Notes under the pieces: generated by a model
Databases searched by the model: none
The model's input: the letters and a program-made list of their open reading frames with translations, nothing else
What the model was told of the DNA's origin: nothing
NCBI GenBank assembly: GCA_028692955.1
Contig: JAQUWH010000001.1
Location: 65,496 to 129,495, forward strand
Source of the DNA: Clostridia bacterium
GTDB lineage: Bacteria; Bacillota; Clostridia; TANB77; CAG-465
DNA: 64,000 nucleotides
Reading direction: 5' to 3'
Position numbers and translations under genes: made by a program
In this document: piece by piece, positions 1 to 64,000 of the stretch
How positions within the stretch are numbered: position 1 is the stretch's first letter
How the letters are laid out: every line of letters begins with the position of its first letter

Positions 1-1047
1 GGAATTTTGATAAAAGATGAAAAAATAATAGAAATGGATAATAAAAATTCTGCCATACCTATTATTGAACAAGATAAAAGAGTAGCTAAAGATGAAACTA
101 TAGCTATTTATAAAAATGATAAATATGATGAATACTTAAAGCAAATTGAGAGTATTGATAATGATATACAAACTTTAGTAAAAGATTTACCAATTATTTA
201 TTCAGTGGAAATAGCAAGTATTGATTCTCAAATTTCTAGCCTTGCTAAAGAGGCGGTAGGAGCTAATTCTTATTTAAAAATGCAGGAATATAAAACAAAA
301 ATGGATGAACTTTCATACAAAAAGATAGTTATACTTGGAGAGCTTAGTCCGGCTGGTTCTAAAATACGTGAAATAGTAGAAAAAAGAGAAGAAATAGAAA
401 AGAATAGTAAAAATTCATCTAGTAATATCAAATCACCATTATCAGGGGTTGTCAGTTATAAAATTGATGAATTAGAAAATGTTGCAACTGTAAGTAACAT
501 ACTAAAATATACACCACAACAGTTTGATACATTTTTTGATAAGTATTCTCAAAGTAGTAAAAATCAATTTGGAATAAAAATAATTAATAATTTTCAAGCA
601 TATTTTGTGATTAGAATACCAATTGATGAAAATGATACCTATATTAAACTTGGCAATAAATATACCATAAAGACAATTGATAAAAATCCTCTGGTATTTT
701 CTGGAGAAATTAAAAGAAAAATAAAGAGTAATGATAATTACTATATTGTTTTTGCTGTTACAAATGGAATTGAAGACGTAGTCGATATAAGAAGTTTAAC
801 GTTAAATGTGATATGGAATAGACAAGAGGGAATGGCTGTTTTAAAAGAGGCAATACGAAGATCAGGAAATGATACGTATGATTACGTTACGCTAGTAACA
901 GGCGGTAGGTATGTTGATATTCCCATTAAAATCGTTAGTAGTAGTGATAATGTATGTATTGTTGACAATTTAAATGATGAAGAAAAGACAGCATTAGGGA
1001 TAGAAACAAATTACGTACTTAGTTTATATGATGTATTAGTAATATAA
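1..1047 (+). CDS. HlyD-family secretion adaptor protein. The ORF is in frame from base 1 with no upstream stop, so the N-terminus probably lies left of the window.
   Basis: Coiled-coil-rich sequence followed by a C-terminal beta-rich region (SPLSGVVSYKIDELE...), typical of HlyD/LcnD-type periplasmic adaptors. Confidence 0.45.
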   Translation, partial: GILIKDEKIIEMDNKNSAIPIIEQDKRVAKDETIAIYKNDKYDEYLKQIESIDNDIQTLVKDLPIIYSVEIASIDSQISSLAKEAVGANSYLKMQEYKTKMDELSYKKIVILGELSPAGSKIREIVEKREEIEKNSKNSSSNIKSPLSGVVSYKIDELENVATVSNILKYTPQQFDTFFDKYSQSSKNQFGIKIINNFQAYFVIRIPIDENDTYIKLGNKYTIKTIDKNPLVFSGEIKRKIKSNDNYYIVFAVTNGIEDVVDIRSLTLNVIWNRQEGMAVLKEAIRRSGNDTYDYVTLVTGGRYVDIPIKIVSSSDNVCIVDNLNDEEKTALGIETNYVLSLYDVLVI

Positions 1048-1049
1048 AA

Positions 1050-1083
1050 TGAAAAAGGAGTGATTTAAAAATTACTCCTTTTT
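1050..1083. terminator. Bidirectional intrinsic terminator hairpin between two convergent genes
   Basis: Inverted repeat aaaaaggagtgattt / aaattactccttttt flanked by T/A runs. Confidence 0.5.
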
Positions 1084-1646
1084 GTATATAATTTGCCATT
1101 TATTTTATCTTTATATAGTTTAATATTTTCAATTTGCTCTACAGAAAAAATCCTTTTTTGTTCCCCAAGAATTAAAAGAATTTGATATAATTCATATTTG
1201 GTGAATTTATCATTTTCCAACATATCATTAATTGATTTTTCATAGAAGTAGTCTTTTGAATTTTGAATAATTAAAGGAGTATCTTTGATTTTATTATAGA
1301 CTGATATGTTTTCTGGCAATATAGTAGAACATATGAAAGCCATTGGTTCTTCATAATCACCAAAATGGTAATTATCATATTTGGTTAAAAAGTAATCTGG
1401 GTAATTGCTATTTTCGCAGTATTTATTATATACATAAATATTAATAGAATCAATTAATATTTTTAGACAGGTATAGTCGTTATCAAAATATAATTCTGAG
1501 TCTTTAGGTGATAAAAAAGCAGTGATTCCTGCTTTTTCATTTCCAGAAATGAATAAAAACTTATCGGCAAATTCAGATAATTTCATACCATATTTAGTCA
1601 CATTATCTATATTTGTGTTTTTGGTATATACATATAAACAGTTCAA
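1065..1646 (-). CDS. Hypothetical protein. The real start may be the internal Met (MKLSEF...).
   Basis: 193-codon ORF convergent with the HlyD-like gene. No recognisable motif. Confidence 0.4.
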   Translation of the reverse strand: MNCLYVYTKNTNIDNVTKYGMKLSEFADKFLFISGNEKAGITAFLSPKDSELYFDNDYTCLKILIDSINIYVYNKYCENSNYPDYFLTKYDNYHFGDYEEPMAFICSTILPENISVYNKIKDTPLIIQNSKDYFYEKSINDMLENDKFTKYELYQILLILGEQKRIFSVEQIENIKLYKDKINGKLYTKRSNF

Positions 1647-1993
1647 AATAATCTCCTTTTGTACATTTCATTATCAAAATGTATTTACTATTAAAATTAA
1701 TTTTCAATTTAAATCTTTGTATATTTTAGCATAGTTTCTGCTATAAATCAATGCCTTCATAGTAGAAATTATGTATAATTTAAAGATTAATTCATATATA
1801 TGAATTATATATCATGTTAAATATCAAATTGCCTTTTTATCACTTGTTTTACTGTAATATTTGTAAAAATATTGTCATGGTATTGTAATAAAAAGTTGTA
1901 ATGTAAATAATATATGATGTGTTAAATATGCTATACGTAAGCAAAAATCGAATTTTTTACTATTTTATTGGTGTCAAAAAAAAGAATAAAAAT

Positions 1994-2022
1994 TTGACAA
2001 AAATAATAAACTATAGTATAAT
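1994..2022 (+). promoter_or_regulatory. Sigma-A-type promoter upstream of the yabE-like gene
   Basis: TTGACA at 1994-1999, 17-nt spacer, TATAAT at 2017-2022. Confidence 0.45.
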
Positions 2023-2050
2023 ATTAACATGACCAAGGAGGAGTTTTTAA

Positions 2051-3130
2051 GTGGAAGTAAGTAAGTTGCATATCATTAAGAAAACACTTATTGTTTTAAT
2101 ATTAGTATTAAGTATTGTTACATCTGGCGTATTCTTAATAACGACGCAATTAAAAACCATAACTTTAGACTATTATGGTAAGAAACAAACTATAAAGACT
2201 TTAGCAGTAGATGTTAATGATTTCTTAATGCAAAACAAACTGATTTTAGGAGAAAATGATAAAGTAGAACCTTCTAAAAACACAGTGTTGGCAAATGGTA
2301 TTGATATAAAGGTGAGCTCTGGTACAGAACTTGCTATGTTAGATATAGACAATATTTCTAGTACTTATGAAAATCCAATGGTAGCTAGAATAGAAGAAGT
2401 AATTGAAAATATACCTTTTGAGGAAGAAAAGAAAAATAATCCTTCTGTAGATAGAGGAATAGAAAATACAATACAAGAAGGTAAAGAGGGACAGAAATCA
2501 ACACGTTATATCGTAAAATATGATAATGGGCAAGAAATAGCAAGAGCGCAAATTTCTAATGAAGTAATTACTAAAACACAAAACAAAGTTATTGAAGTAG
2601 GCTCAAAATTACCAGTAATCACATCTAGAGGAAATGTTATAAGAACAACTAATGTTGATGCTGGATTTAAACAGTATAATATCAAGTTACCAGTAGAACA
2701 ACAAAAGTTTGCCTATAATCTTTGTAAGCAATATGGTATACAATATGAGTTGTTTTTGGCGATGATGTATAAGGAAAGTGGGTATAATCCTAATTCTTAT
2801 GGTGGATCGGGTAATCCATCTTATGGACTTTGTCAAATTTATGTTACCAATCATGCATGGCTTAGCAGTGCACTTGGTATTAGTGATTTCTTTAATCCAT
2901 ATGATAATATGACAGCGGGAGCTTTTTTGCTTGCTAGATATATAAATTCAGGTTATACACATGTTAGCTCACAAGGTACTGACGCGGTTGAAATATATGG
3001 GCTTAATTCATATAATATGGGTGAAGGTGTATATAATGCTTATTGCGGTAATAATGGTGTACAAAACAGAGCATATAGTACTTCTATTAGAAATTTAAGA
3101 GATAGATTAATTAACAATGGTGGTATATAA
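2051..3130 (+). CDS. YabE-like cell-wall protein: N-terminal membrane anchor, G5 domain and C-terminal SLT (lytic transglycosylase) domain. GTG start.
   Basis: G5-like segment (VDRGIENTIQEGKEGQKSTRYIVKYDNGQE...). SLT motif (MMYKESGYNPNSYGGSGNPSYGLCQIY). Position just upstream of rsmA matches yabE synteny. Confidence 0.7.
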   Translation: MEVSKLHIIKKTLIVLILVLSIVTSGVFLITTQLKTITLDYYGKKQTIKTLAVDVNDFLMQNKLILGENDKVEPSKNTVLANGIDIKVSSGTELAMLDIDNISSTYENPMVARIEEVIENIPFEEEKKNNPSVDRGIENTIQEGKEGQKSTRYIVKYDNGQEIARAQISNEVITKTQNKVIEVGSKLPVITSRGNVIRTTNVDAGFKQYNIKLPVEQQKFAYNLCKQYGIQYELFLAMMYKESGYNPNSYGGSGNPSYGLCQIYVTNHAWLSSALGISDFFNPYDNMTAGAFLLARYINSGYTHVSSQGTDAVEIYGLNSYNMGEGVYNAYCGNNGVQNRAYSTSIRNLRDRLINNGGI

Positions 3131-3192
3131 AAATAAGTAAAAATAAAAATAATTGCTATAGTTGTAGCAATTATTTTTGTTGGGAGAGAAAT

Positions 3193-4053
3193 ATGAAGAC
3201 GTTAGAAATAACAAAAAAAATATTGAAGCAATATAATATTAGAGCTGATAAAAGATATGGGCAAAACTTTTTAATAGATGATAATATATTAGAAAATATT
3301 GTTGATGTGTCCAATATAACAGATGATGATTTAATTATAGAAATTGGGCCAGGACTAGGTAACTTAACTAGCTATTTATTAAATAGAGCTGGGCATGCAT
3401 TATTGATTGAAATTGACAATAAAATGATTGAAATTTTGAATAATAGATTTGATGGGGTAAATAACTATACTTTACTCAATCAAGATATATTAAAAGTAAA
3501 TATTGATGAATTAATAAATAATGTGGAAGAAAAGCTTAACAAAAAATTTAAAACAGTAAAAGTGGTAGCTAATTTACCATACTATATTACTACTCCAATT
3601 TTATTTAAATTATTACAAGAATCAGCTAGAGTATCTGAGATTATAATTATGGTACAAAAAGAAGTAGCTGAGAGAATGGTTGCAAGACCTAAAACTAAAG
3701 ATTATGGTATTTTAACATTAATGGTAGAATATTTAGCGGTTGCAAGTATTGAATTTATTGTACCAAATAATAGTTTTATACCAGCTCCTGATGTGACATC
3801 TGCTATAATTAAATTAATAAAGAGCAAAAGATATAATGTCACAAATGAGGAGACACTATTTAAATTGATACATGCAAGTTTTGCACAACGTAGAAAAAAG
3901 ATGATAAATTCATTAGAATCAACTAGTTTCTTAGATATGTCAAAACATGATTTAGAAACCATTTTTCAAAAATGTGATTTATCATTAAATTCAAGAGCAG
4001 AAGAGTTAACAATCAATGATTATATAAAGATAATAGAAACAATAAAATTATAG
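3193..4053 (+). CDS. rsmA: 16S rRNA (adenine1518/1519-N6)-dimethyltransferase
   Basis: Classic KsgA N-terminus (RADKRYGQNFLID) and SAM-binding motif (IEIGPGLGNLT). Confidence 0.9.
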   Translation: MKTLEITKKILKQYNIRADKRYGQNFLIDDNILENIVDVSNITDDDLIIEIGPGLGNLTSYLLNRAGHALLIEIDNKMIEILNNRFDGVNNYTLLNQDILKVNIDELINNVEEKLNKKFKTVKVVANLPYYITTPILFKLLQESARVSEIIIMVQKEVAERMVARPKTKDYGILTLMVEYLAVASIEFIVPNNSFIPAPDVTSAIIKLIKSKRYNVTNEETLFKLIHASFAQRRKKMINSLESTSFLDMSKHDLETIFQKCDLSLNSRAEELTINDYIKIIETIKL

Positions 4054-4079
4054 GATTACTATAATTTTATTGTTTCTAT

Positions 4080-4304
4080 TTAATTATTTAGGAAATTAAG
4101 ATTTTGGTTAGCCATATCCTCGACAGCTGTGTTAATTCTAAATTTTGCATCATCATTTTTAGTATTATTTTGTATATAACTTTTAATCATATTTTTAGTA
4201 TTAGAATCTAGATTTGCAAAATAAGATAATGCTTTTTGATTCATACCGATAGATAAACTAAAACCAACTGGCATTTCAAGTTCATTATTTTCCACATTAG
4301 TCAC
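4080..4304 (-). CDS. Small hypothetical protein (74 aa)
   Basis: ORF only. No motif recognised. Confidence 0.35.
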   Translation of the reverse strand: MTNVENNELEMPVGFSLSIGMNQKALSYFANLDSNTKNMIKSYIQNNTKNDDAKFRINTAVEDMANQNLNFLNN

Positions 4305-4408
4305 CTCTGTTATTATTATGTCACAATCATAAAAAAATATGATATAAATAAACTATCTATACAAAAAAAGAAGAATATGATATAATTTTTGTATGAATAA
4401 GGTGAATT

Positions 4409-5668
4409 ATGGAAGATTGCAATGAAGCTAAAAGATTAGAGAAAAATATAAAAATTTATAAAAAATACAAAATGTTTTCTTATGATTTTGTATTCTATTA
4501 TGCTATCTTTGTGATATATTTCACAACAGTAAAAAACTTTAGTATGTCACAAGTAATGTATTTTAATGGGTTTTATACTTTTTTCGTATTTTTCTGGCAA
4601 ATGTTTGGAAATTTAATATTAGAAAAGATAAAAATAAAGAAAAGTATTGTGTTAGGTAATGTATTAGTAGCTTTACAAGCTCTTATTTATATATTTGGTA
4701 ATTATTTTAGTACATTGATATTTGCCGAATGCATAGGCGCCTTGGGATTTACACTTAAAAGTTTATCGGAAGGAACTTTACTTTACACATCGTTAAAGCA
4801 TACTGGAAAAAGAAAAGAGTTTACTAAAATAGAAGGAAAGGCAAACTCAAAATATTATTATTATGATGCAATTGCTTCCATATTATCTGGTCTATTATTT
4901 CTCGTAAGTCCATATTTGCCAATTATACTATGCTTTATCAATACTTTAATTAGTTTAGTGATGTCATTAAAATTTTCAGATATAGAAGAGAAGAATAAAG
5001 AAAGATATTCTGTAAAAGAAATAGTGAAAGATTTTAAAACTGTAATAAAAAAACAACGTGTTAAGTCCATTATTTTGTTTTCCTTTGTGTTTTCAGGTGT
5101 AATAGCAGTTAGTACTACATTATATAAAGCGATTATATTAGAAATGGGAGTAGGAGTCGAACTCAATTCAGTTATTATATGTATTTGTACGATATTTGTA
5201 GGAATTGGAGCAAAGCAGCTATTTTTTCTTGAAGCGAAAACAAAAAATAGAACATTAACATTCTTTGCTGCTATTTATACTGTGGCACTGCTTTCCATTG
5301 GATTTATTAGCCATTATTGTGGGTTAAATATACCTGTGACAATTGTTATGATAACATTACTGATAATCATTGGTTTAATTCAAGGGGCCTACAGGGTTGC
5401 CATCAAAAAATATGTATTAAATTTTACTACCAGTAAGGTTAGAACTAAAATAACATCTATTTATTATATGGCTGAAAATATAGGCTCGACGATTATGTTA
5501 TTTTTAATAGGAATATTACTTAATTATACAACTAGTGCAATGGCATGTATCTTATTTTCTGTTATTAGTGGGATGATTTTACTTTTTATACTATTATATA
5601 TTAAAAATAAACTTGGCTTAAAACCAGAGGAATATGACGCAGAAGAAATTAATAATACATTGATTTAA
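4409..5668 (+). CDS. Polytopic membrane transporter, MFS-like, about 12 TM segments. The start may be at the downstream Met.
   Basis: Alternating hydrophobic helices through the whole length. Followed by a terminator hairpin. Confidence 0.55.
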   Translation: MEDCNEAKRLEKNIKIYKKYKMFSYDFVFYYAIFVIYFTTVKNFSMSQVMYFNGFYTFFVFFWQMFGNLILEKIKIKKSIVLGNVLVALQALIYIFGNYFSTLIFAECIGALGFTLKSLSEGTLLYTSLKHTGKRKEFTKIEGKANSKYYYYDAIASILSGLLFLVSPYLPIILCFINTLISLVMSLKFSDIEEKNKERYSVKEIVKDFKTVIKKQRVKSIILFSFVFSGVIAVSTTLYKAIILEMGVGVELNSVIICICTIFVGIGAKQLFFLEAKTKNRTLTFFAAIYTVALLSIGFISHYCGLNIPVTIVMITLLIIIGLIQGAYRVAIKKYVLNFTTSKVRTKITSIYYMAENIGSTIMLFLIGILLNYTTSAMACILFSVISGMILLFILLYIKNKLGLKPEEYDAEEINNTLI

Positions 5669-5671
5669 TGA

Positions 5672-5704
5672 GTGACCAAAACCAGTATTTTGGTCACTTT
5701 TTGG
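5672..5704 (+). terminator. Intrinsic terminator after the transporter gene
   Basis: gtgaccaaaaccagtattttggtcac followed by ttttt. Confidence 0.55.
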
Positions 5705-5789
5705 TTTTATTCATTATTGACATTTATATCTTTTTGTATTATACTTAACATATCTTTAAGGGATTAAAGATATTTAGCGAGGAGTTTAT

Positions 5790-6815
5790 ATGGGAAATAT
5801 TAATTATTTATTCAAAAGAATTAAAAGTATGAATTTTTCTAATATGGTTGATACAGCAAAACAAGTGCATCAAGAAACGGGAAAGAACACAGCGCGTATA
5901 TTGTTTGATATAGTTTATTGTGGGTACAAATATATGGCTGGATTTGTTGATTATAAAGTGTTTAAAATGTATCTTTTAAACAAAGAGCAAAGGGCTACTT
6001 ATATTACTAGAGGAGTCAATAATAATTACGTTAAATTGTTAAACGACCCTGAAGCAATGAAAAAAGTGGATAATAAATTAGAGTTTAATAAAATTTATAG
6101 TGAGTTTATCAAAAGAGATTGGATATCTTTAACAGAAGTTAGTTACGAAGAGTTCGAAATGTTTTTTAAAAAGCACAAAGATATTATTGTAAAACCAGTC
6201 GATGAGATGTGTGGCAAAGGAGTTGCAAAAATAACTCTTAAAGAAGACACTGACATTAAGGTAGTATATGATGAATTAATTAAAAACAATCAAATTTTAA
6301 TTGAAGAATGTGTGAAACAAAATAATGAAATTGCAAAACTTAATCCATCTTCTGTTAATACACTAAGGGTGGTAACGTTAAAAAAGGAAAATGAAGTAAA
6401 GGTTTTATTTACTGCACTTAGAATTGGAAATGGAAAATCAGTAGATAATTTTAATAATGGAGGAATGTTTACGGTTGTTAATGAAGACGGAACGATCACA
6501 AAACCAGCCATTAGCAAAGATGGAACAGTATATACAGAGCATCCTCTAACCCATGAAAAAATAGTTGGGTTTAAGTTGCCAAATTTTGATATTGCGTTAG
6601 ATACAGCAAAAAAATGTGCTTCACAAATCGAAAAAGTAAGATATATCGGATTTGATGTGGTGATTACAGAAGATGATGCCCTTATTTTGGAAGCTAATCC
6701 GTTTCCTGGTCATGATTTATATCAATCTGTTGCACATTTAGATGAGGACTTACAAGGATTGAAACCTAGATTTGATAAAGAAATATTTGGAAATAAAAAG
6801 GAAGAAGTGAAATAA
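5790..6815 (+). CDS. ATP-grasp amide ligase of the sugar-transfer-associated (alpha-L-glutamate-ligase-related) type
   Basis: Domain order and motifs resemble the ATPgrasp_ST family (VKPVDEMCGKGVAKI ... IEECVKQNNE ... GFDVVITEDDALILEANPFPG). Has its own promoter-like TTGACA/TATTAT upstream. Confidence 0.6.
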   Translation: MGNINYLFKRIKSMNFSNMVDTAKQVHQETGKNTARILFDIVYCGYKYMAGFVDYKVFKMYLLNKEQRATYITRGVNNNYVKLLNDPEAMKKVDNKLEFNKIYSEFIKRDWISLTEVSYEEFEMFFKKHKDIIVKPVDEMCGKGVAKITLKEDTDIKVVYDELIKNNQILIEECVKQNNEIAKLNPSSVNTLRVVTLKKENEVKVLFTALRIGNGKSVDNFNNGGMFTVVNEDGTITKPAISKDGTVYTEHPLTHEKIVGFKLPNFDIALDTAKKCASQIEKVRYIGFDVVITEDDALILEANPFPGHDLYQSVAHLDEDLQGLKPRFDKEIFGNKKEEVK

Positions 6816-7609
6816 TGAAAGAAGAAAATGCAAATATAGAACTTGATGAAATATCAAGAGTTGAAAATAAAACGCTAGGAAATAATATACAAAAAGAGGA
6901 TATTTATACAAAATTTTCTCCTAATGATACAAAGGGACTTGTTATTAAAGTGGAAGGTGACTCTTACGAAAGATTTCCGATTAAAGTACCAGTTATCATG
7001 TCCGGTGACGACATCTATTCAATTATTAATGAACATGTAAGAGATTTTTTACAAGAAGGGGATATGATTTTTGTAAGTGAGAAAATAGTTGCTATTTCAC
7101 AAGGCAGAGCTTTTAAAATATCAGATATTAAACCTTCTAGACTTGCAAACTTTTTACAAAAATTTGTTCATAAGTCTGATGTAGGCATTGGTCTTGGAAG
7201 TCCTCACACTATGGAACTTGCAATTAGAGAATTAGGTAGAATTAGAATTTTATTTGCTGCAGGAATTGCGGCTATTACAAAACCGTTTGGTATTAAAGGA
7301 GCCTTTTACGTAATATGTGGACCAAAAGCACAAGCAATTGATGGCCCTTGTAGTTATACAATACCACCATATAATCATTATGCAAAACTTGCTCCAAAGG
7401 ACCCAGATAAAGTAGCAAAAAAATTAAAAGAAATAACTGGTGCTAAAGATGTAGTGATTATAGATGCTAACGATATAGGAGTTAATGTATTAGGAAAATC
7501 AGATAAAAAATTAAAAAATAAAATATTAGCTGCTATCTTTAAAGATAATCCATTAGGCCAAACAAACGAACAAACTCCACTTGCTATTGTGAGAAAAATT
7601 AACGAATAA
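6815..7609 (+). CDS. CofE-like (F420-0:gamma-glutamyl ligase fold) protein. Its start overlaps the ATP-grasp stop.
   Basis: CofE-type motifs FVSEKIVAISQGRA and VVIIDANDIGVNVLGKS. Translationally coupled (ATGA overlap). Confidence 0.55.
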   Translation: MKEENANIELDEISRVENKTLGNNIQKEDIYTKFSPNDTKGLVIKVEGDSYERFPIKVPVIMSGDDIYSIINEHVRDFLQEGDMIFVSEKIVAISQGRAFKISDIKPSRLANFLQKFVHKSDVGIGLGSPHTMELAIRELGRIRILFAAGIAAITKPFGIKGAFYVICGPKAQAIDGPCSYTIPPYNHYAKLAPKDPDKVAKKLKEITGAKDVVIIDANDIGVNVLGKSDKKLKNKILAAIFKDNPLGQTNEQTPLAIVRKINE

Positions 7610-7654
7610 TACAAAAACGAGATAGAAAATATTAAAAATACTTGGGAATAACCA

Positions 7655-7698
7655 AACCAACCAATTAATTTAATTTAAATTAATTGGTTGGTTTTTTC
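7655..7698 (+). terminator. Intrinsic terminator with a perfect 16-bp stem
   Basis: aaccaaccaattaatt ... aattaattggttggtt followed by tttttt. Confidence 0.7.
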
Positions 7699-7822
7699 TT
7701 AAAATATAACTTATATTAACGCTATAACTCCTAAAAGAGGCGCAGTTTTATAGCGGCATAACAAAATTAAAACAAGAAAATCAACTCGATTGAAAAAATG
7801 GAGTTGATATCAATATTTTAAT

Positions 7823-7898
7823 TGGAGCTGAAAGTCCGATTTGAACGGACGACCTGCTGTTTACAAGACAGCTGCTCTACCAACTGAGCTATTCCAGC
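7823..7898 (-). tRNA. tRNA-Thr (anticodon UGU), last gene of a three-tRNA operon
   Basis: Reverse complement folds as a cloverleaf: acceptor gctggaa, anticodon stem gctgt/acagc, loop cttgtaa, T-loop ttcaaat, encoded CCA. Confidence 0.7.
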
Positions 7899-7904
7899 AA
7901 ATGA

Positions 7905-7979
7905 TGGTGACCCGTGGGAGAATCGAACTCCCCACTCCGCCGTGAAAGGGCGGTGTCTTAACCGATTGACCAACGGGCC
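7905..7979 (-). tRNA. tRNA-Glu (anticodon UUC)
   Basis: Reverse complement ggcccgttggtcaatcggttaagacaccgccctttcacggcgg... Anticodon loop ctttcac. Encoded CCA. Confidence 0.8.
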
Positions 7980-8008
7980 ATATACATATCCCGATTAGTC
8001 AGTTTATC

Positions 8009-8084
8009 TGGTGAGCCATCGCAGATTCGAACTGCGGACAACTTGATTAAAAGTCAAGTGCTCTGCCAACTGAGCTAATGGCCC
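8009..8084 (-). tRNA. tRNA-Lys (anticodon UUU)
   Basis: Reverse complement gggccattagctcagttggcagagcacttgacttttaatcaag... Anticodon loop cttttaa. Encoded CCA. Confidence 0.8.
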
Positions 8085-8119
8085 AGACATAAGACAACCG
8101 GAAAATGTATTGCTAATAC

Positions 8120-8148
8120 ATAATACTATATTTTTTGAATGTTGTCAA
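8120..8148 (-). promoter_or_regulatory. Promoter of the tRNA operon
   Basis: On the minus strand: TTGACA (8143-8148), 17 nt, TATTAT (8120-8125). Confidence 0.5.
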
Positions 8149-8320
8149 TACTTTTTGAGATATTTGTGTAAAAAATGTGAAAATATATCATTCTGTATTA
8201 TTTTAAAATGCAACTTTTTTTATGTCGAATAGGGTCTACTTTCAGCTAACTATGTCGAAACGTTCTAAAAATATTGACACCTTTTATTGAAAATGCTAAA
8301 ATTGTGTTAGGTGAAAGGAA

Positions 8321-10135
8321 ATGTTTATTCTAATTGATTTTATTTTCTTAGTATTGTTTTTTTCAATTAAGTTATATTCTTGTGCAGACACTCACTTTTT
8401 ATTTCAAGAATCAGGAGCCAAATTAGAGAAATATATAAAGAAGAATGATTTGCAAAATATAACGGACAACTTAGTACATCATAAATTTAAATTTTTTTCA
8501 AAGTTTCAAAAAAAATTTCAATCGCCTATTAATATAAAGCAAGCTTTTATTAGCTTGCTTATTGGAATAACGATGCTATTTGTTAAAATAGCATTTACAT
8601 ATAAATTTGCTTTATCTAATTTTTTTTATATTAACATGTTAGAGAAGAATATAGATGTGGCATCTATATTTTCACAGTATTTCATTATACTTAAAGTTTT
8701 ATATTATTTTCTATCTTTTTTTCTATATGTGAGCATTTCACATAAAATCTTAAAATATACACAGAAGCAAAAAAATCAAAAAAATTAATTCAGACAGATT
8801 TCAACCTTAAAATAGGAATAGACAAATCAGGTGAAAATATTTGTATCAAGGAAAATGGAGTGTATCAGAACATTTTGATTTCAGGAAGTATTGGCACAGG
8901 AAAAAACGAGTAGTGCCATTACTAATATATTAGATGAACTAATTCGTAAAAATATTTATGGATTGATTATTGATGTAAAAGGAAATTATATCAATAGCGT
9001 AGAAAAAGTGGCAAAAAAATATAACAAACAAGACTTGATTTATAAAGTTTCACTTGATAGCAATGTTTGCTATAATCCTTTAGACAAGGAAGATATTAGT
9101 ACTTTAGAACTTGCCAATAGAATGAAAAAAGTTTTACAAATTTTATCAGAGAAAAGCATTTCAGATTCTTTTTGGCTTGATAAAGCTGAAATGTATATTA
9201 GGGATTTCATTACCATTATTAAAGTATACAAAGAATATGTCAGTTTCTCAGAATTACACAAGATTATTACTAGTTATGAATACTTAAATGAAAAAATAGA
9301 GGAGGTTAAGAGAATTGTACTTGCCAATAAACTAGATGATGAAACGTTATTTAATGTTAATTCTGCAATCTATAATATAAAAAATGAATACTTAAAATTA
9401 GATGATAGAACTATTAACATTATTAGGGCAGAAATAACCAGAATTACTAATTTGTTTGTGAGTGACTATACTATTTTCAGACAATTTTGCTCAAAAAATA
9501 ATCTCAAAGATTTCTATCATAAAATCACTGTACTATCTATTAATTATGGTGAAAATAAATATTTAGCAAAAGTTATTTCTACTTATTTAAAGCTAGATTT
9601 TCAATCTCAAGTATTATCTCAAAAAAACAATTTTATTCCTATATTTTTTATCTGTGATGAATTTCAAGAATATGCTAATGTTGAAGATTCTAATTTTTTT
9701 TCGTTATCTAGAGAGTATAAATGTATCAATGTAGTGAGCATGCAAAGTTATTCTTCACTATTACATACTATTAAAGATAAGGATGCTGTTAATGTTATAT
9801 TACAAAATCTAGTAAATAAAATTTGGTTTAGAAATGATGATAATTACACGATAAGCGAAATTATTAAGCAGTTGGGAAAAGAAGAAAAAGAGACGGATGC
9901 TGTAAGCTATTCTGAGAGTAATCAAAATGTAAGATATAGCCTTTTTAGTAATAAATTTAAAAATTATAATAGTGGATTATCAAAGACATATTCGCTTAAT
10001 AAGAGGATTGATTACAAATATACAGAAGATTATTTTTCCATGGGCCTTTGCAACTTTGAATGTGCTTGTTTATTATCTGATGGAAATGCCATGACGTTTT
10101 ATGAAAAAATATTTTTAAAAAGATGGGAGGGATAA
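8321..10135 (+). pseudogene. VirD4/TraG/TcpA-like type IV coupling protein (T4CP) broken by two +/-1 frameshifts inside A-homopolymer runs
   Basis: Frame 2 ORF (TM-rich N-terminus) stops at 8786-8788 in the tract aaaaaaatcaaaaaaatt. Frame 1 then continues ...FNLKIGIDKSGENICIKENGVYQNILISGSIGTGKNE and stops in the tract ggaaaaaacgag. Frame 2 resumes TSSAITNILDELIRKNIYGLIIDVKGNY...CYNPLDKED. Joining the three pieces restores Walker A GSIGTGKTSS plus the T4CP signature motifs. Confidence 0.65.
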
Positions 10136-10137
10136 AA

Positions 10138-10470
10138 ATGAAACAATTAACAAAAAATCAAAAAAACAAGATAGTGATATTCTTATTTATCATTTTTGTA
10201 GTAGGCAACCATATATTTGCCGCTACTGATCCAACACTGGTAAATAAACTAGGAACTGTTTTTAAAAGAATATTGTCTTATTTGAAAACACTGGCCACTC
10301 CAGCAGCTGGGGTAGCAATAGCAAGCGGAATTATGTTTAGGAAGTTTAGTTTTGGTGATGAAGAAAAAATGATAAAAGGAAAGAAAATAATTATTAATGC
10401 TATTATCTGTTATGCAATGATACTCTCTATCGATCTCATTACTAAATTTATTGAGGCGGTTGTTAAATAA
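10138..10470 (+). CDS. Small secreted or membrane protein, possibly a conjugative pilin-like (VirB2/TrbC-like) component
   Basis: Signal-peptide-like N-terminus, central hydrophobic block ATPAAGVAIASGIMF, second TM near the C-terminus. Sits immediately after the T4CP. Confidence 0.35.
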   Translation: MKQLTKNQKNKIVIFLFIIFVVGNHIFAATDPTLVNKLGTVFKRILSYLKTLATPAAGVAIASGIMFRKFSFGDEEKMIKGKKIIINAIICYAMILSIDLITKFIEAVVK

Positions 10471-11312
10471 TGGTGGCAAATGATATTATCAATAATCTAA
10501 ATAATGTACTGGAAAAGTTATTCAAGTCAATAGAAGGGACCATTTTTCAAACAATAGATAGCTTGATTTCAATAGGCCCTGATATATTACAAAAAGAACC
10601 ACTAAATAACATTATTTTTGATAATAAAATGAATGGACTTATTTTAATTGCGAATGTTTTAGTCATATTTTTTATTGCACATTATATATTTAAACAATTG
10701 ATTAGCATTTATAACGGTAATAAAATAGAGAGTATCTATTTATTTATCATTAGAGTGATTATTGTCTTAATTATTGTCAACTCAAGCTATTTTATATGTA
10801 AAGAAATATTGAATATATTTGATGTTTTGAGTGATACCATAGATGTCTATGCTACAGATACCATAAAAAAAGAAATAACCTTTGAAAATTTAAAAAATAA
10901 CATTACCAATATAGAAGATATTATGAATAGTGATTTAATTAGCTTAGATGGGATTATAAAAGGTATAGTTTCATTTGGCTCTGTTTCAATCTTAATTAAC
11001 TTTTCAGTTAGATACGCAACTGTTCTTTTTTTAATTATTATATCCCCTTTTGCATTTGTAAGTTTAGCCAGCAATTTGACAAGTGGAATTTTCAGTACGT
11101 GGGCAAAAATATTAGTCTTAAATTTATCTACCACTATAGTGATAAAACTATTAATATTTATTCCACTAGCTTTTCATGATCAAAGAAGTATCATGTATAA
11201 GATTATTTTAGTAGGCGTAATATCATTAATCTATAAATTTAATGTTTTTATAAAAGAAATATTAGCTAGAATATCAAGTGAAAGTAATGTAAAAAACATA
11301 TTTAGGGAATAA
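10470..11312 (+). CDS. Polytopic membrane protein, VirB6/TrbL-like by architecture (T4SS channel component)
   Basis: At least five TM helices. Its start overlaps the stop of the preceding gene. Lies between T4CP and a VirB3-like gene. Confidence 0.35.
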   Translation: MVANDIINNLNNVLEKLFKSIEGTIFQTIDSLISIGPDILQKEPLNNIIFDNKMNGLILIANVLVIFFIAHYIFKQLISIYNGNKIESIYLFIIRVIIVLIIVNSSYFICKEILNIFDVLSDTIDVYATDTIKKEITFENLKNNITNIEDIMNSDLISLDGIIKGIVSFGSVSILINFSVRYATVLFLIIISPFAFVSLASNLTSGIFSTWAKILVLNLSTTIVIKLLIFIPLAFHDQRSIMYKIILVGVISLIYKFNVFIKEILARISSESNVKNIFRE

Positions 11313-11315
11313 AAA

Positions 11316-11639
11316 ATGGAAAAGATTAAGAATTATTATAACTTTAAAAGAGAAAATAAGTGGCTTGGAATAATAGACTATAAAACACTACTGTTGCTTT
11401 TATTCTATATAGCAGTTATCGTGTTATTATTAAAAAATATAAATATTAAATTGGAATATCTTGTTTATATATTTATCACCTTAACGTTGCCAGTTTTTAT
11501 TATTGTATTTATAAATATTGGAAATGAAAGTGTGTATGATGTAATTATTGTTTTGCTAAAATATTATATAAAAAGAAAAATCTATGTAAAGGGGAGATAC
11601 ATAAGGAGTCTGAAGGACGAAATTTATAAAAAAATGTAA
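11316..11639 (+). CDS. Small two-TM protein, VirB3/PrgI/TcpE-like
   Basis: 107 aa with two adjacent hydrophobic helices and a basic tail. Confidence 0.35.
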   Translation: MEKIKNYYNFKRENKWLGIIDYKTLLLLLFYIAVIVLLLKNINIKLEYLVYIFITLTLPVFIIVFINIGNESVYDVIIVLLKYYIKRKIYVKGRYIRSLKDEIYKKM

Positions 11640-11747
11640 GAAAAAAAATAAAGCTTGTGTCTATTTTTGTCGAAAAACCGAATATATTTTGAAATTTTAA
11701 AGTTTTATGTTAAAATAGATGCTATAAATGAATGAGGGGGATAGCAC

Positions 11748-12194
11748 ATGAAAAGGGGAAGAATTATCTTAATGATAGTAAGTGTTTTATTACTTGCAGG
11801 ATTTATTATTGAAATTGTATTCTTCTTAAGATGGTCAAGTTATAGGTCATCAGGAGACAAAAAAGTATCGAATGAATCATACCTTGAACGCTATTATAAA
11901 ATTGTTCAAATAACGGCCAAACAAGATAATATTTTACATGAATATACTATTATAACAACGAAAGAAGGAAAAGTAATAGATACAAGAATAGTAAAAACGG
12001 GTTATACCACAGATAAATTAGTAGAAGAGTGTAACACGTTAAGAAAATCTGAAGATGTGATATATAACTTGATAGAGGGAGAGAATGATATAAAGTATAA
12101 TTCCAGTGGCGATAATGGGAAACAAGTAGACGATGTGGTAAAAGATTATCAAAATAATGAAGCTTTCAAAGTAGTTACTATTAGGAAAATTTAA
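11748..12194 (+). CDS. N-terminally anchored small protein, paralog A
   Basis: One TM then a soluble domain. Clearly paralogous to the next ORF (YKIVQITAKQDNILHEYTIITTKEGKVIDTRIVKTGYT versus YHVFQITSKENGILSEYFAITTKEGAARDT...RIIESGYS). Confidence 0.5.
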   Translation: MKRGRIILMIVSVLLLAGFIIEIVFFLRWSSYRSSGDKKVSNESYLERYYKIVQITAKQDNILHEYTIITTKEGKVIDTRIVKTGYTTDKLVEECNTLRKSEDVIYNLIEGENDIKYNSSGDNGKQVDDVVKDYQNNEAFKVVTIRKI

Positions 12195-12216
12195 TAAGGA
12201 AGGAGTATATAATGTT

Positions 12217-12666
12217 ATGAAAAAAGACAAGAACCTACTGATTTTTCTCACTATTTTAATCTTTTTGATTATATTATTTAGTGCTTTATTCTATTATCAG
12301 TGGAAGAATGTTCAATATAGCGAAGTAACAGTTCAAGATTTTAGTAAACAATATGGATATCATGTATTTCAGATTACAAGTAAAGAAAATGGAATTTTAA
12401 GTGAATATTTTGCCATTACTACTAAAGAAGGTGCAGCTAGGGATACTATAGTATTGGATACAAGAATCATAGAAAGTGGTTATTCAGGAGAAAAATCGAG
12501 TGAAAGATATGAACTACTGAATAACTTTCATGGCATAGTATATAACGTGACGAAAACAGAAGGAACAATCTCATATAATACTTCAGTTAATAATGGGAAA
12601 TCAGTATATGAATTAATAAATGCAAGGAAAAATTATTGTAAAGATGTAGTGGTAAAAGAAAATTAG
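12217..12666 (+). CDS. N-terminally anchored small protein, paralog B
   Basis: Tandem duplicate of the previous gene. A terminator hairpin (gattcctagac...gtctaggaatc tttt) follows. Confidence 0.5.
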   Translation: MKKDKNLLIFLTILIFLIILFSALFYYQWKNVQYSEVTVQDFSKQYGYHVFQITSKENGILSEYFAITTKEGAARDTIVLDTRIIESGYSGEKSSERYELLNNFHGIVYNVTKTEGTISYNTSVNNGKSVYELINARKNYCKDVVVKEN

Positions 12667-12751
12667 ACAAAAGAGATTCCTAGACAAAAGTCTAGGAATC
12701 TTTTGGTATGGAGATAATAACTTATTTAATTGAAGAGGTTTTCTTCAATTT

Positions 12752-13195
12752 TTATGCGTCTCTAAGTAAAACACTGACAGCACCTGCTCCGGGTGAACTA
12801 ACATAAACGGTGTATGTACCAGCAACACTGTTGTTAATACGTTGGACTACCTGCCGACCGGGTGCGACCTGAATTACGGTGTCTGGAAAACAGTTCTTGC
12901 CATTTGGAGAAATAATCTGTACGTATGCCACAGCTGTTGAGGACTCAGCATTGTAGATAACTGCTTCTCCATATAAACTCCAACCAGGAGAATTGATAGT
13001 GAAGCTAGCAGCTCCGTTGAAATAAACACTTCCCATTCCACTGATGGCTCTTGTATTTGGAACCATAAGTTCTTGTGTTGCTAGAGCATCAGAAGCGACA
13101 GGAAGTTCCGTAGCATAGGAAGGAACAGCAAGTGTAAAACACATTGCAATTACCAACAGGAAAGATAGAATCTTTTTGCGGGAAAATTTTTTCAT
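12752..13195 (-). CDS. Secreted Gly/Ala/Val/Ser/Pro-rich beta-type protein with signal peptide
   Basis: Signal peptide MKKFSRKKILSFLLVIAMCFTLAVPSYA. The CDS has much higher GC than its flanks. Promoter and RBS look host-like. Confidence 0.55.
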   Translation of the reverse strand: MKKFSRKKILSFLLVIAMCFTLAVPSYATELPVASDALATQELMVPNTRAISGMGSVYFNGAASFTINSPGWSLYGEAVIYNAESSTAVAYVQIISPNGKNCFPDTVIQVAPGRQVVQRINNSVAGTYTVYVSSPGAGAVSVLLRDA

Positions 13196-13500
13196 TTTAA
13201 TATCTCCTTCATTTTTGATAATTTTATTATACTCTCCACACCCTTAATTTTAAAAATATGCTTTACGTAATTGATAAGCATATTATATATCGTATCTACA
13301 AAAAAACAATAAATGTGCCAAAATACTACTTTTTTCGACAAAACTAGACATGCTGACAACAGCATTATACAATTTAGCAAAATTAATTCCACTACTATTG
13401 ACGTAAAAATAGCAAAAATAAAATGATTAATAAATCAAACGTATTGTAAAAGAATCAAACTAATGATATAATCATAACATATATTTTAGGAGCGTTTTTT

Positions 13501-14463
13501 ATGAAATTTTTACAGAAGAATAAAATGGAATTATGTGATACTCAAGTGGCTGATTTGTTCATTTTAAATAACATGTTTAGTTTAGAGGCAATAGATATTA
13601 AATTATATCTATATATGCTTTTTTTGTCTAAAAATCAAACTGAAATAGATAAAGCAAATTTAGCAAAAAAACTATGTGTAACAGAACAAGAAATGGGTTT
13701 TGCTTTAGATAGACTACAAGCTGAGGAACTTATTATTAAAACAACTCAAGGTTTTATCATTGCGGACTTAAAAGAAAATGAAATTAATAAGACATATATT
13801 CCGAAGTTAGAACCTAAAATCAATAGAATTCAATCGGAATTAGAGAGAAAGAGAATTGCCGCTGCTGAAGCTATCAATGAATCATTTTTCCAAGGAATCA
13901 TGTCTCTTGGTTGGTATACGGATATTGGCACTTTATTTAAAAATTATAGTTTTTCTGAAGAGGTGATGATTGCATTATTTCACTATTGTCAAGAAAGAAA
14001 TGCTCTTAATAAAAAATATGTATATGCTGTTGCTGAAAATTGGTATAATGGCGGAGTTAAAACGTTTGAACAGTTGGAAGAGTTTTTAGAAAGTTATGAT
14101 TGCTTACAAAAAATAAAACAAAAGATTGTAAAGGCGTTAAGATTAAATAGAAATATTACTAAATATGAAGAACAATATATTAATACGTGGGTGAAGGATT
14201 ATAATTATGATTTTACAATGATAGAGGAAGCGTTAAAGAGAACAGTAACGATTGCCAATCCAACCATTAGCTATATTAATGGTATATTAAATAATTGGCA
14301 CAAAAAGGGCTATAAGACGGTAAAAGATATAGAATCAGATGTCAAAACTCATGATGATAAGGCAAAGCAATATAATAAGAATACAGTAAAAGAAAAAAAC
14401 AAATTTCAAAATTATGAGCAGAGAAGTTATACTGATTTAGAATCATTTTATGATAACATGTGA
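13501..14463 (+). CDS. DnaD-domain replication initiation/helicase-loader accessory protein (DnaD/DnaB_2 family)
   Basis: C-terminal DnaD-like motif YINGILNNWHKKGYKTVKDIE. Upstream TTGTAA-17-TATAAT promoter. Confidence 0.65.
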   Translation: MKFLQKNKMELCDTQVADLFILNNMFSLEAIDIKLYLYMLFLSKNQTEIDKANLAKKLCVTEQEMGFALDRLQAEELIIKTTQGFIIADLKENEINKTYIPKLEPKINRIQSELERKRIAAAEAINESFFQGIMSLGWYTDIGTLFKNYSFSEEVMIALFHYCQERNALNKKYVYAVAENWYNGGVKTFEQLEEFLESYDCLQKIKQKIVKALRLNRNITKYEEQYINTWVKDYNYDFTMIEEALKRTVTIANPTISYINGILNNWHKKGYKTVKDIESDVKTHDDKAKQYNKNTVKEKNKFQNYEQRSYTDLESFYDNM

Positions 14464-14480
14464 TGGGAGGAGGATGTTTT

Positions 14481-15500
14481 ATGGATAATGAAGCATATCT
14501 AAAAGTAAAAAAAGAGTACGACAATAAAAGAGAGAATAAAATAGCTAAAGCTGAAGAAATAAAAAAACAAATTTATATAGAACATCCAAAACTACGTGAG
14601 TTAGAAACGCAGAGGAATTTACTAGCTATAAAAATTACAAAAGAAATGCTATATTCTGATGAGCTAAATAAGCAAATTGCTCAAGATAATATGCAACTCA
14701 ATTTAGAAAATATAGATAAGAAGATAGAAAGAGAATTAAAAGAAGCTCATATAACAAAGTTTGATTTAGAACCAAAATTCGATTGTCAGGATTGCAAAGA
14801 TACGGGATTGATTGTTAATAATGGAAACACTGAATATTGTTCATGTTTTTTACAAAAAGTAATTAATGAAACATATAAACAAACTAACATTGCAAAGTTA
14901 GATGAAGAAAATTTTGAAACGTTTGATTTAGGATTTTATTCTAATAATGTAAATTTTGAAAAATATGGAATTGGTACATCCCCAAGGCAAAATATAGAAA
15001 AAATAAAAAATATCGCTTTAGAGTTTGTAGATAATGTGGATAATCCACAGCAAAAAAATCTGTTGTTTGTGGGAAATACCGGACTGGGTAAAACATTTTT
15101 AGCAAATGCTATTGCAAAAAAAATATTGGATCATTCAAAATCTGTTATTTACCAGACAGCACCAATTTTTATGGATAAAATAATGGAATTTAAATTTTCA
15201 CAAGGAAGTGATAAATCACAGTATTATAAAATATTTGATGTCGATTTATTAATTATTGATGATCTTGGTACAGAAACTATGACCAATAATAAATATACAG
15301 AATTATTTAATATTATCAACACAAGACTATTAAATAATAAGAAAATATTGATTTCTACTAATTTAACATTAAATGAATTATATGAAAGATATGACGAAAG
15401 AGTTATCTCTCGATTAATCGGTGAATTTAGAATTTGTAAATTTATTGGTGATGATATTAGATTAAAGAAAAAAAGAATTAGTAGTGATAAAAATATATGA
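14481..15500 (+). CDS. DnaI/DnaC-like helicase-loader ATPase with N-terminal zinc-binding module
   Basis: Cys cluster CQDCKDTG...CSCF. Walker A GNTGLGKTFLANAIA. Walker B LLIIDDLGTE. RBS gggaggagg 7 nt before the ATG. Confidence 0.7.
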   Translation: MDNEAYLKVKKEYDNKRENKIAKAEEIKKQIYIEHPKLRELETQRNLLAIKITKEMLYSDELNKQIAQDNMQLNLENIDKKIERELKEAHITKFDLEPKFDCQDCKDTGLIVNNGNTEYCSCFLQKVINETYKQTNIAKLDEENFETFDLGFYSNNVNFEKYGIGTSPRQNIEKIKNIALEFVDNVDNPQQKNLLFVGNTGLGKTFLANAIAKKILDHSKSVIYQTAPIFMDKIMEFKFSQGSDKSQYYKIFDVDLLIIDDLGTETMTNNKYTELFNIINTRLLNNKKILISTNLTLNELYERYDERVISRLIGEFRICKFIGDDIRLKKKRISSDKNI

Positions 15501-15548
15501 TAATAGGTAACCAATTTATACATTAAATAGTGAAATGGTTACCTATAT

Positions 15549-16550
15549 TTATATTTCAAAATCCGATTTGTCTGGAAATATATACGCTAAAGAATTATTT
15601 ATTTCATTTTGAGCTTTTACAAAATCTTTCAAAGGATAAGAATCGTTAATGCATATCATGTTATATTTTTGGTTTTTAATCGTTTTTATTAATCTTGTAT
15701 TATCATCTAAAACAGTAAAGTATTTACCATTCATTATGGTAGGGATAAATTTGCCATTAAATAAATTAAAATATCTAAAAATGCCTTGCCCTAAATCAGT
15801 ATTACTCCTAAATTTATTTTCACATGCTATATCAAGTATTTTATATTCTTGTTCCCATACCTTAAAGAAAGTACTTTTTAAACAGGGCTGTGATAAATGT
15901 AAGGATAATATATCATTAAATTGATACATACTAAAGTATCTTATTGTTTTTAAATTATGAAAACCATATTTTATATTCAAAATTTTAAAAAAATTATTTT
16001 TTAGGAAAGTTGTTTTATTAAAATGTTTTGCTAATACATTGTTATAATTTTTTCTCAAAATACTATGTCTTTTACTACAGTTTTTCTTAATATACTCCAC
16101 GTAAAAATCTTTAGGCAAATCTTTATAAAAGAAATCAGTTTCTTTTAAATGATTTAGTATAAAAATATCGTCATTTAATAAGATAAATTGTTCTGATAAA
16201 TCTTTTATTCTATGTAGGTTAGTTTCAATTACATTGGAATTAAAAGTTGGTAAATATTTTTTTGGTATAAATTCATCATGACGAATAATTCTGATTTTTT
16301 GATTATTAGTATTAAGCCATGATGGAATATGACCCCAGGTTACAAAGAAAATATGATGTATCCAACTTGCGTATTTTTCTATGCCTCTAAATAAATATTG
16401 TAGATTATTAAAATCTCTAAATCTATTAATAGATGAATCTCCCTTAACATTTGAATAGTTGTTTTTTTCTTTTATCCACTCTGGGTCATTGCCATCTACC
16501 CATAATATTACTGCATCTATTTTATTTGAATATTTCATATTGTTTACCAT
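15549..16550 (-). CDS. Stealth-family (CR1-CR4) hexose-1-phosphoryltransferase, paralog 2
   Basis: Stealth motif ILWVDGNDPEW, plus FFVTWGHIP and LLNDDIF. Confidence 0.65.
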   Translation of the reverse strand: MVNNMKYSNKIDAVILWVDGNDPEWIKEKNNYSNVKGDSSINRFRDFNNLQYLFRGIEKYASWIHHIFFVTWGHIPSWLNTNNQKIRIIRHDEFIPKKYLPTFNSNVIETNLHRIKDLSEQFILLNDDIFILNHLKETDFFYKDLPKDFYVEYIKKNCSKRHSILRKNYNNVLAKHFNKTTFLKNNFFKILNIKYGFHNLKTIRYFSMYQFNDILSLHLSQPCLKSTFFKVWEQEYKILDIACENKFRSNTDLGQGIFRYFNLFNGKFIPTIMNGKYFTVLDDNTRLIKTIKNQKYNMICINDSYPLKDFVKAQNEINNSLAYIFPDKSDFEI

Positions 16551-17566
16551 CAGGTTTCAAATTCCGACTTATCTGGCAATATTTCCGCAAAGACTTGATT
16601 TATTTCATTTTTTACTTTGTGGAAATCGATATTAACATAGGCATCATTAATACAAATCATCTTATATTTGTGTGTCTTTAAAGCACTTATTAAATCGTCA
16701 TTGTTGTTATTATACACAAAATATTTAGTTTCATCTTTTTTTGGTATAAATTTTCCGCTAACCATTTGCCAATACCTACATAAATAATGGCCTAAATCGG
16801 TTGATTGTCTAAATTTATTATGACACGCCAAATCAAGATTTTCTCCTTCTTTTTCCCAAACTTCTAAAAATGTTTTTTTCAAATAAGGTTGTGGCGCATG
16901 AAAATTCCAAAAACCACAAAATTTCTTTTTAATAGAAAGATATTTTAAAGTCCTAAAATTAAATTTGCCATATTTGTAATTTATCATTTTAAAAAAATTT
17001 TTCTTAATTAATTCCTTTTTGTTAAAATATTTATTGATAATAGCTAATATATTTGCTTTCATAAAAAAATGAATATCATTATAAAAAGAAGCTACTTGTA
17101 TATTTTCAACATAAACATCTGTTGGTAAATTATTTATAAAAAAATCAGAGGGATTCGTATCTTTTAATAAAAACAAATCATCATTAAGAAGAACAAAATG
17201 CTCCGATAAATCTTTTATTCTATGTAAATTTAATTCGATGACATTTGAATTAAAAGTGGGCAAATATTCATTTGGTATAAAATCTTCATGGCGCACAATT
17301 TTAATCTTTTTATTCTTTGTATTAAGCCATGGTGGAATGTGTCCCCAAGTTACAAAGAATATATTGTTTACCCAATTAGCATATTTTTCGATGCTCCTAA
17401 ATAGATAATGTAAATTTTCACAATCTCTGAAACGATTTTCTTGCTGATCTCCGCCTCTATGAGAATGCATGTTTTTTTCATTTATCCATTCTGGATCATT
17501 ACCATCTACCCATAGTATTACAAAGTCTATTTTATCAATGCTTTTACTAGATTTTTCCATGGTCAT
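16550..17566 (-). CDS. Stealth-family (CR1-CR4) hexose-1-phosphoryltransferase, paralog 1
   Basis: Same motifs as the neighbour. Highly similar along the whole length. Its stop and the next gene's start share one nucleotide. Confidence 0.65.
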   Translation of the reverse strand: MTMEKSSKSIDKIDFVILWVDGNDPEWINEKNMHSHRGGDQQENRFRDCENLHYLFRSIEKYANWVNNIFFVTWGHIPPWLNTKNKKIKIVRHEDFIPNEYLPTFNSNVIELNLHRIKDLSEHFVLLNDDLFLLKDTNPSDFFINNLPTDVYVENIQVASFYNDIHFFMKANILAIINKYFNKKELIKKNFFKMINYKYGKFNFRTLKYLSIKKKFCGFWNFHAPQPYLKKTFLEVWEKEGENLDLACHNKFRQSTDLGHYLCRYWQMVSGKFIPKKDETKYFVYNNNNDDLISALKTHKYKMICINDAYVNIDFHKVKNEINQVFAEILPDKSEFET

Positions 17567-17771
17567 CCTCCTTATGCACTACATAATTATACAATATTAA
17601 AAAAGTTTTGTCAACATTCACCAAAGACACTACTACTACTATTGGATTAATAACTCTCTCTTTGAAAATTTAATTAATAGAAATTAGTTTATGAAATTAT
17701 TTTTTTAAATTTATTTTTCCTCCATATTATTTAGTGATTTGCATATAATAATTAGTAGGGAGGAAAAATTC

Positions 17772-18506
17772 ATGCTAACTTTAAAAATTTATGGCAATTA
17801 TTCGCCCAATACAATTGGACTTCCGGGTTCGTGTTATTTATTGGAAGGAATGAGTAAAAAGATAATATTTGATTTAGGGAATGGAAACTTTAAAAAAATA
17901 AAAAAAGATTTAAGTGAAGACGATTTAGAGAATTCTTTACTTATTTTGTCACATAATCATGTAGATCATTCATGGGATGTTCTTAAATTAGCTCTCTATC
18001 TCATGAAAAAAAGTAAAAAAATAAATATATATTTGCCAAAAAAAAGTTTTATTTATTGGATTATAGCTCATTTAAATAAAGTTTTTAATGTACATATTAT
18101 AACAGAAGAAACAAAAATTAATATTGATAATTTCAATATAAGTTTTTGCAAAACAATTCATAGGGGAGAATCTTATGCAACTAAAATAGTAGGAGAAGAT
18201 ATTGATTTTGTTTATACATCTGATATGGCAGATGTCTCAAAAAACGTTAAGATGTTTTGTAAAGATGCAAATGTTGTACTAGTAGATTCTGGTCATCCGT
18301 GTAAGGATGAACTATTTTCATTAAATGGCTATCATGGAAAAACAACTGATATATTAAATCAATTATTCGATAGCGAGTGTAATGTGAAAAAAGTGTTGGC
18401 CTCACATTTGAAAGCAAATTTAAGACCTGAGGCATATATGTTAGCTTTTCCGCCTAATAAGGATGTGATTTTAGTACGAAGAGGCAAAATATATAATTTA
18501 ATATGA
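17772..18506 (+). CDS. MBL-fold metallo-hydrolase
   Basis: HxHxDH motif (SHNHVDHSWD). RBS gggagg 8 nt upstream of the ATG at 17772. Confidence 0.6.
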   Translation: MLTLKIYGNYSPNTIGLPGSCYLLEGMSKKIIFDLGNGNFKKIKKDLSEDDLENSLLILSHNHVDHSWDVLKLALYLMKKSKKINIYLPKKSFIYWIIAHLNKVFNVHIITEETKINIDNFNISFCKTIHRGESYATKIVGEDIDFVYTSDMADVSKNVKMFCKDANVVLVDSGHPCKDELFSLNGYHGKTTDILNQLFDSECNVKKVLASHLKANLRPEAYMLAFPPNKDVILVRRGKIYNLI

Positions 18507-18533
18507 AAAAGGCGATGCTTGTACACCGTCTTT

Positions 18534-19469
18534 TTAATCCTCTACATATTTACTTTCATCACGTTTTTTCTCTATTTTTAAGATTTGCTCATATAATTTT
18601 TCTTCACGTTCGGAAATATTACTTGGTAAATCGATATGTACCTTTAAGATTAAATCTCCTCTTATACCATCTTCAGAAATATACCCTTTTTGGGGAACAT
18701 TAACGAGTTCCCCATCTCTTACGTGCCTTGGTAGTGTTACAATTAATTTTTCGTCAAATATTTGTAATTTGATTTTGCCACCAATCGCAGCAATAGATGG
18801 TGAGACAGTGATTTTTTTGATAAGATTTACACCATCTAGTTTATAGTTGTCATCATCTAATAATTTAACATGTATAATCAAGTCACCATTTTTGCCATCG
18901 TTCTTACCTGGGTTTCCTAGCGCCGCCAAACGTATTTTATCGCCACTTTGAATTCCAATAGGAACATTGACAGAGAAAGTTTGCATACCCGATTTGAATG
19001 ATTTTATTGCAATTTTTTTCTCAACGCCGAAAAAACCCTCCTCTAAAGTCACATCTAAATGTGTTATAATATCAGTACCTTTAATTGGTTTTAGTTTTTC
19101 TTTTTTATCACTTCTACTATCGACACTAAAATTGTTATCATCTTTTCTAAATCCTAGTATGGTTGTGAATAGATCATTGATTACATTTACGCCGGATTTT
19201 ATCTCATATTTTACATTGGAAAGACTAGAATCATTTTCAGTAAAGCCATAACCAAGCCTTGCTACTTGCCTATCATATCTTTTTCTTTTTTCTTCATTGG
19301 TAAGTGTTGCATAAGCTTCATTTACGTCTTTAAACATACTTTCGGCTTCATCAGATTTATTCGTATCAGGATGATATAATTTTGCAAGCTTTCTATATGA
19401 CAATTTTATTTCTTGGATTGAACTTTTTCTTGTAACTTCTAATATTTCATAATAGTTTTTATATTTCAT
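18534..19469 (-). CDS. DnaJ-domain co-chaperone (J domain plus DnaJ C-terminal domain, no zinc-finger module)
   Basis: J domain YYEILEV...LAKLYHPDTN...NEAYATLT...KRKRYD. Confidence 0.7.
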   Translation of the reverse strand: MKYKNYYEILEVTRKSSIQEIKLSYRKLAKLYHPDTNKSDEAESMFKDVNEAYATLTNEEKRKRYDRQVARLGYGFTENDSSLSNVKYEIKSGVNVINDLFTTILGFRKDDNNFSVDSRSDKKEKLKPIKGTDIITHLDVTLEEGFFGVEKKIAIKSFKSGMQTFSVNVPIGIQSGDKIRLAALGNPGKNDGKNGDLIIHVKLLDDDNYKLDGVNLIKKITVSPSIAAIGGKIKLQIFDEKLIVTLPRHVRDGELVNVPQKGYISEDGIRGDLILKVHIDLPSNISEREEKLYEQILKIEKKRDESKYVED

Positions 19470-19610
19470 ATTTGACCCCTTTTAAAAACTTTTTTGTGTT
19501 CAAGTCTTTTTACATTATATCATAAAATCTGCAATTTTCAAGAATTTTTGCTTGCTTTTTCGTTTTTTTTCTTGTATAATAAAGGAGTGACAGGATATGG
19601 GGGTATATAA

Positions 19611-22073
19611 ATGGATTTAAACGATGAGAATTTTTTATCGGCACAAAAAATTGTACCTGTAAAAATAGAAGAAGAAATGAAGAAGTCGTACATTGATTAT
19701 GCGATGAGCGTAATTGTTGCTCGTGCTCTTCCAGACGTAAGAGATGGTATGAAACCAGTACATAGAAGAATTCTTTATGTTATGAATGAACTATCTTTAT
19801 GGCCTGAAAAAGGATATAGAAAATCTGCAAGTATTGTTGGTGATGTTATGGGTAATTATCATCCACATGGAGATGCAGCAATATACGATGCTTTAGTGCG
19901 TTTATCACAAGATTTCTCAATGAGATATCCACTTGTAAATGGACATGGAAATTTTGGCTCAATAGACAATGATCCACCGGCTGCAATGAGATATACAGAA
20001 GCTAAATTGCAAAAAATATCACTTGAAATGTTGACTGATTTAGATAAAAATACGGTTGATTTTACGCCAAACTATGATGATAGATTAACAGAACCTAGTG
20101 TTTTACCAGCTAAATTGCCTAATTTGCTAATTAATGGCTCATATGGTATTGCTGTTGGTATGGCGTGTAATATTCCACCACATAACTTAACAGAAGTTAT
20201 CAATGGAACAATTGCCCAGCTTGACAATCCAGAAATAACAAATGAAGAATTAATGGCCTATATTAAAGGGCCTGACTTTCCAACAGGAGGTTTAATTCTT
20301 GGAAAAGAAGGGATTAGAAATGCCTATACAACTGGTAGAGGAAAAGTTTGCGTAAGAGCAAGAGCTGAAATTGAAGAAGATAATAAAGGAAGATTCCATA
20401 TTATCGTTACAGAAATACCGTATCAAGTAAATAAAGCAGCGCTTGTTGAAAACATTGCCAAACTCGTACAATTAAAGGTGATAGAGGGTATATCAGATTT
20501 AAGAGATGAATCAGATAGAGAAGGATTAAGAATATCAATTGATTTAAAAAGAGATGCAAATCCTAACGTTGTCCTTAATTTACTATATAAACATACACAA
20601 CTGCAAAACACTCAGTCTATGTTAATGCTTGCTATTGTCGATGGACAACCTAGAATCTTAAAATTAAATGAAATTCTTGCTGAATATATTAAACATAGAG
20701 AAAGCGTTGTGGTAAGAAGAACTAAATTTGATCTTGCTAAAGCGGAAGCTAGACTTCACATTTTAGAGGGGTTAAGAATTGCTCTTGATCATATTGACGA
20801 AATTATTAGAATTATACGTTCTGCATATGATGACGCGCAACAAAGATTGATGGAAACGTTTGGACTTTCTGAAATTCAATCAAATGCCATTCTTGAAATG
20901 AGATTGAGAACGTTACAAGGTCTACAAAGAGAAAAAATAGAAAATGAGTATAATGAACTTGTTAAATTGATCGCACATTTAAAAGAAATCCTTGGATCAG
21001 AATTATTAGTAAAAGAGATTATTAGAGAAGAATTACTCGAAATAAAAGAAAAATATGGTGATGAAAGAAAAACTGAAATCACTCATGGTGAAGGTGATAT
21101 CGACATTGAAAGTTTAATCAAAGAGGAAACTAATGTTGTTACACTTACACATTTTGGCTATGTTAAAAGAATAGCTGCTGATGTATATAGAAGCCAAAAA
21201 CGTGGCGGTAAAGGATTGACAGCTATGAACACCAGAGAAGAGGACTTTGTTGAGCAACTATTTGTAACTTCTACGCATGATTATATTATGTTCTTTACTA
21301 ATACAGGTAGGGCATTTAGATTAAAGGCGTATGAATTGCCAGAAGCAAGTAGAACAGCAAAAGGTACTGCTATTGTTAATCTATTACAACTTGCGCAAGG
21401 TGAAAAAATTGCTGCTGTAATACCAGTAAAAGACTATACTAGTGATTTGTTTGTTCTAATGGCTACTAGAAATGGTCTTATGAAGAAAACAAAATTAGAA
21501 GAATATTCTAATATTAGAAAAACTGGAATACAAGGAATTACATTAAAAGAAGATGACGAGCTAATTGATGTAAGGCTTACTGATGGTTCAAATGACGTAG
21601 TCATGGTTACACAAAGAGGATTATCAATCAGATTTCCGGAGGCGGAAGTAAGGTCAGTAGGAAGAACATCTATGGGCGTAAAAGGAATCACACTTGGAAA
21701 AGGCGATATTGTTGTCGGTATGGAACCAATTAGTGATAACAAAGATTATATACTTGCTATTACTGAAAATGGTTTTGGAAAGAGAACAGAAGTAGAAGAG
21801 TATAGATGTCAGGGAAGAGCTGGTAAAGGTGTATTAACATACAAAACAACAGCAAAAACAGGACATATTATAGGAATCAAAATTGTTAACGATACAGACG
21901 ATATTATGATTATTACTGATACTGGTGTTGTTATACGTATTAATGTTAAAGATATTAGTGTACTTGGAAGAAATACACAAGGTGTGACATTAATGAGAAC
22001 TTCAGATGGTGGTAAGGTAATCAACATTGCTAAAATACCAAAAGAAGATGAAGTTGAATTTGAAGAGGAATAA
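19611..22073 (+). CDS. gyrA: DNA gyrase subunit A (type IIA topoisomerase A subunit with GyrA-box)
   Basis: Active-site region [14 protein letters not shown]-like motif. GyrA box QKRGGKG. Six-bladed C-terminal domain. Confidence 0.85.
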
Positions 22074-22148
22074 AACAAGAAAAACTGAGAAACTATGCAA
22101 AATTTGTATAGTTTCTTTCTTTTATTCATAATTTGTGGTATAATAAAA

Positions 22149-22476
22149 ATAGAGTATTTCAGATAGTCGCTTGCTTTGGTAAGAGGAAAGTCCGGACACC
22201 GTAGGGCAATAGTGCTAGATAACGTCTAGTGAGAGTGATCTTAAGGAAAGTGCAACAGAAAAAAACCGCCACTTGTGGTAAGGGTGAAAACGCGAGGTAA
22301 GAGCTCACGAACAGATATGGAGACATGTATGTGGTGTAAACCCCACTTGGTGCAACATCGCAGTAGAAAGGTTAAGACTGCCCGTCGTCTTTCGTGGTTG
22401 ATGGCTTGAAATATATAGCAATATATATTCTAGATAAATGACTATTTAATACAGAATCCGGCTTACGAAGTGCTCT
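22149..22476 (+). ncRNA. rnpB: RNase P RNA, type A
   Basis: Universally conserved GAGGAAAGUCCGG, GGUAAGGGUGAAA...GGUAAGAGC and ACAGAAUCCGGCUUA motifs. P1 pairing agagtatttc (22149-22158) with gaagtgctct (22467-22476). Confidence 0.75.
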
Positions 22477-22477
22477 A

Positions 22478-22507
22478 AAGCTCACCTTTTGGTGGGCTTT
22501 TTTAATT
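22478..22507 (+). terminator. Terminator after rnpB
   Basis: agctcacc tttt ggtgggct followed by ttttttaatt. Confidence 0.5.
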
Positions 22508-22720
22508 ATTGGTGTTCCGTAACAAAAAATATAGTTAAAATATAGTTATCAATGTAAAAAAAATGTCAAATTGTTGACTTTTATTTTACTTTGTATTATA
22601 CTTAAAATATATGATAAATGAACGGTTAAGAACATTTTTGTATTTAAATATAAATTAAAATAATAATAATTTTTTTTGATATGAATAGAAATCTAGTATA
22701 GGTTTTTATTGGAGGAAAAT

Positions 22721-24448
22721 ATGGATAATGATGAAAATAAGGGGATGCTAGAGGAAAATACTGAAAAATTGAGTATTGAAGAAAAGGTAATTCCTACAGA
22801 AGAAATAGTAAAAGAAGAGACTATCGAAGCAAAAGTAGTAAACAAAGAAGAGGAACCAAAAAAGCACAGTAAACAAAGAAAAGTGATATTCATTGTATGT
22901 GTAGTTTTAGTAAGCATTATTCTTTTTTTAGGTGGTATTGTGTGCGTTAATAAAATGAATCCAAATGCGTATAAAAACTTACATGTATTAGGAATGAATA
23001 TGAGCGGGAAAAATCTTGAAAAAATTGCACAAGAATTAAATGAAAAGTTTTCGGGATATAAGCCAGAAGAAAAATATAATGTTTATCAAGATACGGAAAG
23101 TATCTATACTATCATGCCTACTGAAATTGAATTTTCTATTAATATACCAGCAACTGCAAAGAAAATTTTAGAGTTTGGTAGAACTGGTAATTTATTAAAA
23201 GATAATATTGCTATCATGAAAGCATTTTTTTCAAAAGTGGAGATAATACCAGAATACAATTATAGCCAGGAACTATTAGATGAAAAATTAAATAATATTG
23301 ATTTGACACTAAAAGACAGATTTGTGGATGATAAATTTAGTGTAGACGAAAATACTAAAAAATTAATTATCACAAGAGGGAAAAGTGGAAATTCTATCAA
23401 TTATGAAGAAGAAGGAAAAAATCTAGTTAATAAATTTGCTAATTCTTATGTAAGTGGAAATAATGATACTAATATTACTTTAGCTATTGTACAAAAAAAA
23501 CCAATTGCTATTAACGTTGAAGAAGTATATGGTAAAGTAAAAAGAGATGCAAAAGATGCTTATATTGATGAAACGGTTAGCCCAATTAAACTTGTTTCTG
23601 AAGTGGTGGGATTTGACTTTAATGTGGAAGAATTAAAAGCAGTCATCGAAAAAGAAGAAAATAAGGCAGAAGGAAAAGTAATTGAATTTGACTTAAAAGT
23701 AATAGAACCTAAAGTCAAATTAGCAGACATTACCTATAAATTGTATAAAGATAAATTAGCAGGACTGACTACATATTTTGATGCTGGCCAAGCGGCAAGG
23801 GCTAACAACTTAAAAATAGCATTAAACTATTTGAATGGGAAAATTATTATGCCTGGTGAGACTTTCTCATATAATGCTGCAATTGGTGATACAACTGTTG
23901 CAAAAGGTTATCAAGAAGCGGCTACTTTTAAAGGTGGGGGCGTTGTTAATGAACTAGGTGGCGGTATATGTCAAACGACTTCAACTCTTTATGACGTTGC
24001 ACTAATGGCTAATATGCAAATTGTTCAAAGACATCAACATGGATTACCTGTTGGTTATGTAAAACCAAGTCTAGATGCTACTGTATATTCTCCTAATTTA
24101 GATTTTAAATTTAAGAATACAAGGAAATACCCAGTGAAAATTGTGACTTCATATAGTAGCGGAGGCAGTCTGAATATAAGTATATTTGGTACAAAAGAAG
24201 AAGTGGAATATGATATTACGTTGAGTAGTTCTTATATCAAAACAATACCATTTCAAACAAAATATACTTACGACGAAAATATGTATGAAGGGGAACAAGT
24301 GATTGTTTCAAAAGGGGTAAATGGTTATGTTTCAGAAGGATATATCACAAAAATGTTAAACGGCAAAGTTGTTGAATCAAGAATGCTATCTCGTGACACC
24401 TATAATGCACAATCTCAGATAGTTAAAGTGGGAACGAAGAAACAGTAA
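22721..24448 (+). CDS. VanW-domain protein with C-terminal G5 domain, N-terminal acidic region and TM anchor
   Basis: VanW core (GETFSYNAAIGDTT...GGGICQTTSTLY). G5-like C-terminus. RBS GGAGG 5 nt before the ATG at 22721. Confidence 0.7.
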   Translation: MDNDENKGMLEENTEKLSIEEKVIPTEEIVKEETIEAKVVNKEEEPKKHSKQRKVIFIVCVVLVSIILFLGGIVCVNKMNPNAYKNLHVLGMNMSGKNLEKIAQELNEKFSGYKPEEKYNVYQDTESIYTIMPTEIEFSINIPATAKKILEFGRTGNLLKDNIAIMKAFFSKVEIIPEYNYSQELLDEKLNNIDLTLKDRFVDDKFSVDENTKKLIITRGKSGNSINYEEEGKNLVNKFANSYVSGNNDTNITLAIVQKKPIAINVEEVYGKVKRDAKDAYIDETVSPIKLVSEVVGFDFNVEELKAVIEKEENKAEGKVIEFDLKVIEPKVKLADITYKLYKDKLAGLTTYFDAGQAARANNLKIALNYLNGKIIMPGETFSYNAAIGDTTVAKGYQEAATFKGGGVVNELGGGICQTTSTLYDVALMANMQIVQRHQHGLPVGYVKPSLDATVYSPNLDFKFKNTRKYPVKIVTSYSSGGSLNISIFGTKEEVEYDITLSSSYIKTIPFQTKYTYDENMYEGEQVIVSKGVNGYVSEGYITKMLNGKVVESRMLSRDTYNAQSQIVKVGTKKQ

Positions 24449-24565
24449 ACATAAAAAATGCAAAAATAAACATAAAAAATGGTAAAAAGTATTGTAATAA
24501 TATAAAAAATATAGTATAATAGTATTAGATTTAGGTTTTTGACCTTAAGAAAGAGGTAAATATTT

Positions 24566-25087
24566 ATGGAGCCTTTAATACAAATGAATAAATTTGAAAT
24601 TGTAGATATGCCTGGTATGACAACGATAGCTTTTTTAGTTGAAGAAAACGAAATAGAATATAAGCAAGGGAAATCATTATTATCTCTTCAAAAAATTGAC
24701 AGTATCGATAGTCAAGAAGAAGGGAAAATGAAGAAAACATTTAATGTGATAAAAACAGATGATGAACCACAATTAATTGTTTTACTTACTTTAACGAATA
24801 CAAAGGCTATTTTAAGTACAGGAGAATTGACTGCTGAAGGTTTTAAGACAACAGAATCGAATATCCCATTAAATTATGGTACTTTATTTAATCAAGTAGG
24901 AGTTGAATATAAAGAAGTTGAGTATACACCAAATATGAAAAGGCATTTTTCAATTATAGATACACAAACAGGTGAAGAAGTAAAACCGGTTTTATATACA
25001 GATGAAGTGACTGGTAAAGTAAAAGGTAGATGTAAAATTTTACCAAATAGACCTTATATCGTACTTGAACTAGGGTTTGAAGATTAA
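24566..25087 (+). CDS. Hypothetical soluble protein
   Basis: ORF with RBS (agaaagaggtaaata ATG). No known motif. Confidence 0.45.
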   Translation: MEPLIQMNKFEIVDMPGMTTIAFLVEENEIEYKQGKSLLSLQKIDSIDSQEEGKMKKTFNVIKTDDEPQLIVLLTLTNTKAILSTGELTAEGFKTTESNIPLNYGTLFNQVGVEYKEVEYTPNMKRHFSIIDTQTGEEVKPVLYTDEVTGKVKGRCKILPNRPYIVLELGFED

Positions 25088-25146
25088 TATAATTTGAAAC
25101 GATAATAAATGTAGTAATAAATGTAGTAAATGGAGGAATTCTTATT

Positions 25147-25320
25147 ATGAATAGAAATGTAGGTATAAAATGTAATGCTATTGTAGCATCTGAACTAGAT
25201 AATAATATAAAAATACTTTCAACAGCAAAAAGTGTTTTTATTAGAAATGCAAGAGATATAGCACCAGCTGAAATTGTTCCTGAAAGTAGAGAACTAGAAG
25301 GCTGGAATGAACAAATATAA
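25147..25320 (+). CDS. Small ORF (57 aa), not in the supplied track because it is under 60 aa
   Basis: GGAGG RBS 8 nt upstream. Reads MNRNVGIKCNAIVASELDNNIKILSTAKSVFIRNARDIAPAEIVPESRELEGWNEQI. Confidence 0.3.
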   Translation: MNRNVGIKCNAIVASELDNNIKILSTAKSVFIRNARDIAPAEIVPESRELEGWNEQI

Positions 25321-25434
25321 AAATTAGGTGATACATATGAAGAAAGTAGAAGTTGAATAGTATAAAAAGCAAAAGTCTATATTATATAATATAGACTATT
25401 TGTCGTTATAGGCAAACGAAAGAGGTAAAGAGAT

Positions 25435-27420
25435 ATGGGAAAGTTTAAGCTTAATAAATTAAAAAGGGAAATAATACCTTTTTTGATTGCATTTTTAATA
25501 GTAGATATCGTTATAATAGGGGCATTTGTCATTGCATCACATGAAGTGGCAGATATTACAAAACCTTTTGAAAAAATGATGTCAGTATTTAACAAATTTT
25601 TGCCTGCTATTACTAGTTTTAGGTTCTTTACGGCTATATTTGTTGATTTTGCTGGATTTATGACAGCTACTTTCTGGACGCTCATTGTTTTTGTAGCGTT
25701 ATTTATTTACTGGAAGATAAAAGTTTCACCTGATTCTGATTATGATGGGATTGAGAATGGCTCGAGTGATTGGAGTAAAGGCGGAGAAGAATTTGACAAA
25801 TTACCAGATGGAAGTGAAATATTAAATAGAAAGTCTGGATTTATATTAAGTAGAAAACATTATTTAGGAACTGATTTAAGAAAAGTGAAAATAAACAAGA
25901 ACATATTAGTTGTCGGTGGATCTGGTGCTGGTAAGTCCGCTTGTTATATTAAACCAAATATTCTTCAAATGTTAGGTTCTTATGTTATTACAGACCCTAA
26001 AGGTGAATTATATAGAGAAACATCAGGTTTTCTAAAAGCAAATGGTTATGAAGTAAGAGCATTTAATTTGGTTAACCCAGATTATAGCGATAGATTTAAT
26101 CCACTTGCACACATTATTGACCATCAAAGTGTTGATATTATAGCCCACACTATTGTAAATGGTGCAACAAAGGGACAAGGAAGTAATGATCCATTCTGGG
26201 ATGATACAGCTAAAATGTTATTAAAGGCTGCTATATACTATGTTATATCAGTTCTTCCTCCTGAAGAACAAAATATATCAAGTTGTCTAAATATTATACG
26301 TCAAGGTGGTGCAGATGCAGATGTATTTAAGAAGTTATTTATTGATGAGTTAAAACCAGAGCACCCTGGTAGAAAAGAATATGAAAACTTTAGTACAGCT
26401 GCAGATAAGACATTACAAAGTATCGTCATCTCAACAATTTCTAAAATCACATCTTTTGATACACCATCTATGCAAAGAATTACAACCTCTAACAATATTA
26501 ATTTTGATGATTTAGGAAATAAAAAAGTTGCCCTATTTGTTATAACGTCAGCATCTGATAGTACTTATGATTTTATATCTACTATTTTCTTTAGTTTAAT
26601 GCTGCAAAAACTATATGCGCAAGCAGATAGAAATGGTGGTACACTAAAACACCAAGTCTACTTCTTGTTAGATGAGTTTGCTAATATTGGGCAAATACCA
26701 GACTTTAACAAAAAACTTAGCACAACTAGAAGTCTAGGAATTAGTATTTCTATCGTGGTACAGAGTTTGGACCAATTAGAAGCTTTATATAAAGATAATT
26801 ATGAAAATATATTAGGTAACTGTGATACTCACTTGTTCCTAGGAAGTCAGGCAATTAAAACTTGTGAATATTTCTCAAAGAGTTTAGGGCAAAAGACAAT
26901 TAAAGTAAAGAGCAGATCCGTGAATAAAGACAAAGACGAAAGAGAAAAACAGGGTGTTTCTATTAGTGAGCAAAGACTTGGAAGAGAACTGATGACGATT
27001 GATGAATTGAAACGTTTACCATCCGATGATGAAATTTTGCTAGTAAGAGGATTAAAGCCAATCAAAGCGCAAAAAGCATGGTACTTTAAATTCCATCCCT
27101 TAAAAGATGTGGCAAAACAATATGAAATTAGGGATATTACGCAAATGCCAAAAACGGATTCTGTTGAAATCAGTATCATGGACGTAAGAGCTCATCTTGA
27201 AAAGAGAAAAAAAGCTGCTGAAGAATATATGAAAAAGAAAAATGCAGAAATACAAAAAGAAGATACCCCTTTTGAGATTGTAGAGTCAGAAATAAAACCT
27301 GAAATAAGACCAGAAATCAAAGAAGAACCTAAAAAAGAAGAAAAAGAATCTACTTTTGATTTACAAGAAGAATTAGAGAAGAAATTTGATGAACTATTTG
27401 GTTCAACGAGTAACGAATAA
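25435..27420 (+). CDS. VirD4/TraG-type type IV coupling protein (T4CP), intact, with highly charged C-terminal tail
   Basis: Two N-terminal TM helices. Walker A VVGGSGAGKS. Motifs ITDPKGELY, FNPLAHI, and Walker B YFLLDEFANIG. E/K-rich tail. Confidence 0.75.
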   Translation: MGKFKLNKLKREIIPFLIAFLIVDIVIIGAFVIASHEVADITKPFEKMMSVFNKFLPAITSFRFFTAIFVDFAGFMTATFWTLIVFVALFIYWKIKVSPDSDYDGIENGSSDWSKGGEEFDKLPDGSEILNRKSGFILSRKHYLGTDLRKVKINKNILVVGGSGAGKSACYIKPNILQMLGSYVITDPKGELYRETSGFLKANGYEVRAFNLVNPDYSDRFNPLAHIIDHQSVDIIAHTIVNGATKGQGSNDPFWDDTAKMLLKAAIYYVISVLPPEEQNISSCLNIIRQGGADADVFKKLFIDELKPEHPGRKEYENFSTAADKTLQSIVISTISKITSFDTPSMQRITTSNNINFDDLGNKKVALFVITSASDSTYDFISTIFFSLMLQKLYAQADRNGGTLKHQVYFLLDEFANIGQIPDFNKKLSTTRSLGISISIVVQSLDQLEALYKDNYENILGNCDTHLFLGSQAIKTCEYFSKSLGQKTIKVKSRSVNKDKDEREKQGVSISEQRLGRELMTIDELKRLPSDDEILLVRGLKPIKAQKAWYFKFHPLKDVAKQYEIRDITQMPKTDSVEISIMDVRAHLEKRKKAAEEYMKKKNAEIQKEDTPFEIVESEIKPEIRPEIKEEPKKEEKESTFDLQEELEKKFDELFGSTSNE

Positions 27421-27521
27421 TACATATAAATAGAGTTAAAGTTATCAAGACAACTTTAACTCTATTTGTTGTTTTTGTTTGGTGAATGTAGTATAATTAT
27501 AATAGATACAGGAGGAGGATT

Positions 27522-28208
27522 ATGGAAAAGAAAAAGCCGATGATGATTTTTATCGTAGCAGTTTTATCAATTGCACTTATTGCTTTGATTTCTATCTATT
27601 TTTTAAATAATACTGGTAAGATTAACCAAGGCAATTTTAGAATAAATGACGCTGTTTTAGAATCGTATATTACAATAGAAGAAAAACAAGAAGATACCGT
27701 TACCGAATTATCACATATTGTGATGAACCTATCCCAAGAAAATAAACTATCTTTCTTAATTACTAAAAATGTTGCTATTTCTGACATCTATATTGACAAA
27801 TTATCTGTGAATAAACCAGAAAAATTAGGTAAATTATACATAAATCAGAATAATAAAGAAGAAAGTATAGATTGCTTTGATAAGGAAGGAAAATATAATA
27901 TTACTGCACAAGAAAAGGATAACCAATATTTGGTAGAACTTAAAATAGTCAATCAAAATTGTATGCAAGATGTCAATGTACCAAATGAAACAAAGGTGTT
28001 AAAATATGATGGTACTTTACTAGAATTACTAAATAGAAAGATCAGTGATTTTACTTTTCATTTATCATTTAATTTAAATATAGTAGAAGAAAATGGTAAA
28101 CTTAATATATGTAAAGTAGCACTAGATATGCCAAGTGAAGAGTTAATCACAAATGGTGTTAGTATTATTAGATTAGATACTGCAAAACTTGTATTTAGTG
28201 TAAAATAG
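27522..28208 (+). CDS. Membrane-anchored hypothetical protein
   Basis: N-terminal TM anchor then a soluble domain with two Cys pairs. ggaggagg RBS. Confidence 0.45.
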   Translation: MEKKKPMMIFIVAVLSIALIALISIYFLNNTGKINQGNFRINDAVLESYITIEEKQEDTVTELSHIVMNLSQENKLSFLITKNVAISDIYIDKLSVNKPEKLGKLYINQNNKEESIDCFDKEGKYNITAQEKDNQYLVELKIVNQNCMQDVNVPNETKVLKYDGTLLELLNRKISDFTFHLSFNLNIVEENGKLNICKVALDMPSEELITNGVSIIRLDTAKLVFSVK

Positions 28209-28253
28209 CAATTATATCTTGATTTTATTTAGAATCTGTTGTATAATCTATTT

Positions 28254-28338
28254 ATCACCAAGCAATAGGGTACCGTGAACCTTGTCAGGTCCGGAAGGAA
28301 GCAGCAATAAGCGTAATACTCTATGTGTTTGGTGTATT
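28254..28338 (+). ncRNA. ffs: Small SRP RNA (4.5S-type)
   Basis: Invariant domain IV motif GUCAGGUCCGGAAGGAAGCAGC. Terminal helix caccaagca/tgtttggtg. Promoter TTGATT (28219-28224), 17 nt, TATAAT (28242-28247). Conserved position directly upstream of dnaX. Confidence 0.6.
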
Positions 28339-28354
28339 TTTATGGGGTGATGAA

Positions 28355-29875
28355 ATGTCGTATGTAGCATTATATAGAAAATATAGACCAGCCACTTTTG
28401 ACACTATACTTGGTCAAGAAAATGTGACAAAAATATTAAAAAACCAGGTGAAATCTGGAAAAATATCACATGCCTATTTGTTTAGTGGAAGCCGTGGTAC
28501 TGGTAAAACCAGCGCCTCAAAGGTGTTCGCTAGAGCTATTAATTGTTTAAATCCAAAAGAGGGAGAACCTTGCAATGAATGTGCCATATGTAAAAGCATT
28601 TTAGAGGGAAATACAACAGATGTGATAGAGATGGATGCAGCATCTAATAACAGTGTTGAGAATATACGTCAAATAAGGCAAGAAGTTGTATATGCGACAA
28701 TTGATGTAAAATATAGGGTGTATATTATAGATGAGGCACATATGTTGACGACGAGTGCTTTTAACGCATTATTAAAGACATTGGAAGAACCACCTGAAAA
28801 TGTTGTCTTTATTTTGGCAACGACAGAACAACATAAAATACCTGTTACGATACTTTCAAGATGCTTAAGATTTGAATTTAATAGGATTTCAGAAGAGGTT
28901 ATCTATGAGAGATTAACACATATTTTAGATGCTGAAGGCGTAAAGGCAGAAGAGGAAGCTTTAAAGTATATTGCTAAAATTGCAGATGGTGGAATGAGAG
29001 ATGCTATTAGCGTTTTAGATAGGTGTATGTCTGAATCACAAGAGATGTTAAAATATGAAGATGTGTTAAGAATTATAGGGGCTATCGATGATAGATTCAT
29101 AGCAAGTGTTGCAGATAATATTCTGGATAGAAATGCGATGAAAGTAATTGAAATGATTGATGAAATCATAATACGTGGAAAAGATTTAAGACAATTTAAT
29201 TATCAAATTACAGAGAAATTTTTAGATAAATTAATTGGTGAGAAAGAAAATACAGCAAGGTATATCACTATAATAGATAGATTATCTAAGCTTGATAATG
29301 ATTTAAGATTGACTTCAAAACCTGTGATTGTGTTAAAATCTGCTATGATTGAATTGTGTAATGTAACTGGCAATTCAGATACTAATAGTCAACAAGGAGC
29401 TCAAGATACTACTAATATCGAACCACTAATAACCAAAATAGCTTATCTTGAAAGTGAAGTAGAAAAACTAAAAAATAGGAAATCAATCAGTCAATCTAAT
29501 GTAAATAGTAGTAATATTAACATTGTAAAAGAAGAAAAAAAAGAGCAGGATGTTGACGATGCTACTGTGTTTCAAGATATAGAAAACTTAAAGAAAGAAG
29601 TAATTGGACAAGGAAAGTTAAAATTATATTCTTCGTTGGCGGGTGCCAAAGCATATGAAAATGCAAATTTTTTAATACTCATTACCAACAATTCTTTTGC
29701 TTATTCCATTTTAATCTTACAAGAAAATATAGATGATTTGACAAGAATATATGAAGAAAAATATGGTGTTCATAAAGACGTGATTATTAGGTTGCAAGAG
29801 GAACAGAAACAAAGCGATACTAAAATAGAGAAAGTATTAAAACAAAAAGATGTAAGTTATACTTCATTTGATTGA
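28355..29875 (+). CDS. dnaX: DNA polymerase III subunits gamma/tau
   Basis: MSYVALYRKYRPATF, Walker A GSRGTGKTS, zinc module CNECAIC, and clamp-loader motifs. The upstream in-frame ATG at 28325 would overlap the SRP RNA, so I take the start at 28355. Confidence 0.85.
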   Translation: MSYVALYRKYRPATFDTILGQENVTKILKNQVKSGKISHAYLFSGSRGTGKTSASKVFARAINCLNPKEGEPCNECAICKSILEGNTTDVIEMDAASNNSVENIRQIRQEVVYATIDVKYRVYIIDEAHMLTTSAFNALLKTLEEPPENVVFILATTEQHKIPVTILSRCLRFEFNRISEEVIYERLTHILDAEGVKAEEEALKYIAKIADGGMRDAISVLDRCMSESQEMLKYEDVLRIIGAIDDRFIASVADNILDRNAMKVIEMIDEIIIRGKDLRQFNYQITEKFLDKLIGEKENTARYITIIDRLSKLDNDLRLTSKPVIVLKSAMIELCNVTGNSDTNSQQGAQDTTNIEPLITKIAYLESEVEKLKNRKSISQSNVNSSNINIVKEEKKEQDVDDATVFQDIENLKKEVIGQGKLKLYSSLAGAKAYENANFLILITNNSFAYSILILQENIDDLTRIYEEKYGVHKDVIIRLQEEQKQSDTKIEKVLKQKDVSYTSFD

Positions 29876-29924
29876 TAATTGAAAGAAGATATAATATAAT
29901 GTATAAAAAGAAAGGATGATTTAT

Positions 29925-30257
29925 ATGGCTAAATTTGGAGGATTTCCTGGAGGCGGAATGGGAAATATGCAAAACTTATTAAAACAAGCACAAAAAATGC
30001 AAAAAGAAATGCAAGAAAAGCAAGAGGCAGTTGCTACGAAAGAAATAGAAACTTCAGCCGGTGGAGGAGCTGTTATTGTAAAAGCTACAGGTGATAAAAT
30101 AATAAAAGAGATTATTATTAAAAAAGAAGTAGTGGATCCAGAAGATGTAGAAATGTTACAAGACTTGATTTTAACTGCTGTGAATGAAGCTCTTGGTAAG
30201 GCTGATACGATGATGCAATCTGAAATGGGGCAATTTAATATGCCAGGAATGTTTTAG
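29925..30257 (+). CDS. ybaB: Nucleoid-associated protein YbaB/EbfC
   Basis: Conserved family and synteny dnaX-ybaB-recR. Confidence 0.8.
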
Positions 30258-30265
30258 GTGGAACT

Positions 30266-30859
30266 ATGTATTCTGAGACTATTACAAAATTAATCAATCA
30301 GTTTGAGCGTTTACCTGGGATTGGACATAAGACAGCTATTAGACTTGCATTTTTTGTTTTGGAATCTCCAAAAAGTTTTTCGGAAGAAATGTCAAAAACA
30401 TTGATTGAGGCAAAAGAAAAAGTCAGGTTTTGTTCTATTTGCTATAATATTACGGAAAGTGATCCGTGTGAAATATGTGCTAGTAACAAAAGAGATGAGT
30501 CTATTATTTGTGTTGTTGAAAATGTAAAAGATGTCGTAGCTATGGAAAAAACACATGAATACAAAGGAAAGTATCATGTATTACATGGATCTATATCACC
30601 TATGAATAATATCACAGCAGGAGATATTAAAGTAAAGGAATTATTAGAAAGATTAAAAGATGATAGCATAAAGGAAGTTATATTAGCAACTAATCCGACA
30701 GTAGAAGGGGAAGCGACGGCTATGTATATTTCTCGCCTTATTAAGCCACTAGGAATCATTGTAACAAGAATTGCACATGGTATTCCAGTTGGTGGAGATC
30801 TTGAATATACAGATGAAATAACACTTATCAAAGCACTAGAGGGTCGAAGACAAATGTAA
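30266..30859 (+). CDS. recR: Recombination protein RecR
   Basis: HhH motif ([10 protein letters not shown]). C4 zinc finger ([16 protein letters not shown]). Toprim domain. Confidence 0.9.
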
Positions 30860-30880
30860 CTATTATAAGAGGTATCATAT

Positions 30881-31828
30881 ATGAAAGTCTTGTATGGAGA
30901 AGCAAAAGAGAAATTTTTAAGGTGGGCAACTATTATTATGGTGTCCTTGCTTGGCATACTATTTCTTACTTATTGTTTGGGACAAGGAAAGAACTATAAT
31001 ACACCTGAGCTATATGTAAAACAATCTGACAAAATTGAACCAATCAAGTGTATAGAAGAAAACTATAGCAATATGGCAGAGATGGAAAAAGGGGTTCTTG
31101 GATTACCGGATACCATCAATGAAGTGTGGAAATATTCTAAAGACAAAACACTTGTGTTAGAACCAAGTTATAACATAGATTTAGTTTTCTTTGCTAAGCC
31201 CATCGGTAATGTAAAAGAAAGCCCAGACATTATAATTGAAAAAATATTTGCTATAGAATCTTCACAATATGGTGTACATTTTGATGAACCTGGTCTTGTC
31301 CATTTAAATTGGATTGAGGTACTCAATAGAGCAACAAGAACAAAAAAATTTAATGCATCTATTAATTTAAATGATAACAGAGTGTATATTGTTCTAATCA
31401 AGGTTAATTATAAACATATTGGTTCAAAATATTATTCTTTTAAAATGGTAAATCCAACTCGACAGGTAGATATTGGAGACAAATATTTAGAAAATTACAA
31501 TGATACCTACATAGGTGACGATATTAGAATAAAACAGATAATAAACTTATTGCCATACGCAGAACAGATAACAGATATCAAAATTGATAATGGTAATATT
31601 CATATTAAATATAGTGGCACAAAATATAATCCAAAATATCTGGAATACAATAGTGTTGTGTTGCTTAGCTTGATACCACTTCTTGATAATATTAATTTTG
31701 ATACAGGAGATTCACAAATTACAAAAAATAGAATGTCATACCAGGGCATAGATTTAAAATATGAAAATGTAAAGAATATCATGTTAGATAAATTTGGTAC
31801 AATAGAAGGATCAAATTATGAAAATTAA
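30881..31828 (+). CDS. Membrane-anchored hypothetical protein
   Basis: N-terminal TM then a 280-aa soluble domain. No recognisable motif. Confidence 0.45.
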   Translation: MKVLYGEAKEKFLRWATIIMVSLLGILFLTYCLGQGKNYNTPELYVKQSDKIEPIKCIEENYSNMAEMEKGVLGLPDTINEVWKYSKDKTLVLEPSYNIDLVFFAKPIGNVKESPDIIIEKIFAIESSQYGVHFDEPGLVHLNWIEVLNRATRTKKFNASINLNDNRVYIVLIKVNYKHIGSKYYSFKMVNPTRQVDIGDKYLENYNDTYIGDDIRIKQIINLLPYAEQITDIKIDNGNIHIKYSGTKYNPKYLEYNSVVLLSLIPLLDNINFDTGDSQITKNRMSYQGIDLKYENVKNIMLDKFGTIEGSNYEN

Positions 31829-31993
31829 AAATAGGTGGTAGATGTAACTAACCACCTATTTTGCTATTTCTTCAATATTAATCATTGAACCCAAATAGCA
31901 TTAAATTTAAAAATTTAATATATAAAAACTATGAACATAGTTAATAATAGTATGAACAGAAAAAATAATAATATACAAAAAGGAGAAGAAATA

Positions 31994-32776
31994 ATGAAAA
32001 TTGGCTTTTTTGATTCAGGTGTTGGCGGTTTAACCGTTCTAAAAGAGGCATTACGTGAAATAAAGTGCAATTATATTTATTTTGCTGATAATAAAAATGC
32101 ACCATATGGAACTAAAGAAAAAGAAATCGTAAAGGAATATATATTTGGGTGTATAGACAAGCTTGTCATTTGTGGTTGTTCTATTATAGTTATTGCATGT
32201 AATACTGCTACAAGTATTGCAATCAAAGAATTAAGAGAAAAATATCCGTATGTCATTTTTATTGGAACAGAACCAGCAATAAAAGTGGCAATAGATGATA
32301 TTCATCGCAGGATATTAGTATGTGCTACAAGTCTTACGATTAAAGGAGAAAAATTATTGAATCTAATTAATCGCTTTAATGCAATGGATATCGTTGATTT
32401 AATAGCAGCAGATAAACTAGTCCTTTTTGCTGAAAGTACAACAAGTAATTCAAGTGAAATAAAGGCATATATTAAAGATATTTTAGCAGATATTGATAAG
32501 CGAAAATATAGTCATCTTGTACTTGGCTGTACTCATTTTTCACTATATAAAGAAGAATTTAAAGCAGTAGTAGGAGAGAACTTAAAAATAATAGACGGTA
32601 ATATTGGAATCGTTAAAAATCTCAAGAGGCATCTAATACTAAAAGGTATTGATTTTGAAAATCAAATGGAAAACGTAGAGCTTATATTATCGAAAGAAGA
32701 TTCTTTGTTTGTGAATAAAGCAAAGAAAATATTAGGCAATGAAGAAATAAAATATTACAAATTTGATGAATTATAA
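31994..32776 (+). CDS. murI: Glutamate racemase
   Basis: FDSGVGGLTVL, ACNTAT and GCTHF motifs. RBS aaaggag before the ATG at 31994. Confidence 0.85.
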   Translation: MKIGFFDSGVGGLTVLKEALREIKCNYIYFADNKNAPYGTKEKEIVKEYIFGCIDKLVICGCSIIVIACNTATSIAIKELREKYPYVIFIGTEPAIKVAIDDIHRRILVCATSLTIKGEKLLNLINRFNAMDIVDLIAADKLVLFAESTTSNSSEIKAYIKDILADIDKRKYSHLVLGCTHFSLYKEEFKAVVGENLKIIDGNIGIVKNLKRHLILKGIDFENQMENVELILSKEDSLFVNKAKKILGNEEIKYYKFDEL

Positions 32777-32897
32777 TAATTAGATGACAAAATTACAATA
32801 GAGTTACAAAAAAATTAAATTTATTTGACAAAAATCTAGCCAATTTTTTATATATATGATATAATGATTTTAGTTTAAAAAGATGGGGTGTATGTAT

Positions 32898-33596
32898 ATG
32901 AATGATAAGAAGATTTTAATAGTTGATGATGAAAAACCAATTGTTGATATATTAAAATTTAATTTGGAAAAAGAAGGGTTTTCAACTGCAGTAGCATATG
33001 ATGGAGAAGAAGCAATTAATTTAGCTTTGTCTATTAAACCGGATTTAATATTGTTAGATTTAATGTTACCAAAGGTTGATGGATTTAATGTATGTAAAGA
33101 ACTTAGAAAAAGTTTAGTTTGCCCTATTATCATGTTAACAGCAAAGGAAGAAGTGGTTGATAAAATCATTGGTCTTGAACTTGGTGCAGATGATTATATG
33201 ACAAAACCTTTTAGTATTAGAGAAGTAATAGCAAGAATTAAAGCAAATTTAAGAAAACATACTTTACCAGATTCAAACTCTGGAAAAAAAGGTAATGAAA
33301 AAATATATATTAAGGATATGATTATAGATCCAGAAAAATATATAGCTATTATTGATGATAAAAAAATTGACCTTACCATAAAAGAATTCGAATTACTAAA
33401 GATGTTATCATCAGAACCAACACAAGTATTTACCAGAGAACAAATTCTAAAGGGCGTATGGGGATACGACTTTTATGGAGATGCTAGAACCGTTGACGTT
33501 ACAATTAGAAGATTAAGAGAAAAAATAGAGAAGAACCCAGCTGAACCTCAATATGTACAGACGAAAAGAGGTATGGGATATTATATCTCTGATTAA
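32898..33596 (+). CDS. OmpR-family response regulator (WalR/YycF-like)
   Basis: Receiver domain (LIVDDE...D...LDLMLP), linker, and winged-helix domain. Confidence 0.8.
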   Translation: MNDKKILIVDDEKPIVDILKFNLEKEGFSTAVAYDGEEAINLALSIKPDLILLDLMLPKVDGFNVCKELRKSLVCPIIMLTAKEEVVDKIIGLELGADDYMTKPFSIREVIARIKANLRKHTLPDSNSGKKGNEKIYIKDMIIDPEKYIAIIDDKKIDLTIKEFELLKMLSSEPTQVFTREQILKGVWGYDFYGDARTVDVTIRRLREKIEKNPAEPQYVQTKRGMGYYISD

Positions 33597-33637
33597 CAAT
33601 CATTTTTCTACACTCTACAAGGAGGAAAAATTATCAT

Positions 33638-35017
33638 ATGAAAATATCTATCAAAACTTGTATGATATTGGGATTTGTTAGTATAGTAGTTATAGTTTTT
33701 ATAACTACTTTACTTCTATCTTCTCAAGTGTTAGATACAAAGAACCTATTTGCTATCTCTAATTTACTAGTGCTACTTATATTTATTGTATTTAGTTTAA
33801 TTTTATCTTTAATTATAACAAGATTAATTACCTTTCCTTTAAAAAAGATAGATAAATCAATGAAAAATGTTGCCAATGGAAAAATAGTAGATACGAAACA
33901 CTTGAGAAACTTCACTAAATTTTCTGAATTAGAAGAAACCATCGATTCTTATGATTTAATGATGGAAATGATTAAAAAAAATAACTTTGATTTAAATAGT
34001 CAACAGAGTAAAACTGAAATTATTCTAGAACATATGGCAGATGGTGTAATAGCATTTTCTATTACAAAACAAGTGGTACATATGAATAAATCAGCACAAA
34101 GATTATTACAAATTGATAATGCGTATGATACGTTTGACAAAATTATTAAAAAGTTAAATTGTGATTTAGATTTTGATAAAATTATGTATTTGCCAAATTA
34201 TAAAAGTGTTGAAATAAAAATAGCAGTAGATGAGAATGCTCTTAATATTATATTTATTCCATTTTTTAGTAATAGATTAAGTCCGATGGGCGTTATCATG
34301 ATAGTAAGAAATATCACAGAAACAGTAAAGTTAGACGATATGAGAAAAGAATTTGTTGCAAATGTATCACATGAATTAAAAACACCTTTAACATCTATTA
34401 AAGGATACTCTGAAACAATCATGAATGGTGATTTGACTTACCAAGAAATTGTAAGGTTTTCAAAAGTAATTAACCAAGAAGCAAATAGAATGGGCAGATT
34501 GGTGGCTGATTTATTACAACTTTCACGATTTGATTATAAAAAAGTTAGCTGGAAAAAAATGATGTTTTCATTGGATGAAATGGCACAAAATGTATGTGAA
34601 AAAATGCAATTTTCTGCGAGAGAAAAAAATCATAAATTAGAATGCATCATTAATGTGAAACCTCCTAATATCTATGCAGACCGTGATTCCATTGAACAAG
34701 TATTAGTTAATATCGTTAGTAATAGTATCAAATATACGCCAGAAGGTGGAGCTATTAAGGTATATGTGGGTTCTATAAACAATGATAATGCTTATGTGAA
34801 AATTATAGATAATGGAATCGGTATTCCTCAAAAAGATTTAAATCGAATATTTGAAAGATTCTATAGGGTAGATAAAGCTCGTTCTAGAAAAATGGGTGGA
34901 ACGGGACTTGGTCTTTCTATTGTAAAAGAAATTATAGATGGCAATAATGGAACGATTAATATAAAAAGTGAAATAAATCAGGGAACAGAAGTTAGTATTA
35001 CTTTCCCAACAAAATAA
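33638..35017 (+). CDS. Sensor histidine kinase (two TM, HAMP, PAS-like, HisKA, HATPase_c)
   Basis: H-box VSHELKTPLTSIKGY. N, G1 and G2 boxes (DNGIGIP, GGTGLGLSIV). Confidence 0.8.
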   Translation: MKISIKTCMILGFVSIVVIVFITTLLLSSQVLDTKNLFAISNLLVLLIFIVFSLILSLIITRLITFPLKKIDKSMKNVANGKIVDTKHLRNFTKFSELEETIDSYDLMMEMIKKNNFDLNSQQSKTEIILEHMADGVIAFSITKQVVHMNKSAQRLLQIDNAYDTFDKIIKKLNCDLDFDKIMYLPNYKSVEIKIAVDENALNIIFIPFFSNRLSPMGVIMIVRNITETVKLDDMRKEFVANVSHELKTPLTSIKGYSETIMNGDLTYQEIVRFSKVINQEANRMGRLVADLLQLSRFDYKKVSWKKMMFSLDEMAQNVCEKMQFSAREKNHKLECIINVKPPNIYADRDSIEQVLVNIVSNSIKYTPEGGAIKVYVGSINNDNAYVKIIDNGIGIPQKDLNRIFERFYRVDKARSRKMGGTGLGLSIVKEIIDGNNGTINIKSEINQGTEVSITFPTK

Positions 35018-35032
35018 CAGCAAGGAGGTAAA

Positions 35033-35806
35033 GTGGTGAACTATATTGATACTCATGCTCATTATAATGATGAAGTATTTAAAGATAACCTAGAAGAAAC
35101 ATTAACAAAATGTAAACAAGCAGGAGTTGACTATATTATTAACATTGGATATAACAAGGAAAGCTCTGATAGATCATTGGAACTTGCAAAGGAATATGGA
35201 TATATTTACACAACTATTGGTATACATCCTCATGATGTGGGGAAAGATAAAGCAATAGATATATACGATATATACCAAGCAAATCATAACAATAAAAAGA
35301 TTGTTGGAATTGGAGAAATTGGTCTTGATTACGCTTTTGTTAATGACAATAAATTAGCGCAGAGTGATTTATTTATAGAGCAAATAGAAATGGCAAATGC
35401 ATTAAATTTACCTGTCATTATTCATACAAGAGATGCCTCTTTAGATACGTATCGTATCTTAAAGGAAAATAAACCACAACATGGACTGTTATTCCATTGC
35501 TTTCATCCAACGGATGATTTAGTAAATATGGTGTTAGAAGAAGGATATACTGTTGCTTTTGGAGGCAATATCACCTATAAGAGAAACGCTACATTTGGTA
35601 ATTACATTAAGAAGATACCAATGCAGCAAATTGTGATTGAAACAGACTGCCCTTATCTTGCACCAGAACCTTACAGGGGAACTATCAATACTTCTGCTCA
35701 TCTCCCTATTATTTGCAAAAAACTTGCTGATTACAAGGAGATGGATGTAGAGTACGTTTCGGAAAAAGTATATAAAAATTCAAAAGAATTTTTCAAAATA
35801 AAATAG
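35033..35806 (+). CDS. tatD: TatD-family metal-dependent DNase/hydrolase
   Basis: IDTHAHY, GEIGLDY and HTRDA motifs. Confidence 0.8.
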   Translation: MVNYIDTHAHYNDEVFKDNLEETLTKCKQAGVDYIINIGYNKESSDRSLELAKEYGYIYTTIGIHPHDVGKDKAIDIYDIYQANHNNKKIVGIGEIGLDYAFVNDNKLAQSDLFIEQIEMANALNLPVIIHTRDASLDTYRILKENKPQHGLLFHCFHPTDDLVNMVLEEGYTVAFGGNITYKRNATFGNYIKKIPMQQIVIETDCPYLAPEPYRGTINTSAHLPIICKKLADYKEMDVEYVSEKVYKNSKEFFKIK

Positions 35807-35837
35807 GTGGTAACTGCATGTTACTACCTATTTTATT

Positions 35838-36158
35838 TTACTGAAAGTTATTATTAATTATTTTTACTACGTTATTAAGTAAAGCCAGTTGTTTATCAGT
35901 ATAGTATACTTCACTGGTCTCACAAACATAATTATCTAAAGAGTCTGAAAATAAATAATCAAGACTTACTTTTAAAGTGTTAGAAAGCAGAATTAATTTT
36001 GACAAGCTTGGAAGCTTAACCCCTCTTTCAATATCTCCTAAAAAGTTTTGTGATACACCAATTTTTTCCGCTAGTTCAAATTGAGTCATATCTATTTTAA
36101 TTCTTGATTCTTTCACTCTCTTACCGAATAATTTTCTATTAATAATTTTATTATCCAT
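35838..36158 (-). CDS. XRE-family HTH transcriptional regulator
   Basis: HTH_3 motif (TQFELAEKIGVSQNFLGDIERG). Start taken at MDNKII with a ggaga RBS. Confidence 0.65.
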   Translation of the reverse strand: MDNKIINRKLFGKRVKESRIKIDMTQFELAEKIGVSQNFLGDIERGVKLPSLSKLILLSNTLKVSLDYLFSDSLDNYVCETSEVYYTDKQLALLNNVVKIINNNFQ

Positions 36159-36236
36159 GCAATCATCTCCATACGTAATAATATACACTATAACGTTAAA
36201 AAGGTAAACAATTAACGTGTGTTATTTAATACACAA

Positions 36237-36569
36237 TTAGTATGTGATGGAGGAACCTTTATTATACAAAAAATGTTCAGAATAGGTGTCGAGCATATCA
36301 CCCAGTGCACTCAATTGTTCATCGGTATAATATGTTTTCTTTGGTTCTGAAAGCGTTAATTTTAAAGACTCTTTTAAAAGATAATCTGTACTTGCATTCA
36401 ATTCATTTGCAATTGTAATAAATAGCGATAAACTAGGTGATTTTGTGCCACATTCAATAGCACTGATATAGTTTCTTTCTTTACCAATCTTATCGGCCAA
36501 TTGCTGTTGAGTTAAATTGGCTTTTAATCTATATTTCTTTATTTTTCTCCCAAGAATTTTTTTATTCAT
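36237..36569 (-). CDS. XRE-family HTH transcriptional regulator, paralog of the neighbour
   Basis: HTH_3 motif (TQQQLADKIGKERNYISAIECG). Shared C-terminal YYTD[E/K]QL[SA][AL]L motif. Start at MNKKIL with a ggag RBS. Confidence 0.65.
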   Translation of the reverse strand: MNKKILGRKIKKYRLKANLTQQQLADKIGKERNYISAIECGTKSPSLSLFITIANELNASTDYLLKESLKLTLSEPKKTYYTDEQLSALGDMLDTYSEHFLYNKGSSITY

Positions 36570-36874
36570 AATATTCACTCCTCTATTCAAAATATACACT
36601 ATTTGAGTGATAATGTAAACAATCTAAAAGTTGTAATTATAATACAAATAAATTTATAAAAATAACGATTATATTAGAAAACAACAGGATATAATGATTA
36701 TAAATAATTCATATAACTTTTTTATAGTGATAGTAGTAACAAAGATTTCTTTTCTATAATATAGTAATATATAAATAATAAATTTTTTCAACATGTTATT
36801 ATTATTCTATTGCATCATACAGAATAATAAAGTAATACGGGAATACAAGTTTTATGAAAAAAAGTATGAAATTC

Positions 36875-36903
36875 TTGACATGTAAAACATTTGATGCTAT
36901 AAT
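36875..36903 (+). promoter_or_regulatory. Promoter of tRNA-Pro
   Basis: TTGACA (36875-36880), 17 nt, TATAAT (36898-36903). Confidence 0.55.
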
Positions 36904-36920
36904 ATATTACGTAATGAATA

Positions 36921-36996
36921 ACGGGGTGTAGCTCAGTTAGTAGAGCGCGTGGTTTGGGACCATGAGGTCGCAGGTGCGAGACCTGTCACTCCGACC
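36921..36996 (+). tRNA. tRNA-Pro (anticodon UGG)
   Basis: cggggtgtagctcagttagtagagcgcgtggtttgggaccatgaggtcgcaggtgcgagacctgtcactccgacca. Anticodon loop tttggga. Encoded CCA. Confidence 0.85.
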
Positions 36997-37042
36997 ATTT
37001 TTTACAATTTTTAAAGAATTGCACAGAATTAAAGAAATGTTA

Positions 37043-37084
37043 AATAGTGTTAAATCAAGTATTTTGATTGACACTATTTTTTTG
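37043..37084 (+). terminator. Terminator after tRNA-Pro
   Basis: aatagtgttaaatcaa ... ttgattgacactatt followed by ttttttt. Confidence 0.55.
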
Positions 37085-37310
37085 TGGTGCGACAGGCATG
37101 TTGTTTAACTAAATATTGAAAGTTCGAAATGAAGATAAATATCGCCAACTATATAGAGAAGTCAACAAAGGGTAGTCTTTCCTTTATTGGTTCTCGTCAT
37201 AGTAATTTCCATAAAAATGTTGACTTTATGGCAAAAAAAGTATAATATATATGTATATGTTTTTAGGAACCAATATATAGTTAAAAGATATGAAAATAAA
37301 GGAGAGAATA

Positions 37311-37715
37311 ATGCATATATATAGCGGTACAGATATTATAGAAGTGTCTAGGATAAAAGATGCTATTGAAAATACGAATGGATTCAAAGAAAATATTTAT
37401 AGTAAAAATGAAATAGATAATATTGATGCTATCAGAAGTGATATGAAATATCAAAGATATGCTGGTAGATTTGCCGCTAAAGAGGCAATCTATAAGGCAA
37501 TGTCAAAAGTGTTGATTGAAAACAATTTATCAATGAATTTTTTAGACGTAGAAATATTAAATAGTGAAGAATTAAACAGAAGACCTATCGTATATATTTT
37601 AAATGAATCTATAGAGAGCTTATGTGAAGAGTGTGAAATAGAAATTGATATCAGTATATCACATATATCTGATAATGCGATTGCGAGTGCTATCGTAAAA
37701 GTAGGAAAGGAGTAA
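37311..37715 (+). CDS. acpS: Holo-[acyl-carrier-protein] synthase
   Basis: GTDIIEVSRI and FAAKEAIYKA motifs. Promoter TTGACT-17-TATAAT upstream. Confidence 0.8.
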   Translation: MHIYSGTDIIEVSRIKDAIENTNGFKENIYSKNEIDNIDAIRSDMKYQRYAGRFAAKEAIYKAMSKVLIENNLSMNFLDVEILNSEELNRRPIVYILNESIESLCEECEIEIDISISHISDNAIASAIVKVGKE

Positions 37716-37718
37716 GAA

Positions 37719-39659
37719 ATGGAAAAGAAAAAATATTATATTACGACACCGATTTATTACCCAAGTGGAAACTTTCATGTAGGACATTGTTATTGTACGC
37801 TTATCGCGGATACTATAGCAAGATATAAAAGATTAAGAGGCTATGATGTGTTCTTTATGACAGGTACAGATGAACATGGTCAAAAAATAGAAAAAAAAGC
37901 AAAAGAAGCTGGAAAAACACCAAAAGAATACGTTGATGAAATCGTTACAGATACAAAAGATTTATGGAAATGTTTAGGGATAACATATGATAAGTATATG
38001 AGAACAACTGACCAAGAGCATGTTGAATGTGTAGAAAAAATATTTAAGAGACTTTATGATCAAGGAGATATCTATTTATCTGAATATGAAGGGTTATATT
38101 GTACACCTTGTGAATCATTTTGGACTGAGACACAATTGCTAGATGGCAAGTGCCCTGACTGTGGGAGAGATGTTGAAGTAGTAAGAGAAGAAAGCTACTT
38201 TTTTAAATTATCAAAATACCAAGATAGATTATTAAAGTACTATGAAGAACATCCAGACTTTCTAGAGCCTCTCTCTAGAAAAAATGAAATGATGAATAAC
38301 TTTTTTAAAAAAGGCTTAGAGGATTTATGTGTTTCAAGAACTACTATCGATTGGGGAATTAAAGTACCATTTGACAAAAAGCATATAGTATATGTGTGGA
38401 TTGATGCTTTAAGTAATTATATCTCTGGTTTAGGTTATTTAAAAGACGAAACAAAAATGAATGAATTTTGGCCAGCTGATTTACATCTAGTAGGAAAAGA
38501 AATTTTTAGATTCCATGCTATTATATGGCCGGCACTATTAATGGCGCTAGATTTGCCATTACCAAAAAAAATATATGGTCATGGTTGGCTTGTTGTAGAT
38601 GGTGCTAAAATATCAAAGTCAGTAGGAAACTACAAAGATCCAAGAGTATATATAAATGAAACTTCAGTTGATGCTTTAAGATATTTTTTACTTCATGAAG
38701 TGACAATGGGACAAGATGGCAACTTTTCTGAAGAGTTATTTTTAGAAAAATTTAATGCAGATTTATCAAATGATTTAGGAAACCTTGTTAGTAGAGTAAC
38801 TGCCATGGTAGAAAAATATAATGAGGGCATCATTGTAAAAGAAGACATTGAAAAACAAGAGATTGATACAGAATTAATCGATATGGCCTCACAGCTAATT
38901 GTAGCAATTGAGAACGATATGGAAGAATTAAAAATAAATGATGCGATATCAAAGATATGGAATGTGATTTCAAAAGCAAATAAGTATATTGATTTAAGTA
39001 CACCTTGGCTATTAACGAAGGAAGGAAAAACACAAAGATTAAATCAAGTGTTATACCACTTAATTGAAACGATTAGAATTATTGCTGTAAGCTTAGAACC
39101 ATATATGATCGAGACACCAACAAAGATGTTTGAACAAATTGGCGTGGAAGAAGAACTACAGACTTGGGAAAGTGGTAAAATATTTGGATTACTAAAAGCG
39201 GGAACAAAAGTATCTAAAAAAGATAATTTATTCCCAAGAATCGATTTAAAAAAGGAGAAACAAAAAGTGGAAAATGTTGATAACAAACAAGAAGTAAAAG
39301 AAAAAAAGGAAGAATTAGTAAAAGAAGAAAAATATATTACAATAGATGAACTAGAAAAGGTAGAGTTAAAAGTAGGCCAAGTCCTAAAAGTAGAAAGAAT
39401 TGAAAAGGCTGATAAGCTATATAAACTAACTGTTGATCTTGGAAATGAAACGAGAACAATTGTATCTGGGCTAGTAAAATACTATTCACAAGAACAATTA
39501 CTAAATAAACAAATCGTTGTGGTTTCTAATCTTAAACCAGTAACTTTAAGAGGAGTGGAATCTCAAGGAATGCTACTTGCTGCAGGAGATGATGTAGTTA
39601 AACTACTAACATTAGATAACAATGAAGGCTTTTTAGAAAACGGTACTAGAATACATTAG
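37719..39659 (+). CDS. metG: Methionyl-tRNA synthetase with C-terminal tRNA-binding (EMAP-like) domain
   Basis: HIGH-region variant (GNFHVGH). Zinc knuckle (CTPCESF...CPDCG). KMSKS variant (KISKS). Myf-like C-terminus. Confidence 0.9.
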   Translation: MEKKKYYITTPIYYPSGNFHVGHCYCTLIADTIARYKRLRGYDVFFMTGTDEHGQKIEKKAKEAGKTPKEYVDEIVTDTKDLWKCLGITYDKYMRTTDQEHVECVEKIFKRLYDQGDIYLSEYEGLYCTPCESFWTETQLLDGKCPDCGRDVEVVREESYFFKLSKYQDRLLKYYEEHPDFLEPLSRKNEMMNNFFKKGLEDLCVSRTTIDWGIKVPFDKKHIVYVWIDALSNYISGLGYLKDETKMNEFWPADLHLVGKEIFRFHAIIWPALLMALDLPLPKKIYGHGWLVVDGAKISKSVGNYKDPRVYINETSVDALRYFLLHEVTMGQDGNFSEELFLEKFNADLSNDLGNLVSRVTAMVEKYNEGIIVKEDIEKQEIDTELIDMASQLIVAIENDMEELKINDAISKIWNVISKANKYIDLSTPWLLTKEGKTQRLNQVLYHLIETIRIIAVSLEPYMIETPTKMFEQIGVEEELQTWESGKIFGLLKAGTKVSKKDNLFPRIDLKKEKQKVENVDNKQEVKEKKEELVKEEKYITIDELEKVELKVGQVLKVERIEKADKLYKLTVDLGNETRTIVSGLVKYYSQEQLLNKQIVVVSNLKPVTLRGVESQGMLLAAGDDVVKLLTLDNNEGFLENGTRIH

Positions 39660-39699
39660 TAAGTAAGTTCGTATATTAAATAGTATGGGGGTAATATTA

Positions 39700-40368
39700 A
39701 TGGAGATGGATGAATTTAATCCTAATAAAAAGAAAATAAAAATAGACTACAAAAAATTATCAAAAGAAATACTAGAATGGGTGTTATGCTTTGTCATTGC
39801 TTATATTCTTTACTTATGCATTAACTACTTTCTAGGCACTGTTTCAGGAGTAAAACAGGTATCAATGTTCCCAACAGCAAAAGAAAATGAGAGACTTTTA
39901 ATACAAAGACCTACTATATTTAGTAAGGATGTAAAAAGAGGCGATATCATCACTTTTGAAGCACCAATTGATTTGGGGTATATAGAAGAATCGACAACTA
40001 GCTCTACTATGGCACAGTATAAAGAACATGATTTCTTCGGTGGCTTCTTGTATGATTTCGTGGGAATTGGAAAAGTAAGTTATATCAAAAGAGTGATCGG
40101 CATAGAGGGAGACCATATTCTAATTAACGATAAAGGCGAAGTATATGTGAATGATCAAAAACTTGATGAACCATATCTACATGAGCAATTTACTGGAAAA
40201 ACAGGTCAATTTACAGACCTCATTGTTCCAAAAAATTGTGTATTTGCTATGGGTGATAACAGAGGTGAGAGTAAGGATTCGAGATATTTTGGTTGCATTC
40301 CAGTAAAACATATCGATGGTTATGTGGTTTGTAGAATTTGGCCATTTAATAAAATGGGTAAATTATAA
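39700..40368 (+). CDS. lepB: Signal peptidase I
   Basis: S26 boxes SMFPT, GDII, YIKRVIG and GDNRGESKDSRYFG. Confidence 0.8.
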   Translation: MEMDEFNPNKKKIKIDYKKLSKEILEWVLCFVIAYILYLCINYFLGTVSGVKQVSMFPTAKENERLLIQRPTIFSKDVKRGDIITFEAPIDLGYIEESTTSSTMAQYKEHDFFGGFLYDFVGIGKVSYIKRVIGIEGDHILINDKGEVYVNDQKLDEPYLHEQFTGKTGQFTDLIVPKNCVFAMGDNRGESKDSRYFGCIPVKHIDGYVVCRIWPFNKMGKL

Positions 40369-40383
40369 CAGGGAGGAATAAGT

Positions 40384-41220
40384 ATGTTTGAGAGTATTTT
40401 AGGGCACAAAGAGCAAAAAGTAATATTGCAAGAGAGTCTTAATAAAAATATGATATCTCATGCCTACTTATTTTTTGGTCAAAAAGGGATAGGTAAGGCA
40501 ACAATGGCAAAGGAATTTGCAAAGAATATACTTGGAACCGAAAATTTAGAAACCTGTCCCGATTATACCCATATTTCTAAAAAAGAAGATAAAAAAGATA
40601 TTATCATAGAACAGATACGAAAAGAATTAATTGATGATATATATGAAGCTCCTATTTCAGGAGATAAAAAGGTGTATTTAATTGATGATGCAGAGTTTTT
40701 AAATTTGGCTTCTCAAAATGCTTTACTTAAGACATTAGAAGAGCCTCCTCATTATGTTGTTGTTATTTTAATCTCCTCTAATTTAAGTTCTTTTTTAACC
40801 ACTATAATTTCTAGAGTAAATAAAATCTCATTTGGAAAGATAGAGGACGAAGCAATTAAAACATATATGAATAATCATTATCAAGTAGCTCTATCCGATA
40901 GAATACTAAAATATGTAGACGGATCTTTGGGACTGGCAATAGATATGATGGATGAGAACAAAATAAATATGATAGAAAAGATTGAACAATTATATTTAGC
41001 CTTATCTAAAAAAGATGTTATAAATACTATATTATTATACAAAGAAATTGATTTCACAATGAATGGGATGCTTGATTATCTGGAGTTTGTTTTGTTTGAT
41101 CGTTCCATGTTTTCGTGTACGAAATTTGTTGAAAAAGCTAAAATTCGATTGAAAAATAACGGAAATTATGATATAGTTATAGATAACATGATATTAAAAA
41201 TTATAGAAAATATCATGTAA
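40384..41220 (+). CDS. holB: DNA polymerase III delta-prime subunit
   Basis: AAA+ clamp-loader fold (HAYLFFGQKGIGKAT, LLKTLEEPP). Confidence 0.8.
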   Translation: MFESILGHKEQKVILQESLNKNMISHAYLFFGQKGIGKATMAKEFAKNILGTENLETCPDYTHISKKEDKKDIIIEQIRKELIDDIYEAPISGDKKVYLIDDAEFLNLASQNALLKTLEEPPHYVVVILISSNLSSFLTTIISRVNKISFGKIEDEAIKTYMNNHYQVALSDRILKYVDGSLGLAIDMMDENKINMIEKIEQLYLALSKKDVINTILLYKEIDFTMNGMLDYLEFVLFDRSMFSCTKFVEKAKIRLKNNGNYDIVIDNMILKIIENIM

Positions 41221-41231
41221 GGAGAATAAAA

Positions 41232-42050
41232 ATGGAATATATAATAGGAGTAAGGTTTAAAAAAACAGGTAGACTTTGCTACTTTAACCCATTAACATTT
41301 GGATTTAGGTTAGGTGATAGTATTATCGCTAATACTGAAAGAGGAGAAGAAATAGGTAGAGTAGTTAAGATAATAGATAAAAAAGATATACCTGTAGGTA
41401 TAGAAATCAATAATATCATAAAACCGGCAACAAGAAGAGATTTGGAGATACAAAAAGAGAATGAAGAAAAAGCAAATGAGGCATTAGTATTTTGCAGTGA
41501 TGAAGTAAAAAAATTAAACTTAAATATGAAATTACTTGCTGCAGAATACACATTTGATGCTTCAAAATTAACTTTTTATTTCGTTGCTGAAGAAAGAGTT
41601 GACTTTAGAGAATTAGTAAAATCTTTAGCATCTAAATATAAAGCTAGAATTGAACTGAGACAAATTGGACCAAGAGACGAAATAAAAACTTATCCAAACC
41701 TTGGAATGTGTGGTAAAGAAGTTTGTTGTAGAACGTATTTACAGGACTTTGAATCTGTTACTATTAAGATGGCAAAAGAACAAGGATTACAAATTAATAT
41801 GGCAAAGTTATCTGGAGCATGTGGAAAGCTAATGTGTTGTTTAAAATATGAAGAAGAAGCATATAAAGAAAATATAGAAAAATTACCTAAAGTTGGTGAT
41901 TTTGTTAAAATAGATGGTGAGGAAGAAAAGGGTAAAGTAATTGGACTTGACATTCTTGCTTTAAAAGTAAAAGTGAAATTTGGCACTTCACGTGATGATG
42001 AGAGATATGAAACCTATCCAGTAGATATGGTAAAATGGAAAGAAAAATAA
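41232..42050 (+). CDS. ricT: PSP1-domain protein RicT/YaaT
   Basis: PSP1 C-terminal cysteine motifs (GMCGKEVCCRTY, GACGKLMCCLKYE). Follows holB as in Bacillus. Confidence 0.8.
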   Translation: MEYIIGVRFKKTGRLCYFNPLTFGFRLGDSIIANTERGEEIGRVVKIIDKKDIPVGIEINNIIKPATRRDLEIQKENEEKANEALVFCSDEVKKLNLNMKLLAAEYTFDASKLTFYFVAEERVDFRELVKSLASKYKARIELRQIGPRDEIKTYPNLGMCGKEVCCRTYLQDFESVTIKMAKEQGLQINMAKLSGACGKLMCCLKYEEEAYKENIEKLPKVGDFVKIDGEEEKGKVIGLDILALKVKVKFGTSRDDERYETYPVDMVKWKEK

Positions 42051-42097
42051 TCTTCATTTGATGATAGTTATAAGAAGAATGAATATACTTAAGTTAG

Positions 42098-42280
<183 letters not shown>

Positions 42281-42394
42281 TAATGTTCGTTTAAAACACT
42301 AACAAAGTACATTGGTATTTTGTTAGTGTTTTGACTATTATATATTGCATTCTTTTTTATTTTATGTTATACTACTAGTAGATTTAATATATAA

Positions 42395-42655
42395 AAGCTA
42401 TGATGAAGAGGAGTAGAATATAGTTGCTTTAAGAGATAGAAATCCTTAGGCTGTGAGATTTCTTAAGAAAAACGTATTTGAAGGTAGCTTCTGAGCTGAT
42501 ATACTGAAGTGTAAGTGTGTAGGTATATTCCGTTTACAATCGGTTATTTTGTATAGAAGTGCATATGTATTTTTAATATGTATGAATTAAGGTGGTACCG
42601 CGAGTCACAGTCATTCGTCCTTAAATTATTTTGGATGTATGGCTGTTTTTTTGTA
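42395..42655 (+). promoter_or_regulatory. T-box riboswitch leader with terminator/antiterminator
   Basis: Conserved T-box sequence AATTAAGGTGGTACCGCG at 42584-42601. Downstream terminator stem cacagtcat...atggctg followed by tttttttg. Confidence 0.7.
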
Positions 42656-42684
42656 TATATGTGGAAATAGAAGTGGTGATTGTT

Positions 42685-42876
42685 ATGTTAAAAGATGCAG
42701 AGTTATTGATACCTTTGTTTTTGTTATTCATTGCCGTACTTGTGTTATTTAATGCAAGATGGATATTAAAAAACAAGGTGAAAAAAGAAGTAGAAAATAA
42801 GGTGGTACTCGGTGTAAAAATAGGGGCCTTTCTGGTCTGTGTTATTTCACTTGTAGTCATATATTTAATACGTTAG
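42685..42876 (+). CDS. Small two-TM membrane peptide between the T-box leader and valS
   Basis: RBS aagtggtga. Hydrophobic 63-aa product. Confidence 0.4.
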   Translation: MLKDAELLIPLFLLFIAVLVLFNARWILKNKVKKEVENKVVLGVKIGAFLVCVISLVVIYLIR

Positions 42877-42888
42877 GAGAGAATTAAA

Positions 42889-45504
<2,616 letters not shown>

Positions 45505-45522
45505 TGATAGTTGTGGAGAGTA

Positions 45523-46389
45523 ATGATGCAAGAAAAAAATAAAGAGGTAAAAAAAATTAGTATAGTTGGAATTATATTTAATTTTTTATTGTTAATAATT
45601 AAATTGATTGTTGGTATTCTTTCTAACTCGCAATCTATGATTGCGGATGGCTTAAATAGTGCAGGAGACATTTTTGCTTCCCTAATGTCCTATGTGGGGA
45701 ATAAAATATCGGCAAAGCCTATAGATAGAGAACATCCCTATGGCCATGGTAAGGCAGAATACATATTTTCGTGGATTATTAGTATATCCATGATCATGGC
45801 AGCTCTTGCTATGATGAATAGCTCTATTCAAAGTATTATCAATAACGGTGAGTTACATTTTTCCTATTACTTAATTATTGTTTGTTGTATTACAATAATT
45901 ACTAAAGTTTTATTATATATTTATGCAAAGTCAAAATATAGTAAGAATAAAAGTATCTTGATAAAAGCAAGTATGGAAGATCATAGAAATGATATTTTTG
46001 TCACCACTGGAACATTGCTTGGTATCCTTGCAAGTAGTTTAGGCTTTTATTATATAGATGGCATTGTAGGTACTCTTATCTCACTATGGATTGGCTATGC
46101 TGGTATAAGACTGTTTAAATCTTCTTATGATGTATTAATGGATACTGATATAGAGGAGGAAAGAAAAAATGCGATATACAAAGAACTAAATGAATGTGAG
46201 AATATTTTACATGTGGACAGTTTAAATTCAAAACCTGTAGGAGATAAATATATTATTATACTTAAAATTTCTATGAATGGTAATTTAACATTAAATGAAT
46301 CACATAGAATAGCAGGTGTCCTAAAAGAGCAATTACTAAATAAGTTTGATTATATTTATGATATTATTATACATATTAACCCACATTAG
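45523..46389 (+). CDS. Cation diffusion facilitator (CDF) family transporter, paralog 1
   Basis: Six TM helices. Metal-site motif SQSMIADGLNSAGD...HPYGHGK...HRND. C-terminal cytoplasmic domain. Confidence 0.7.
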   Translation: MMQEKNKEVKKISIVGIIFNFLLLIIKLIVGILSNSQSMIADGLNSAGDIFASLMSYVGNKISAKPIDREHPYGHGKAEYIFSWIISISMIMAALAMMNSSIQSIINNGELHFSYYLIIVCCITIITKVLLYIYAKSKYSKNKSILIKASMEDHRNDIFVTTGTLLGILASSLGFYYIDGIVGTLISLWIGYAGIRLFKSSYDVLMDTDIEEERKNAIYKELNECENILHVDSLNSKPVGDKYIIILKISMNGNLTLNESHRIAGVLKEQLLNKFDYIYDIIIHINPH

Positions 46390-46478
46390 TATTTAATGTA
46401 AACAAAATGGTTTTCAAATTAATATAATAAAGTAGGTAAGTTTTACTTATCTGCTTTATTTTGGGTTGAGGTAATTAT

Positions 46479-47351
46479 ATGGAAACCATTTCAAATAAAC
46501 AAAAAATAGTAAAAAGAGTTAGCATATTAGGAATATCGTGTAATCTATTTTTGGTAATAATAAAATTAATAGCAGGAGTACTTTCAAGTTCACAATCCAT
46601 GATGGCGGATGCTCTACATAGCATAGAAGATATGATGTCCTCAGTTGTTTCCTATGTTGCAATTAAAATATCATCTAAACCAAATGATAAAGATCATCCT
46701 TATGGGCATGGTGAGGTAGAATATACCTTTTCTTTTCTCATATCTATTATTATGATGATTATGTCTATTACCATGATAAAAAGCACAGTTATGAATATTT
46801 TATCTGGTACAAAGATAGTCTTTAGTAGTTGGATAATAATAGTTTGCGTGATAACATTATTGATTAAATTGGCGTTATATATGTATTCTAACAAGAAATA
46901 TAAGCAGACTGGAAATATATTGGTTAGGGCAGGAAGAGATGATCATAGAAATGATTTATTTGTTACTGGAACAGTCTTAATTAGTACAATATGTAGTGCA
47001 TTTGGACTCTATTTCATTGATTATATCTTTGGAATTGTTATTTCTATTTTTATTGCTATTGTTGGAATTAAGATATTTAGATTATCGTATAAAGTATTGA
47101 TTGATACTAATTTATGTGATGAAAAAATAGAAGATATTATAAGCAGTATTAATGAATATGATGAAGTTAAAAAAGTGAATCGAATTATTGGTAAACCAGT
47201 AGGTGAAAAATACGTAGTAATCTTAAAAATTTCTATGAATAGAAATTTAGATGTTTATGACTCACATGATATAGAATCAGCTATAAAAAGAAAGTTAATA
47301 AAAGAAAATGAATATATACAAGATGTTGTTATTCATGTGAATCCTTATTAA
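46479..47351 (+). CDS. Cation diffusion facilitator (CDF) family transporter, paralog 2
   Basis: Same motifs (SQSMMADALHSIED...HPYGHGE...HRND). Tandem duplicate. Confidence 0.7.
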   Translation: METISNKQKIVKRVSILGISCNLFLVIIKLIAGVLSSSQSMMADALHSIEDMMSSVVSYVAIKISSKPNDKDHPYGHGEVEYTFSFLISIIMMIMSITMIKSTVMNILSGTKIVFSSWIIIVCVITLLIKLALYMYSNKKYKQTGNILVRAGRDDHRNDLFVTGTVLISTICSAFGLYFIDYIFGIVISIFIAIVGIKIFRLSYKVLIDTNLCDEKIEDIISSINEYDEVKKVNRIIGKPVGEKYVVILKISMNRNLDVYDSHDIESAIKRKLIKENEYIQDVVIHVNPY

Positions 47352-47366
47352 AAAATAGCCTTAAGG

Positions 47367-48701
47367 CTATTTTTTAATAATACTAATTCCTGTGTAATAG
47401 TGCTTTAAAATTTGTGAATAACTATATCCTGCTTTTGCCATTTCATTTGCTCCATATTGGCTCATACCCACACCATGTCCGTATCCCTTTGTAGTAAACA
47501 CAATACTATTACCACTTTGTGATACTGAAAAATCAGCAGAGCGTAATCCTAGTAAACTCCTTACTTTTGCGCCATTAAAAGCTTTACCAACAAAGGTTAC
47601 GTTATTAACACGATTACCAGCTGTTCTACTATTGATACTTATCTGAGAAGCAGATGTTAAATTAACACCTAGTTTTTGTGAAATAACACTCATAGGAATG
47701 GTTTTACTTTGACTAAATCCTCTTACACCAACATCCCATTTGCTTTGGACAGGCTTTAAATAAGGAACTGAGCCTCCCCAAACATTGACTGGATCTTCTG
47801 TCATACCGTTACTAGTGGAAAAATAGACTGCATCAATATATTGGCCACTATAAGTCATACACTGACCTGAAGTAGCAAGAACAGCATTTTTTACTTTTGT
47901 ATAGTAGGTGTTAAAAGAGCCACCCCATTGTGTTCGTAGTTGGGCATCTGTTTTGTATACTTGATCAGCAGTGGTAGCAGATAAAGTAGCACCACTAGAG
48001 GTTTTCTTTAATGCATAAGTTCTGGCAGCTACTGCTTGTGCCTTTAATGCTTCAGAGTTAAATAAAGCAGGCATCTCTGAACCAACTACTCCAATCACAT
48101 AATCTTCTAAACCTAATTTTATCACTGTACCAGAAGAAAGCTTCACCGAGATTATTTTAGACGAATTAGTATTATTGGTAGTATTTCCAGTATTAGAATT
48201 GGCATTGCTATTGCCATTAAAATTTGGTTTACTAACTGTATTACTTGTACCATCAACAACTGGTTTTTCTATTGGTTCTTCCAATTTACCTGATGCACTA
48301 GAATTAATAATCCTTGTTTGTTCAGATTCAATAACATAGTTGACATCCACTTCTTTTTTTGGTATTACTTCATTTTTATTGCTATCTTGATTATCTTCCT
48401 CATTTAAAGAGGCAACGATTTGCGTGTCATCATTTAAACTAATACTTTCAAAAGGCTCATGCTTAATTTGTGAAAAAACTAAAGTACCTACGACAATACC
48501 ATTTAATATTAGTAAAGCAGAATCATCTGAAAAACTATCTATATTGGTTTTGATGTATTCTTTTATTCTAGTCGTTATATCCTTTACTTTTTTCTTTAAG
48601 GAATCAAAATCTAATCCAAATTCATAATCGCTAGGATAACTAACATAGATGACTAGCTTTTCCTTGCCATCAATCATTGCTATTTTTTGTATTATTTCCA
48701 T
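47367..48701 (-). CDS. SpoIID/LytB-domain protein (lytic transglycosylase enhancer) with extra N-terminal region
   Basis: SpoIID domain motifs (EMPALFNSEALKAQAVAARTYAL, YFSTSNGMTED). Confidence 0.7.
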   Translation of the reverse strand: MEIIQKIAMIDGKEKLVIYVSYPSDYEFGLDFDSLKKKVKDITTRIKEYIKTNIDSFSDDSALLILNGIVVGTLVFSQIKHEPFESISLNDDTQIVASLNEEDNQDSNKNEVIPKKEVDVNYVIESEQTRIINSSASGKLEEPIEKPVVDGTSNTVSKPNFNGNSNANSNTGNTTNNTNSSKIISVKLSSGTVIKLGLEDYVIGVVGSEMPALFNSEALKAQAVAARTYALKKTSSGATLSATTADQVYKTDAQLRTQWGGSFNTYYTKVKNAVLATSGQCMTYSGQYIDAVYFSTSNGMTEDPVNVWGGSVPYLKPVQSKWDVGVRGFSQSKTIPMSVISQKLGVNLTSASQISINSRTAGNRVNNVTFVGKAFNGAKVRSLLGLRSADFSVSQSGNSIVFTTKGYGHGVGMSQYGANEMAKAGYSYSQILKHYYTGISIIKK

Positions 48702-48779
48702 CTCATCACCTAATGGTATGTTTCCACAAAAGATGTTTTTTTATACGAAAAAAGTGCAACATGAGTTGCACCTTTTAAA

Positions 48780-49271
48780 TTAAAGATTGATGGAAATAGT
48801 TCGACCACTAGGCCGATAGAGATGATACTTCACTCCAGAAGCATCCAACATACGTTTTGAAGCCTTGGTGGCAGGAGTATTAGCGTACTTATCACTAAAA
48901 TAAATAATTTCTTTAATACCACTTTGGATAATAAGCTTTGCGCATTCATTACAAGGAAAAAGAGTTACATAGATGCTGGAGCCTTTTAAATTTTTTCCAT
49001 GGCAATTCGTGATTGCGTTGAGTTCAGCGTGTGCCACATAAGCATATTTGCTTTGTTCAAAATCTAAATTATCTCTATCCCAAGGAAATTCATCATCTTT
49101 ACAACCAATAGGAAGACCATTGTACCCAATTGACAAGATAACTTTGTCAGTGGAAACAATACATGCGCCTACTTGAGTGGAAGGGTCTTTTGAACGCTCG
49201 GCACTAAAAAATGCAACCCCCATAAAATATTCATCCCAACTGATATAATCTATACGTTTACCCGTTGACAT
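48780..49271 (-). CDS. dCMP/CMP deaminase (ComEB-like)
   Basis: HAELNAI ... PCNECAKLI zinc-binding motifs. Confidence 0.8.
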   Translation of the reverse strand: MSTGKRIDYISWDEYFMGVAFFSAERSKDPSTQVGACIVSTDKVILSIGYNGLPIGCKDDEFPWDRDNLDFEQSKYAYVAHAELNAITNCHGKNLKGSSIYVTLFPCNECAKLIIQSGIKEIIYFSDKYANTPATKASKRMLDASGVKYHLYRPSGRTISINL

Positions 49272-49427
49272 AGTAATGCCTCCTTATAGTAATTATTTAT
49301 CATGATTATATAATAGTATGGCATATATGTCAATAAAAAATCTAATTGGTTATTATTTTGTCTATTTTTGCAAATAATATACTATATGGTGTATATCAAA
49401 ATATATATATAATAAGGTGAGTTTAAT

Positions 49428-49598
49428 GCATGTATGTAAAACAAAAAAATATATAGTAAGTTTTGTTGGAATATATATTATTCTTAGTATTATATTTATT
49501 TACATTTTGCCAATGTCTTTTTGTAAATTTATCATGTGGTTAAGTACATGTGAAGAAAATAGTATTGGCGTTAATTATACTTTAGTAGAATTTTAACA
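49428..49598 (+). CDS. Small hydrophobic Cys-containing peptide (56 aa), not in the supplied track
   Basis: RBS ggtgag 6 nt upstream of ATG. Reads MHVCKTKKYIVSFVGIYIILSIIFIYILPMSFCKFIMWLSTCEENSIGVNYTLVEF. Confidence 0.3.
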
Positions 49599-49684
49599 AA
49601 ATATGTCTAATTTTGTAGAAAGCATTGATATTTTGTTGTCATTTAAATATAATATTAAATTGTGTGATTATTAAGGAGTGAACA

Positions 49685-49978
49685 ATGTTAAAAAACAATA
49701 AGGTGAAGAGATTAACTGATAGATATGATTATTATAGTACGGTAAGGAGTAAAGTAGATAAAATAGCAAAAAGCTTTTTAAAAAAAGACGATGAGATTTG
49801 TAGAGCAAAATTATATAATTTGGTGTTAAATTTGTGTAATCAGGTAGTATATGATTATACTTATGTTTTCACAAAAGATGATTTTAATTTTGTGATAGAT
49901 AATGATATTAATATTATAGATTTACTAGATAATTTTTTAGAAGATATCTGTAAAATAAAAAAATCCAATGTTAATTAA
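49685..49978 (+). CDS. Hypothetical protein
   Basis: ORF with RBS aaggagtg. Confidence 0.4.
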   Translation: MLKNNKVKRLTDRYDYYSTVRSKVDKIAKSFLKKDDEICRAKLYNLVLNLCNQVVYDYTYVFTKDDFNFVIDNDINIIDLLDNFLEDICKIKKSNVN

Positions 49979-50065
49979 TGTAATTGACATATAAATTAGA
50001 TAATGATATAATACAACTATTTAAAAGGGGTACCAAAAATATATAATTATTGAGGGGGTAACAAA

Positions 50066-50416
50066 ATGAGATATGTGCGGATGGAAGTTACGGTAAAACC
50101 AGATAGTTTGAGTAGCTCTAAAACTGGTGATGATCCTTTCGATTTAGCACTGCGTGCGGCAACTTTGAAATTTCGACGAGAATCAGGAAAAATCCTTCCA
50201 TTTCATAGTTTTAAAGTCAGAGAGGTTAGCAATTTCTCATTATATTCTGGGGCGTATGAGGTAACGGATATATACAAAGAGGTATATGGTATACCAGTTG
50301 ATGAATGGAAGGCTGCATGTGTTTCTATTATTCAGCAGTTAAAAATAGAACTGCGGATAGAAAAAAATATCCATATTCGCTTTATTGAAGCTGAATATGA
50401 AGAATTTTCTATCTAA
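50066..50416 (+). CDS. Hypothetical protein with foreign-looking codon usage
   Basis: RBS gagggggt. CGN arginine codons and G/C-ending codons are frequent, unlike the surrounding genes. A terminator hairpin (aggttcgtctaaaagacggacct attttt) follows. Confidence 0.5.
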   Translation: MRYVRMEVTVKPDSLSSSKTGDDPFDLALRAATLKFRRESGKILPFHSFKVREVSNFSLYSGAYEVTDIYKEVYGIPVDEWKAACVSIIQQLKIELRIEKNIHIRFIEAEYEEFSI

Positions 50417-50424
50417 CAATGAAT

Positions 50425-50453
50425 AGGTTCGTCTAAAAGACGGACCTATTTTT
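50425..50453 (+). terminator. Intrinsic terminator
   Basis: ggttcgtct aaaa gacggacct followed by attttt. Confidence 0.55.
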
Positions 50454-50568
50454 GTTGGTATAAAAAGAAACCATTTCTATGGTAGTTGAGCTTTATAGGT
50501 TCAAAACAAACGACCTGTGTTATCACGAGTCGTTATGTTTTGTTATATATCACAATATACAATCTAGA

Positions 50569-50643
50569 TGGTGATCCATACGGGAATCGAACCCATGATT
50601 CCACCTTGAGAGGGTGGCGTCTTAACCGCTTGACCAATGGACC
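50569..50643 (-). tRNA. tRNA-Glu-like gene with anticodon CUC, in its own transcription unit
   Basis: Reverse complement ggtccattggtcaagcggttaagacgccaccctctcaaggtggaatcatgggttcgattcccgtatggatcacca. Anticodon stem ccacc/ggtgg, loop ctctcaa. About 75% identical to the tRNA-Glu(UUC) at 7905-7979. Promoter-like TTTACT-17-TATAAT upstream on the minus strand. A terminator hairpin follows. Confidence 0.6.
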
Positions 50644-50726
50644 AATCATGAAGTTATTATACCATAAATAATAAAAAAAGTAAACAAAAAATGTCCATAA
50701 GTTAAATTCTTTATGGACATTTTTCT

Positions 50727-51380
50727 TTACATATGAAGCACATAGCATAATACGGCAATAAAATGAAGGATAGATCCAACTAGTACAAATAAATGCCATA
50801 TAGAATGGAAATATTTTACCTTTTTAATGGCATAAAAAATAACACCAATTGTATAGAATAAGCCACCAATTATCAAAAGATAAAGGCAATACATCATATT
50901 AAGTGATTGGAATACCTCAATTAAATCAGGCATTAAAATAGAGAGAGCCCAACCCATTAAAAGATAGGATACAATATTAAATATTTTTACTTTTTGTCTA
51001 AAAATACTATATAAAACAGTTCCCAAAACAGCAATAAATAAAAGAGACCAAAAGACAATCCATGGTTTTGCACCATAACCCTTTAATACAGTAAAAATAT
51101 ATGGTACAAAGGAACCAATAATAAGAATGTACACAGATGAGTGATCTATTATTCTCAAGACTCTTTTTGCTTTTTCATTGGTAATAGCATGATAAAGTGT
51201 AGACATGGTGTAGAGTATAATTAAAGTAATGCCATAAATTGCCATACCAGCAATGTCAATGGTTGTTCCACCATTAATGACAGTGAGTACTAATAAAGCA
51301 GTCAGGGCTGCTATGGATAGAGCAGCACCGATACCATGTGTTATAGCATTAAAAATTTCTTCACCTAAAGAATATAACAT
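50727..51380 (-). CDS. Hemolysin-III/PAQR-family membrane protein
   Basis: Seven TM helices. HAITNEKAKRVLRIIDHSS motif. Confidence 0.7.
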   Translation of the reverse strand: MLYSLGEEIFNAITHGIGAALSIAALTALLVLTVINGGTTIDIAGMAIYGITLIILYTMSTLYHAITNEKAKRVLRIIDHSSVYILIIGSFVPYIFTVLKGYGAKPWIVFWSLLFIAVLGTVLYSIFRQKVKIFNIVSYLLMGWALSILMPDLIEVFQSLNMMYCLYLLIIGGLFYTIGVIFYAIKKVKYFHSIWHLFVLVGSILHFIAVLCYVLHM

Positions 51381-51392
51381 TTATCAATCCTC

Positions 51393-52652
51393 CTAAAGTA
51401 TTACTACTTTAATAAATACTTTTTTACCTTTTTTTACAATCAAGGTATTATTTTTAAAGTCGTTATCCATTGTTAGATTATGTTTTGGGTCTGTTATTTT
51501 TTTCTCATTAATTGATATTCCACCTTGCTCTACTAGAGTTCTTGCTTGCCCTTTTGACGGTAATAAATTGATTTTTACTAATAAGTCAATTATATTAATT
51601 GAATGATTAGCATCAAAATCAGATTCAGCTATTGTTTCTGTTGGCATATTTTCAGAAGAACTAGTGTTTTCAAATAGGCTTTCTGCCGTTTGTTTTGATG
51701 CGAGAGCTGCTTCTTCACCATGTATTAATTTGGTGATTTCAAAAGCGGCAATTTTTTTAGCTTCATTTATTTTTTCTCCCTCAAGATTTGCTAATTTTTT
51801 GATTTCATCCATTGGTAAGAAAGTAAGCATTCTTAACACATCATATACTTCATTATCTTGTATATTTCTCCAGTATTGGTAAAATTCATATGGAGTTGTT
51901 TTTTTTGCATCAAGCCAAAGTGCTCCATTTACTGTTTTACCCATCTTTTTGCCTTCAGAATTTAGTAATAAAGGACATGTAATACAAAAACTTCCATTTT
52001 GATGTATTTTACGAATAAGATTAACACCCGCAAGCATATTTGACCATTGATCGTCACCACCGATTTCAACTTTACATCCTTTGTTCTCGAATAAATGTAA
52101 AAAATCAAAACTTTGCATCAACATGTAATTTAATTCAAAGAAAGTAAGACCTTTTTCCATACGTTGTTTAAAACATTCGGCATCTAACATCCTATTAACA
52201 TTAAAATGAACTCCATAGGTGCGAATAAAATCCATATAATTCAAATCTAAAATCCAATCACCATTATTGACAATAACAGCTGCATTTTCTCCTTCAAAGG
52301 ATATAAATTTGCTTACTTGCTTAATAATATTATCAACATTATGAGCAATTTCTTCATTGGTAAGCATTTTTCTCATATCCGTTTTTCCACTTGGGTCACC
52401 AATAAAAGCTGTACCACCACCCACTAGTATAATAGGAGTATGTCCGCATTTTTGAAAATATGACATCATCATCAGTGGTATAAAATGTCCTATATGAATA
52501 CTATCTGCTGTTGGATCTATACCAAGATATACATGAGTTTTTTCTTCATTTGCTAATTTTTTAAATTCATTTTCATAGGTGATTTGTTTAATTAAATCTC
52601 TTTCTTTTAGTACATCGTAGATTGATTTATTCTTAAAATCTATATTGTTCAT
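51393..52652 (-). CDS. tyrS: Tyrosyl-tRNA synthetase with C-terminal S4 domain
   Basis: HIGH (DSIHIGH). KMSKS variant (KKMGKT). S4-like C-terminus. GGAGG RBS 6 nt before the ATG at 52652. Confidence 0.85.
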   Translation of the reverse strand: MNNIDFKNKSIYDVLKERDLIKQITYENEFKKLANEEKTHVYLGIDPTADSIHIGHFIPLMMMSYFQKCGHTPIILVGGGTAFIGDPSGKTDMRKMLTNEEIAHNVDNIIKQVSKFISFEGENAAVIVNNGDWILDLNYMDFIRTYGVHFNVNRMLDAECFKQRMEKGLTFFELNYMLMQSFDFLHLFENKGCKVEIGGDDQWSNMLAGVNLIRKIHQNGSFCITCPLLLNSEGKKMGKTVNGALWLDAKKTTPYEFYQYWRNIQDNEVYDVLRMLTFLPMDEIKKLANLEGEKINEAKKIAAFEITKLIHGEEAALASKQTAESLFENTSSSENMPTETIAESDFDANHSINIIDLLVKINLLPSKGQARTLVEQGGISINEKKITDPKHNLTMDNDFKNNTLIVKKGKKVFIKVVIL

Positions 52653-52792
52653 AAAAAACCTCCATAAAAATTTAAAGTAAAAATAGTATATCACATTTTT
52701 TGTAGTATTTAAAGCATATATATGAAAATATCTTTGTTTTTTGCAAAAACTATGGTATAATTAATACGTACATAGAGAGGTGTTGATTAAGA

Positions 52793-53347
52793 TTGGCAAA
52801 CAATATGCAAGAAAAGAAAAATGGATTTTTGAGAAGAATATTTAGGAAATTATATCCAACCTACCGCTATGATAAAGTTGAAAATATTCCTTATTCTTTG
52901 ATTGAAAAAAATGGTATCAAACTTATTATGATTGATATGGATAATACCATTATAGATTATGCAAAACGTGAATATAGCAAAGAAATGAAAGAGTGGGCAG
53001 AAAGAATGAAAAGAAATAATGTGAAATTATATATTCTTAGTAATTCTATGCTTGGCAAACAAGTAAAAAAGATAGCAAATGAACTGGGCATGAAGTATTA
53101 TTACAACGCAGGTAAACCATTTTTAAGAGGATTTACGAGTATACAAGAAAAAGAAAAAATACAAAAAGAAAATATGTTAATGATAGGTGACCAAATTTTT
53201 ACTGATGTATGGGGTGGAAATAGATTTGGAATTCAAACGATCTTGGTAAAACCTATTAATTTAAAAGAGAGCATTCATACTAAATTTAAAAGACCGTTTG
53301 AAAAAATTGTATTAAAACGAATGAATAAAAAGGGAGTTAAACAATAA
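52793..53347 (+). CDS. YqeG-family HAD phosphatase
   Basis: HAD motif I IDMDNT. Motif IV GDQIFTDVWGGN. Confidence 0.65.
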   Translation: MANNMQEKKNGFLRRIFRKLYPTYRYDKVENIPYSLIEKNGIKLIMIDMDNTIIDYAKREYSKEMKEWAERMKRNNVKLYILSNSMLGKQVKKIANELGMKYYYNAGKPFLRGFTSIQEKEKIQKENMLMIGDQIFTDVWGGNRFGIQTILVKPINLKESIHTKFKRPFEKIVLKRMNKKGVKQ

Positions 53348-54102
53348 TGGAATATATTTCGTATTGTGTCGCTAGTATACTAGCGTTCGTATTTGGACAG
53401 CTTGTGAATCATTTGAATAAGAAATTACCACCTGTTGTTGCTGAAGAAATAGGCTACAAAGAATTCTTTAAAAGTTTAAAAACAGATTTTAAAATAGATA
53501 TATTCTTTAGTATGATATTTATCATATTATTCAACTCATTTATTTACTTTTTAGGAAGTCACCTTAATTCTTACTTATACATGTTAATTTGTCCTGCATT
53601 GGCGGTTACATTTACAATTGATTTGAAGATCCAACTCATTCCTGACGAAGTACATGTATTAATTGCATTTGTGGGGATAATCAATTTATTGTTTCATATA
53701 GGAAATTGGTGGAACTATTTACTGGGTGCAGCAATTGGTGGTGCTATATTTTGGGGACTTGGTATGTTATCCTTACTAATCTTTAAAAAAGAAGGTATGG
53801 GATTTGGCGATGTAAAACTAATGGCTGCTTTAGGGCTGTTATTTGGAATTAAATATATATTAGTTATTGCGTTGCTTTCATTTTTCTTTGGTGCTATTAT
53901 TGGTGGAATTGTTTTAATTGCTAAGAAAAAAGAAAATGATGGCTATATCCCATTTGGGCCATTTATTGTAATTGGTGTTTTGATCGTCATTTTTATTCCA
54001 GCAGATGAGATTATTAATATATATATTACTTTTTGTAGTTGGCTTGGTATGAAGATGTCAGATTTTGTATATTATATCATGACAAAATTTAATATGGTAT
54101 AA
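53347..54102 (+). CDS. Type IV prepilin peptidase (A24 family)
   Basis: Catalytic region GMGFGDVKLMAALGLLFG. Polytopic membrane protein. Confidence 0.75.
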   Translation: MEYISYCVASILAFVFGQLVNHLNKKLPPVVAEEIGYKEFFKSLKTDFKIDIFFSMIFIILFNSFIYFLGSHLNSYLYMLICPALAVTFTIDLKIQLIPDEVHVLIAFVGIINLLFHIGNWWNYLLGAAIGGAIFWGLGMLSLLIFKKEGMGFGDVKLMAALGLLFGIKYILVIALLSFFFGAIIGGIVLIAKKKENDGYIPFGPFIVIGVLIVIFIPADEIINIYITFCSWLGMKMSDFVYYIMTKFNMV

Positions 54103-54117
54103 AGGAGAGAAATAAAA

Positions 54118-54786
54118 ATGAAAATAACAAAATTTCATCAATCTTGTCTTTTAATAGAAGCAAATGATAAAAGAATTTTAGTAGATCCAGGAGATATTGC
54201 TTATACTGATGAAATGTTAGAAAAATATTGGACCAATATAGATTGTATTTTGGTAACACACAAACACAATGACCATTGCTATGCAGAAGTGATTAATCGA
54301 ATAATAGGACGTGATGAGGCAAAATTATATGTAACATTCGAAACATTAGAAAACCAGTCTTTATATGGCGCCGAAATTGTAAAACAAGGAGATATTATTG
54401 TTCTTGGTAAAGTTAAAATAGGTGTAGTAAGAGCAGAACATGGGTATTTACCTCCTATGAAAAATAAAGGGGAAGTAAGAGAAAATGTTGGATATATAAT
54501 AGATGCTGAGGGCAAGAGCGTCTATATTACAAGCGATACGACCTGTTTTAAGAATGGATATACTTGCGATGTGATTTGTATGCCTTTTAATGGAAATGGT
54601 CTTACTATGGGGATATATGATGGTATTTTGTTTGCAAAAGCAACAACAGCAAAGAGTGTTATACCAGTACATCTTGAACATCCTCTACAAGTGATGAATG
54701 TGGACTTAGAAAAACTTAAAAATAGTGTGGAAGAAGCAGGAATGGAATATCATTTTCTTGATATTGGAGAAAGTTTTGAAATATAA
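54118..54786 (+). CDS. MBL-fold metallo-hydrolase
   Basis: THKHNDH motif and beta-lactamase fold signatures. Confidence 0.6.
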   Translation: MKITKFHQSCLLIEANDKRILVDPGDIAYTDEMLEKYWTNIDCILVTHKHNDHCYAEVINRIIGRDEAKLYVTFETLENQSLYGAEIVKQGDIIVLGKVKIGVVRAEHGYLPPMKNKGEVRENVGYIIDAEGKSVYITSDTTCFKNGYTCDVICMPFNGNGLTMGIYDGILFAKATTAKSVIPVHLEHPLQVMNVDLEKLKNSVEEAGMEYHFLDIGESFEI

Positions 54787-54819
54787 TAAAATAAGTTCAG
54801 TAAGAAAAGAGGGCTTTGT

Positions 54820-55071
54820 ATGAGTAAAAAAACTACCATTCGTTTACTGATGATTATACCTATTGTCGCTATATTACTAACACTAATGATATTAATTGAT
54901 TTTAATAGAGTTATTCAAAATATTGAGCCCATGTTTTGTATTATTAAAAATGTGTATGAAGATGGTGGTACGAAAGAGTATATAGGGATTGGCTATAAAA
55001 TATTTGATTACAAAAAAATAGAAAAGGAAAGAGTAGTGAAAATAGGTAGTATATTTTCACAATATGAATAA
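54820..55071 (+). CDS. Small membrane-anchored hypothetical protein
   Basis: 83-aa ORF with an N-terminal TM. Confidence 0.4.
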   Translation: MSKKTTIRLLMIIPIVAILLTLMILIDFNRVIQNIEPMFCIIKNVYEDGGTKEYIGIGYKIFDYKKIEKERVVKIGSIFSQYE

Positions 55072-55082
55072 GGAGGAAAGAT

Positions 55083-56342
55083 ATGAAGATACCAGAATTA
55101 CTAGCTCCTGCTGGCAGTATAGAAAAAGCAAAAATCGCCTTTATGTATGGCGCTGATGCGGTATATGCTGGAACAGCTAAGCTATCTCTTAGGTCAAGAG
55201 CAGAACTTAACATTGACACTTTATCAGAAACAATAGAGTATGCTCATAGTATAGGGAAAAGGGTGTATGTTGCGTTAAATATTTATGCACATGATGAAAA
55301 CTATGCTGATATAGAGTCTGAAGTGAAAAGATTAAAGGAGATTGGCGCTGATGCAATCATTGCAAGTGATGTCGGAGTCATTGCAAAGATAAAAGAAATT
55401 GCACCAGATATGCAAATTCATATTAGTACACAAGCCAATACCGTTAGTTTAGAATCAGCAAAATTTTGGCATCAATATGGGGCAAAAAGGATTATACTGG
55501 CAAGAGAGTTGAGTAAAGAAAAAATACAATATATTATGGAAAATAAGCCAAAGGATTTAGAAATAGAAATGTTTATACATGGTGCTATTTGTTTTGCTTA
55601 TTCCGGAAGATGCTATTTGAGTAAATATTTGGCAAACCGATGTGCCAATCTAGGAGACTGCGCGCAAAGTTGTAGATGGCAGTATAACATCACTGCAAGT
55701 GAGGTCAATCATCCAGACAGTGTGATGAATATCGATTTTGATGAAAAAGGTACTTATTTATTTTCATCCAAAGATATGTGTTTAATCCATCAAATTCCAA
55801 CTATCGTGGATATGGGTGTAGATAGTCTAAAAATTGAGGGAAGACTTAAAACGGACTACTACCTTGCTACTGTTGTAAGAGTATATAGACAGGCGATTAA
55901 TGAATATGTAACATTAAAACAAAAAGGAAATGAAAAGGAATTTGATGCAAGCAAATATCTGAATGAATTACTAAAAGTAAAAACAAGAGGATTATCTGAA
56001 TTCTATTTTTCAAATGATAGTAATCAAGATATTCATGATTTGGATGGTAAAAATGAAAATCCAGAATACGAATATGGTGCTAAAATAATCAGTGAGTATG
56101 ATAAACTCGGTAAAAATATCTATATTGTTGAAATAAAGAATAAATTGAGTGTAGGAGATGAGCTAGAAATATTGTATCCAAATAATCTTGATTTAAATAC
56201 ATTCACAATAGAAAAATTGTATAATGAAAAAACGAATGAAAAAATAGAAACAATCAATCCAGGAATTAAGGGTCAATTAGTTAAAATATACATACCATAT
56301 GATAATTTGTGTAAAGATTTGATTATCAGAAGGAAGAAATAG
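55083..56342 (+). CDS. Peptidase U32 family protein
   Basis: U32 motifs (VYVALNIYAHDE, EMFIHGAICFAYSGRCYLS). Confidence 0.8.
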   Translation: MKIPELLAPAGSIEKAKIAFMYGADAVYAGTAKLSLRSRAELNIDTLSETIEYAHSIGKRVYVALNIYAHDENYADIESEVKRLKEIGADAIIASDVGVIAKIKEIAPDMQIHISTQANTVSLESAKFWHQYGAKRIILARELSKEKIQYIMENKPKDLEIEMFIHGAICFAYSGRCYLSKYLANRCANLGDCAQSCRWQYNITASEVNHPDSVMNIDFDEKGTYLFSSKDMCLIHQIPTIVDMGVDSLKIEGRLKTDYYLATVVRVYRQAINEYVTLKQKGNEKEFDASKYLNELLKVKTRGLSEFYFSNDSNQDIHDLDGKNENPEYEYGAKIISEYDKLGKNIYIVEIKNKLSVGDELEILYPNNLDLNTFTIEKLYNEKTNEKIETINPGIKGQLVKIYIPYDNLCKDLIIRRKK

Positions 56343-56353
56343 GGGGAATTTAT

Positions 56354-56839
56354 ATGTTTTGTAGAGAATGTGGTAAAAAAGTAGAAGAGGGAAATAAATT
56401 TTGTACTGGTTGCGGCGCAAAAATCGAACCGATTAAAGTAGTAAAGAAAAAAGAAGTAGAAAAGCCAGTAGAAGTTATTGTAAAGGATGAAAAACAACAA
56501 GAGAGCCAAACAAATAATACAAATCAAGCAACTGAAGTAAAGGATAAAGTAAGTATTGGATTTAATATATTATCATTTTTTGTACCAATTGTAGGTTTAA
56601 TTCTATTTCTAATTTATAGAAAAGAAACACCAAAGAGAGCAAAAGCAATGGGGATTTGTGCTTTAATTGGTTACCTTCTTTGGATGATTATAACGATAGT
56701 ATGTATTGTATTTGCTAATACTAGATATATTAATTACAGATATACGAATCGATATGATAATAATTACAAATATAATTATAACTATGATTACGAATATAGA
56801 TATGACAATAATAAACATCAAAATATATGGTGGGAGTAA
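56354..56839 (+). CDS. Zinc-ribbon membrane protein with a Tyr/Asn-rich repeat tail
   Basis: CRECGKK...CTGCGAK zinc ribbon. Two TM helices. Tail YRYTNRYDNNYKYNYNYDYEYRYDNN. Confidence 0.55.
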   Translation: MFCRECGKKVEEGNKFCTGCGAKIEPIKVVKKKEVEKPVEVIVKDEKQQESQTNNTNQATEVKDKVSIGFNILSFFVPIVGLILFLIYRKETPKRAKAMGICALIGYLLWMIITIVCIVFANTRYINYRYTNRYDNNYKYNYNYDYEYRYDNNKHQNIWWE

Positions 56840-57552
56840 TGAATAGGGATATTTTTCAAAGAACTGAAATTGTGTTAGGGAAAGAGGCAATGGATAGTAT
56901 TATCGATAAGCATGTAGTAATATGCGGCGTTGGTGGAGTAGGTTCTTTTGTAGTAGAAGCTTTAGCAAGAATTGGTGTTGGAAAAATAACAATAATTGAT
57001 AAGGATGTAGTGGATATTACGAATATTAATAGACAAATTATTGCACTAACTAATACTGTTGGCAAAAATAAAGTAGAGGTTGCAAAGGAACGTATTCATA
57101 ATATAAATCCAGACATTACTGTAAATGCAATCATGGCTAATATTACAAAAGTGAATATAGATGAATTTATCAATATAAACGAAAATATCGATTATGTTGT
57201 GGATTGTGTGGATAACGTCGATGCTAAAATAGCAATTATCCTTCAATGTCATCAGGAAAACATACCATGTATATCATGTATGGGAATGGGGAATAAATTA
57301 AATCCTTTAGCCATACGTGTGAATGATATTTACAAAACTACTACTTGCCCTCTTGCAAGAGTGGTTAGAAAACAATTAAAGGCGCTAGGAATCTATAGAC
57401 AAAAAGTTGTATTTTCGCTAGAAGAGCCAATTAAAAATCATACAAAAGACAATACATTAGGTAGCGTATCATTTGTTCCATCTACGGCAGGGCTTATTAT
57501 GGCATCTGAGGTGGTAAGGGATTTGCTAGGGAAATTTATCATCAATAAGTAG
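56839..57552 (+). CDS. tcdA: tRNA threonylcarbamoyladenosine dehydratase (ThiF/MoeB-type E1-like)
   Basis: VVICGVGGVGSF nucleotide-binding motif and IIDKDVVDITNINRQ motif. Confidence 0.75.
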   Translation: MNRDIFQRTEIVLGKEAMDSIIDKHVVICGVGGVGSFVVEALARIGVGKITIIDKDVVDITNINRQIIALTNTVGKNKVEVAKERIHNINPDITVNAIMANITKVNIDEFININENIDYVVDCVDNVDAKIAIILQCHQENIPCISCMGMGNKLNPLAIRVNDIYKTTTCPLARVVRKQLKALGIYRQKVVFSLEEPIKNHTKDNTLGSVSFVPSTAGLIMASEVVRDLLGKFIINK

Positions 57553-57798
57553 GATATATGATATGAAATAAGTCCAAAAAGCATTTAGCATTTTGGACTT
57601 GTTTTAACTATTTTGGGAGTTTTTATTATTACAAGTTACAATATCGCAAGCAGTATTTTTCTCTTTTCTGAATGTATGCACCAGTACAAAACCATAGTAG
57701 TATCTTTTTGTAAATCATACACTAATTTATCAATATCTGATGCTACGAGTGTGAAGCACTGTGTTTTAAGTAAAAAATAAGCAATAGATACATTCTAA

Positions 57799-58425
57799 TT
57801 ATTTTATCACAATACCAAGAATTTTTAAAAAATCTAATGCTTGCACTTCAGTTAAGAGAACTCCTTTAATATCATTGGCATAGACGGTAATGCCATCTAT
57901 GATACAAGTTGATAAATCTATTTTGTTTAAATTAGTATGAGCAAAATTACATAATTTTAAATCACATTCCTTTAAATCAATTTCTTTTAACAATACATTA
58001 CTAATAGAAGAGGAAGTTAGATTAGTATTTGTAAATTCACTTTTTGTTATACTAGCATAATCTAAAAATGCATTAGTAAAATTACAATCTTTAAAATAGA
58101 CATTTTCAAAATAACTATTTTCAAAATTAGTACCAGTTAGTTTGCAATTAATAAAAGAAACTCTTTTAAGGGAACTTCTTGAAAAATCAGTATTACTCAA
58201 ATCACAATTTTCAAAGATACAGTTACTTAAATATATTTTTTCTAGTCTACAATGTATAAAAGTAATGTTTTTTAAAAGGCATTGCTTGATTTCTAATTCG
58301 TTTGAAGTAATGTTGTAAATATCTTGATGTTCTAACATCGCATTTTCAATGATATCCTCTTCTTGTAGAATAGCATTAATATCTTCTATTGATGGCAGTG
58401 AAAGCGGAATTGCAGCCTTTAACAT
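57799..58425 (-). CDS. Pentapeptide-repeat protein
   Basis: Tandem A(D/N)LxF-type pentapeptides (CDLSNTDFSRSSLKRVSFINCKLTGTNFENSYFENVYFKDCNF). Confidence 0.65.
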   Translation of the reverse strand: MLKAAIPLSLPSIEDINAILQEEDIIENAMLEHQDIYNITSNELEIKQCLLKNITFIHCRLEKIYLSNCIFENCDLSNTDFSRSSLKRVSFINCKLTGTNFENSYFENVYFKDCNFTNAFLDYASITKSEFTNTNLTSSSISNVLLKEIDLKECDLKLCNFAHTNLNKIDLSTCIIDGITVYANDIKGVLLTEVQALDFLKILGIVIK

Positions 58426-58602
58426 ATGATATCCTCCTCGTATTTGTATATAAGTATATAATTTTGCAATGAAATTGTCAATATTTTAAAAAAAATTGCA
58501 AATACTATCCATAAAATATCACAAAAGAAAATGTTAGTCTTGCAAAACATTTTTGAGCGTGGTATAATAGAACTATTCACAAAACAAAGAAAGGGTATAA
58601 AA

Positions 58603-59322
58603 ATGTTAGAATTAAAAAATATATGTTTTAAGAGAGATAATAAGCAAATATTAGATCATATTTCGTTTACTATTGATGATAATAAATTGATAGTGATTAC
58701 AGGACCAAATGGTGGAGGTAAATCCACACTTGCTAAAATCATTATGGGAATTGAAAAACCAGATTCTGGTGAGATTATATTAAATGGGGAAAATATAACT
58801 AATCTTTCTATTACGGACAGAGCAAAAAATGGTATAGGGTTTGCTTTTCAACAACCAGTGAAATTTAAAGGGATTACAGTATATGACTTGATCAGCTTAT
58901 CTCTTGGTAAGAAAATAAAATTCTCGGAAGCATGTAATTACTTGTCTGCCGTTGGGTTATGTCCAAGAGATTATATGAACAGAGAAGTGAATGCTTCTCT
59001 TTCTGGTGGCGAATTAAAAAGGATTGAACTTGCTACGGTTGTAGCAAGAAAATCTTCGCTTACCATATTTGATGAACCAGAGGCAGGAATCGATTTGTGG
59101 AGCTTTAGTAGTTTAATTGATGTATTTACCAATATGAAAAAGGAAATATCAGGCTCTATTGTCATTATATCTCACCAAGAAAGAATATTAAATATCGCGG
59201 ATAAGATTATTTTAATCTCCAATGGAAAGATTAAGGAAAGTGGAAGTAAAGAAGAAATACTGCCAAGATTATTAAATAATACAAAATCTTGCAAATTTCT
59301 AAAGGAGGACAATAATGGATAG
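58603..59322 (+). CDS. sufC: Fe-S cluster assembly ATPase SufC
   Basis: Walker A GPNGGGKST. ABC signature LSGGELKR. Walker B. Promoter TTGCAA-17-TATAAT at 58540-58568 lies upstream of the ATG at 58603. Confidence 0.8.
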   Translation: MLELKNICFKRDNKQILDHISFTIDDNKLIVITGPNGGGKSTLAKIIMGIEKPDSGEIILNGENITNLSITDRAKNGIGFAFQQPVKFKGITVYDLISLSLGKKIKFSEACNYLSAVGLCPRDYMNREVNASLSGGELKRIELATVVARKSSLTIFDEPEAGIDLWSFSSLIDVFTNMKKEISGSIVIISHQERILNIADKIILISNGKIKESGSKEEILPRLLNNTKSCKFLKEDNNG

Positions 59323-60244
59323 AAAATTAAATCATTTGGAAAAATTCATGCTAAAAAAAATATCTGATATTGATGATTTTCCTAGTGGAGCATTTAATAT
59401 ACGTGAAAATGGAAAAGGAATCAGAAGAAACACGACTAAAAATATTAATATTGTTTCAAAAGAAGATAAGCAAGGTATTGATATTTTTATTAAAGAAAAT
59501 ACAAAGAATGAAATGGTGCATATACCAGTTATTTTGACAGAAAGTGGATTTACAGATATTGTATATAATGATTTTTATATTGGTAAAAATGCTGATGTTA
59601 CTATTGTTGCTGGATGTGGCATACACAATGATTCTTGTGAAACTTCTGAGCATGATGGTATACATAGATTCTTCCTGGAAGAAGGTGCAAAAGTTAAATA
59701 CATTGAAAAACATTACGGTGATGGTGAAGGAACAGGGAAAAGAATATTAAATCCACAGACAATTATAGAATTAAAAGATGGCAGCTCTTTGGAAATGGAA
59801 ACAGTCCAAATCAAAGGAGTAGATAATGCTATTAGACAGACAAGTGGTAAATTAGGAAATGAAACTAACTTAGTAATTACCGAAAAAATAATGACACATG
59901 GTGCCCAATTTGCAAGAACTGAATTTGATGTTGTACTAGATGGTAAAAATGCTAGTACTCATGTTATATCAAGAGCTGTTGCAAAGGATGCTTCAAAACA
60001 AGAATTTGTGTCCAAAATAGAAGGAAACACAGAATGTTACGGTCATGTTGAGTGTGATGCTATTATTATGGATCATGCAACTGTAAAAGCGATTCCTGAA
60101 ATATTAGCTAACAACATTGATGCTAGATTGATTCATGAAGCTACAATTGGCAAAATAGCAGGAGAACAAATGACAAAGTTAATGACGCTTGGACTTAGTG
60201 ATAAAGAGGCAGAAAGTGAAATTATTAATGGTTTTTTAAAATAA
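59315..60244 (+). CDS. SufB/SufD-family Fe-S assembly protein (short form)
   Basis: SufBD beta-helix C-terminal signature. Overlaps the sufC stop. Confidence 0.7.
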   Translation: MDRKLNHLEKFMLKKISDIDDFPSGAFNIRENGKGIRRNTTKNINIVSKEDKQGIDIFIKENTKNEMVHIPVILTESGFTDIVYNDFYIGKNADVTIVAGCGIHNDSCETSEHDGIHRFFLEEGAKVKYIEKHYGDGEGTGKRILNPQTIIELKDGSSLEMETVQIKGVDNAIRQTSGKLGNETNLVITEKIMTHGAQFARTEFDVVLDGKNASTHVISRAVAKDASKQEFVSKIEGNTECYGHVECDAIIMDHATVKAIPEILANNIDARLIHEATIGKIAGEQMTKLMTLGLSDKEAESEIINGFLK

Positions 60245-60546
60245 ACGAAAAATAACATAGAGAATAATAAAGATTCCTATGTTATTTTGCTATTAAAGCA
60301 TGAAAATAAAAAATCACATTTGTCTTGAAGCTACTTATCATCAACCCTTTCCTTGTTTGTAAAGGAACTCCTAAGTTTTTCTCAAAAATGTAGCCACGCA
60401 TTTTTCTCTGCTTTATTAAAGGATTTGTATTTTCAGTAAAACTTAATATATTATAACTTAAAGTAATTATATATAATTTATATAATTTTTTTCAAATATA
60501 TAGAAAAGTAAATATGCTTGTGATATAATGAAAAAGAGGTATTTAT

Positions 60547-61347
60547 ATGGATATTTTTGAAAAATTAGATGATACTGTTATTGAAAAAATAGAGAAGATA
60601 AAAGAAGAGATTAAAACTGATCAAAAAGAGGTTTATGCTATATTACTAGAAATCACAAGAAGCTTTTCAGATGCTAAAAAAGATAAGAAATACAGAGACT
60701 CATTGTTTGAGAGAATTGATTTATTAAATATTATTATAAAAGAAAATAATAGAAAAATAAATGATTTGAAAAATGGTGAATATAGAGATAACTTTAATCA
60801 TTTTCCAAAAGAAGTCACAAATAATATAGAAGAAAAAATAGAAAATAAAGAGGTAAGGCAAGAAGTAGCAGAAGAAATTATAGAAGAAGATGCGCTTGAA
60901 GAAACTATTACCGAGATAGAAAATATATCGAATGAATTAAAAGAACTTGAATTATTACAACATGATGAAGAACCAAATGGTGATGATGTTGTCGAAGAAC
61001 TAGTAGAAATAGAAGAATGTGAATTGCCTATTGATGATATAAAAGATAATACTGAGAGTAATCACATAGAAGAAAAAGAGGGGAAATTTGAAGAAATAAA
61101 CAATGAAAAAGAATTTGACCTAAAAAAAGAATTAGAAGAAATTGTAAAAGAAGTTAATGTAGGAATTAATGATGATGATATCATTGAGAGAGTTCCTGTA
61201 TTGTTTAGCACGAGCATCTATACAACTACTAGACCTAGAAGAGCAAATAGACAAGAAACTGGTTTAATGGTAAAAGAAGAAAAAGAAGGCTTTTCTGAAA
61301 GATTAAAAGGAGTATTGAATAGAATCAAAAGACTTATTATAAAATAA
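60547..61347 (+). CDS. Highly acidic Glu-rich hypothetical protein
   Basis: Low-complexity E/K/I-rich ORF with a conserved-looking basic tail (RLKGVLNRIKRLIIK). Confidence 0.45.
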   Translation: MDIFEKLDDTVIEKIEKIKEEIKTDQKEVYAILLEITRSFSDAKKDKKYRDSLFERIDLLNIIIKENNRKINDLKNGEYRDNFNHFPKEVTNNIEEKIENKEVRQEVAEEIIEEDALEETITEIENISNELKELELLQHDEEPNGDDVVEELVEIEECELPIDDIKDNTESNHIEEKEGKFEEINNEKEFDLKKELEEIVKEVNVGINDDDIIERVPVLFSTSIYTTTRPRRANRQETGLMVKEEKEGFSERLKGVLNRIKRLIIK

Positions 61348-61710
61348 AAAACAAAAAAATGTCTAGAAAGATATCACTAGGCATTTTTTGCATAAAAAAG
61401 ATAGTGTAACAATATGATGATAAAACCCTTTATATAAAGGTGGGTATCACGTCATAACCATTAGGATTCTCTAATGAAAGAGCCTTCGACACCGGTTATA
61501 GGATCTAGATTCCCGTTCAAAATTCTTGTAGATTTTCATATAGATTGTTACTCTATCTATTTATATTTTACCACTAAATATTATAAAAGTAAAGTTTCCT
61601 TTCTATATTTCACAATAGTTTCACAGTTCTACTAACAAGTACAAGAATGACAGGCAAGAAGAATTAAGATTACGCATACAACTGTATTAAAGAATGCAGG
61701 AGGAATGCTT

Positions 61711-62403
61711 ATGTTTAATCTTTTAAGTAGTTTATTTTCACATATATTATTACTTTTTGGCTATATATCAAATAACAATTTATTTCCAGAGCCGCTTAGT
61801 AAAACAGAAGAAGAATATTATATTAGAAAATATCTTGACGGAGATAAAGGGGCAAAGAATAAATTAATAGAACATAACTTAAGATTAGTTGCACATATTG
61901 CAAAAAAATATTCAAATAATGAACAAGATATGGAAGATTTAATTTCTATTGGAACAATAGGACTTATCAAAGCGATTAACAGTTTTAGTAGTGAGAAGAA
62001 CTTTAAAATTAGCACATATGCAAGTAGATGTATAGAAAATGAAGTATTGATGCATCTACGTGCCACTAAAAAAACTAAATCTGAAGTATCCATGAATACT
62101 ATTATAGGGACAGACAAAGATGGCAATGATATGGAACTTGCTGAAACATTGGATTCTAATACAAAAGATGCAATTGACACTATCTATAACAAAGTGGTAG
62201 CAAAGCAAGTGGTAGATTTCATCAATCATGATTTACCAAAAAGAGAAAAATATATTATGGAATTAAGATATGGACTAAATGGTTTAACACCTAAAACACA
62301 ACAACAGATAGCCGATGAACTGGGGATATCACGTTCGTATGTATCAAGAATTGAAACTAAAGTTCAAGGTAAATTAAAAAAGCATATTAAATATGAGGAA
62401 TAA
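61711..62403 (+). CDS. sigK: Pro-sigma-K sporulation sigma factor, uninterrupted
   Basis: Near-identical motif order to Bacillus SigK (NNLFPEPLS...LIEHNLRLVAHIAKKY...DLISIGTIGLIKAI...RCIENEVLMHLRA...ISRSYVSRIE) with a hydrophobic pro-sequence. Confidence 0.85.
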   Translation: MFNLLSSLFSHILLLFGYISNNNLFPEPLSKTEEEYYIRKYLDGDKGAKNKLIEHNLRLVAHIAKKYSNNEQDMEDLISIGTIGLIKAINSFSSEKNFKISTYASRCIENEVLMHLRATKKTKSEVSMNTIIGTDKDGNDMELAETLDSNTKDAIDTIYNKVVAKQVVDFINHDLPKREKYIMELRYGLNGLTPKTQQQIADELGISRSYVSRIETKVQGKLKKHIKYEE

Positions 62404-62760
62404 CAAAAATAGAGGTAGCACTGAATGCTATCTCTGTCTTTTTTCGATAAATCAACTAAACTAGAGAGTTCTTTTGAAGTGGGCACTTTATCTGAAAGCA
62501 TTTGGCATTCAAAATAAGAATTCTAATAATTTTTACTAATCACTTTTAAAAAAACATATAAGCTAATAGGCAATTGAACTGCAGAAAAAAGTGGTGTGTC
62601 AGATGTAGAATTTTTTTGACAATCATAAAAATTTTCAAAGGTTCATTTACGATAAGAACAGTAAGCAACATTACATCACATTCCTTAAATTATTAATAGG
62701 GATATTATTATTAAGTCTAAAAAAGGAAAGGATCTATAATAAGATATTTTCATTTCTTGG

Positions 62761-63297
62761 TTAGTTTGCTACATCATCCATATATTTTTCCAGAATACAA
62801 TAAAACTTTTCTGTATCTTCATCTGAATTTTCAATATCAAGGATAATCGGGACACCAAAGAATTCCATGTTATTTTCCATTTTTATTTTCACTTCATCTG
62901 AAGGTTCGTTTATTTGCTTTAGTTCTATTGCTATATATGCTTTTGTTATTTTTTCTTTTTTAGTTTCAAACTCTTTACGAATTAGTTGAATTGATTTGAT
63001 GTTTTCCCAGGGCATAAAAGCTACAATAGAATAAGTGGTATTATCATATATTCCCTCTTTATTTATCGTTATTAATGTTTTTGGTTTTCGATATTGAATA
63101 AATAGATTAATTATATTGTAGCCAAAAACAAATATAAATATACTAGCCATGACTTTTGCAATAATTGTTAAAAAATGAAAATACAAAAGGTTGGCAAATA
63201 TGAACATTAAAACTGCTATGATAATTATTATACTATTATATGTGATTAAAAAAAGTATCTTTTTTTTACTTTGTACTATTTTTATTTCTTCTTCCAT
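62761..63297 (-). CDS. Membrane hypothetical protein
   Basis: Two or three TM helices then a soluble C-terminal domain. Confidence 0.45.
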   Translation of the reverse strand: MEEEIKIVQSKKKILFLITYNSIIIIIAVLMFIFANLLYFHFLTIIAKVMASIFIFVFGYNIINLFIQYRKPKTLITINKEGIYDNTTYSIVAFMPWENIKSIQLIRKEFETKKEKITKAYIAIELKQINEPSDEVKIKMENNMEFFGVPIILDIENSDEDTEKFYCILEKYMDDVAN

Positions 63298-63408
63298 GAA
63301 ATAAACACCTACCGATGATTATTATATCATAAATAAAAAATAAAATAAACATAGCTAGCTATAGCAAATAGAATGTGGTATAATAAATGTGATAGTACAG
63401 AGGTTTGA

Positions 63409-64000
63409 GATGAAAAAGAAAAACGTAGTTAGTCTTATTATTGTTGTTTTAATTGGTATAGGCATTGTGTTTAGTGGCAAAATGATTGTAGATAAATCAA
63501 GTGAAGTTGTTAATGCAAATGATCTTGAAAATGAAATAGGAACAACATTAGATGAAAATGGTGATATACTTGAAATTCATTACATCGATGTCGGACAAGG
63601 AGATGCTACTCTTATTGTACAAGGTGAACATGCGATGTTGATTGATGCTGGTACGAATGACTCTTATTTGACACTCGAAAAATACTTAAAAGAACAGGGT
63701 ATTAGTAAATTTGATTATATTATTGGTACACATCCACACGAAGATCATATTGGTGGCATGGATAAAATTATTAAAAGTTTCGATGAAGATAAAATATTAT
63801 TTCCAAAAATCACTTCAACAACGAAGACGTTTGAAAACTTTGTCAATGCGGTAAAAAGCAAAAATAAGAAGTTGACAACACCTGTTGTTCACGATAAATA
63901 TGCATTGGGCAACGCTAGCTTTGAAATATTAGCACCTAATTCTGAAAAATATGAAGGACTTAACAATTATTCTATAGTGATTAGAATTACATTTGAAAAT
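63409..64000 (+). CDS. Membrane-anchored MBL-fold hydrolase (ComEC C-terminal-domain-like), truncated by the window end
   Basis: RBS then MKKKNVVSLIIVVLIGIG. MBL motifs HYIDVGQGDATLI and GTHPHEDHIGG. No stop before position 64000. Confidence 0.55.

What the first reader, a model, noticed from the sequence alone, without database searches (positions are those of the whole stretch)
8321..10135. Coupling-protein gene inactivated by two frameshifts, each inside a poly-A run
The reading frame of a VirD4/TcpA-like T4CP jumps from frame 2 to frame 1 in aaaaaaatcaaaaaaatt (about 8770-8788). It jumps back to frame 2 in ggaaaaaacgag (about 8880-8890). Splicing the three segments restores a canonical Walker A (GSIGTGKTSS) and downstream T4CP motifs (IIDVKGN, YNPLD). 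Both lesions are homopolymer indels. That fits slipped-strand mutational decay, or a phase-variable or programmed-slippage gene.
Basis: seen in the sequence. Interest (0 to 1): 0.6.

Follow-up and report, generated by a model that had tools for sequence, protein, structure and literature searches.

The report
Frameshifted coupling-ATPase gene in gut Clostridia
A gene for a type IV secretion "coupling" ATPase is knocked out of frame by two single-base slips in runs of A. This is an ordinary, probably recent gene inactivation, but the gene belongs to an undescribed four-gene secretion-like module conserved next to dnaB-dnaI in uncultured gut Clostridia.

Summary
The gene at 8321-10135 is read in three pieces: 8321-8784 (frame pos%3=2), 8785-8904 (frame pos%3=1) and 8906-10135 (frame pos%3=2).

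Adding one A at an A7 run (8769-8775 or 8778-8784) and removing one A from the A6 run at 8901-8906 gives a 604-aa protein. It aligns end to end with about 600-aa homologues and keeps all 49 family-invariant residues, including the P-loop GSIGTGKTS.

The protein is TrwB/VirD4-type by Pfam and fold. It is not TcpA/FtsK-type. It is not on a mobile element. It is the first gene of a module of T4CP, VirB2-like pilin, VirB6/TrbL-like and PrgI/VirB3-like genes. That module sits upstream of dnaB-dnaI in all 16 species-level relatives whose contig reaches that far.

An independent assembly of the same sample reproduces the extra A at site 2. Site 1 could not be checked independently.

No other gene in the window is broken, although 560 A/T runs lie in intact ORFs. 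Relatives need no frameshift, so programmed slippage or phase variation is unsupported.

Best reading: a recent, real inactivation (about 0.6). The main rival is a MAG artefact at site 1 (about 0.2).

The parts
8274..8302 (+). Promoter-like site TTGACA-17 nt-TAAAAT with an extended -10 TG, followed by the Shine-Dalgarno sequence AGGTGAAAGGAA just upstream of ATG 8321
   Evidence: Best-scoring + strand site in 8000-13600, 11 of 12 matches. The same promoter and Shine-Dalgarno block is conserved in the sister species (alignment).
8321..8784 (+). Segment 1 (frame pos%3=2): the N-terminal membrane-anchor domain of the T4CP-like protein, residues 1-154. As the sequence stands, the ORF stops at TAA 8786-8788 (155 aa).
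   Evidence: Hydrophobic stretches near residues 1-23, 70-98 and 113-140. The model of the sister protein has helices there. It aligns with the homologues' N-termini.
8769..8784 (+). Site 1: AAAAAAATCAAAAAAA (two A7 runs). This is the inferred position of a 1-nt deletion (-1). The shift can only be bounded to 8746-8788.
   Evidence: Frame analysis. The linker is Lys-rich and variable. Relatives L008 and L005 carry A8 runs here.
8785..8904 (+). Segment 2 (frame pos%3=1): 40 codons, LIQTDFNLKIGIDKSGENICIKENGVYQNILISGSIGTGK. It holds the start of the ATPase domain and the P-loop up to its lysine.
   Evidence: It contains the family-invariant residues G166, G180, Q183, N184, L186, I187, G189, S190, I191, G192, G194 and K195.
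8901..8906 (+). Site 2: an A6 run inside GGA-AAA-(A)-ACG. This is a 1-nt insertion (+1) in the Gly-Lys-Thr codons of the Walker A motif.
   Evidence: All five relatives aligned at this point have GGNAAAAC with A5. The Logan assembly of SRR22315505 (L001) reproduces A6 exactly.
8906..10135 (+). Segment 3 (frame pos%3=2): the rest of the ATPase, TSSAITNIL...KRWEG. It includes IIDVKGN, YNPLD, the Walker B-like FFICDEFQE and the TraG-D_C region. It is annotated in NCBI as a 414-aa protein starting at TTG 8891 (MDD3303372.1).
   Evidence: TTG 8891 has only 2 nt between AGGAAG and the start codon, so independent initiation is unlikely (inference).
10123..10470 (+). VirB2-like pilin gene (115 aa). 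Its start overlaps the end of the T4CP gene by 13 nt.
   Evidence: Pfam T4SS_pilin PF18895, 31.1 bits, cut-off 26.6. Conserved in every relative.
10470..11312 (+). VirB6/TrbL-like polytopic membrane protein gene (280 aa)
   Evidence: The window protein itself has no Pfam hit. 10 of the 17 aligned family members match Pfam TrbL, best E 7.8e-6. Conserved position in all relatives.
11316..11639 (+). PrgI/VirB3-like small membrane protein gene (107 aa)
   Evidence: The window protein itself has no Pfam hit. 7 of the 16 aligned family members match Pfam PrgI, best E 8.6e-5. Weak match to the N-terminus of a VirB4 model (E 0.0017).
11748..12666 (+). Two paralogous genes (148 and 149 aa) with an N-terminal hydrophobic segment. 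They are a variable-copy appendage of the module.
   Evidence: Four copies in L003/L004, two in the window, none in L005-L007. No family hit.

Best explanation
What the gene is. The gene at 8321-10135 encodes the ATPase of a chromosomal, vertically inherited four-gene T4SS-like module. The ATPase is a TrwB/VirD4-type coupling-protein homologue. The other three genes are a VirB2-like pilin, a VirB6/TrbL-like protein and a PrgI/VirB3-like protein. The module lies just upstream of dnaB-dnaI in a clade of uncultured low-GC gut Clostridia.

What happened to it. In this genome two replication-slippage indels have inactivated the gene:
- loss of one A in an A run of the Lys-rich linker (A8 to A7, at 8769-8784; position inferred);
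- gain of one A in the GGA-AAA-ACG codons of the Walker A motif (A5 to A6, at 8901-8906; shown).

Consequences. Translation from ATG 8321 stops at TAA 8786 and yields only the 155-aa membrane anchor. The P-loop lies in another frame. The remaining 410 codons have no credible start and no P-loop, so no active ATPase can be made (inferred from the sequence).

Timing. The event is recent. Apart from the two indels, the gene cannot be told from a selected orthologue, and the promoter and the three downstream genes are intact.
For: - Frames and repair.
- Full-length colinearity with intact homologues; 49/49 invariant residues kept.
- T4CP identity: Pfam; fold match to TrwB at E 1e-12 and Cagbeta at 1.2e-12, using the model of the 71% identical sister.
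- Site 2 carries one A more than every relative aligned there. An independent k-mer assembly of the same run reproduces it. Three Logan contigs (11.7 kb) are exact substrings of the window.
- No general homopolymer problem. 560 A/T runs of 5 or more (72 of 7 or more) lie inside 49 other uninterrupted ORFs. All 39 neighbouring proteins scanned give full-length family matches or have orthologues of equal length. Intergenic gaps are accounted for by RNase P RNA, a T-box, SRP RNA and tRNAs.
- Two hits in one gene out of about 50 fit relaxed selection after a first knockout better than they fit random error.
- The module is conserved and syntenic with dnaB-dnaI in relatives whose T4CP is only 36-71% identical.
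- In the sister species the gene is intact and under purifying selection, dN/dS 0.09-0.20.
- Two further species representatives (L011, L021) also carry a frame break in this gene and in no other module gene.
Against: - The window comes from a metagenome-assembled genome seen in a single sample (SRR22315505).
- Site 1 was not covered by any independent contig I could retrieve. The 155-aa ORF is not on record in the assembly index, and the Logan contig breaks at 8819, between the two sites.
- The two indels cancel in length and lie only about 120 nt apart. That would also be expected from a local consensus problem.
- There is no sign of decay other than the indels. Mean identity to 113 outgroup homologues is 50.97%, against 50.87% for the intact sister. 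All invariant residues are kept. The rest of the operon is intact.
- The platform and coverage of the reads are unknown.
Confidence: 0.6

Rival explanations
1. Assembly or consensus artefact. The organism's gene is intact, or carries only one lesion, and one or both indels were introduced by sequencing, assembly or polishing of the MAG.
For: - The source is a MAG from one sample.
- The gene is otherwise perfectly conserved, and the sister species keeps it under purifying selection.
- The indels compensate each other in length.
- The Logan contig breaks between the sites, and the N-terminal ORF is not on record.
Against: - Site 2 (A6) is reproduced by the independent Logan assembly. All 11.7 kb of retrievable Logan contigs are identical to the window.
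- 560 other A/T runs in 49 ORFs are intact, including 15 runs of 8.
- Even if site 1 were an error, the A6 at site 2 alone ends the frame at TAG 8911 inside the P-loop. The gene would still be inactivated.
Confidence: 0.2
2. Phase variation. The A runs act as contingency tracts that switch the module's ATPase on and off, and the MAG captured an OFF state.
For: - Both lesions are, or are inferred to be, homopolymer length changes in a very AT-rich gene with 17 runs of 6 or more.
- Surface and pilus systems are typical targets of phase variation (general knowledge).
- The contig break between the sites could reflect heterogeneity among reads.
Against: - The tracts are short (A7, A6) and no longer than dozens of others in housekeeping ORFs.
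- Site 2 is a fixed A5 in every relative aligned there.
- Four strains of the sister species show no indel in the 1818-nt gene.
- Two independent lesions would both have to revert, so this is not a one-step switch.
Confidence: 0.1
3. Programmed recoding. A -1 ribosomal frameshift at A_AAA_AAT followed by a +1 shift at AAA_AAC, or transcriptional slippage at both runs, yields the full-length ATPase.
For: - CAA_AAA_AAT occurs twice just before the stop and contains a slippery heptamer in the correct frame for a -1 shift.
- A6 allows tRNA-Lys to re-pair at +1.
Against: - The feature is not conserved. Twenty intact orthologous loci read these points in a single frame.
- No structure follows site 1: z +0.64, with 148 of 200 shuffles folding at least as well.
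- There is no slow or stop codon in the A site for the +1 shift.
- Runs of 6-7 A are below the lengths at which transcriptional slippage is appreciable (general knowledge), and two events would be needed per molecule.
Confidence: 0.03
4. Functional split gene. The membrane anchor (155 aa) and the soluble ATPase part (414 aa) are made as separate proteins that work together.
For: - NCBI annotates the 414-aa ORF as a protein.
- In L021 the frame break leaves a downstream ORF that starts at an ATG and keeps an intact P-loop.
Against: - In the window the 414-aa ORF starts after GSIGTGK, so it lacks the P-loop.
- Its TTG start lies 2 nt from the nearest Shine-Dalgarno-like sequence.
- The 40 conserved codons in between are in a frame with no start codon.
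Confidence: 0.02

Closest known systems
TrwB (plasmid R388), VirD4 and Cagbeta type IV coupling proteins
   Same: - N-terminal membrane anchor followed by a RecA-like nucleotide-binding domain with an inserted all-alpha domain.
- Pfam TrwB_AAD_bind and TraG-D_C matches above their cut-offs.
- Best structural matches are TrwB 1e9s (E 1e-12, target TM 0.68) and Cagbeta 8dol.
- Walker A and a Walker B-like motif are present after repair.
   Different: - Only 10-17% identity to the solved structures, and no PDB hit by sequence.
- No NCBIfam T4CP model is reached; the best is SXT_TraD at 40.8 bits against a cut-off of 366.
- No close relative on 72,556 plasmids; the best is 27% identity.
- The gene sits in a fixed chromosomal position next to dnaB-dnaI. 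No relaxase belongs to the module (only L008 has a Mob_Pre gene, in an insert upstream), and no VirB4 gene lies within 6-8 kb.
- Here the gene is frameshifted.
TcpA of Clostridium perfringens pCW3 (an FtsK/SpoIIIE-type coupling protein)
   Same: Both are membrane-anchored P-loop ATPases linked to T4SS-like genes in Clostridia (role of TcpA from general knowledge).
   Different: TcpA belongs to the FtsK/SpoIIIE family. The protein here gives no FtsK_SpoIIIE Pfam match at E up to 0.01, and its fold hits are TrwB/VirD4-type.
Chromosomal, relaxase-less MPF_FATA-like T4SS of Patescibacteria (bioRxiv 10.1101/2025.01.22.634366)
   Same: - T4SS-derived genes are fixed in the chromosome of uncultured bacteria, without a relaxase and near replication genes.
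- The components include VirB2-like pilins (PF18895/PF04956), PrgI/VirB3 and VirB6 homologues.
- The pilin-like or small secreted genes vary in copy number.
   Different: - The Patescibacteria clusters are built around VirB4, often with TrsD.
- Here the only ATPase within 6-8 kb is T4CP-like, and no VirB4 was found near the module in any locus.
- The host clade is Clostridia, and the anchor genes are dnaB-dnaI rather than dnaA.
Homopolymer-indel pseudogenes in AT-rich bacterial genomes (for example poly(A)-tract frameshifts in insect endosymbionts; general knowledge)
   Same: Single-base gain or loss in mononucleotide runs is the first visible lesion of a gene that has come off selection. The rest of the ORF still looks intact.
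   Different: The endosymbiont cases that are rescued by transcriptional slippage have tracts of about 9-10 or more A. Here the tracts are 6-7 A, and no rescue is expected.

Membership tests
VirD4/TrwB-type type IV coupling protein (T4CP) | Sequence match to T4CP profile models above the curated threshold | tested here: met
   The repaired 604-aa protein hits PF10412 at 64 bits (cut-off 20.5) and PF12696 at 35.2 bits (cut-off 22). No NCBIfam T4CP model reaches its cut-off.
VirD4/TrwB-type type IV coupling protein (T4CP) | N-terminal transmembrane anchor followed by a cytoplasmic ATPase | tested here: met
   Hydrophobic 19-residue windows near residues 1-23, 70-98 and 113-140. Long helices at 2-27, 71-94 and 115-157 in the model of the sister protein.
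VirD4/TrwB-type type IV coupling protein (T4CP) | Intact Walker A (GxxGxGKT/S) and Walker B in one polypeptide | tested here: not met
   As the sequence stands, GSIGTGK is in frame pos%3=1 and TSS... is in frame pos%3=2. The motifs are restored only after two single-base edits.
VirD4/TrwB-type type IV coupling protein (T4CP) | TrwB-like fold with an all-alpha domain | tested here: met
   AlphaFold2 model of P0001 (71% identical, pLDDT 85.4). Foldseek finds TrwB at E 1e-12, Cagbeta at 1.2e-12 and VirB4 at 5.7e-9. The test used the sister protein, not the window's product.
VirD4/TrwB-type type IV coupling protein (T4CP) | Encoded together with a relaxase and a VirB4-containing mating-pair-formation set | tested here: not met
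   VirB2-, VirB6- and VirB3-like genes follow the gene. No relaxase belongs to the module: the only one seen is a Mob_Pre gene in an insert upstream of the L008 module. No VirB4 lies within 6-8 kb in the loci scanned or among the window ORFs scanned. Genome-wide absence was not testable.
TcpA/FtsK-type coupling protein | FtsK_SpoIIIE ATPase domain | tested here: not met
   No FtsK_SpoIIIE hit at E up to 0.01. The best fold matches are TrwB and Cagbeta.
Pseudogene made by slipped-strand homopolymer indels | Frame breaks relative to intact orthologues, each located in a mononucleotide run | tested here: met
   Site 2: A6 against A5 in every relative aligned there. Site 1: bounded to 8746-8788, a stretch that contains two A7 runs. 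The exact base is inferred.
Pseudogene made by slipped-strand homopolymer indels | Lesions reproduced in independent data | tested here: inconclusive
   Site 2 is reproduced in Logan contig L001, from the same reads but a different assembler. Site 1 is not covered by any retrievable contig. The same species was not found in the GTDB representatives or the JGI metagenomes.
Pseudogene made by slipped-strand homopolymer indels | Signs of relaxed constraint beyond the indels | tested here: not met
   No excess divergence: 50.97% against 50.87% identity to 113 outgroups. 49/49 invariant residues are kept. This fits a very recent event or an artefact.
Phase-variable (contingency) locus | A hypermutable tract, unusually long for the genome, whose length varies among strains or reads | tested here: not met
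   A7 and A6 compare with 72 runs of 7 or more in other ORFs. There is no tract-length variation among four sister-species strains. Site 2 is A5 in every relative aligned there. Read-level variation was not testable.
Programmed frameshift or transcriptional slippage gene | The frameshift is conserved in orthologues and comes with stimulatory signals | tested here: not met
   Twenty intact orthologous loci read these points in one frame. No structure follows site 1, z +0.64. A slippery A_AAA_AAT is present, but such sequences are common in this genome.

The most novel reading that the evidence does not exclude
The broken gene would be the motor of a previously undescribed, domesticated T4SS-derived apparatus. 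The apparatus is a four-gene operon: a TrwB-like ATPase, a VirB2-like pilin, a VirB6-like protein and a PrgI/VirB3-like protein. No relaxase belongs to the module and no VirB4 lies within 6-8 kb. It is inherited vertically just upstream of dnaB-dnaI across a clade of uncultured low-GC gut Clostridia, and the ATPase is under purifying selection in the sister species. On this reading it serves a non-conjugative function such as a pilus, adhesion, or DNA or protein transfer. Its ATPase gene is lost recurrently: it is broken here and in 2 of 15 other species representatives.
Probability: 0.35. Interest if true: 0.55.

Novelty: new member of a known kind. Interest (0 to 1): 0.25.

Why it matters
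The finding itself is ordinary. It is a gene disabled by homopolymer indels in a MAG, and it mainly matters for annotation: the NCBI record presents the 414-aa tail as a protein, although it lacks a P-loop.

What could matter is the context. The gene is not debris from a conjugative element. It is the ATPase of a conserved chromosomal T4SS-like module of unknown function in uncultured gut Clostridia. Natural knockouts such as this one show that the ATPase is dispensable in some lineages. They also give a comparative handle on what the module does.

Tried and rejected
- Exact-product look-up of the 155-aa N-terminal ORF: not on record. A homology search with the N-terminal 195 aa returned nothing, apparently a limit of the word index. 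Site 1 therefore could not be verified independently.
- Look-ups of four neighbouring proteins (264, 280, 107 and 320 aa): they found only Logan contigs from the same run, SRR22315505, and no second sample of this species.
- Scans of the GTDB representatives and the JGI metagenomes: nothing closer than 71% identity.
- The 520-aa members of the sister cluster looked like further N-terminal disruptions. They are only alternative start calls, and the N-terminus is in frame.
- Repeated k-mers as the cause of the Logan contig breaks at 7877, 8819 and 12558: none found in the window.
- Sequence search of the PDB with the family profile: only a chance CtpB hit.
- Literature: no paper mentions the run accession. 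No paper describes this module. PF18895 appears only in the Patescibacteria T4SS study and in one structure survey.
- Horizontal origin: rejected. GC3 of the gene (0.215) matches housekeeping genes at 0.18-0.21, and synteny is conserved.
- Compensatory frameshift pair translated through the shifted frame: rejected, because frame pos%3=2 has stops at 8786, 8813, 8819 and 8876.
Full report
**1. What the sequence shows**

The region 8321-10135 lies on the + strand, just after a tRNA-Thr/Glu/Lys cluster on the - strand at 7823-8084.

- An ORF starts at ATG 8321, behind a strong Shine-Dalgarno sequence and the best promoter-like site of the region (TTGACA-17-TAAAAT, 8274-8302). It runs in frame pos%3=2 to TAA 8786-8788 and encodes 155 aa.
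- The stop follows AAAAAAATCAAAAAAA (two A7 runs, 8769-8775 and 8778-8784).
- Frame pos%3=1 is open from 8746 to TAG 8911-8913. It reads ...LIQTDFNLKIGIDKSGENICIKENGVYQNILISGSIGTGKNE*.
- Frame pos%3=2 is open again from 8879 to 10135. Its longest ORF starts at TTG 8891 and encodes 414 aa.
- Adding one A at site 1 and removing one A from the A6 run at 8901-8906 gives a continuous 604-codon frame.

GGAAAAAACGAG is at 8899-8910, and the intact A8 in rsmA is at 3213-3220.

**2. The three pieces are one gene**

- The repaired protein matches Pfam TrwB_AAD_bind (E 1.5e-17) and TraG-D_C (E 1.4e-8).
- It has thousands of homologues, and almost all of the 120 best hits are 570-690 aa long.
- It aligns end to end with them. 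The frame pos%3=1 segment supplies invariant residues G166, G180, Q183, N184, L186, I187, G189, S190, I191, G192, G194 and K195. Segment 3 supplies T196 and S197.
- Against a 90-sequence family alignment it keeps 49/49 invariant and 77/82 near-invariant columns. The intact sister protein P0001 gives the same figures.
- At site 2 every relative aligned there has GGN-AAA-ACN, an A5 run. The window has A6, a +1 insertion.
- Site 1 lies in a Lys-rich linker that differs between relatives and often holds A8 runs. The -1 event can only be bounded to 8746-8788.

**3. What kind of protein it is**

An AlphaFold2 model of P0001 (71% identical, pLDDT 85.4) matches TrwB (E 1e-12) and H. pylori Cagbeta (1.2e-12) best. 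HerA (1.1e-10) and VirB4 (5.7e-9) follow.

Together with the N-terminal hydrophobic helices, this makes it a TrwB/VirD4-type coupling-protein homologue. It is not an FtsK-type TcpA.

It is a distant member:
- no NCBIfam T4CP model reaches its cut-off;
- there is no PDB hit by sequence;
- no plasmid in PLSDB has a relative above 27% identity.

A full scan of 1.84 billion representative proteins finds 295 clusters at E of 1e-30 or better.

**4. Context**

The next three genes are:
- a VirB2-like pilin (PF18895, above its cut-off);
- a 280-aa membrane protein, for which 10 of the 17 aligned family members match TrbL/VirB6;
- a 107-aa protein, for which 7 of the 16 aligned family members match PrgI/VirB3.

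The order T4CP, pilin, VirB6-like, PrgI-like, then 0-4 small genes, then dnaB (DnaB_2) and dnaI, recurs in every related locus whose contig reaches far enough. That covers the sister species, a 51% identical relative and 14 of the 15 GTDB species representatives, with T4CP identities from 71% down to 36%.

Flanking large ORFs in these loci are housekeeping genes (valS, gyrA, pyrG, tex, proS). None is a VirB4. Only L008 has a relaxase gene (Mob_Pre, next to a serine recombinase), in an insert upstream of its module.

The gene's GC3 (0.215) equals that of housekeeping genes. The module is therefore chromosomal and vertically inherited. It is not an ICE remnant.

In the sister species, four distinct strains carry an intact 1818-nt gene. 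They show no indels, and dN/dS is 0.09-0.20.

**5. Real or artefact?**

The window comes from an NCBI MAG. The 414-aa tail is MDD3303372.1, on a 194,821-nt contig. The organism was found in one run only, SRR22315505.

For a real lesion:
- Three Logan contigs from that run are exact substrings of the window: 2815-7877, 8819-12582 and 12558-15474. A different assembler therefore reproduces A6 at site 2.
- The window holds 560 A/T runs of 5 or more (72 of 7 or more, 15 of 8) inside 49 other uninterrupted ORFs.
- All scanned neighbours give full-length family matches.
- RNase P RNA, a T-box, SRP RNA and tRNAs account for the intergenic gaps.

A general homopolymer error process is thus excluded. 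Two hits in one gene fit relaxed selection after a first knockout.

Caveats:
- Site 1 (in the stretch 7878-8818) is not covered by any contig I could retrieve, and the 155-aa product is not on record.
- The indels cancel in length.
- The gene shows no other decay.

Even if site 1 were wrong, A6 at site 2 alone would end the frame at TAG 8911, inside the P-loop.

**6. Programmed or phase-variable?**

This reading is not supported:
- Orthologues are contiguous at both sites.
- The sister strains show no tract-length variation.
- The tracts are ordinary for this genome.
- No structure follows site 1 (z +0.64).
- The +1 site has no slow codon.
- Two reversions would be needed.

The 414-aa ORF cannot be an independent ATPase. 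It lacks GSIGTGK, and its TTG start lies 2 nt from the nearest Shine-Dalgarno-like sequence.

**7. Verdict**

The most likely reading (about 0.6) is a recent, genuine inactivation by two slipped-strand indels. It hits the ATPase gene of a conserved chromosomal T4SS-like module. The promoter and the three downstream genes remain intact.

As a finding it is ordinary. The module itself is the more interesting object:
- it has no relaxase of its own and no VirB4 within 6-8 kb;
- it is fixed next to dnaB-dnaI;
- the gene is also broken in two other species representatives, L011 and L021.

Its closest described analogue is the chromosomal relaxase-less T4SS of Patescibacteria, which is centred on VirB4.

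Noticed in passing
window 25435-27420 (+), with neighbours 24566-25087 and 27522-28208: A second, intact coupling-protein gene. It matches the NCBIfam 'VirD4-like conjugal transfer protein, CD1115 family' model at 435.6 bits (cut-off 250) and Pfam T4SS-DNA_transf at E 7.7e-78. It stands alone between a VanW/G5 gene and SRP RNA/dnaX. Its two neighbours have no family hit, and no VirB4 or relaxase was found among the window ORFs scanned. It may be an orphan ICE remnant or part of a dispersed system.
   Followed up: partly
L011 about 6620-6635 (CAYJMD010000006.1) and L021 about 1150-1170 (JAFYUV010000005.1): Two other species-level MAGs carry a frame break in the orthologous gene, about 15 codons after and about 15 codons before the Walker A motif. 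Neither break is in a homopolymer. In L021 the downstream ORF starts at an ATG and keeps the P-loop. All other module genes and dnaB-dnaI are unbroken in the loci examined. The four breaks in three genomes fall within about 60 codons of a 600-codon gene.
   Followed up: partly
window 11748-12194 and 12217-12666; L003 5573-7538: Paralogous genes of about 145 aa with an N-terminal hydrophobic segment lie between the PrgI-like gene and dnaB. Their copy number varies: 4 in the sister species, 2 in the window and 0 in the 51% identical relative. They have no family hit. They recall the variable pilin or secreted-protein arrays reported next to the Patescibacteria T4SS.
   Followed up: partly
whole window: No A or T run longer than 8 occurs in 64 kb at 29% GC, although there are 21 runs of exactly 8. 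Three of those 21 lie in the T4CP gene (8508-8515, 8620-8627, 9694-9701) and are in frame.
   Followed up: no
upstream of the module: window 7823-8084; L003 198-1913; L008 1430-4942: The upstream flank of the module is variable and attracts insertions. It holds a tRNA-Thr/Glu/Lys cluster in the window, a DDE transposase in L003, and a serine recombinase plus Mob_Pre relaxase in L008. The downstream flank (dnaB-dnaI, with gyrA nearby) is fixed.
   Followed up: partly
window 8819, 12558-12582 and 7877: The Logan contigs of SRR22315505 break at these points. The break at 8819 falls between the two frameshift sites. No repeated 15- or 20-mer within the window explains any of the breaks. Strain heterogeneity or low coverage is possible but was not tested.
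   Followed up: partly
window 22151-22480, 28254-28339 and 42391-42625: RNase P RNA (class A), small SRP RNA just upstream of dnaX, and a T-box leader upstream of valS. All are full-length Rfam matches and account for the larger intergenic gaps.
   Followed up: yes
window 15549-16550 and 16550-17566 (-): Two tandem Stealth-family (CR1-CR4) genes sit between dnaI and a metallo-beta-lactamase-fold gene. They are absent from the corresponding position in the sister locus L003.
   Followed up: no

Follow-up and report, generated by a model that had tools for sequence, protein, structure and literature searches.

A T4SS-like four-gene block beside a tRNA operon in a Clostridia bacterium: probable domestication on the chromosome

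Introduction

The locus described here raises the question of whether T4SS-like genes next to a tRNA operon are the debris of a mobile element or a resident part of the chromosome. The window is the whole stretch of DNA analysed, 64,000 nt in length, and the related sequences in all comparisons are MAGs or metagenome contigs. A preliminary description of the region read it as a degenerate ICE or plasmid remnant within an accessory island. Origin from a T4SS module is upheld; synteny, selection and the lack of att repeats speak against a degenerate remnant in an island. On balance, the block at 8321–11639 is rather probably an anciently domesticated, VirB4-less, T4CP-driven membrane module, chromosomally fixed and derived from a Gram-positive-type T4SS.

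Gene content of the block

8321..10135, + strand: T4CP (VirD4/TraD-like) ATPase gene, frameshifted (profile matches and alignment to an intact orthologue)
10123..10470, + strand: VirB2/TrbC-type T4SS pilin-like protein with a signal peptide and two hydrophobic helices (PF18895)
10470..11312, + strand: VirB6/TrbL-like polytopic membrane protein, 280 aa (profiles of relatives and AlphaFold structure match)
11316..11639, + strand: PrgI/VirB3-like two-TM protein, 107 aa (orthologue profile matches)

A broken T4CP followed by proteins in VirB2-, VirB6- and VirB3-like roles had been proposed in the preliminary description, and Pfam matches, orthologue profiles and an AlphaFold match confirm these assignments. 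The profile searches of the small proteins that it had suggested returned T4SS components (PF18895, TrbL and PrgI/VirB3). The product of 10123–10470 matches PF18895 T4SS_pilin with 31.1 bits (cut-off 26.6), and its orthologues match PF04956 TrbC as well as PF18895. The VirB6-like protein has 252 homologues, nearly all of 280 aa; its relative P0052 matches PF19597 TrbL_4 (34 bits, cut-off 27) and another, P0262, matches PF19590 TrbL_3. PDB matches 1–5 of its AlphaFold model (pLDDT 73.8) are all TrwI/VirB6. Among orthologues of the PrgI/VirB3-like protein, 10 of 23 match PF12666 PrgI (best E 1.5e-4) and two match PF05101 VirB3; the protein also matches the N-terminus of NF045975 VirB4_plasma weakly, and the motif YxNYKRxNKWLGIIDYKSL is conserved in the group. 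Its gene apparently has no annotation in the NCBI record, where the locus tags pass from PHP54_00455 to PHP54_00460.

The pilin-like ORF overlaps both the T4CP stop codon and the start codon of the VirB6-like gene. Evidence for an operon comes from these stop/start codon overlaps, one strong promoter-like site and a terminator hairpin past the downstream paralogues.

Segments 8321–8788 and 8891–10135 belong to one T4CP-type gene, collinear with an intact orthologue over 606 residues at 67 % identity, which matches PF10412 TrwB_AAD_bind (2.6e-11) and PF12696 TraG-D_C (8.2e-9). The gene falls into three pieces: an N-terminal TM part in frame 1 from 8321 to about 8775, 40 codons near Walker A in frame 3 ending at 8904, and the ATPase/all-alpha/TraG-D_C part in frame 1 at 8891–10135. 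The first frameshift is a 1-base deletion, bounded in position only to 8750–8788; the second is a surplus A within the Walker A codons GGA-AAA-AC at 8901–8906. Beyond these two 1-base changes, alignment to the intact orthologue reveals no lesion across 1.8 kb. At 25 of the 29 loci the orthologue is a single uninterrupted ORF of 592–651 aa. The Walker A (GSIGSGKTSS) and Walker B (FFICDE) motifs do not vary; PF10412 is matched by all 21 orthologues and PF12696 by 20 of the 21, and two give a weak FtsK_SpoIIIE match. In locus L021 the T4CP gene is also frameshifted, at another place than in the window, and in L022 and L034 its N-terminus is possibly disrupted. The motor gene (T4CP) is thus intact in most relatives and frameshifted in the window genome.

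Synteny and selection

7823..8084, − strand: tRNA operon Lys(ttt)-Glu(ttc)-Thr(tgt), transcribed away from the T4CP operon, a conserved neighbour (ARAGORN and Rfam)
13501..15500, + strand: DnaD/DnaB_2-domain protein and DnaC/DnaI-like helicase loader (PRK06835) (profile matches)

The order KsgA ... tRNAs(−) / T4CP-pilin-VirB6-PrgI / DnaD-DnaC / DnaJ(−)-GyrA recurs at 30 loci from species-level genomes and 4 from metagenomes, and persists in relatives whose VirB6-like proteins are only 25 % identical. In 15 of 17 related loci these three tRNAs precede the T4CP gene, and DnaD-DnaC lies directly 3′ of the block in nearly all. Comparison of synteny, which the preliminary description had recommended, accordingly places the block between the tRNAs and DnaD-DnaC in related genomes, flanked by housekeeping genes. 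Conservation of an intact block without mobile-element hallmarks, named there as the observation that would speak against a remnant, is largely what is found in about 30 species-level genomes and in distant relatives.

DnaD and DnaC had been suggested as further members of the accessory island; both are core genes and conserved neighbours of the block rather than island cargo. Their identities across loci are 52–89 % (DnaD) and 48–81 % (DnaC), and dnaD-dnaC has its own promoter-like site (13444–13472), conserved in L005 and L028. The two Stealth genes, likewise taken as accessory, have a homologue in no related locus. They are a genome-specific insertion unrelated to the block.

Over seven species pairs, each of the four genes has dN/dS values within 0.05–0.41 (0.05–0.24 for the VirB6-like gene). 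Median identities are 54 % for T4CP, 61 % for the pilin-like protein (over 27 loci), 52 % for VirB6 and 43 % for PrgI, compared with 57 % for DnaC, 62 % for KsgA and 53 % for VanW. These comparisons show that the four genes have been inherited vertically at a single site across a low-GC clade of uncultured Clostridia that form spores, and that they are under purifying selection in these uncultured gut bacteria. Sporulation genes are represented by SpoIID and SigK in the window and by GerA in L016.

Promoter region and Spo0A boxes

8120..8148, − strand: tRNA operon promoter-like site (TTGACA-17-TATTAT), hexamers conserved in alignment A5
8223..8229, + strand: distal perfect Spo0A box TGTCGAA, 98 bp 5′ of the T4CP start codon (−98)
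8253..8259, + strand: proximal perfect Spo0A box, 15 bp 5′ of the −35 hexamer (−68)
8274..8302, + strand: sigma-A-type promoter-like site serving the operon, TTGACA-17-TGcTAAAAT with an extended −10; after it comes an AGGTGA ribosome-binding site
11668..11674, + strand: perfect Spo0A box, 80 bp 5′ of the first downstream paralogue
13334..13340, − strand: perfect Spo0A box, 139 bp 5′ of the secreted-protein gene

The tRNA operon (7823..8084) and its promoter-like site (8148–8120, − strand) agree with the earlier placement of the promoter at about 8100. The promoter-like site of the T4CP operon is found likewise in L005 and L028 and is conserved in alignment A5, an intergenic alignment in which the columns of the distal box are invariant or nearly so against 50 % identity otherwise. 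The proximal box is perfect in the window, L002–L004, L006 and L007; other loci have a degenerate, TGTnGAA-like version. A perfect box stands 5′ of the T4CP start in 21 of 28 related loci (manual count), mostly near −98, and is missing in the other 7; none occurs in that upstream region of the more distant L036 and L037. Of 39 perfect boxes in 488.6 kb scanned, 25 fall in the 5.04 kb 5′ of T4CP starts, a 62-fold local enrichment.

TGTCGAA is the core Spo0A motif in Bacillus and is also bound by Spo0A of C. difficile (PMC3485338). The operon is therefore probably under Spo0A control, judging from these motifs, and Spo0A might switch its expression at stationary phase or entry into sporulation. 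Activation is likelier than repression because the boxes lie 5′ of the −35 hexamer. However, the case is motif-based, no Spo0A was seen in the window itself, the −35 and −10 hexamers are near consensus with no obvious need for an activator, and the boxes could act instead on the divergent tRNA promoter.

Downstream genes

11748..12666, + strand: two tandem paralogues of 148 and 149 aa (11748–12194 and 12217–12666), 34 % mutual identity
12671..12704, no strand: hairpin with a 12-pair stem between convergent genes
12752..13195, − strand: secreted 147-aa protein, convergent, accessory (signal-peptide-like N-terminus)

Each paralogue has an N-terminal TM helix and an alpha/beta ectodomain of about 110 aa, as expected from the earlier account of tandem anchored proteins. 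The VirB8/NTF2 nature proposed for them found no support: profile searches gave no Pfam, VirB8 or TcpC match, and the structure model is too poor for classification. The paralogues are confined to the window and its nearest relatives, outside which no homologues were found, and L002–L004 carry four copies, with an equivalent Spo0A box 90 bp 5′ of copy 3. The hairpin is likely a bidirectional terminator closing the operon. The convergent gene, described before as GC-rich and secreted, does sit in a local GC maximum (0.36). Its sole homologue in a tblastn search among L001–L035 is in L003 (46 % identity), where the equivalent of the 13334..13340 box lies at 13878(−); in L002 and L004 its slot carries an rve fragment. 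Both tandem proteins (148 and 149 aa) and the 147-aa secreted protein are recent gains specific to this lineage, and they have Spo0A boxes of their own.

Alternative explanations

The view of the block as a non-functional, decaying transfer module of an ICE or plasmid, part of an accessory island beside the tRNA operon, has to contend with the same synteny in about 30 species and beyond, an ATPase that is intact at 25 of 29 loci and whose catalytic motifs do not vary, the dN/dS range, a conserved promoter and operator, and a window T4CP otherwise free of lesions. No att repeats were found, and the block adjoins the tRNA operon on its 5′ (promoter) side rather than at the 3′ end of a tRNA. No GC anomaly was found in its composition. 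Close plasmid or viral relatives are absent: the VirB6-like protein has no match in 72,556 plasmids or in IMG/VR, and T4CP has only seven remote plasmid matches (22–27 % identity). What a remnant would explain is a module without VirB4, relaxase, VirB8, hydrolase or integrase, the T4CP frameshifts (two here, one in L021), and the variable region with KilA-N, recombinase and rve fragments adjoining the block in some relatives. Synteny and selection largely refute this explanation, which we consider highly improbable. Alternatively, the four genes could be part of a complete but split T4SS for conjugation-like DNA export, DNA uptake or effector secretion, with VirB4, a VirB8-like protein and a hydrolase elsewhere in the genome. 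At 15 kb 3′ there is an intact and conserved VirD4-like gene of the CD1115 family (NF045973, 435 bits; syntenic in L005), and this second, canonical T4CP at 25435–27420 may take part. In L036, a distant relative, an AAA_10/P-loop_TraG (VirB4-like) gene stands 7 kb off the block, and PrgI/VirB3 proteins normally anchor VirB4 (10.1101/2025.01.22.634366). Yet the absence of VirB4, relaxase, hydrolase and integrase noted in the preliminary description is borne out in the block. VirB4, relaxase and integrase are likewise missing from the family-scanned window ORFs (among them every ORF of at least 400 aa, with smaller ones outside about 39.7–57.6 kb) and from the 10 kb around related loci with gene calls or large ORFs examined. 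The L036 protein has no homologue in the window, and clustering is the normal state of T4SS genes; we consider a split system unlikely.

Either the module was probably inactivated recently in the window genome, or else two A-runs were misread or misassembled. Were both frameshifts such errors, the gene would be really intact and functional in this organism, which we rate as possible but somewhat doubtful. The second lies within an A-run and the first somewhere in the A-run-rich 8750–8788; the length changes cancel (−1 then +1) at a distance of 120 nt from each other, and the three pieces keep 67 % identity to the intact orthologue without another stop or lesion. Logan contig L001 stops between the two sites, which may reflect a graph branch. 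The same independently built contig, however, repeats the second frameshift exactly (A5 to A6 in GGAAAAAC), and L021 is frameshifted elsewhere along the same gene. Homopolymer errors are not general, since each of the eight neighbour genes in common with L002 has its full length.

Discussion

For the region as a whole we lean towards a domesticated T4SS derivative with probable Spo0A control, probable inactivation here and added accessory genes. A T4SS ancestor would have been cut down to four co-transcribed and translationally coupled genes encoding a membrane-anchored hexameric T4CP (VirD4/TraD-like), a VirB2-type pilin-like protein, a VirB6/TrbL-like polytopic protein and a PrgI/VirB3-like protein. 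T4CP may power a minimal translocon of the cytoplasmic membrane with its VirB6- and VirB3-like partners, no VirB4 being encoded locally; candidate cargoes are DNA or protein. Against domestication it can be said that no VirB4 was found in the ORFs examined where, to our knowledge, every characterised T4SS has one, that VirB3-type proteins normally have VirB4 as their partner, so that a working machine without it is unprecedented, that disruption of T4CP in the window and L021, and perhaps at the N-terminus in L022 and L034, could mean a dispensable function, and that the distant relative L038 keeps the pilin/VirB6 pair without T4CP, beside a Tad-like cluster.

The block resembles MPF_FATA-type T4SSs (pCF10 Prg/Pcf, ICEBs1 Con, pCW3 Tcp) in a T4CP that has TM helices at its N-terminus together with TrwB_AAD_bind/TraG-D_C domains, and in its T4SS_pilin/TrbC-like, TrbL/VirB6-like polytopic and PrgI/VirB3-like proteins. 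Its VirB6-then-VirB3 gene order is that of prgH-prgI. It differs in having no VirB4 (PrgJ/ConE/TcpF), VirB8-like protein, peptidoglycan hydrolase, relaxase or oriT context, no detected close plasmid relatives, and a single chromosomal site off mobile elements in many species, with Spo0A boxes in its promoter. The Helicobacter ComB DNA-uptake system is likewise an exapted, chromosomal T4SS derivative with a non-conjugative purpose. ComB, however, keeps VirB4 (ComB4) and VirB7–10 homologues without a T4CP, the reverse of the block. The monoderm-type T4SS of Patescibacteria/CPR is also a lineage-wide chromosomal derivative in uncultured, reduced-genome bacteria, with PrgI/VirB3, VirB6 and VirB2-like (PF18895) proteins, no relaxase linkage and a position near replication genes; it is defined by VirB4 (plus TrsD), whereas the block has a T4CP, no VirB4 nearby, and a Spo0A-box promoter in endospore-forming Clostridia (10.1101/2025.01.22.634366).

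SpoIIIE/FtsK, Streptomyces TraB and SpoIIIA-SpoIIQ offer a functional analogy only, without membership, as membrane-anchored FtsK/HerA-superfamily ATPases or secretion-like complexes in sporulating bacteria. Unlike SpoIIIE/FtsK and TraB, the block ATPase falls by its Pfam matches among the T4CPs and not under PF01580, and the SpoIIIA components are unrelated to the block in sequence. Expression of SpoIIIA depends on sigma-E, not on Spo0A boxes.

CAG-465, to which the window organism belongs, is placed by GTDB within TANB77. The TANB77 Tad-type pilus cluster (PMC11680825) is, like the block, a clade-wide envelope-machinery cluster of uncultured low-GC gut Clostridia. It differs in its parts (CpaB/TadZ/TadA/TadBC, without T4CP, VirB6 or PrgI) and lies at another locus. 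Set side by side from their description, its several small ‘pilin-like’ proteins, about 145 aa long, TM-anchored or secreted and each under a separate promoter, resemble the 148-, 149- and 147-aa products encoded downstream of the block.

Gene content of the block

The window has a low GC content (about 27 %) and translates cleanly under table 11; the block and its borders show the following features.

7823–8084, minus strand: tRNA Lys-Glu-Thr operon, with the block on its 5′ (promoter) side
8148–8120, minus strand: promoter-like site of the tRNA operon
8274–8302: near-consensus promoter-like site TTGACA-17-TGcTAAAAT, upstream of the T4CP start
8321–8788 and 8891–10135, plus strand: T4CP-type gene, one gene in two ORFs
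10123–10470: T4SS pilin-like gene (PF18895, 31.1 bits against a cut-off of 26.6)
10470–11312: gene for a VirB6/TrbL-like polytopic protein of 280 aa, matched via relatives and a structural model
11316–11639, plus strand: gene for a two-TM, putatively PrgI/VirB3-like protein
Between the downstream paralogues and the convergent secreted-protein gene: terminator-like hairpin

The first gene encodes a coupling protein of the VirD4/TraG/TraD type, frameshifted in the window copy. Its C-terminal piece matches PF10412 TrwB_AAD_bind (2.6e-11) and PF12696 TraG-D_C (8.2e-9), both above cut-off, and the same families are found above their cut-offs in 21/21 and 20/21 orthologues, respectively. Alignment by tblastn runs end to end with an intact 606-aa orthologue at 67 % identity, and a profile of the protein searched against PDB sequences returned only a marginal DotL match. 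The second product is a VirB2/TrbC-type pilin, with PF18895 in the window and TrbC and T4SS_pilin in orthologues. The 280-aa protein itself has no Pfam match; of its relatives, P0052 matches TrbL_4 (34 bits, cut-off 27) and P0262 matches TrbL_3. When its AlphaFold model (pLDDT 73.8) was compared with the PDB using Foldseek, the top five matches were all TrwI/VirB6 of the R388 T4SS, with probabilities of 0.98–1.0 and a TM-score of only ~0.35. The relatives' matches and the structural comparison identify it as a VirB6/TrbL polytopic channel protein. The two-TM protein in the window likewise has no Pfam match and is weakly similar to the N-terminus of VirB4_plasma; among its orthologues PrgI PF12666 is found in 10/23 (best E-value 1.5e-4) and VirB3 in 2/23, all at sub-threshold E-values.

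The preliminary description had listed a broken T4CP, pilin-like and VirB6-like genes, tandem paralogues and a convergent, GC-rich gene for a secreted protein, and all of these were recovered, the last in the local GC peak. The profile searches it had proposed for the small proteins yielded T4SS families, PF18895 in the window and TrbL_4/TrbL_3 in relatives. The module descends from a T4SS of the Gram-positive type, with a VirB6-like gene followed by a putative VirB3-like one, a PF18895 pilin and a T4CP. No description of the four-gene operon was found in the literature. NCBI annotation names only the T4CP fragment within the operon and lists the VirB6-like protein, at 100 % identity, as 'MAG: hypothetical protein PHP54_00455 [Clostridia bacterium]'. 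No entry appears to cover the PrgI-like ORF, since the locus tags run from PHP54_00455 straight to PHP54_00460 (the 148-aa protein).

An Rfam search over 7–16 kb returned the three tRNAs and nothing more. A perfect 20+20-nt AT-rich palindrome (AAACCAACCAATTAATTTAA / TTAAATTAATTGGTTGGTTT) is located at 7654–7694, between an F420-ligase-like gene and tRNA-Thr, and may be a shared terminator.

Conservation in related loci

A total of 252 VirB6-like homologues were found, all from MAGs or metagenomes, nearly all ~280 aa in length and 50–73 % identical to the window protein. Two relatives, one at 70 % and one at 50 % identity, share one layout: T4CP, pilin, 280-aa protein, 107–115-aa protein, DnaD, DnaC, DnaJ (minus strand) and GyrA. 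In these the T4CP is intact at ~604–606 aa and the pilin is 111–114 aa; the automatic T4CP gene call in one related locus, L005, begins later and gives 523 aa. Searching a single genome from each GTDB species produced 30 loci, Clostridium sp. CAG:465 and CAG:921 among them. By tblastn the gene order is kept in essentially all 30, with KsgA upstream and VanW downstream; of the 17 loci checked for tRNAs, 15 carry a divergent Thr-Glu-Lys operon.

One uninterrupted ORF of 592–651 aa encodes the T4CP in 25/29 loci, and its Walker A (GSIGSGKTSS) and Walker B (FFICDE) motifs are invariant among orthologues. Median identities to the window are 54 % for the T4CP, 61 % for the pilin, 52 % for the VirB6-like and 43 % for the PrgI-like protein, compared with 57 % for DnaC, 62 % for KsgA and 53 % for VanW. 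For all four genes dN/dS (NG86) across seven species pairs is 0.05–0.41. The synteny and intact T4CP of relatives, these dN/dS values and the invariant Walker motifs contradict the earlier claim of a degenerate remnant. Comparison with relatives had also been suggested as a check on whether the tRNA operon adjoins gyrA elsewhere; there too, the block and DnaD-DnaC-DnaJ(-) lie between them.

A profile search of 1.8 billion representatives extended the family to 578 VirB6-like relatives, mostly of 260–300 aa. Four distant relatives (E = 4e-45 to 1e-11) retain the arrangement at least in part. T4CP-pilin-VirB6-like-(PrgI-like)-DnaD-DnaC is found in L036/L037; on the cut contig L041 the VirB6-like gene is followed by a 286-aa gene, DnaD and DnaC, and the short contigs L042 and L039 carry T4CP, pilin-like and VirB6-like genes. 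An exception is one distant relative, L038 (4971–9392), whose paired genes for a pilin-like protein (108 aa) and a VirB6-like protein (284 aa) have neither a T4CP nor DnaD/DnaC beside them. Directly after this pair is a Tad-like set (SAF/CpaB-like, AAA_31/TadZ-like and T2SSE/TadA-like), which may be a chance adjacency or a different partnership of the gene pair.

Mobility hallmarks and missing T4SS components

ICEs and genomic islands carry an integrase or recombinase and flanking att direct repeats, and are typically located at the 3′ end of a tRNA. The block adjoins the tRNA operon at the 5′ end, where the promoter lies, and a search for ICE boundaries found no att-like direct repeats. Neither an integrase nor a relaxase was found in the block, among the scanned window ORFs (including all of at least 400 aa) or up to 10 kb away in those related loci that were inspected. 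GC content in the block is 0.24–0.30, similar to the flanks, with no compositional step. All of the ~30 species-level loci recovered have the block at this site, loci that were themselves found via the VirB6-like gene; variation is confined to the paralogues, the secreted protein and the Stealth genes. Neither 72,556 plasmids, searched with the VirB6-like protein, nor IMG/VR, searched with its profile, gave a match; the block T4CP has only seven remote plasmid matches, at 22–27 % identity. The absence of an integrase, att repeats and a GC step, together with the shared site, speaks against the ICE or plasmid-derived island that had been proposed.

The reported lack of VirB4, relaxase, hydrolase and integrase in the block was borne out by family scans, and a VirB8-like protein is likewise missing from the cluster. 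No VirB4 (AAA_10, CagE_TrbE_VirB and VirB4 profiles) was encoded in the block, in the window ORFs scanned for families (every ORF of at least 400 aa plus many shorter ones) or at a distance of up to 10 kb in the related loci inspected. All unexplained ORFs of at least 350 aa from 35 loci were clustered and representatives scanned as VirB4 candidates; these were instead MutS, MutL, HlyD, a recombinase, MetRS, GerA and others. The SLT/G5 protein at 2051–3130 is a conserved neighbour of ksgA and of housekeeping type. VirB4, VirB8, hydrolase and relaxase have either been lost or were never at this site.

In L036, a distant relative with 25 % GC, an AAA_10/P-loop_TraG (VirB4-like) gene and two uncharacterised genes are located at 15884–19295 (minus strand), ~7 kb downstream of the conserved block and beyond an inverted gyrA. 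This VirB4-like gene has no homologue in the window.

Interruption of the T4CP gene

Two frameshifts interrupt the window T4CP, with no further lesions across 1.8 kb. The upstream break is the loss of one base somewhere in 8750–8788. At the downstream break, GGA-AAA-AC contains one A too many, A6 in the window against A5 in orthologues. A 40-codon stretch that includes the beginning half of Walker A (…NILISGSIGTGK) is in another frame. The genetic code 4 of Mollicutes was ruled out as the cause of an apparently broken gene: long ORFs are clean in table 11, and frameshifts rather than TGA codons break the gene. The alternatives are assembly error and real, recent inactivation. Because the second frameshift recurs in an independent Logan contig and eight neighbouring genes are full length, inactivation is favoured and is probably what has occurred.

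Interruptions are also apparent in a few other MAGs. Locus L021 (8400–8480) has one T4CP frameshift, 15 codons past Walker A and at a different site from those of the window, and L022 and L034 have apparent stops in the N-terminal TM region; in each of the three, the genes around it seem undamaged. These interruptions could stem from recurrent loss, from phase variation at A-runs or from errors in the MAGs.

Putative control by Spo0A

The promoter-like site of the T4CP is also conserved in other loci. In an alignment of the tRNA–T4CP intergenic region from 11 loci, mean column identity is 50 % and an invariant TGTCGAA is found upstream of the −35. Spo0A of both B. subtilis and C. difficile recognises TGTCGAA as its core box; in the latter species, a perfect box no more than ~100 bp from the start codon predicted Spo0A binding (PMC3485338). 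A consensus 0A box at most ~100 bp upstream and conserved among relatives was taken as the mark of a direct target (PMC3485338), and such boxes are present upstream of the T4CP. Four of the six perfect boxes in the 64-kb window lie within 8.2–13.4 kb.

8223 and 8253: perfect Spo0A boxes, at −98 and −68 from the T4CP ATG
80 bp upstream of the first paralogue: perfect Spo0A box
139 bp upstream of the secreted-protein gene: perfect Spo0A box

Equivalent boxes are carried by L002–L004. Across 28 loci (488.6 kb), 25 of 39 perfect boxes fall within the 5.04 kb that immediately precede the T4CP starts, a 62-fold enrichment. By our own tabulated count a perfect box precedes the T4CP in 21/28 loci, most commonly near −98. 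Spacing from box to promoter is stable in the alignment, and that from box to tRNA ranges over 93–387 bp. From motif, conservation and position, the operon is predicted to be under Spo0A control. Sporulation genes are present, with SpoIID (equivalog, 304 bits) and SigK (292 bits) in the window and GerA in one related locus, L016.

The only other two perfect boxes of the window, 60990–60996 (plus) and 61485–61491 (minus), flank the region upstream of the SigK-like gene (61705–62403). One is inside an unannotatable 266-aa ORF (60547–61347) and the other is 220 bp upstream of sigK.

Possible role and related systems

Long vertical retention, purifying selection, invariant ATPase motifs, translational coupling and a conserved putative operator lead us to argue for an exapted function. 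We propose that the block constitutes a minimal membrane translocon with the T4CP as its motor, probably expressed under Spo0A. The chief weakness of this proposal is the lack of a VirB4. Only tentatively, and with considerable doubt, we put forward a bolder reading: a T4SS derivative that works without VirB4, in which the T4CP and its VirB6-, VirB3- and VirB2-like partners have been exapted as a Spo0A-controlled membrane translocon of sporulation or stationary phase. Such a machine might move DNA or proteins across septal or forespore membranes, and an entire uncultured order of gut Clostridia would have kept it beside helicase-loading genes.

The closest known systems are the MPF_FATA conjugative T4SSs, of which the block falls short in VirB4 and relaxase. 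Conceptually nearest is the monoderm-type T4SS that Patescibacteria conserve on their chromosomes, which is VirB4-based (10.1101/2025.01.22.634366). The 'conserved pilin' cluster of TANB77 was considered as a match and is a different, Tad-type machine (PMC11680825).

If the proposal holds, a T4CP-driven four-gene module without VirB4, chromosomally fixed and under purifying selection, would be invisible to VirB4-keyed tools and would challenge the assumption that VirB3, VirB6 and VirB2 homologues work with VirB4 only. VirB4 is, to our knowledge, regarded as a universal T4SS hallmark, and detection tools key on it. The conserved Spo0A boxes offer a testable link between a conjugation-derived machine and entry into sporulation or stationary phase. 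The carriers are abundant, uncultured gut Clostridia with reduced genomes, possibly of the TANB77 group; that group has been tied to immunotherapy response, and its conserved envelope structures already attract interest. To annotate the block as an 'ICE remnant' or its products as 'hypothetical protein' is misleading, and the NCBI annotation apparently missed the PrgI-like ORF.

Neighbouring and lineage-specific genes

DnaD contains two DnaB_2 stretches, and the DnaC-like loader matches PRK06835 at 324 bits against a cut-off of 215; we take the two to be the clostridial helicase-loading pair. Two tandem genes follow DnaC.

15549–17566, minus strand: two Stealth-family genes (CR1, CR2, CR4), between DnaC and an MBL-fold gene

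Both pairs had been suggested as possible parts of one accessory island. DnaD and DnaC do not belong to one; they are conserved neighbours of the block, under a promoter-like site of their own that is likewise conserved. The Stealth genes have no homologue in any related locus, where DnaC is directly followed by MBL or DnaJ; they are a genome-specific accessory insertion unrelated to the T4SS-like operon.

The tandem 148/149-aa TM-anchored paralogues (34 % mutual identity) are restricted to the window and its nearest relatives, in 2–4 copies, and a homologue search with the 148-aa protein recovered the query alone. Six paralogues matched neither the VirB8/TcpC profiles nor Pfam. A two-sequence AlphaFold model was too poor for a fold search (pLDDT 57.7); its predicted order is TM-alpha-beta3-alpha-alpha-beta, against alpha3-beta4 in classical NTF2. 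Among the related loci, a homologue of the convergent 147-aa secreted protein is found in L003 only.

A variable spot is apparent in relatives just upstream of the conserved tRNA operon/T4CP promoter. VanZ, acetyltransferase and KilA-N genes are located beyond the tRNA operon in L002/L003 (3945–7200), and a large serine recombinase in L006 (4952–6832). In L008 (6725–7703) a split dehydrogenase-like gene, identified by reading the sequence rather than by family search, lies between the tRNAs and the T4CP.

A second T4CP

A second T4CP (T4CP2) is an orphan amid housekeeping genes, in the order VanW, conserved 173-aa protein, T4CP2, 228-aa protein and dnaX-ybaB-recR.

25435–27420, plus strand: T4CP2, intact canonical VirD4-like protein of the CD1115 family (NF045973, 435 bits; PF02534, 7.7e-78)
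24566–25087 and 27522–28208: ORFs alongside T4CP2

In contrast to the T4CP of the block, T4CP2 has matches in 4,320 plasmid records, at 31–38 % identity. The two were considered as paralogues, which was rejected as BLASTP similarity is nil. Conservation of T4CP2 is based on L005/L019, where the order VanW, 173-aa protein, T4CP2 is found at 57 % identity, and on four further loci in which the 173-aa protein follows VanW.

Follow-up and report, generated by a model that had tools for sequence, protein, structure and literature searches.

The locus described here lies in a 64-kb window (the whole stretch of DNA that was analysed) and reads RNase P RNA, vanW, p173, a small ORF, a T4CP gene, p228, SRP RNA, dnaX, ybaB and recR. 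Four ORFs, on the plus strand like the sequence elements and cluster 2 genes given below, occupy positions 24566-25087, 25147-25320, 25435-27420 and 27522-28208 (173, 57, 661 and 228 aa) between the VanW gene (22709-24448) and the SRP RNA (28254-28339), exactly where a first-pass annotation had placed them. That annotation treated them as a four-gene cassette. The real unit is an operon of three genes, which encode p173, an intact VirD4-type ATPase of the CD1115 family and, between them, a small protein with an acidic tail; p228 is present downstream, but only after an intrinsic-terminator-like hairpin of 18 pairs and a T run (27426-27469, inverted repeat I5), which is predicted to end the p173-sORF-T4CP transcription unit.

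The T4CP (25435-27420) was assigned from Pfam, NCBIfam, motifs and hydropathy. It matches T4SS-DNA_transf (E 7.7e-78), TraG-D_C (3.4e-36) and TrwB_AAD_bind (1.5e-25) in Pfam, and scores 435.6 bits against the NCBIfam equivalog 'VirD4-like conjugal transfer protein, CD1115 family', for which the cut-off is 250 bits. The motifs reported earlier are all found in the translation: Walker A GGSGAGKS (residues 161-168, encoded at 25915-25938), VITDPKGE, RFNPL, Walker B YFLLDEF and an E/K-rich tail. The two claimed transmembrane segments correspond to N-terminal hydrophobic stretches at about residues 9-41 and 67-98 in a hydropathy scan. Toward the C-terminus, a hypervariable linker precedes the peptide FDLQEELEKKFDELFG (27355-27402), which is invariant in an alignment of the p173-linked T4CPs. 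Its consensus, FD(L/I)QxxLExKFDELFG, stands at the C-terminus of every T4CP linked to p173, even in the distant L079 and L099. The peptide was not found in the p173-less paralogues L037-L073 and is missing from ICE and plasmid relatives, the plasmid proteins aligning only as far as query residue 547-598.

The first gene of the triad, p173 (24566-25087), encodes a cytoplasmic protein whose AF2 model (pLDDT 84.6) is all-beta with 14 strands. It has zero matches in Pfam, NCBIfam and PADLOC, its model has no Foldseek match at E<0.001 in the PDB or BFVD, and a search of 1.84 billion proteins yields only 105 representative clusters of homologues. The first-pass annotation had raised the prospect that T4CP orthologues would always sit in conjugation loci, with flanking genes that are not conserved. 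The orthologue neighbourhoods show the opposite for p173, which is kept beside the T4CP in 35 of 36 genome loci and also in the distant L078, L079, L098 and L099, whereas p228 follows in only 22 of the 36. We regard p173 as a dedicated partner of this T4CP lineage. The small ORF (25147-25320), recognised by its ATG, GGAGG Shine-Dalgarno and positional conservation, had been described as a micro-ORF; it is present, but as a genuine, positionally conserved gene. In every locus examined, the gap between p173 and T4CP holds an ORF that starts with ATG and is preceded by a GGAGG Shine-Dalgarno; L078, L079, L098 and L099 have the small ORF too. Among relatives the product ranges from 40 to 123 aa, with a beta-rich N-terminal region of ~35 aa and a variable acidic/basic linker, and in most of them it terminates in an acidic-hydrophobic tail such as GEDDMIV. 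It evolves fast (dN/dS about 0.71 against L001). Neither p173 nor the small ORF product has a hydrophobic segment in the hydropathy scan.

The downstream p228 (27522-28208) encodes a membrane-anchored, extracytoplasmic beta-sandwich protein according to its AF2 model (pLDDT 80.7, helix at residues 4-31) and hydropathy (a single hydrophobic segment at 3-32); a Foldseek search of the PDB returned no match. It is also fast-evolving (dN/dS 0.177). Its identity in the 22 loci is 32-68%, and it was not found downstream in L076, L079 and L099, where the triad lies in other chromosomal contexts. It is possibly an accessory gene linked only in the gyrA-dnaX context. Its predicted promoter region (27485-27512, repeat family D9) holds an exact AATGTAGTA in a motif search and shares 79% identity over 28 nt with the sequence upstream of p173 (24508-24535). 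There, a consensus scan predicts a promoter-like site, TTGTAA-17-TATAAT (24492-24520), within which the motif search places a 1-mismatch AATGTAGTA copy (24508-24516). The window contains four exact matches to AATGTAGTA, three of them inside the cassette. Judged by these shared upstream sequences, p228 and p173 may be co-regulated.

Two further non-coding elements had been pointed out within the operon. The tandem 13-bp direct repeat, two exact copies of AATAAATGTAGTA at 25104-25129, lies directly 5' of the small ORF Shine-Dalgarno. It is part of a conserved ATGTAGT array, and comprises two (A/G)ATGTAGT(A/T) elements with a period of ~12 nt; two to five copies occupy the same place in ~24 of 39 related entries, an enrichment of roughly 30-fold over the rest of the related loci. 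The perfect 24-bp palindrome was likewise confirmed (25374-25397; AGTCTATATTAT followed by ATAATATAGACT, 12+12), 37 nt 5' of the T4CP ATG. As RNA it would form a hairpin (fold z = -2.5), after which comes AUUUGUCGUUAU. A simulated window is expected to contain 0.017 perfect palindromes with 12-nt arms; the real one has four. The three others sit just 3' of stop codons, and the T4CP palindrome is therefore non-random yet belongs to a type that is common in this genome. The simplest reading is a terminator-like hairpin, or attenuator, that separates the small ORF from the T4CP gene. Only about 3 of 37 relatives keep it, with variable loop length, and its arms are conserved only in L001 (loop 3) and L025 (loop 6). 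A role as a general operator was rejected on account of this sparse conservation and its likeness to the window's terminator hairpins.

The wider context speaks for a stable chromosomal seat. The complete gyrA...recR order is repeated in 14 genome loci and in L074, at T4CP identities of 62-89%, and the GC content of the cassette does not differ from its flanks. Against L001, dN/dS is 0.040 for the T4CP and 0.081 for p173, compared with 0.042 for gyrA, 0.026 for recR and 0.140 for dnaX. With T4CP identity falling to about 41%, the triad appears in at least four housekeeping neighbourhoods: it adjoins a ComEA-like gene and the PCRF/RF-1 release-factor gene in L076, adjoins dnaJ in L079 and lies between rpmB and sbcDC in L099, and it is also seen in L078 and L098. 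No VirB4, relaxase or integrase was found within 10 kb of the triad in these other contexts. A group of gut Clostridia carries a coupling ATPase with two previously undescribed partner genes, chromosomally fixed, vertically inherited in the host lineage and constrained to a degree comparable with gyrA. In the source genome the cassette is no part of a mobile element, which bears out the early view of an intact T4CP outside any conjugation locus. Given its permanent seat and gyrA-like constraint, the module very likely serves the host cell itself rather than a plasmid.

In 16 of the 36 relatives the T4CP reading frame is restored only by a +1 shift at a rare CGG codon within Walker A. Their sequence reads GG(A/T) C GG(A/T), and the extra C before the Gly codon therefore produces CGG in the 0 frame. 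CGG is the rarest Arg codon in these genomes (16 uses in 172,780 codons), and purifying selection acts on both T4CP halves. A slow or rare codon and an extra base before a Gly codon are features of programmed +1 frameshifting elsewhere: yeast Ty3 shifts at the slow-to-decode GCG_AGU_U, and glass-sponge mitochondria shift at the rare CGG_(A)/UGG_(A), where the extra base precedes a GGA codon (PMC5009743). Unlike these cases, the shift seen here is putative, falls within the P-loop of a bacterial chromosomal gene and concerns the relatives only, the window T4CP being unshifted.

T4CPs of the same NCBIfam family occur on conjugative plasmids and ICEs of Firmicutes, for example on the Paenibacillus urinalis plasmid NZ_CP118103.1. 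They share 31-39% identity over ~residues 10-598 and the architecture of N-terminal membrane segments, Walker A/B and TraG-D_C region. The gene order on that plasmid is MobC, relaxase, ..., FtsK-like, T4CP, 107 aa, 270 aa, PrgI, VirB4 (CD1110 family) and NlpC/P60. The window T4CP has none of these neighbours and stands instead beside p173 and the small ORF; it also differs from its plasmid relatives in its private C-terminal peptide and vertical inheritance. One MAG has a second T4CP copy, 90% identical, within an integrative element that also encodes a serine recombinase (L077), and in ICE-like loci of related species paralogous T4CPs lie beside SpaA/thioester adhesins.

The first-pass annotation saw no T4SS partners around the cassette. 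This holds for ~13 kb on either side but not for the window as a whole. At 8321-11639, 13-16 kb 5' of the cassette, a conserved, syntenic cluster under purifying selection (cluster 2) follows a T4SS gene order, with a T4CP-like gene, then a VirB2-like pilin and then two membrane proteins. In the succession and sizes of its genes it agrees with the canonical plasmid module T4CP - 107 aa - 270 aa - PrgI - VirB4. The second, very divergent T4CP-like gene (T4CP#2, 8321-10135; Pfam TrwB_AAD_bind 2.6e-11, TraG-D_C 8.2e-9) is frame-broken in the source genome at A runs (A7 at 8769-8775 and 8778-8784, A6 at 8901-8906), the A6 run falling inside its Walker A, GSIGTGK|T. In relatives it is a single 606-aa ORF, conserved in L080-L084 (dN/dS 0.115 for the ATPase part), and the intact L081 orthologue scores 7.2e-16 in Pfam. 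The VirB2/TrbC-like pilin candidate (10123-10470, 115 aa) matches Pfam T4SS_pilin PF18895 above the gathering score (2.5e-7) and shows a signal-like and a C-terminal hydrophobic segment by hydropathy; its L081 orthologue matches TrbC too. A polytopic membrane protein of 280 aa by hydropathy (10470-11312) takes the VirB6/PrgH position in the gene order. It is 45-70% identical in L081, L083 and L084 (dN/dS 0.083), while neither an hhalign comparison with the plasmid counterpart nor VirB6 homology was significant. The last gene (11316-11639) encodes a membrane protein of 107 aa, a PrgI/VirB3-like candidate from weak profile matches (NCBIfam VirB4_plasma N-terminus, 0.0017; Pfam PrgI for the L081 orthologue, 0.02); VirB3 homology was not significant. 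Its homologue in L009 lies directly 5' of dnaD. No VirB4 follows this gene or occurs anywhere in the 64-kb window, in which all ORFs of at least 500 aa were accounted for. Triad and cluster 2 were observed together only in the window and in L009. In L076 and L099 the triad has no T4SS-like gene within 10 kb, and the linkage is therefore not general.

The closest precedent is the chromosomal T4SS of Patescibacteria, which is relaxase-less and origin-proximal and has PF18895 pilins; its T4CP genes lie mostly far from virB4 and may be exapted (PMC12102498). Both cases involve conjugation-derived T4SS genes of the monoderm (MPF-FATA) type, chromosomally fixed near replication genes, without relaxase and with PF18895 pilins. 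However, the Patescibacteria system is defined by VirB4, which the window lacks, and the source organism is annotated as Clostridia and has a T-box leader as well as proteins with SpoIID and VanW domains. The portion of PMC12102498 available to us does not mention a p173-type partner or a tail peptide.

As a whole, the data are best explained, if tentatively, by a triad that forms a receptor complex feeding a relaxase-less, T4SS-derived apparatus. The T4CP would form the usual membrane-anchored hexameric ATPase, and the invariant peptide on its floppy, variable linker would dock p173 and/or the small protein, as the co-occurrence of tail and p173 suggests. DotL, for instance, keeps its partners via a C-terminal extension. 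Small dedicated cytoplasmic partners of a T4CP are described for the Legionella coupling complex (DotL with DotM, DotN, DotY, DotZ and the chaperone module IcmSW; PMC7280309) and for the F plasmid, where TraM bridges DNA to TraD (PMC3159463). The Pfam domain in our T4CP even carries the name 'TraM recognition site of TraD and TraG'. Like DotL/IcmSW-type adaptors or TraD/TraM, the docked partners and the T4CP would make up a substrate receptor that recruits a protein or DNA for export, although p173 and the small ORF have no sequence or fold similarity to those adaptors and both systems, unlike the window, have a complete T4SS. The substrate would then be handed to a membrane apparatus belonging to no conjugative element, with cluster 2 as the obvious candidate. 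Levels of the ATPase would be held low relative to its partners, in the window by the terminator-like hairpin before the T4CP gene and in about half of the relatives by the obligatory +1 frameshift at the P-loop CGG codon. The frame-broken T4CP#2 and the lack of VirB4 in the window count against an apparatus built from cluster 2, as do the non-significant VirB6 and VirB3 homologies and the triad contexts that have no T4SS-like gene within 10 kb; we know of no functional T4SS that lacks VirB4, its signature ATPase. The earlier interpretation is partly supported: the sequence features it drew on were all confirmed, and the core of a different translocating module remains a viable reading.

Somewhat unlikely, in our estimation, is a stand-alone translocase in which the T4CP hexamer, p173 and the small protein act channel-free, either to pump DNA or a protein over the cell's single membrane or on chromosomal DNA, with FtsK-like TraB of Streptomyces and TdtA of Thermus as proposed functional analogues. 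The triad is self-contained in its housekeeping neighbourhoods, which are free of T4SS genes for 10 kb, VirB4 is not found in the window, and DNA-metabolism genes are frequent neighbours (gyrA, dnaX and recR in the window, sbcD and sbcC in L099, mutS and mutL in L076), which may reflect just an origin-proximal location. The T4CP nevertheless keeps full similarity to the conjugative CD1115 family, TraG-D_C region included, the same chromosomal region of the lineage retains conserved T4SS-like genes, and we know of no T4CP shown to move a substrate alone. T4CP exaptation is itself raised by the authors of PMC12102498.

Less probable still is a host-encoded coupling protein that acts for a canonical ICE or plasmid T4SS elsewhere, as a resident helper mobilising chromosomal or element DNA. 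The conjugative family assignment, the L077 copy and the ICE-like loci with paralogous T4CPs would fit. ICEs, however, move between genomes and are patchily distributed, while across species the triad keeps its synteny and a gyrA-like constraint; dependence of a core gene on so accessory a partner is hardly plausible. The triad also has no relaxase or oriT-like feature alongside, and p173 and the tail peptide are missing from ICE and plasmid T4CPs. The suggestion of a defence module, with a T4CP-derived ATPase and sensor partners interfering with incoming plasmid or phage DNA, found no support and is very improbable. The fast evolution of the small ORF and p228 and tight dosage control would suit it, but the single PADLOC match, to mad8 (E 4.1e-5, 21.3 bits), reflects generic ATPase similarity, and p173, the small ORF and p228 match no defence family in PADLOC. 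The module lacks a nuclease or any other effector domain, and defence systems are typically patchy and island-borne rather than syntenic core genes at dN/dS 0.04. Finally, an inert remnant of a decayed integrative element, brought to mind by the adjacent small-RNA gene (a typical integration site) and the frame-broken T4CP#2, has almost no chance of being right, being contradicted by cassette ORFs that are all intact with dN/dS of 0.04-0.18 (0.04 for the T4CP, as for gyrA), by a composition equal to the flanks, by synteny that persists across genomes at only 62-72% T4CP identity, and by constraint on both T4CP halves even in the frameshifted relatives.

The 661-aa protein encoded at 25435-27420 is, judged by its sequence, an intact type IV coupling protein (T4CP). 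It matches the Pfam families PF02534 (T4SS-DNA_transf; E 7.7e-78, 262.8 bits against a cut-off of 20.1), PF12696 (TraG-D_C; E 3.4e-36, 124.4 bits) and PF10412 (TrwB_AAD_bind; E 1.5e-25, 90.3 bits), and reaches 435.6 bits, against a cut-off of 250, with the NCBIfam equivalog NF045973, 'VirD4-like conjugal transfer protein, CD1115 family'. Hydropathy places two N-terminal hydrophobic segments at residues ~9-41 and 67-98, the translation carries a Walker A (GGSGAGKS) and a Walker B motif (YFLLDEF), and the nearest solved relative by sequence is Cag5/VirD4 of H. pylori (8dol; E 4.9e-15). On the same strand lie the genes of a 173-aa protein (p173; 24566-25087) and of a 57-aa small ORF (25147-25320), which together with the T4CP form what we call the triad, and, downstream, that of a 228-aa protein (p228; 27522-28208). 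Upstream of the triad are gyrA (19611-22073), the RNase P RNA (22151-22480) and a VanW/G5 protein gene (22709-24448); p228 is followed by the SRP RNA (28254-28339) and then by dnaX, ybaB and recR. By family, the protein is a CD1115-type coupling protein; by genomic context, it is a putative non-conjugation gene. As called mechanically, the dnaX ORF would begin at a GTG (28325) within the 3' part of the SRP RNA, and the ATG at ~28355-28361 (MSYVALYRKYRP...) is more likely to be the true start.

Homologues of this T4CP number in the thousands, and the best 120 clusters, 55-89% identical, are from uncultured gut Clostridia. A genome scan yielded 36 orthologous loci at 62-89% identity, and the complete gyrA...recR order was found in 14 loci and in the additional locus L074. 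Among the assemblies with the triad are the source MAG (locus tags PHP54_00520-00535), Clostridium sp. CAG:465, CAG:921 and CAG:1219, GCA_023460235.1 and GCA_045537895.1. The first-pass annotation had proposed a neighbourhood analysis of the genes flanking the T4CP; run with tblastn, it shows that p173 does travel with the T4CP, being directly upstream in 35 of the 36 loci, whereas p228 does so only in part (downstream in 22 of 36). Across the orthologous loci, identity is 82-94% for gyrA, 81-95% for recR, 52-75% for dnaX and 44-71% for vanW, and with 62-89% the T4CP ranks among these housekeeping genes; p173 spans 61-87% and p228 32-68%. Ratios of dN/dS (NG86) between the window and its nearest relative, L001, are 0.026 for recR, 0.040 for the T4CP, 0.042 for gyrA, 0.081 for p173, 0.140 for dnaX, 0.153 for vanW, 0.177 for p228 and ~0.71 for the small ORF; the values are rough because dS is near 1, and the ranking of the genes is still clear. 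Coupling proteins are regarded as components of mobile elements and taken to indicate conjugation, but the T4CP in the window behaves like a housekeeping gene. We are highly confident that it belongs to a three-gene module that is under selection and inherited vertically.

None of the three other cassette proteins matches an entry in Pfam, NCBIfam or PADLOC. The AlphaFold model of p173 (pLDDT 84.6) is all-beta with 14 strands, and that of p228 (pLDDT 80.7) consists of a single N-terminal helix and a beta-sandwich; for both models, Foldseek searches of PDB and BFVD gave nothing at E<0.001. A profile search of 1.84 billion representative proteins returned only 105 clusters for the p173 family, and no p173 homologue was found in plasmids by tblastn. 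The 57-aa micro-ORF, listed in the cassette on first inspection, proved to be real: in all 37 distinct loci, the gap of 180-440 nt that separates p173 from the T4CP is occupied by an ORF of 40-123 aa that starts with ATG and has a GGAGG Shine-Dalgarno, and at a GC content of 30% such recurrence excludes chance. Its sequence drifts fast and its layout is constant, with a beta-rich N-terminal region of ~35 aa (for example IKCNAIVASELDNNIKILSTAKSVFI in the window vs IKVSAVTCKFGGDRLEILDSKMLNI in L028), then a variable charged linker and, in most relatives, an acidic-hydrophobic tail (GEDDMIV, GENDLIV or EEDEPII).

In other chromosomal contexts p173 is detectable by profile only. The triad lies between a ComEA-like gene and the PCRF/RF-1 release-factor gene, near mutS and mutL, in L076; it adjoins dnaJ in L079, stands between rpmB and sbcD-sbcC in L099, and is also found on the short contigs L078, where the T4CP is ~41% identical to that of the window, and L098. 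All four distant p173 members whose contigs extend downstream (L078, L079, L098 and L099) keep the triad; the contig of a fifth, L097, ends too early to show the downstream genes. Related MAGs also hold 37 paralogous T4CP loci (L037-L073; 30-41% identity), and a whole-family HMM found no p173 relative beside any of them.

The same division runs through the C-terminus of the T4CP. All orthologous T4CPs have a hypervariable low-complexity linker followed by (F)DLQxELEKKFDE(L/I)FG and 2-7 further residues, and the distant triad T4CPs carry the peptide as FDIQKQLEEKFDELFG (L079) and FDIQKQLEAKFDELFG (L099). It is absent from the 37 paralogous, p173-less T4CPs, and the plasmid relatives, all annotated as CD1115 family and at most 39% identical, align only to residue ~547-598. 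From this co-distribution of the tail peptide and p173 we propose the tail as a docking site for p173 and/or the small protein, which would likely bind there as adaptor or substrate. A model for such an arrangement is DotL, which holds its adaptors on a C-terminal extension. The closest mechanistic analogues of the triad would be adaptor-holding T4CPs of this kind, DotL working with the small adaptors IcmSW, DotN, DotY and DotZ (PMC7280309) and TraD with TraM (PMC3159463).

The first-pass annotation had described the T4CP as having no T4SS partners around it, but this overlooked a T4SS-like cluster (cluster 2) at 8321-12666, between three tRNA genes (tRNA-Thr, tRNA-Glu and tRNA-Lys; 7823-8084) and dnaD-dnaI. 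Its first gene, T4CP#2, matches TrwB_AAD_bind (2.6e-11) and TraG-D_C (8.2e-9). It was considered as a VirB4 and rejected, as it matches T4CP models only; a sequence comparison with solved structures gave no match. The cluster further encodes a candidate VirB2-type pilin of 115 aa (PF18895; 31.1 bits vs a gathering cut-off of 26.6), a polytopic membrane protein of 280 aa that is VirB6-like by topology and gene order alone, and a 107-aa membrane protein with weak PrgI and VirB3-like matches (0.02 and 0.0017), after which come two membrane-anchored paralogues (148 aa, 11748-12194, and 149 aa, 12217-12666). These ~145-aa paralogues, each with one N-terminal membrane anchor, diverge fast, and L081 has four of them (10790-12755) where the window has two. 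In the metagenome relatives L080-L084 the position of the cluster is conserved and its ATPase is 55-76% identical, and dN/dS against L081 is 0.08-0.33, indicating purifying selection; in L009, a PrgI-like gene and the triad are on a single contig. T4CP#2 is a single ORF of 606 aa in relatives. In the window, its frame is interrupted by A7 runs (8769-8784) and, within Walker A, by an A6 run (8901-8906; GGA AAA A ACG), where relatives have A5; the interruption is seen in the window genome only, and recent pseudogenization, slippage or an error of homopolymer assembly may account for it. A direct repeat, TATGTCGAA, with its copies 31 nt apart, lies at 8222-8262 in the promoter region of T4CP#2.

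In order and sizes, cluster 2 (T4CP - 115 - 280 - 107 aa) mirrors the plasmid CD1115/CD1110 module (T4CP - 107 - 270 - PrgI - VirB4 - NlpC/P60). Homology of its membrane proteins to the plasmid 107-aa, 270-aa and PrgI proteins was not borne out by hhalign (probabilities <2%), so the agreement is limited to order, size and topology. Unlike the plasmid module, cluster 2 ends before VirB4. No VirB4, relaxase or recombinase is encoded anywhere in the 64-kb window, where all ORFs of at least 500 aa were identified (GyrA, VanW, T4CP, DnaX, MetRS and ValRS); the VirB4 that marks a complete T4SS, be it MPF-FATA or Patescibacteria-like, is thus absent from it.

The nearest described situation is that of the Patescibacteria. 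According to the portion of PMC12102498 drawn on here, these have a chromosomal, relaxase-less T4SS of the monoderm type, often near the origin and with PF18895 pilins; T4CP homologues lie near virB4 in 148 of 5,713 cases, and the authors raise the exaptation of T4CPs. The ~145-aa paralogue array of cluster 2 also recalls the variable arrays of pilins or surface proteins found beside Patescibacterial T4SS genes. However, the Patescibacterial system is anchored on VirB4, which the window lacks, and the same portion of PMC12102498 mentions no p173-type partner. The window module parallels both the unexplained scattered T4CP genes and the relaxase-less T4SS of that group. In the literature on orphan T4CPs, CD1115 proteins and T4CP frameshifting, nothing was found on the triad module.

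The reading that we tentatively prefer is that p173 and/or the small protein would bind the T4CP tail, acting as adaptor or substrate, and that the complex would serve a non-conjugative export together with T4SS-derived membrane proteins such as those of cluster 2; the ATPase itself would be kept scarce, by a hairpin in the window and by a frameshift in relatives. Its main rival, to which we give a minor share of the probability, is a translocase that works independently of any T4SS. The absence of VirB4 speaks for it, as does the occurrence of the triad in contexts without nearby T4SS-like genes; in the window, cluster 2 is found 13-16 kb upstream.

That the T4CP is instead a helper for a conventional ICE fits the data less well and is improbable. 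Nor does the window locus look like an integrative conjugative or mobilisable element itself: mobility genes, patchy distribution and deviant composition are all lacking there, its synteny is conserved and its GC content is that of its flanks, and no integrase/recombinase, relaxase or VirB4 gene occurs within 10 kb of the T4CP in the window, L074, L076 or L099. Unlike the window locus, L077 and L100 do show integrase/recombinase, relaxase or VirB4-type genes near the T4CP. The MAG GCA_045537895.1 holds two T4CP copies that are 90% identical, one in the chromosomal triad of L076 and one in L077 (contig JAZSQI010000042.1); the latter has the tail peptide, lacks p173 and is enclosed in an element that encodes a 554-aa serine recombinase; mobile elements are therefore able to pick the T4CP up. 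The L077 copy may be a domesticated gene captured by a mobile element, or the bin may mix strains. A 181-aa gene upstream of it was rejected as a p173 relative (hhalign probability 0.1%), and the element also carries two sigma-70 region-4 proteins, an Amidoligase_2 protein and a PHP protein. The p173-less paralogues adjoin SpaA/thioester surface adhesins, typical of Gram-positive conjugative elements, in what appears to be a conserved ICE-type layout, distinct from the triad. In six of them (L037, L040, L044, L060, L067 and L069; ~7900-9650), the T4CP is preceded by the same unknown gene pair, of ~200 and ~305-315 aa, and by large SpaA/thioester adhesins as well; several of the p173-less T4CP genes look truncated. 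Annotation pipelines that take the window-type T4CP for a sign of conjugative elements will predict too many ICEs in these genomes.

The defence module that the first-pass annotation had entertained fits less well again and is very improbable: PADLOC-DB 2.0 gives only mad8, at 21.3 bits, for the ATPase, and leaves the other three cassette proteins without a match. An inert remnant, set against the selection seen on the cassette, is hardly credible. The window T4CP is syntenic, constrained at the level of gyrA, and equipped with two private partners of unknown fold and a private candidate docking peptide; it offers a clear candidate, open to testing, for the exaptation of a coupling protein to a cellular role in gut Firmicutes.

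The window T4CP is unshifted. Among the 36 loci, however, are 16 (L020 and L022-L036, with Clostridium sp. CAG:465 and CAG:921 among them) in which the frame of the gene shifts by +1 exactly at Walker A, at a site that is the same in all 16 and corresponds to 25912-25920 in the window (an example is L023:9992-11969, from Clostridium sp. CAG:465). The relatives read ...GT(T/A) GG(A/T) C GG(A/T) TC(T/A) GG(T/A)... vs GTC GGT GGA TCT GGT in the window. The 0 frame continues as G-R-(I/F)-x-x-x-stop, and the +1 frame gives GSGAGKS and then ~500 conserved codons with synonymous variation. Purifying selection acts on both parts of the gene within the shifted group (omega 0.06-0.47 before the shift and 0.07-0.16 after it). 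The additional C places a CGG in the 0 frame, and no codon is rarer in the long ORFs of those loci (16 uses in 172,780 codons). In six of the 16 loci, a stop directly precedes the +1-frame (D/V)GSG, so that the downstream part cannot initiate independently with its P-loop; the other 10 have only a TTG 1-2 codons upstream, with no obvious Shine-Dalgarno before it. On a neighbour-joining tree, shifted genes are intermingled with unshifted ones, which implies that the extra C was lost, or gained, more than once. The frame change also explains the ~500-aa 'MDGSGAGKS...' entries in databases and the many entries in which the protein is divided into fragments of 160 and 500 aa.

Sites of the same type are found in glass-sponge mitochondria, where +1 shifts occur at a rare CGG_(A), with the extra base 5' of GGA, and have been interpreted like that of yeast Ty3 (PMC5009743). 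By these sequence features, the site in the relatives is a candidate programmed +1 ribosomal frameshift of the Ty3/sponge-mitochondrion type. For the unshifted window gene, its relevance would be that the T4CP appears functional and dosage-controlled across the clade. We know of no described case of such dosage control by +1 frameshifting at a P-loop CGG in a bacterial chromosomal gene, and the conserved site is a ready-made system for the study of +1 recoding in bacteria. A bolder proposal, which we hold to be doubtful as a whole, would make the triad an undescribed, T4SS-independent, three-protein membrane machine, domesticated from a conjugative T4CP and core in several Firmicutes lineages, which exports DNA or the acidic-tailed small protein unaided and has its dosage set in about half of the species by a Ty3-like or sponge-mitochondrion-like +1 frameshift at the 'hungry' CGG.

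With a promoter-like site upstream of p173 and an 18-pair hairpin with a T run after the T4CP (27426-27469), p228 has its own start region. Both repeats singled out on first inspection were recovered. The tandem 13-bp repeat is the local form of a conserved (A/G)ATGTAGT(A/T) array, present in ~24 of 39 entries as 2-5 copies at ~12-nt spacing directly 5' of the small ORF Shine-Dalgarno, with a density ~30-fold above the remainder of the same loci; it is lacking in the other chromosomal contexts of the triad. The window has four exact AATGTAGTA matches, three of them in the cassette, including one in the p228 promoter region, which is itself 79% identical to the p173 upstream region over 28 nt. 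Such similarity hints at a common regulation of the cassette genes.

The 24-bp palindrome ahead of the T4CP is indeed perfect, with an expectation of 0.017 per simulated window. Its arms recur only in L001 (loop of 3 nt) and L025 (loop of 6 nt). As a conserved operator it was rejected, being absent in ~30 of 37 relatives and of variable loop length, and as a repeated genomic element too, its half-site occurring once in the window. The variable loop fits a hairpin better than an operator of fixed spacing, the RNA fold has z = -2.5, and in our reading the palindrome would act as a partial terminator and reduce read-through into the T4CP. The window has three other perfect palindromes with arms of 12 nt or more (7661-7687, 12674-12701 and 47349-47376). 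Each follows closely on a stop codon, two of them in the gaps of convergent gene pairs, and AT-rich perfect hairpins seem to be the usual terminators of the source genome. Elsewhere in the window, tandem paralogous Stealth-family proteins (CR1/CR2/CR4) of 333 and 338 aa are encoded on the minus strand at 15549-17566, between dnaI and dnaJ.
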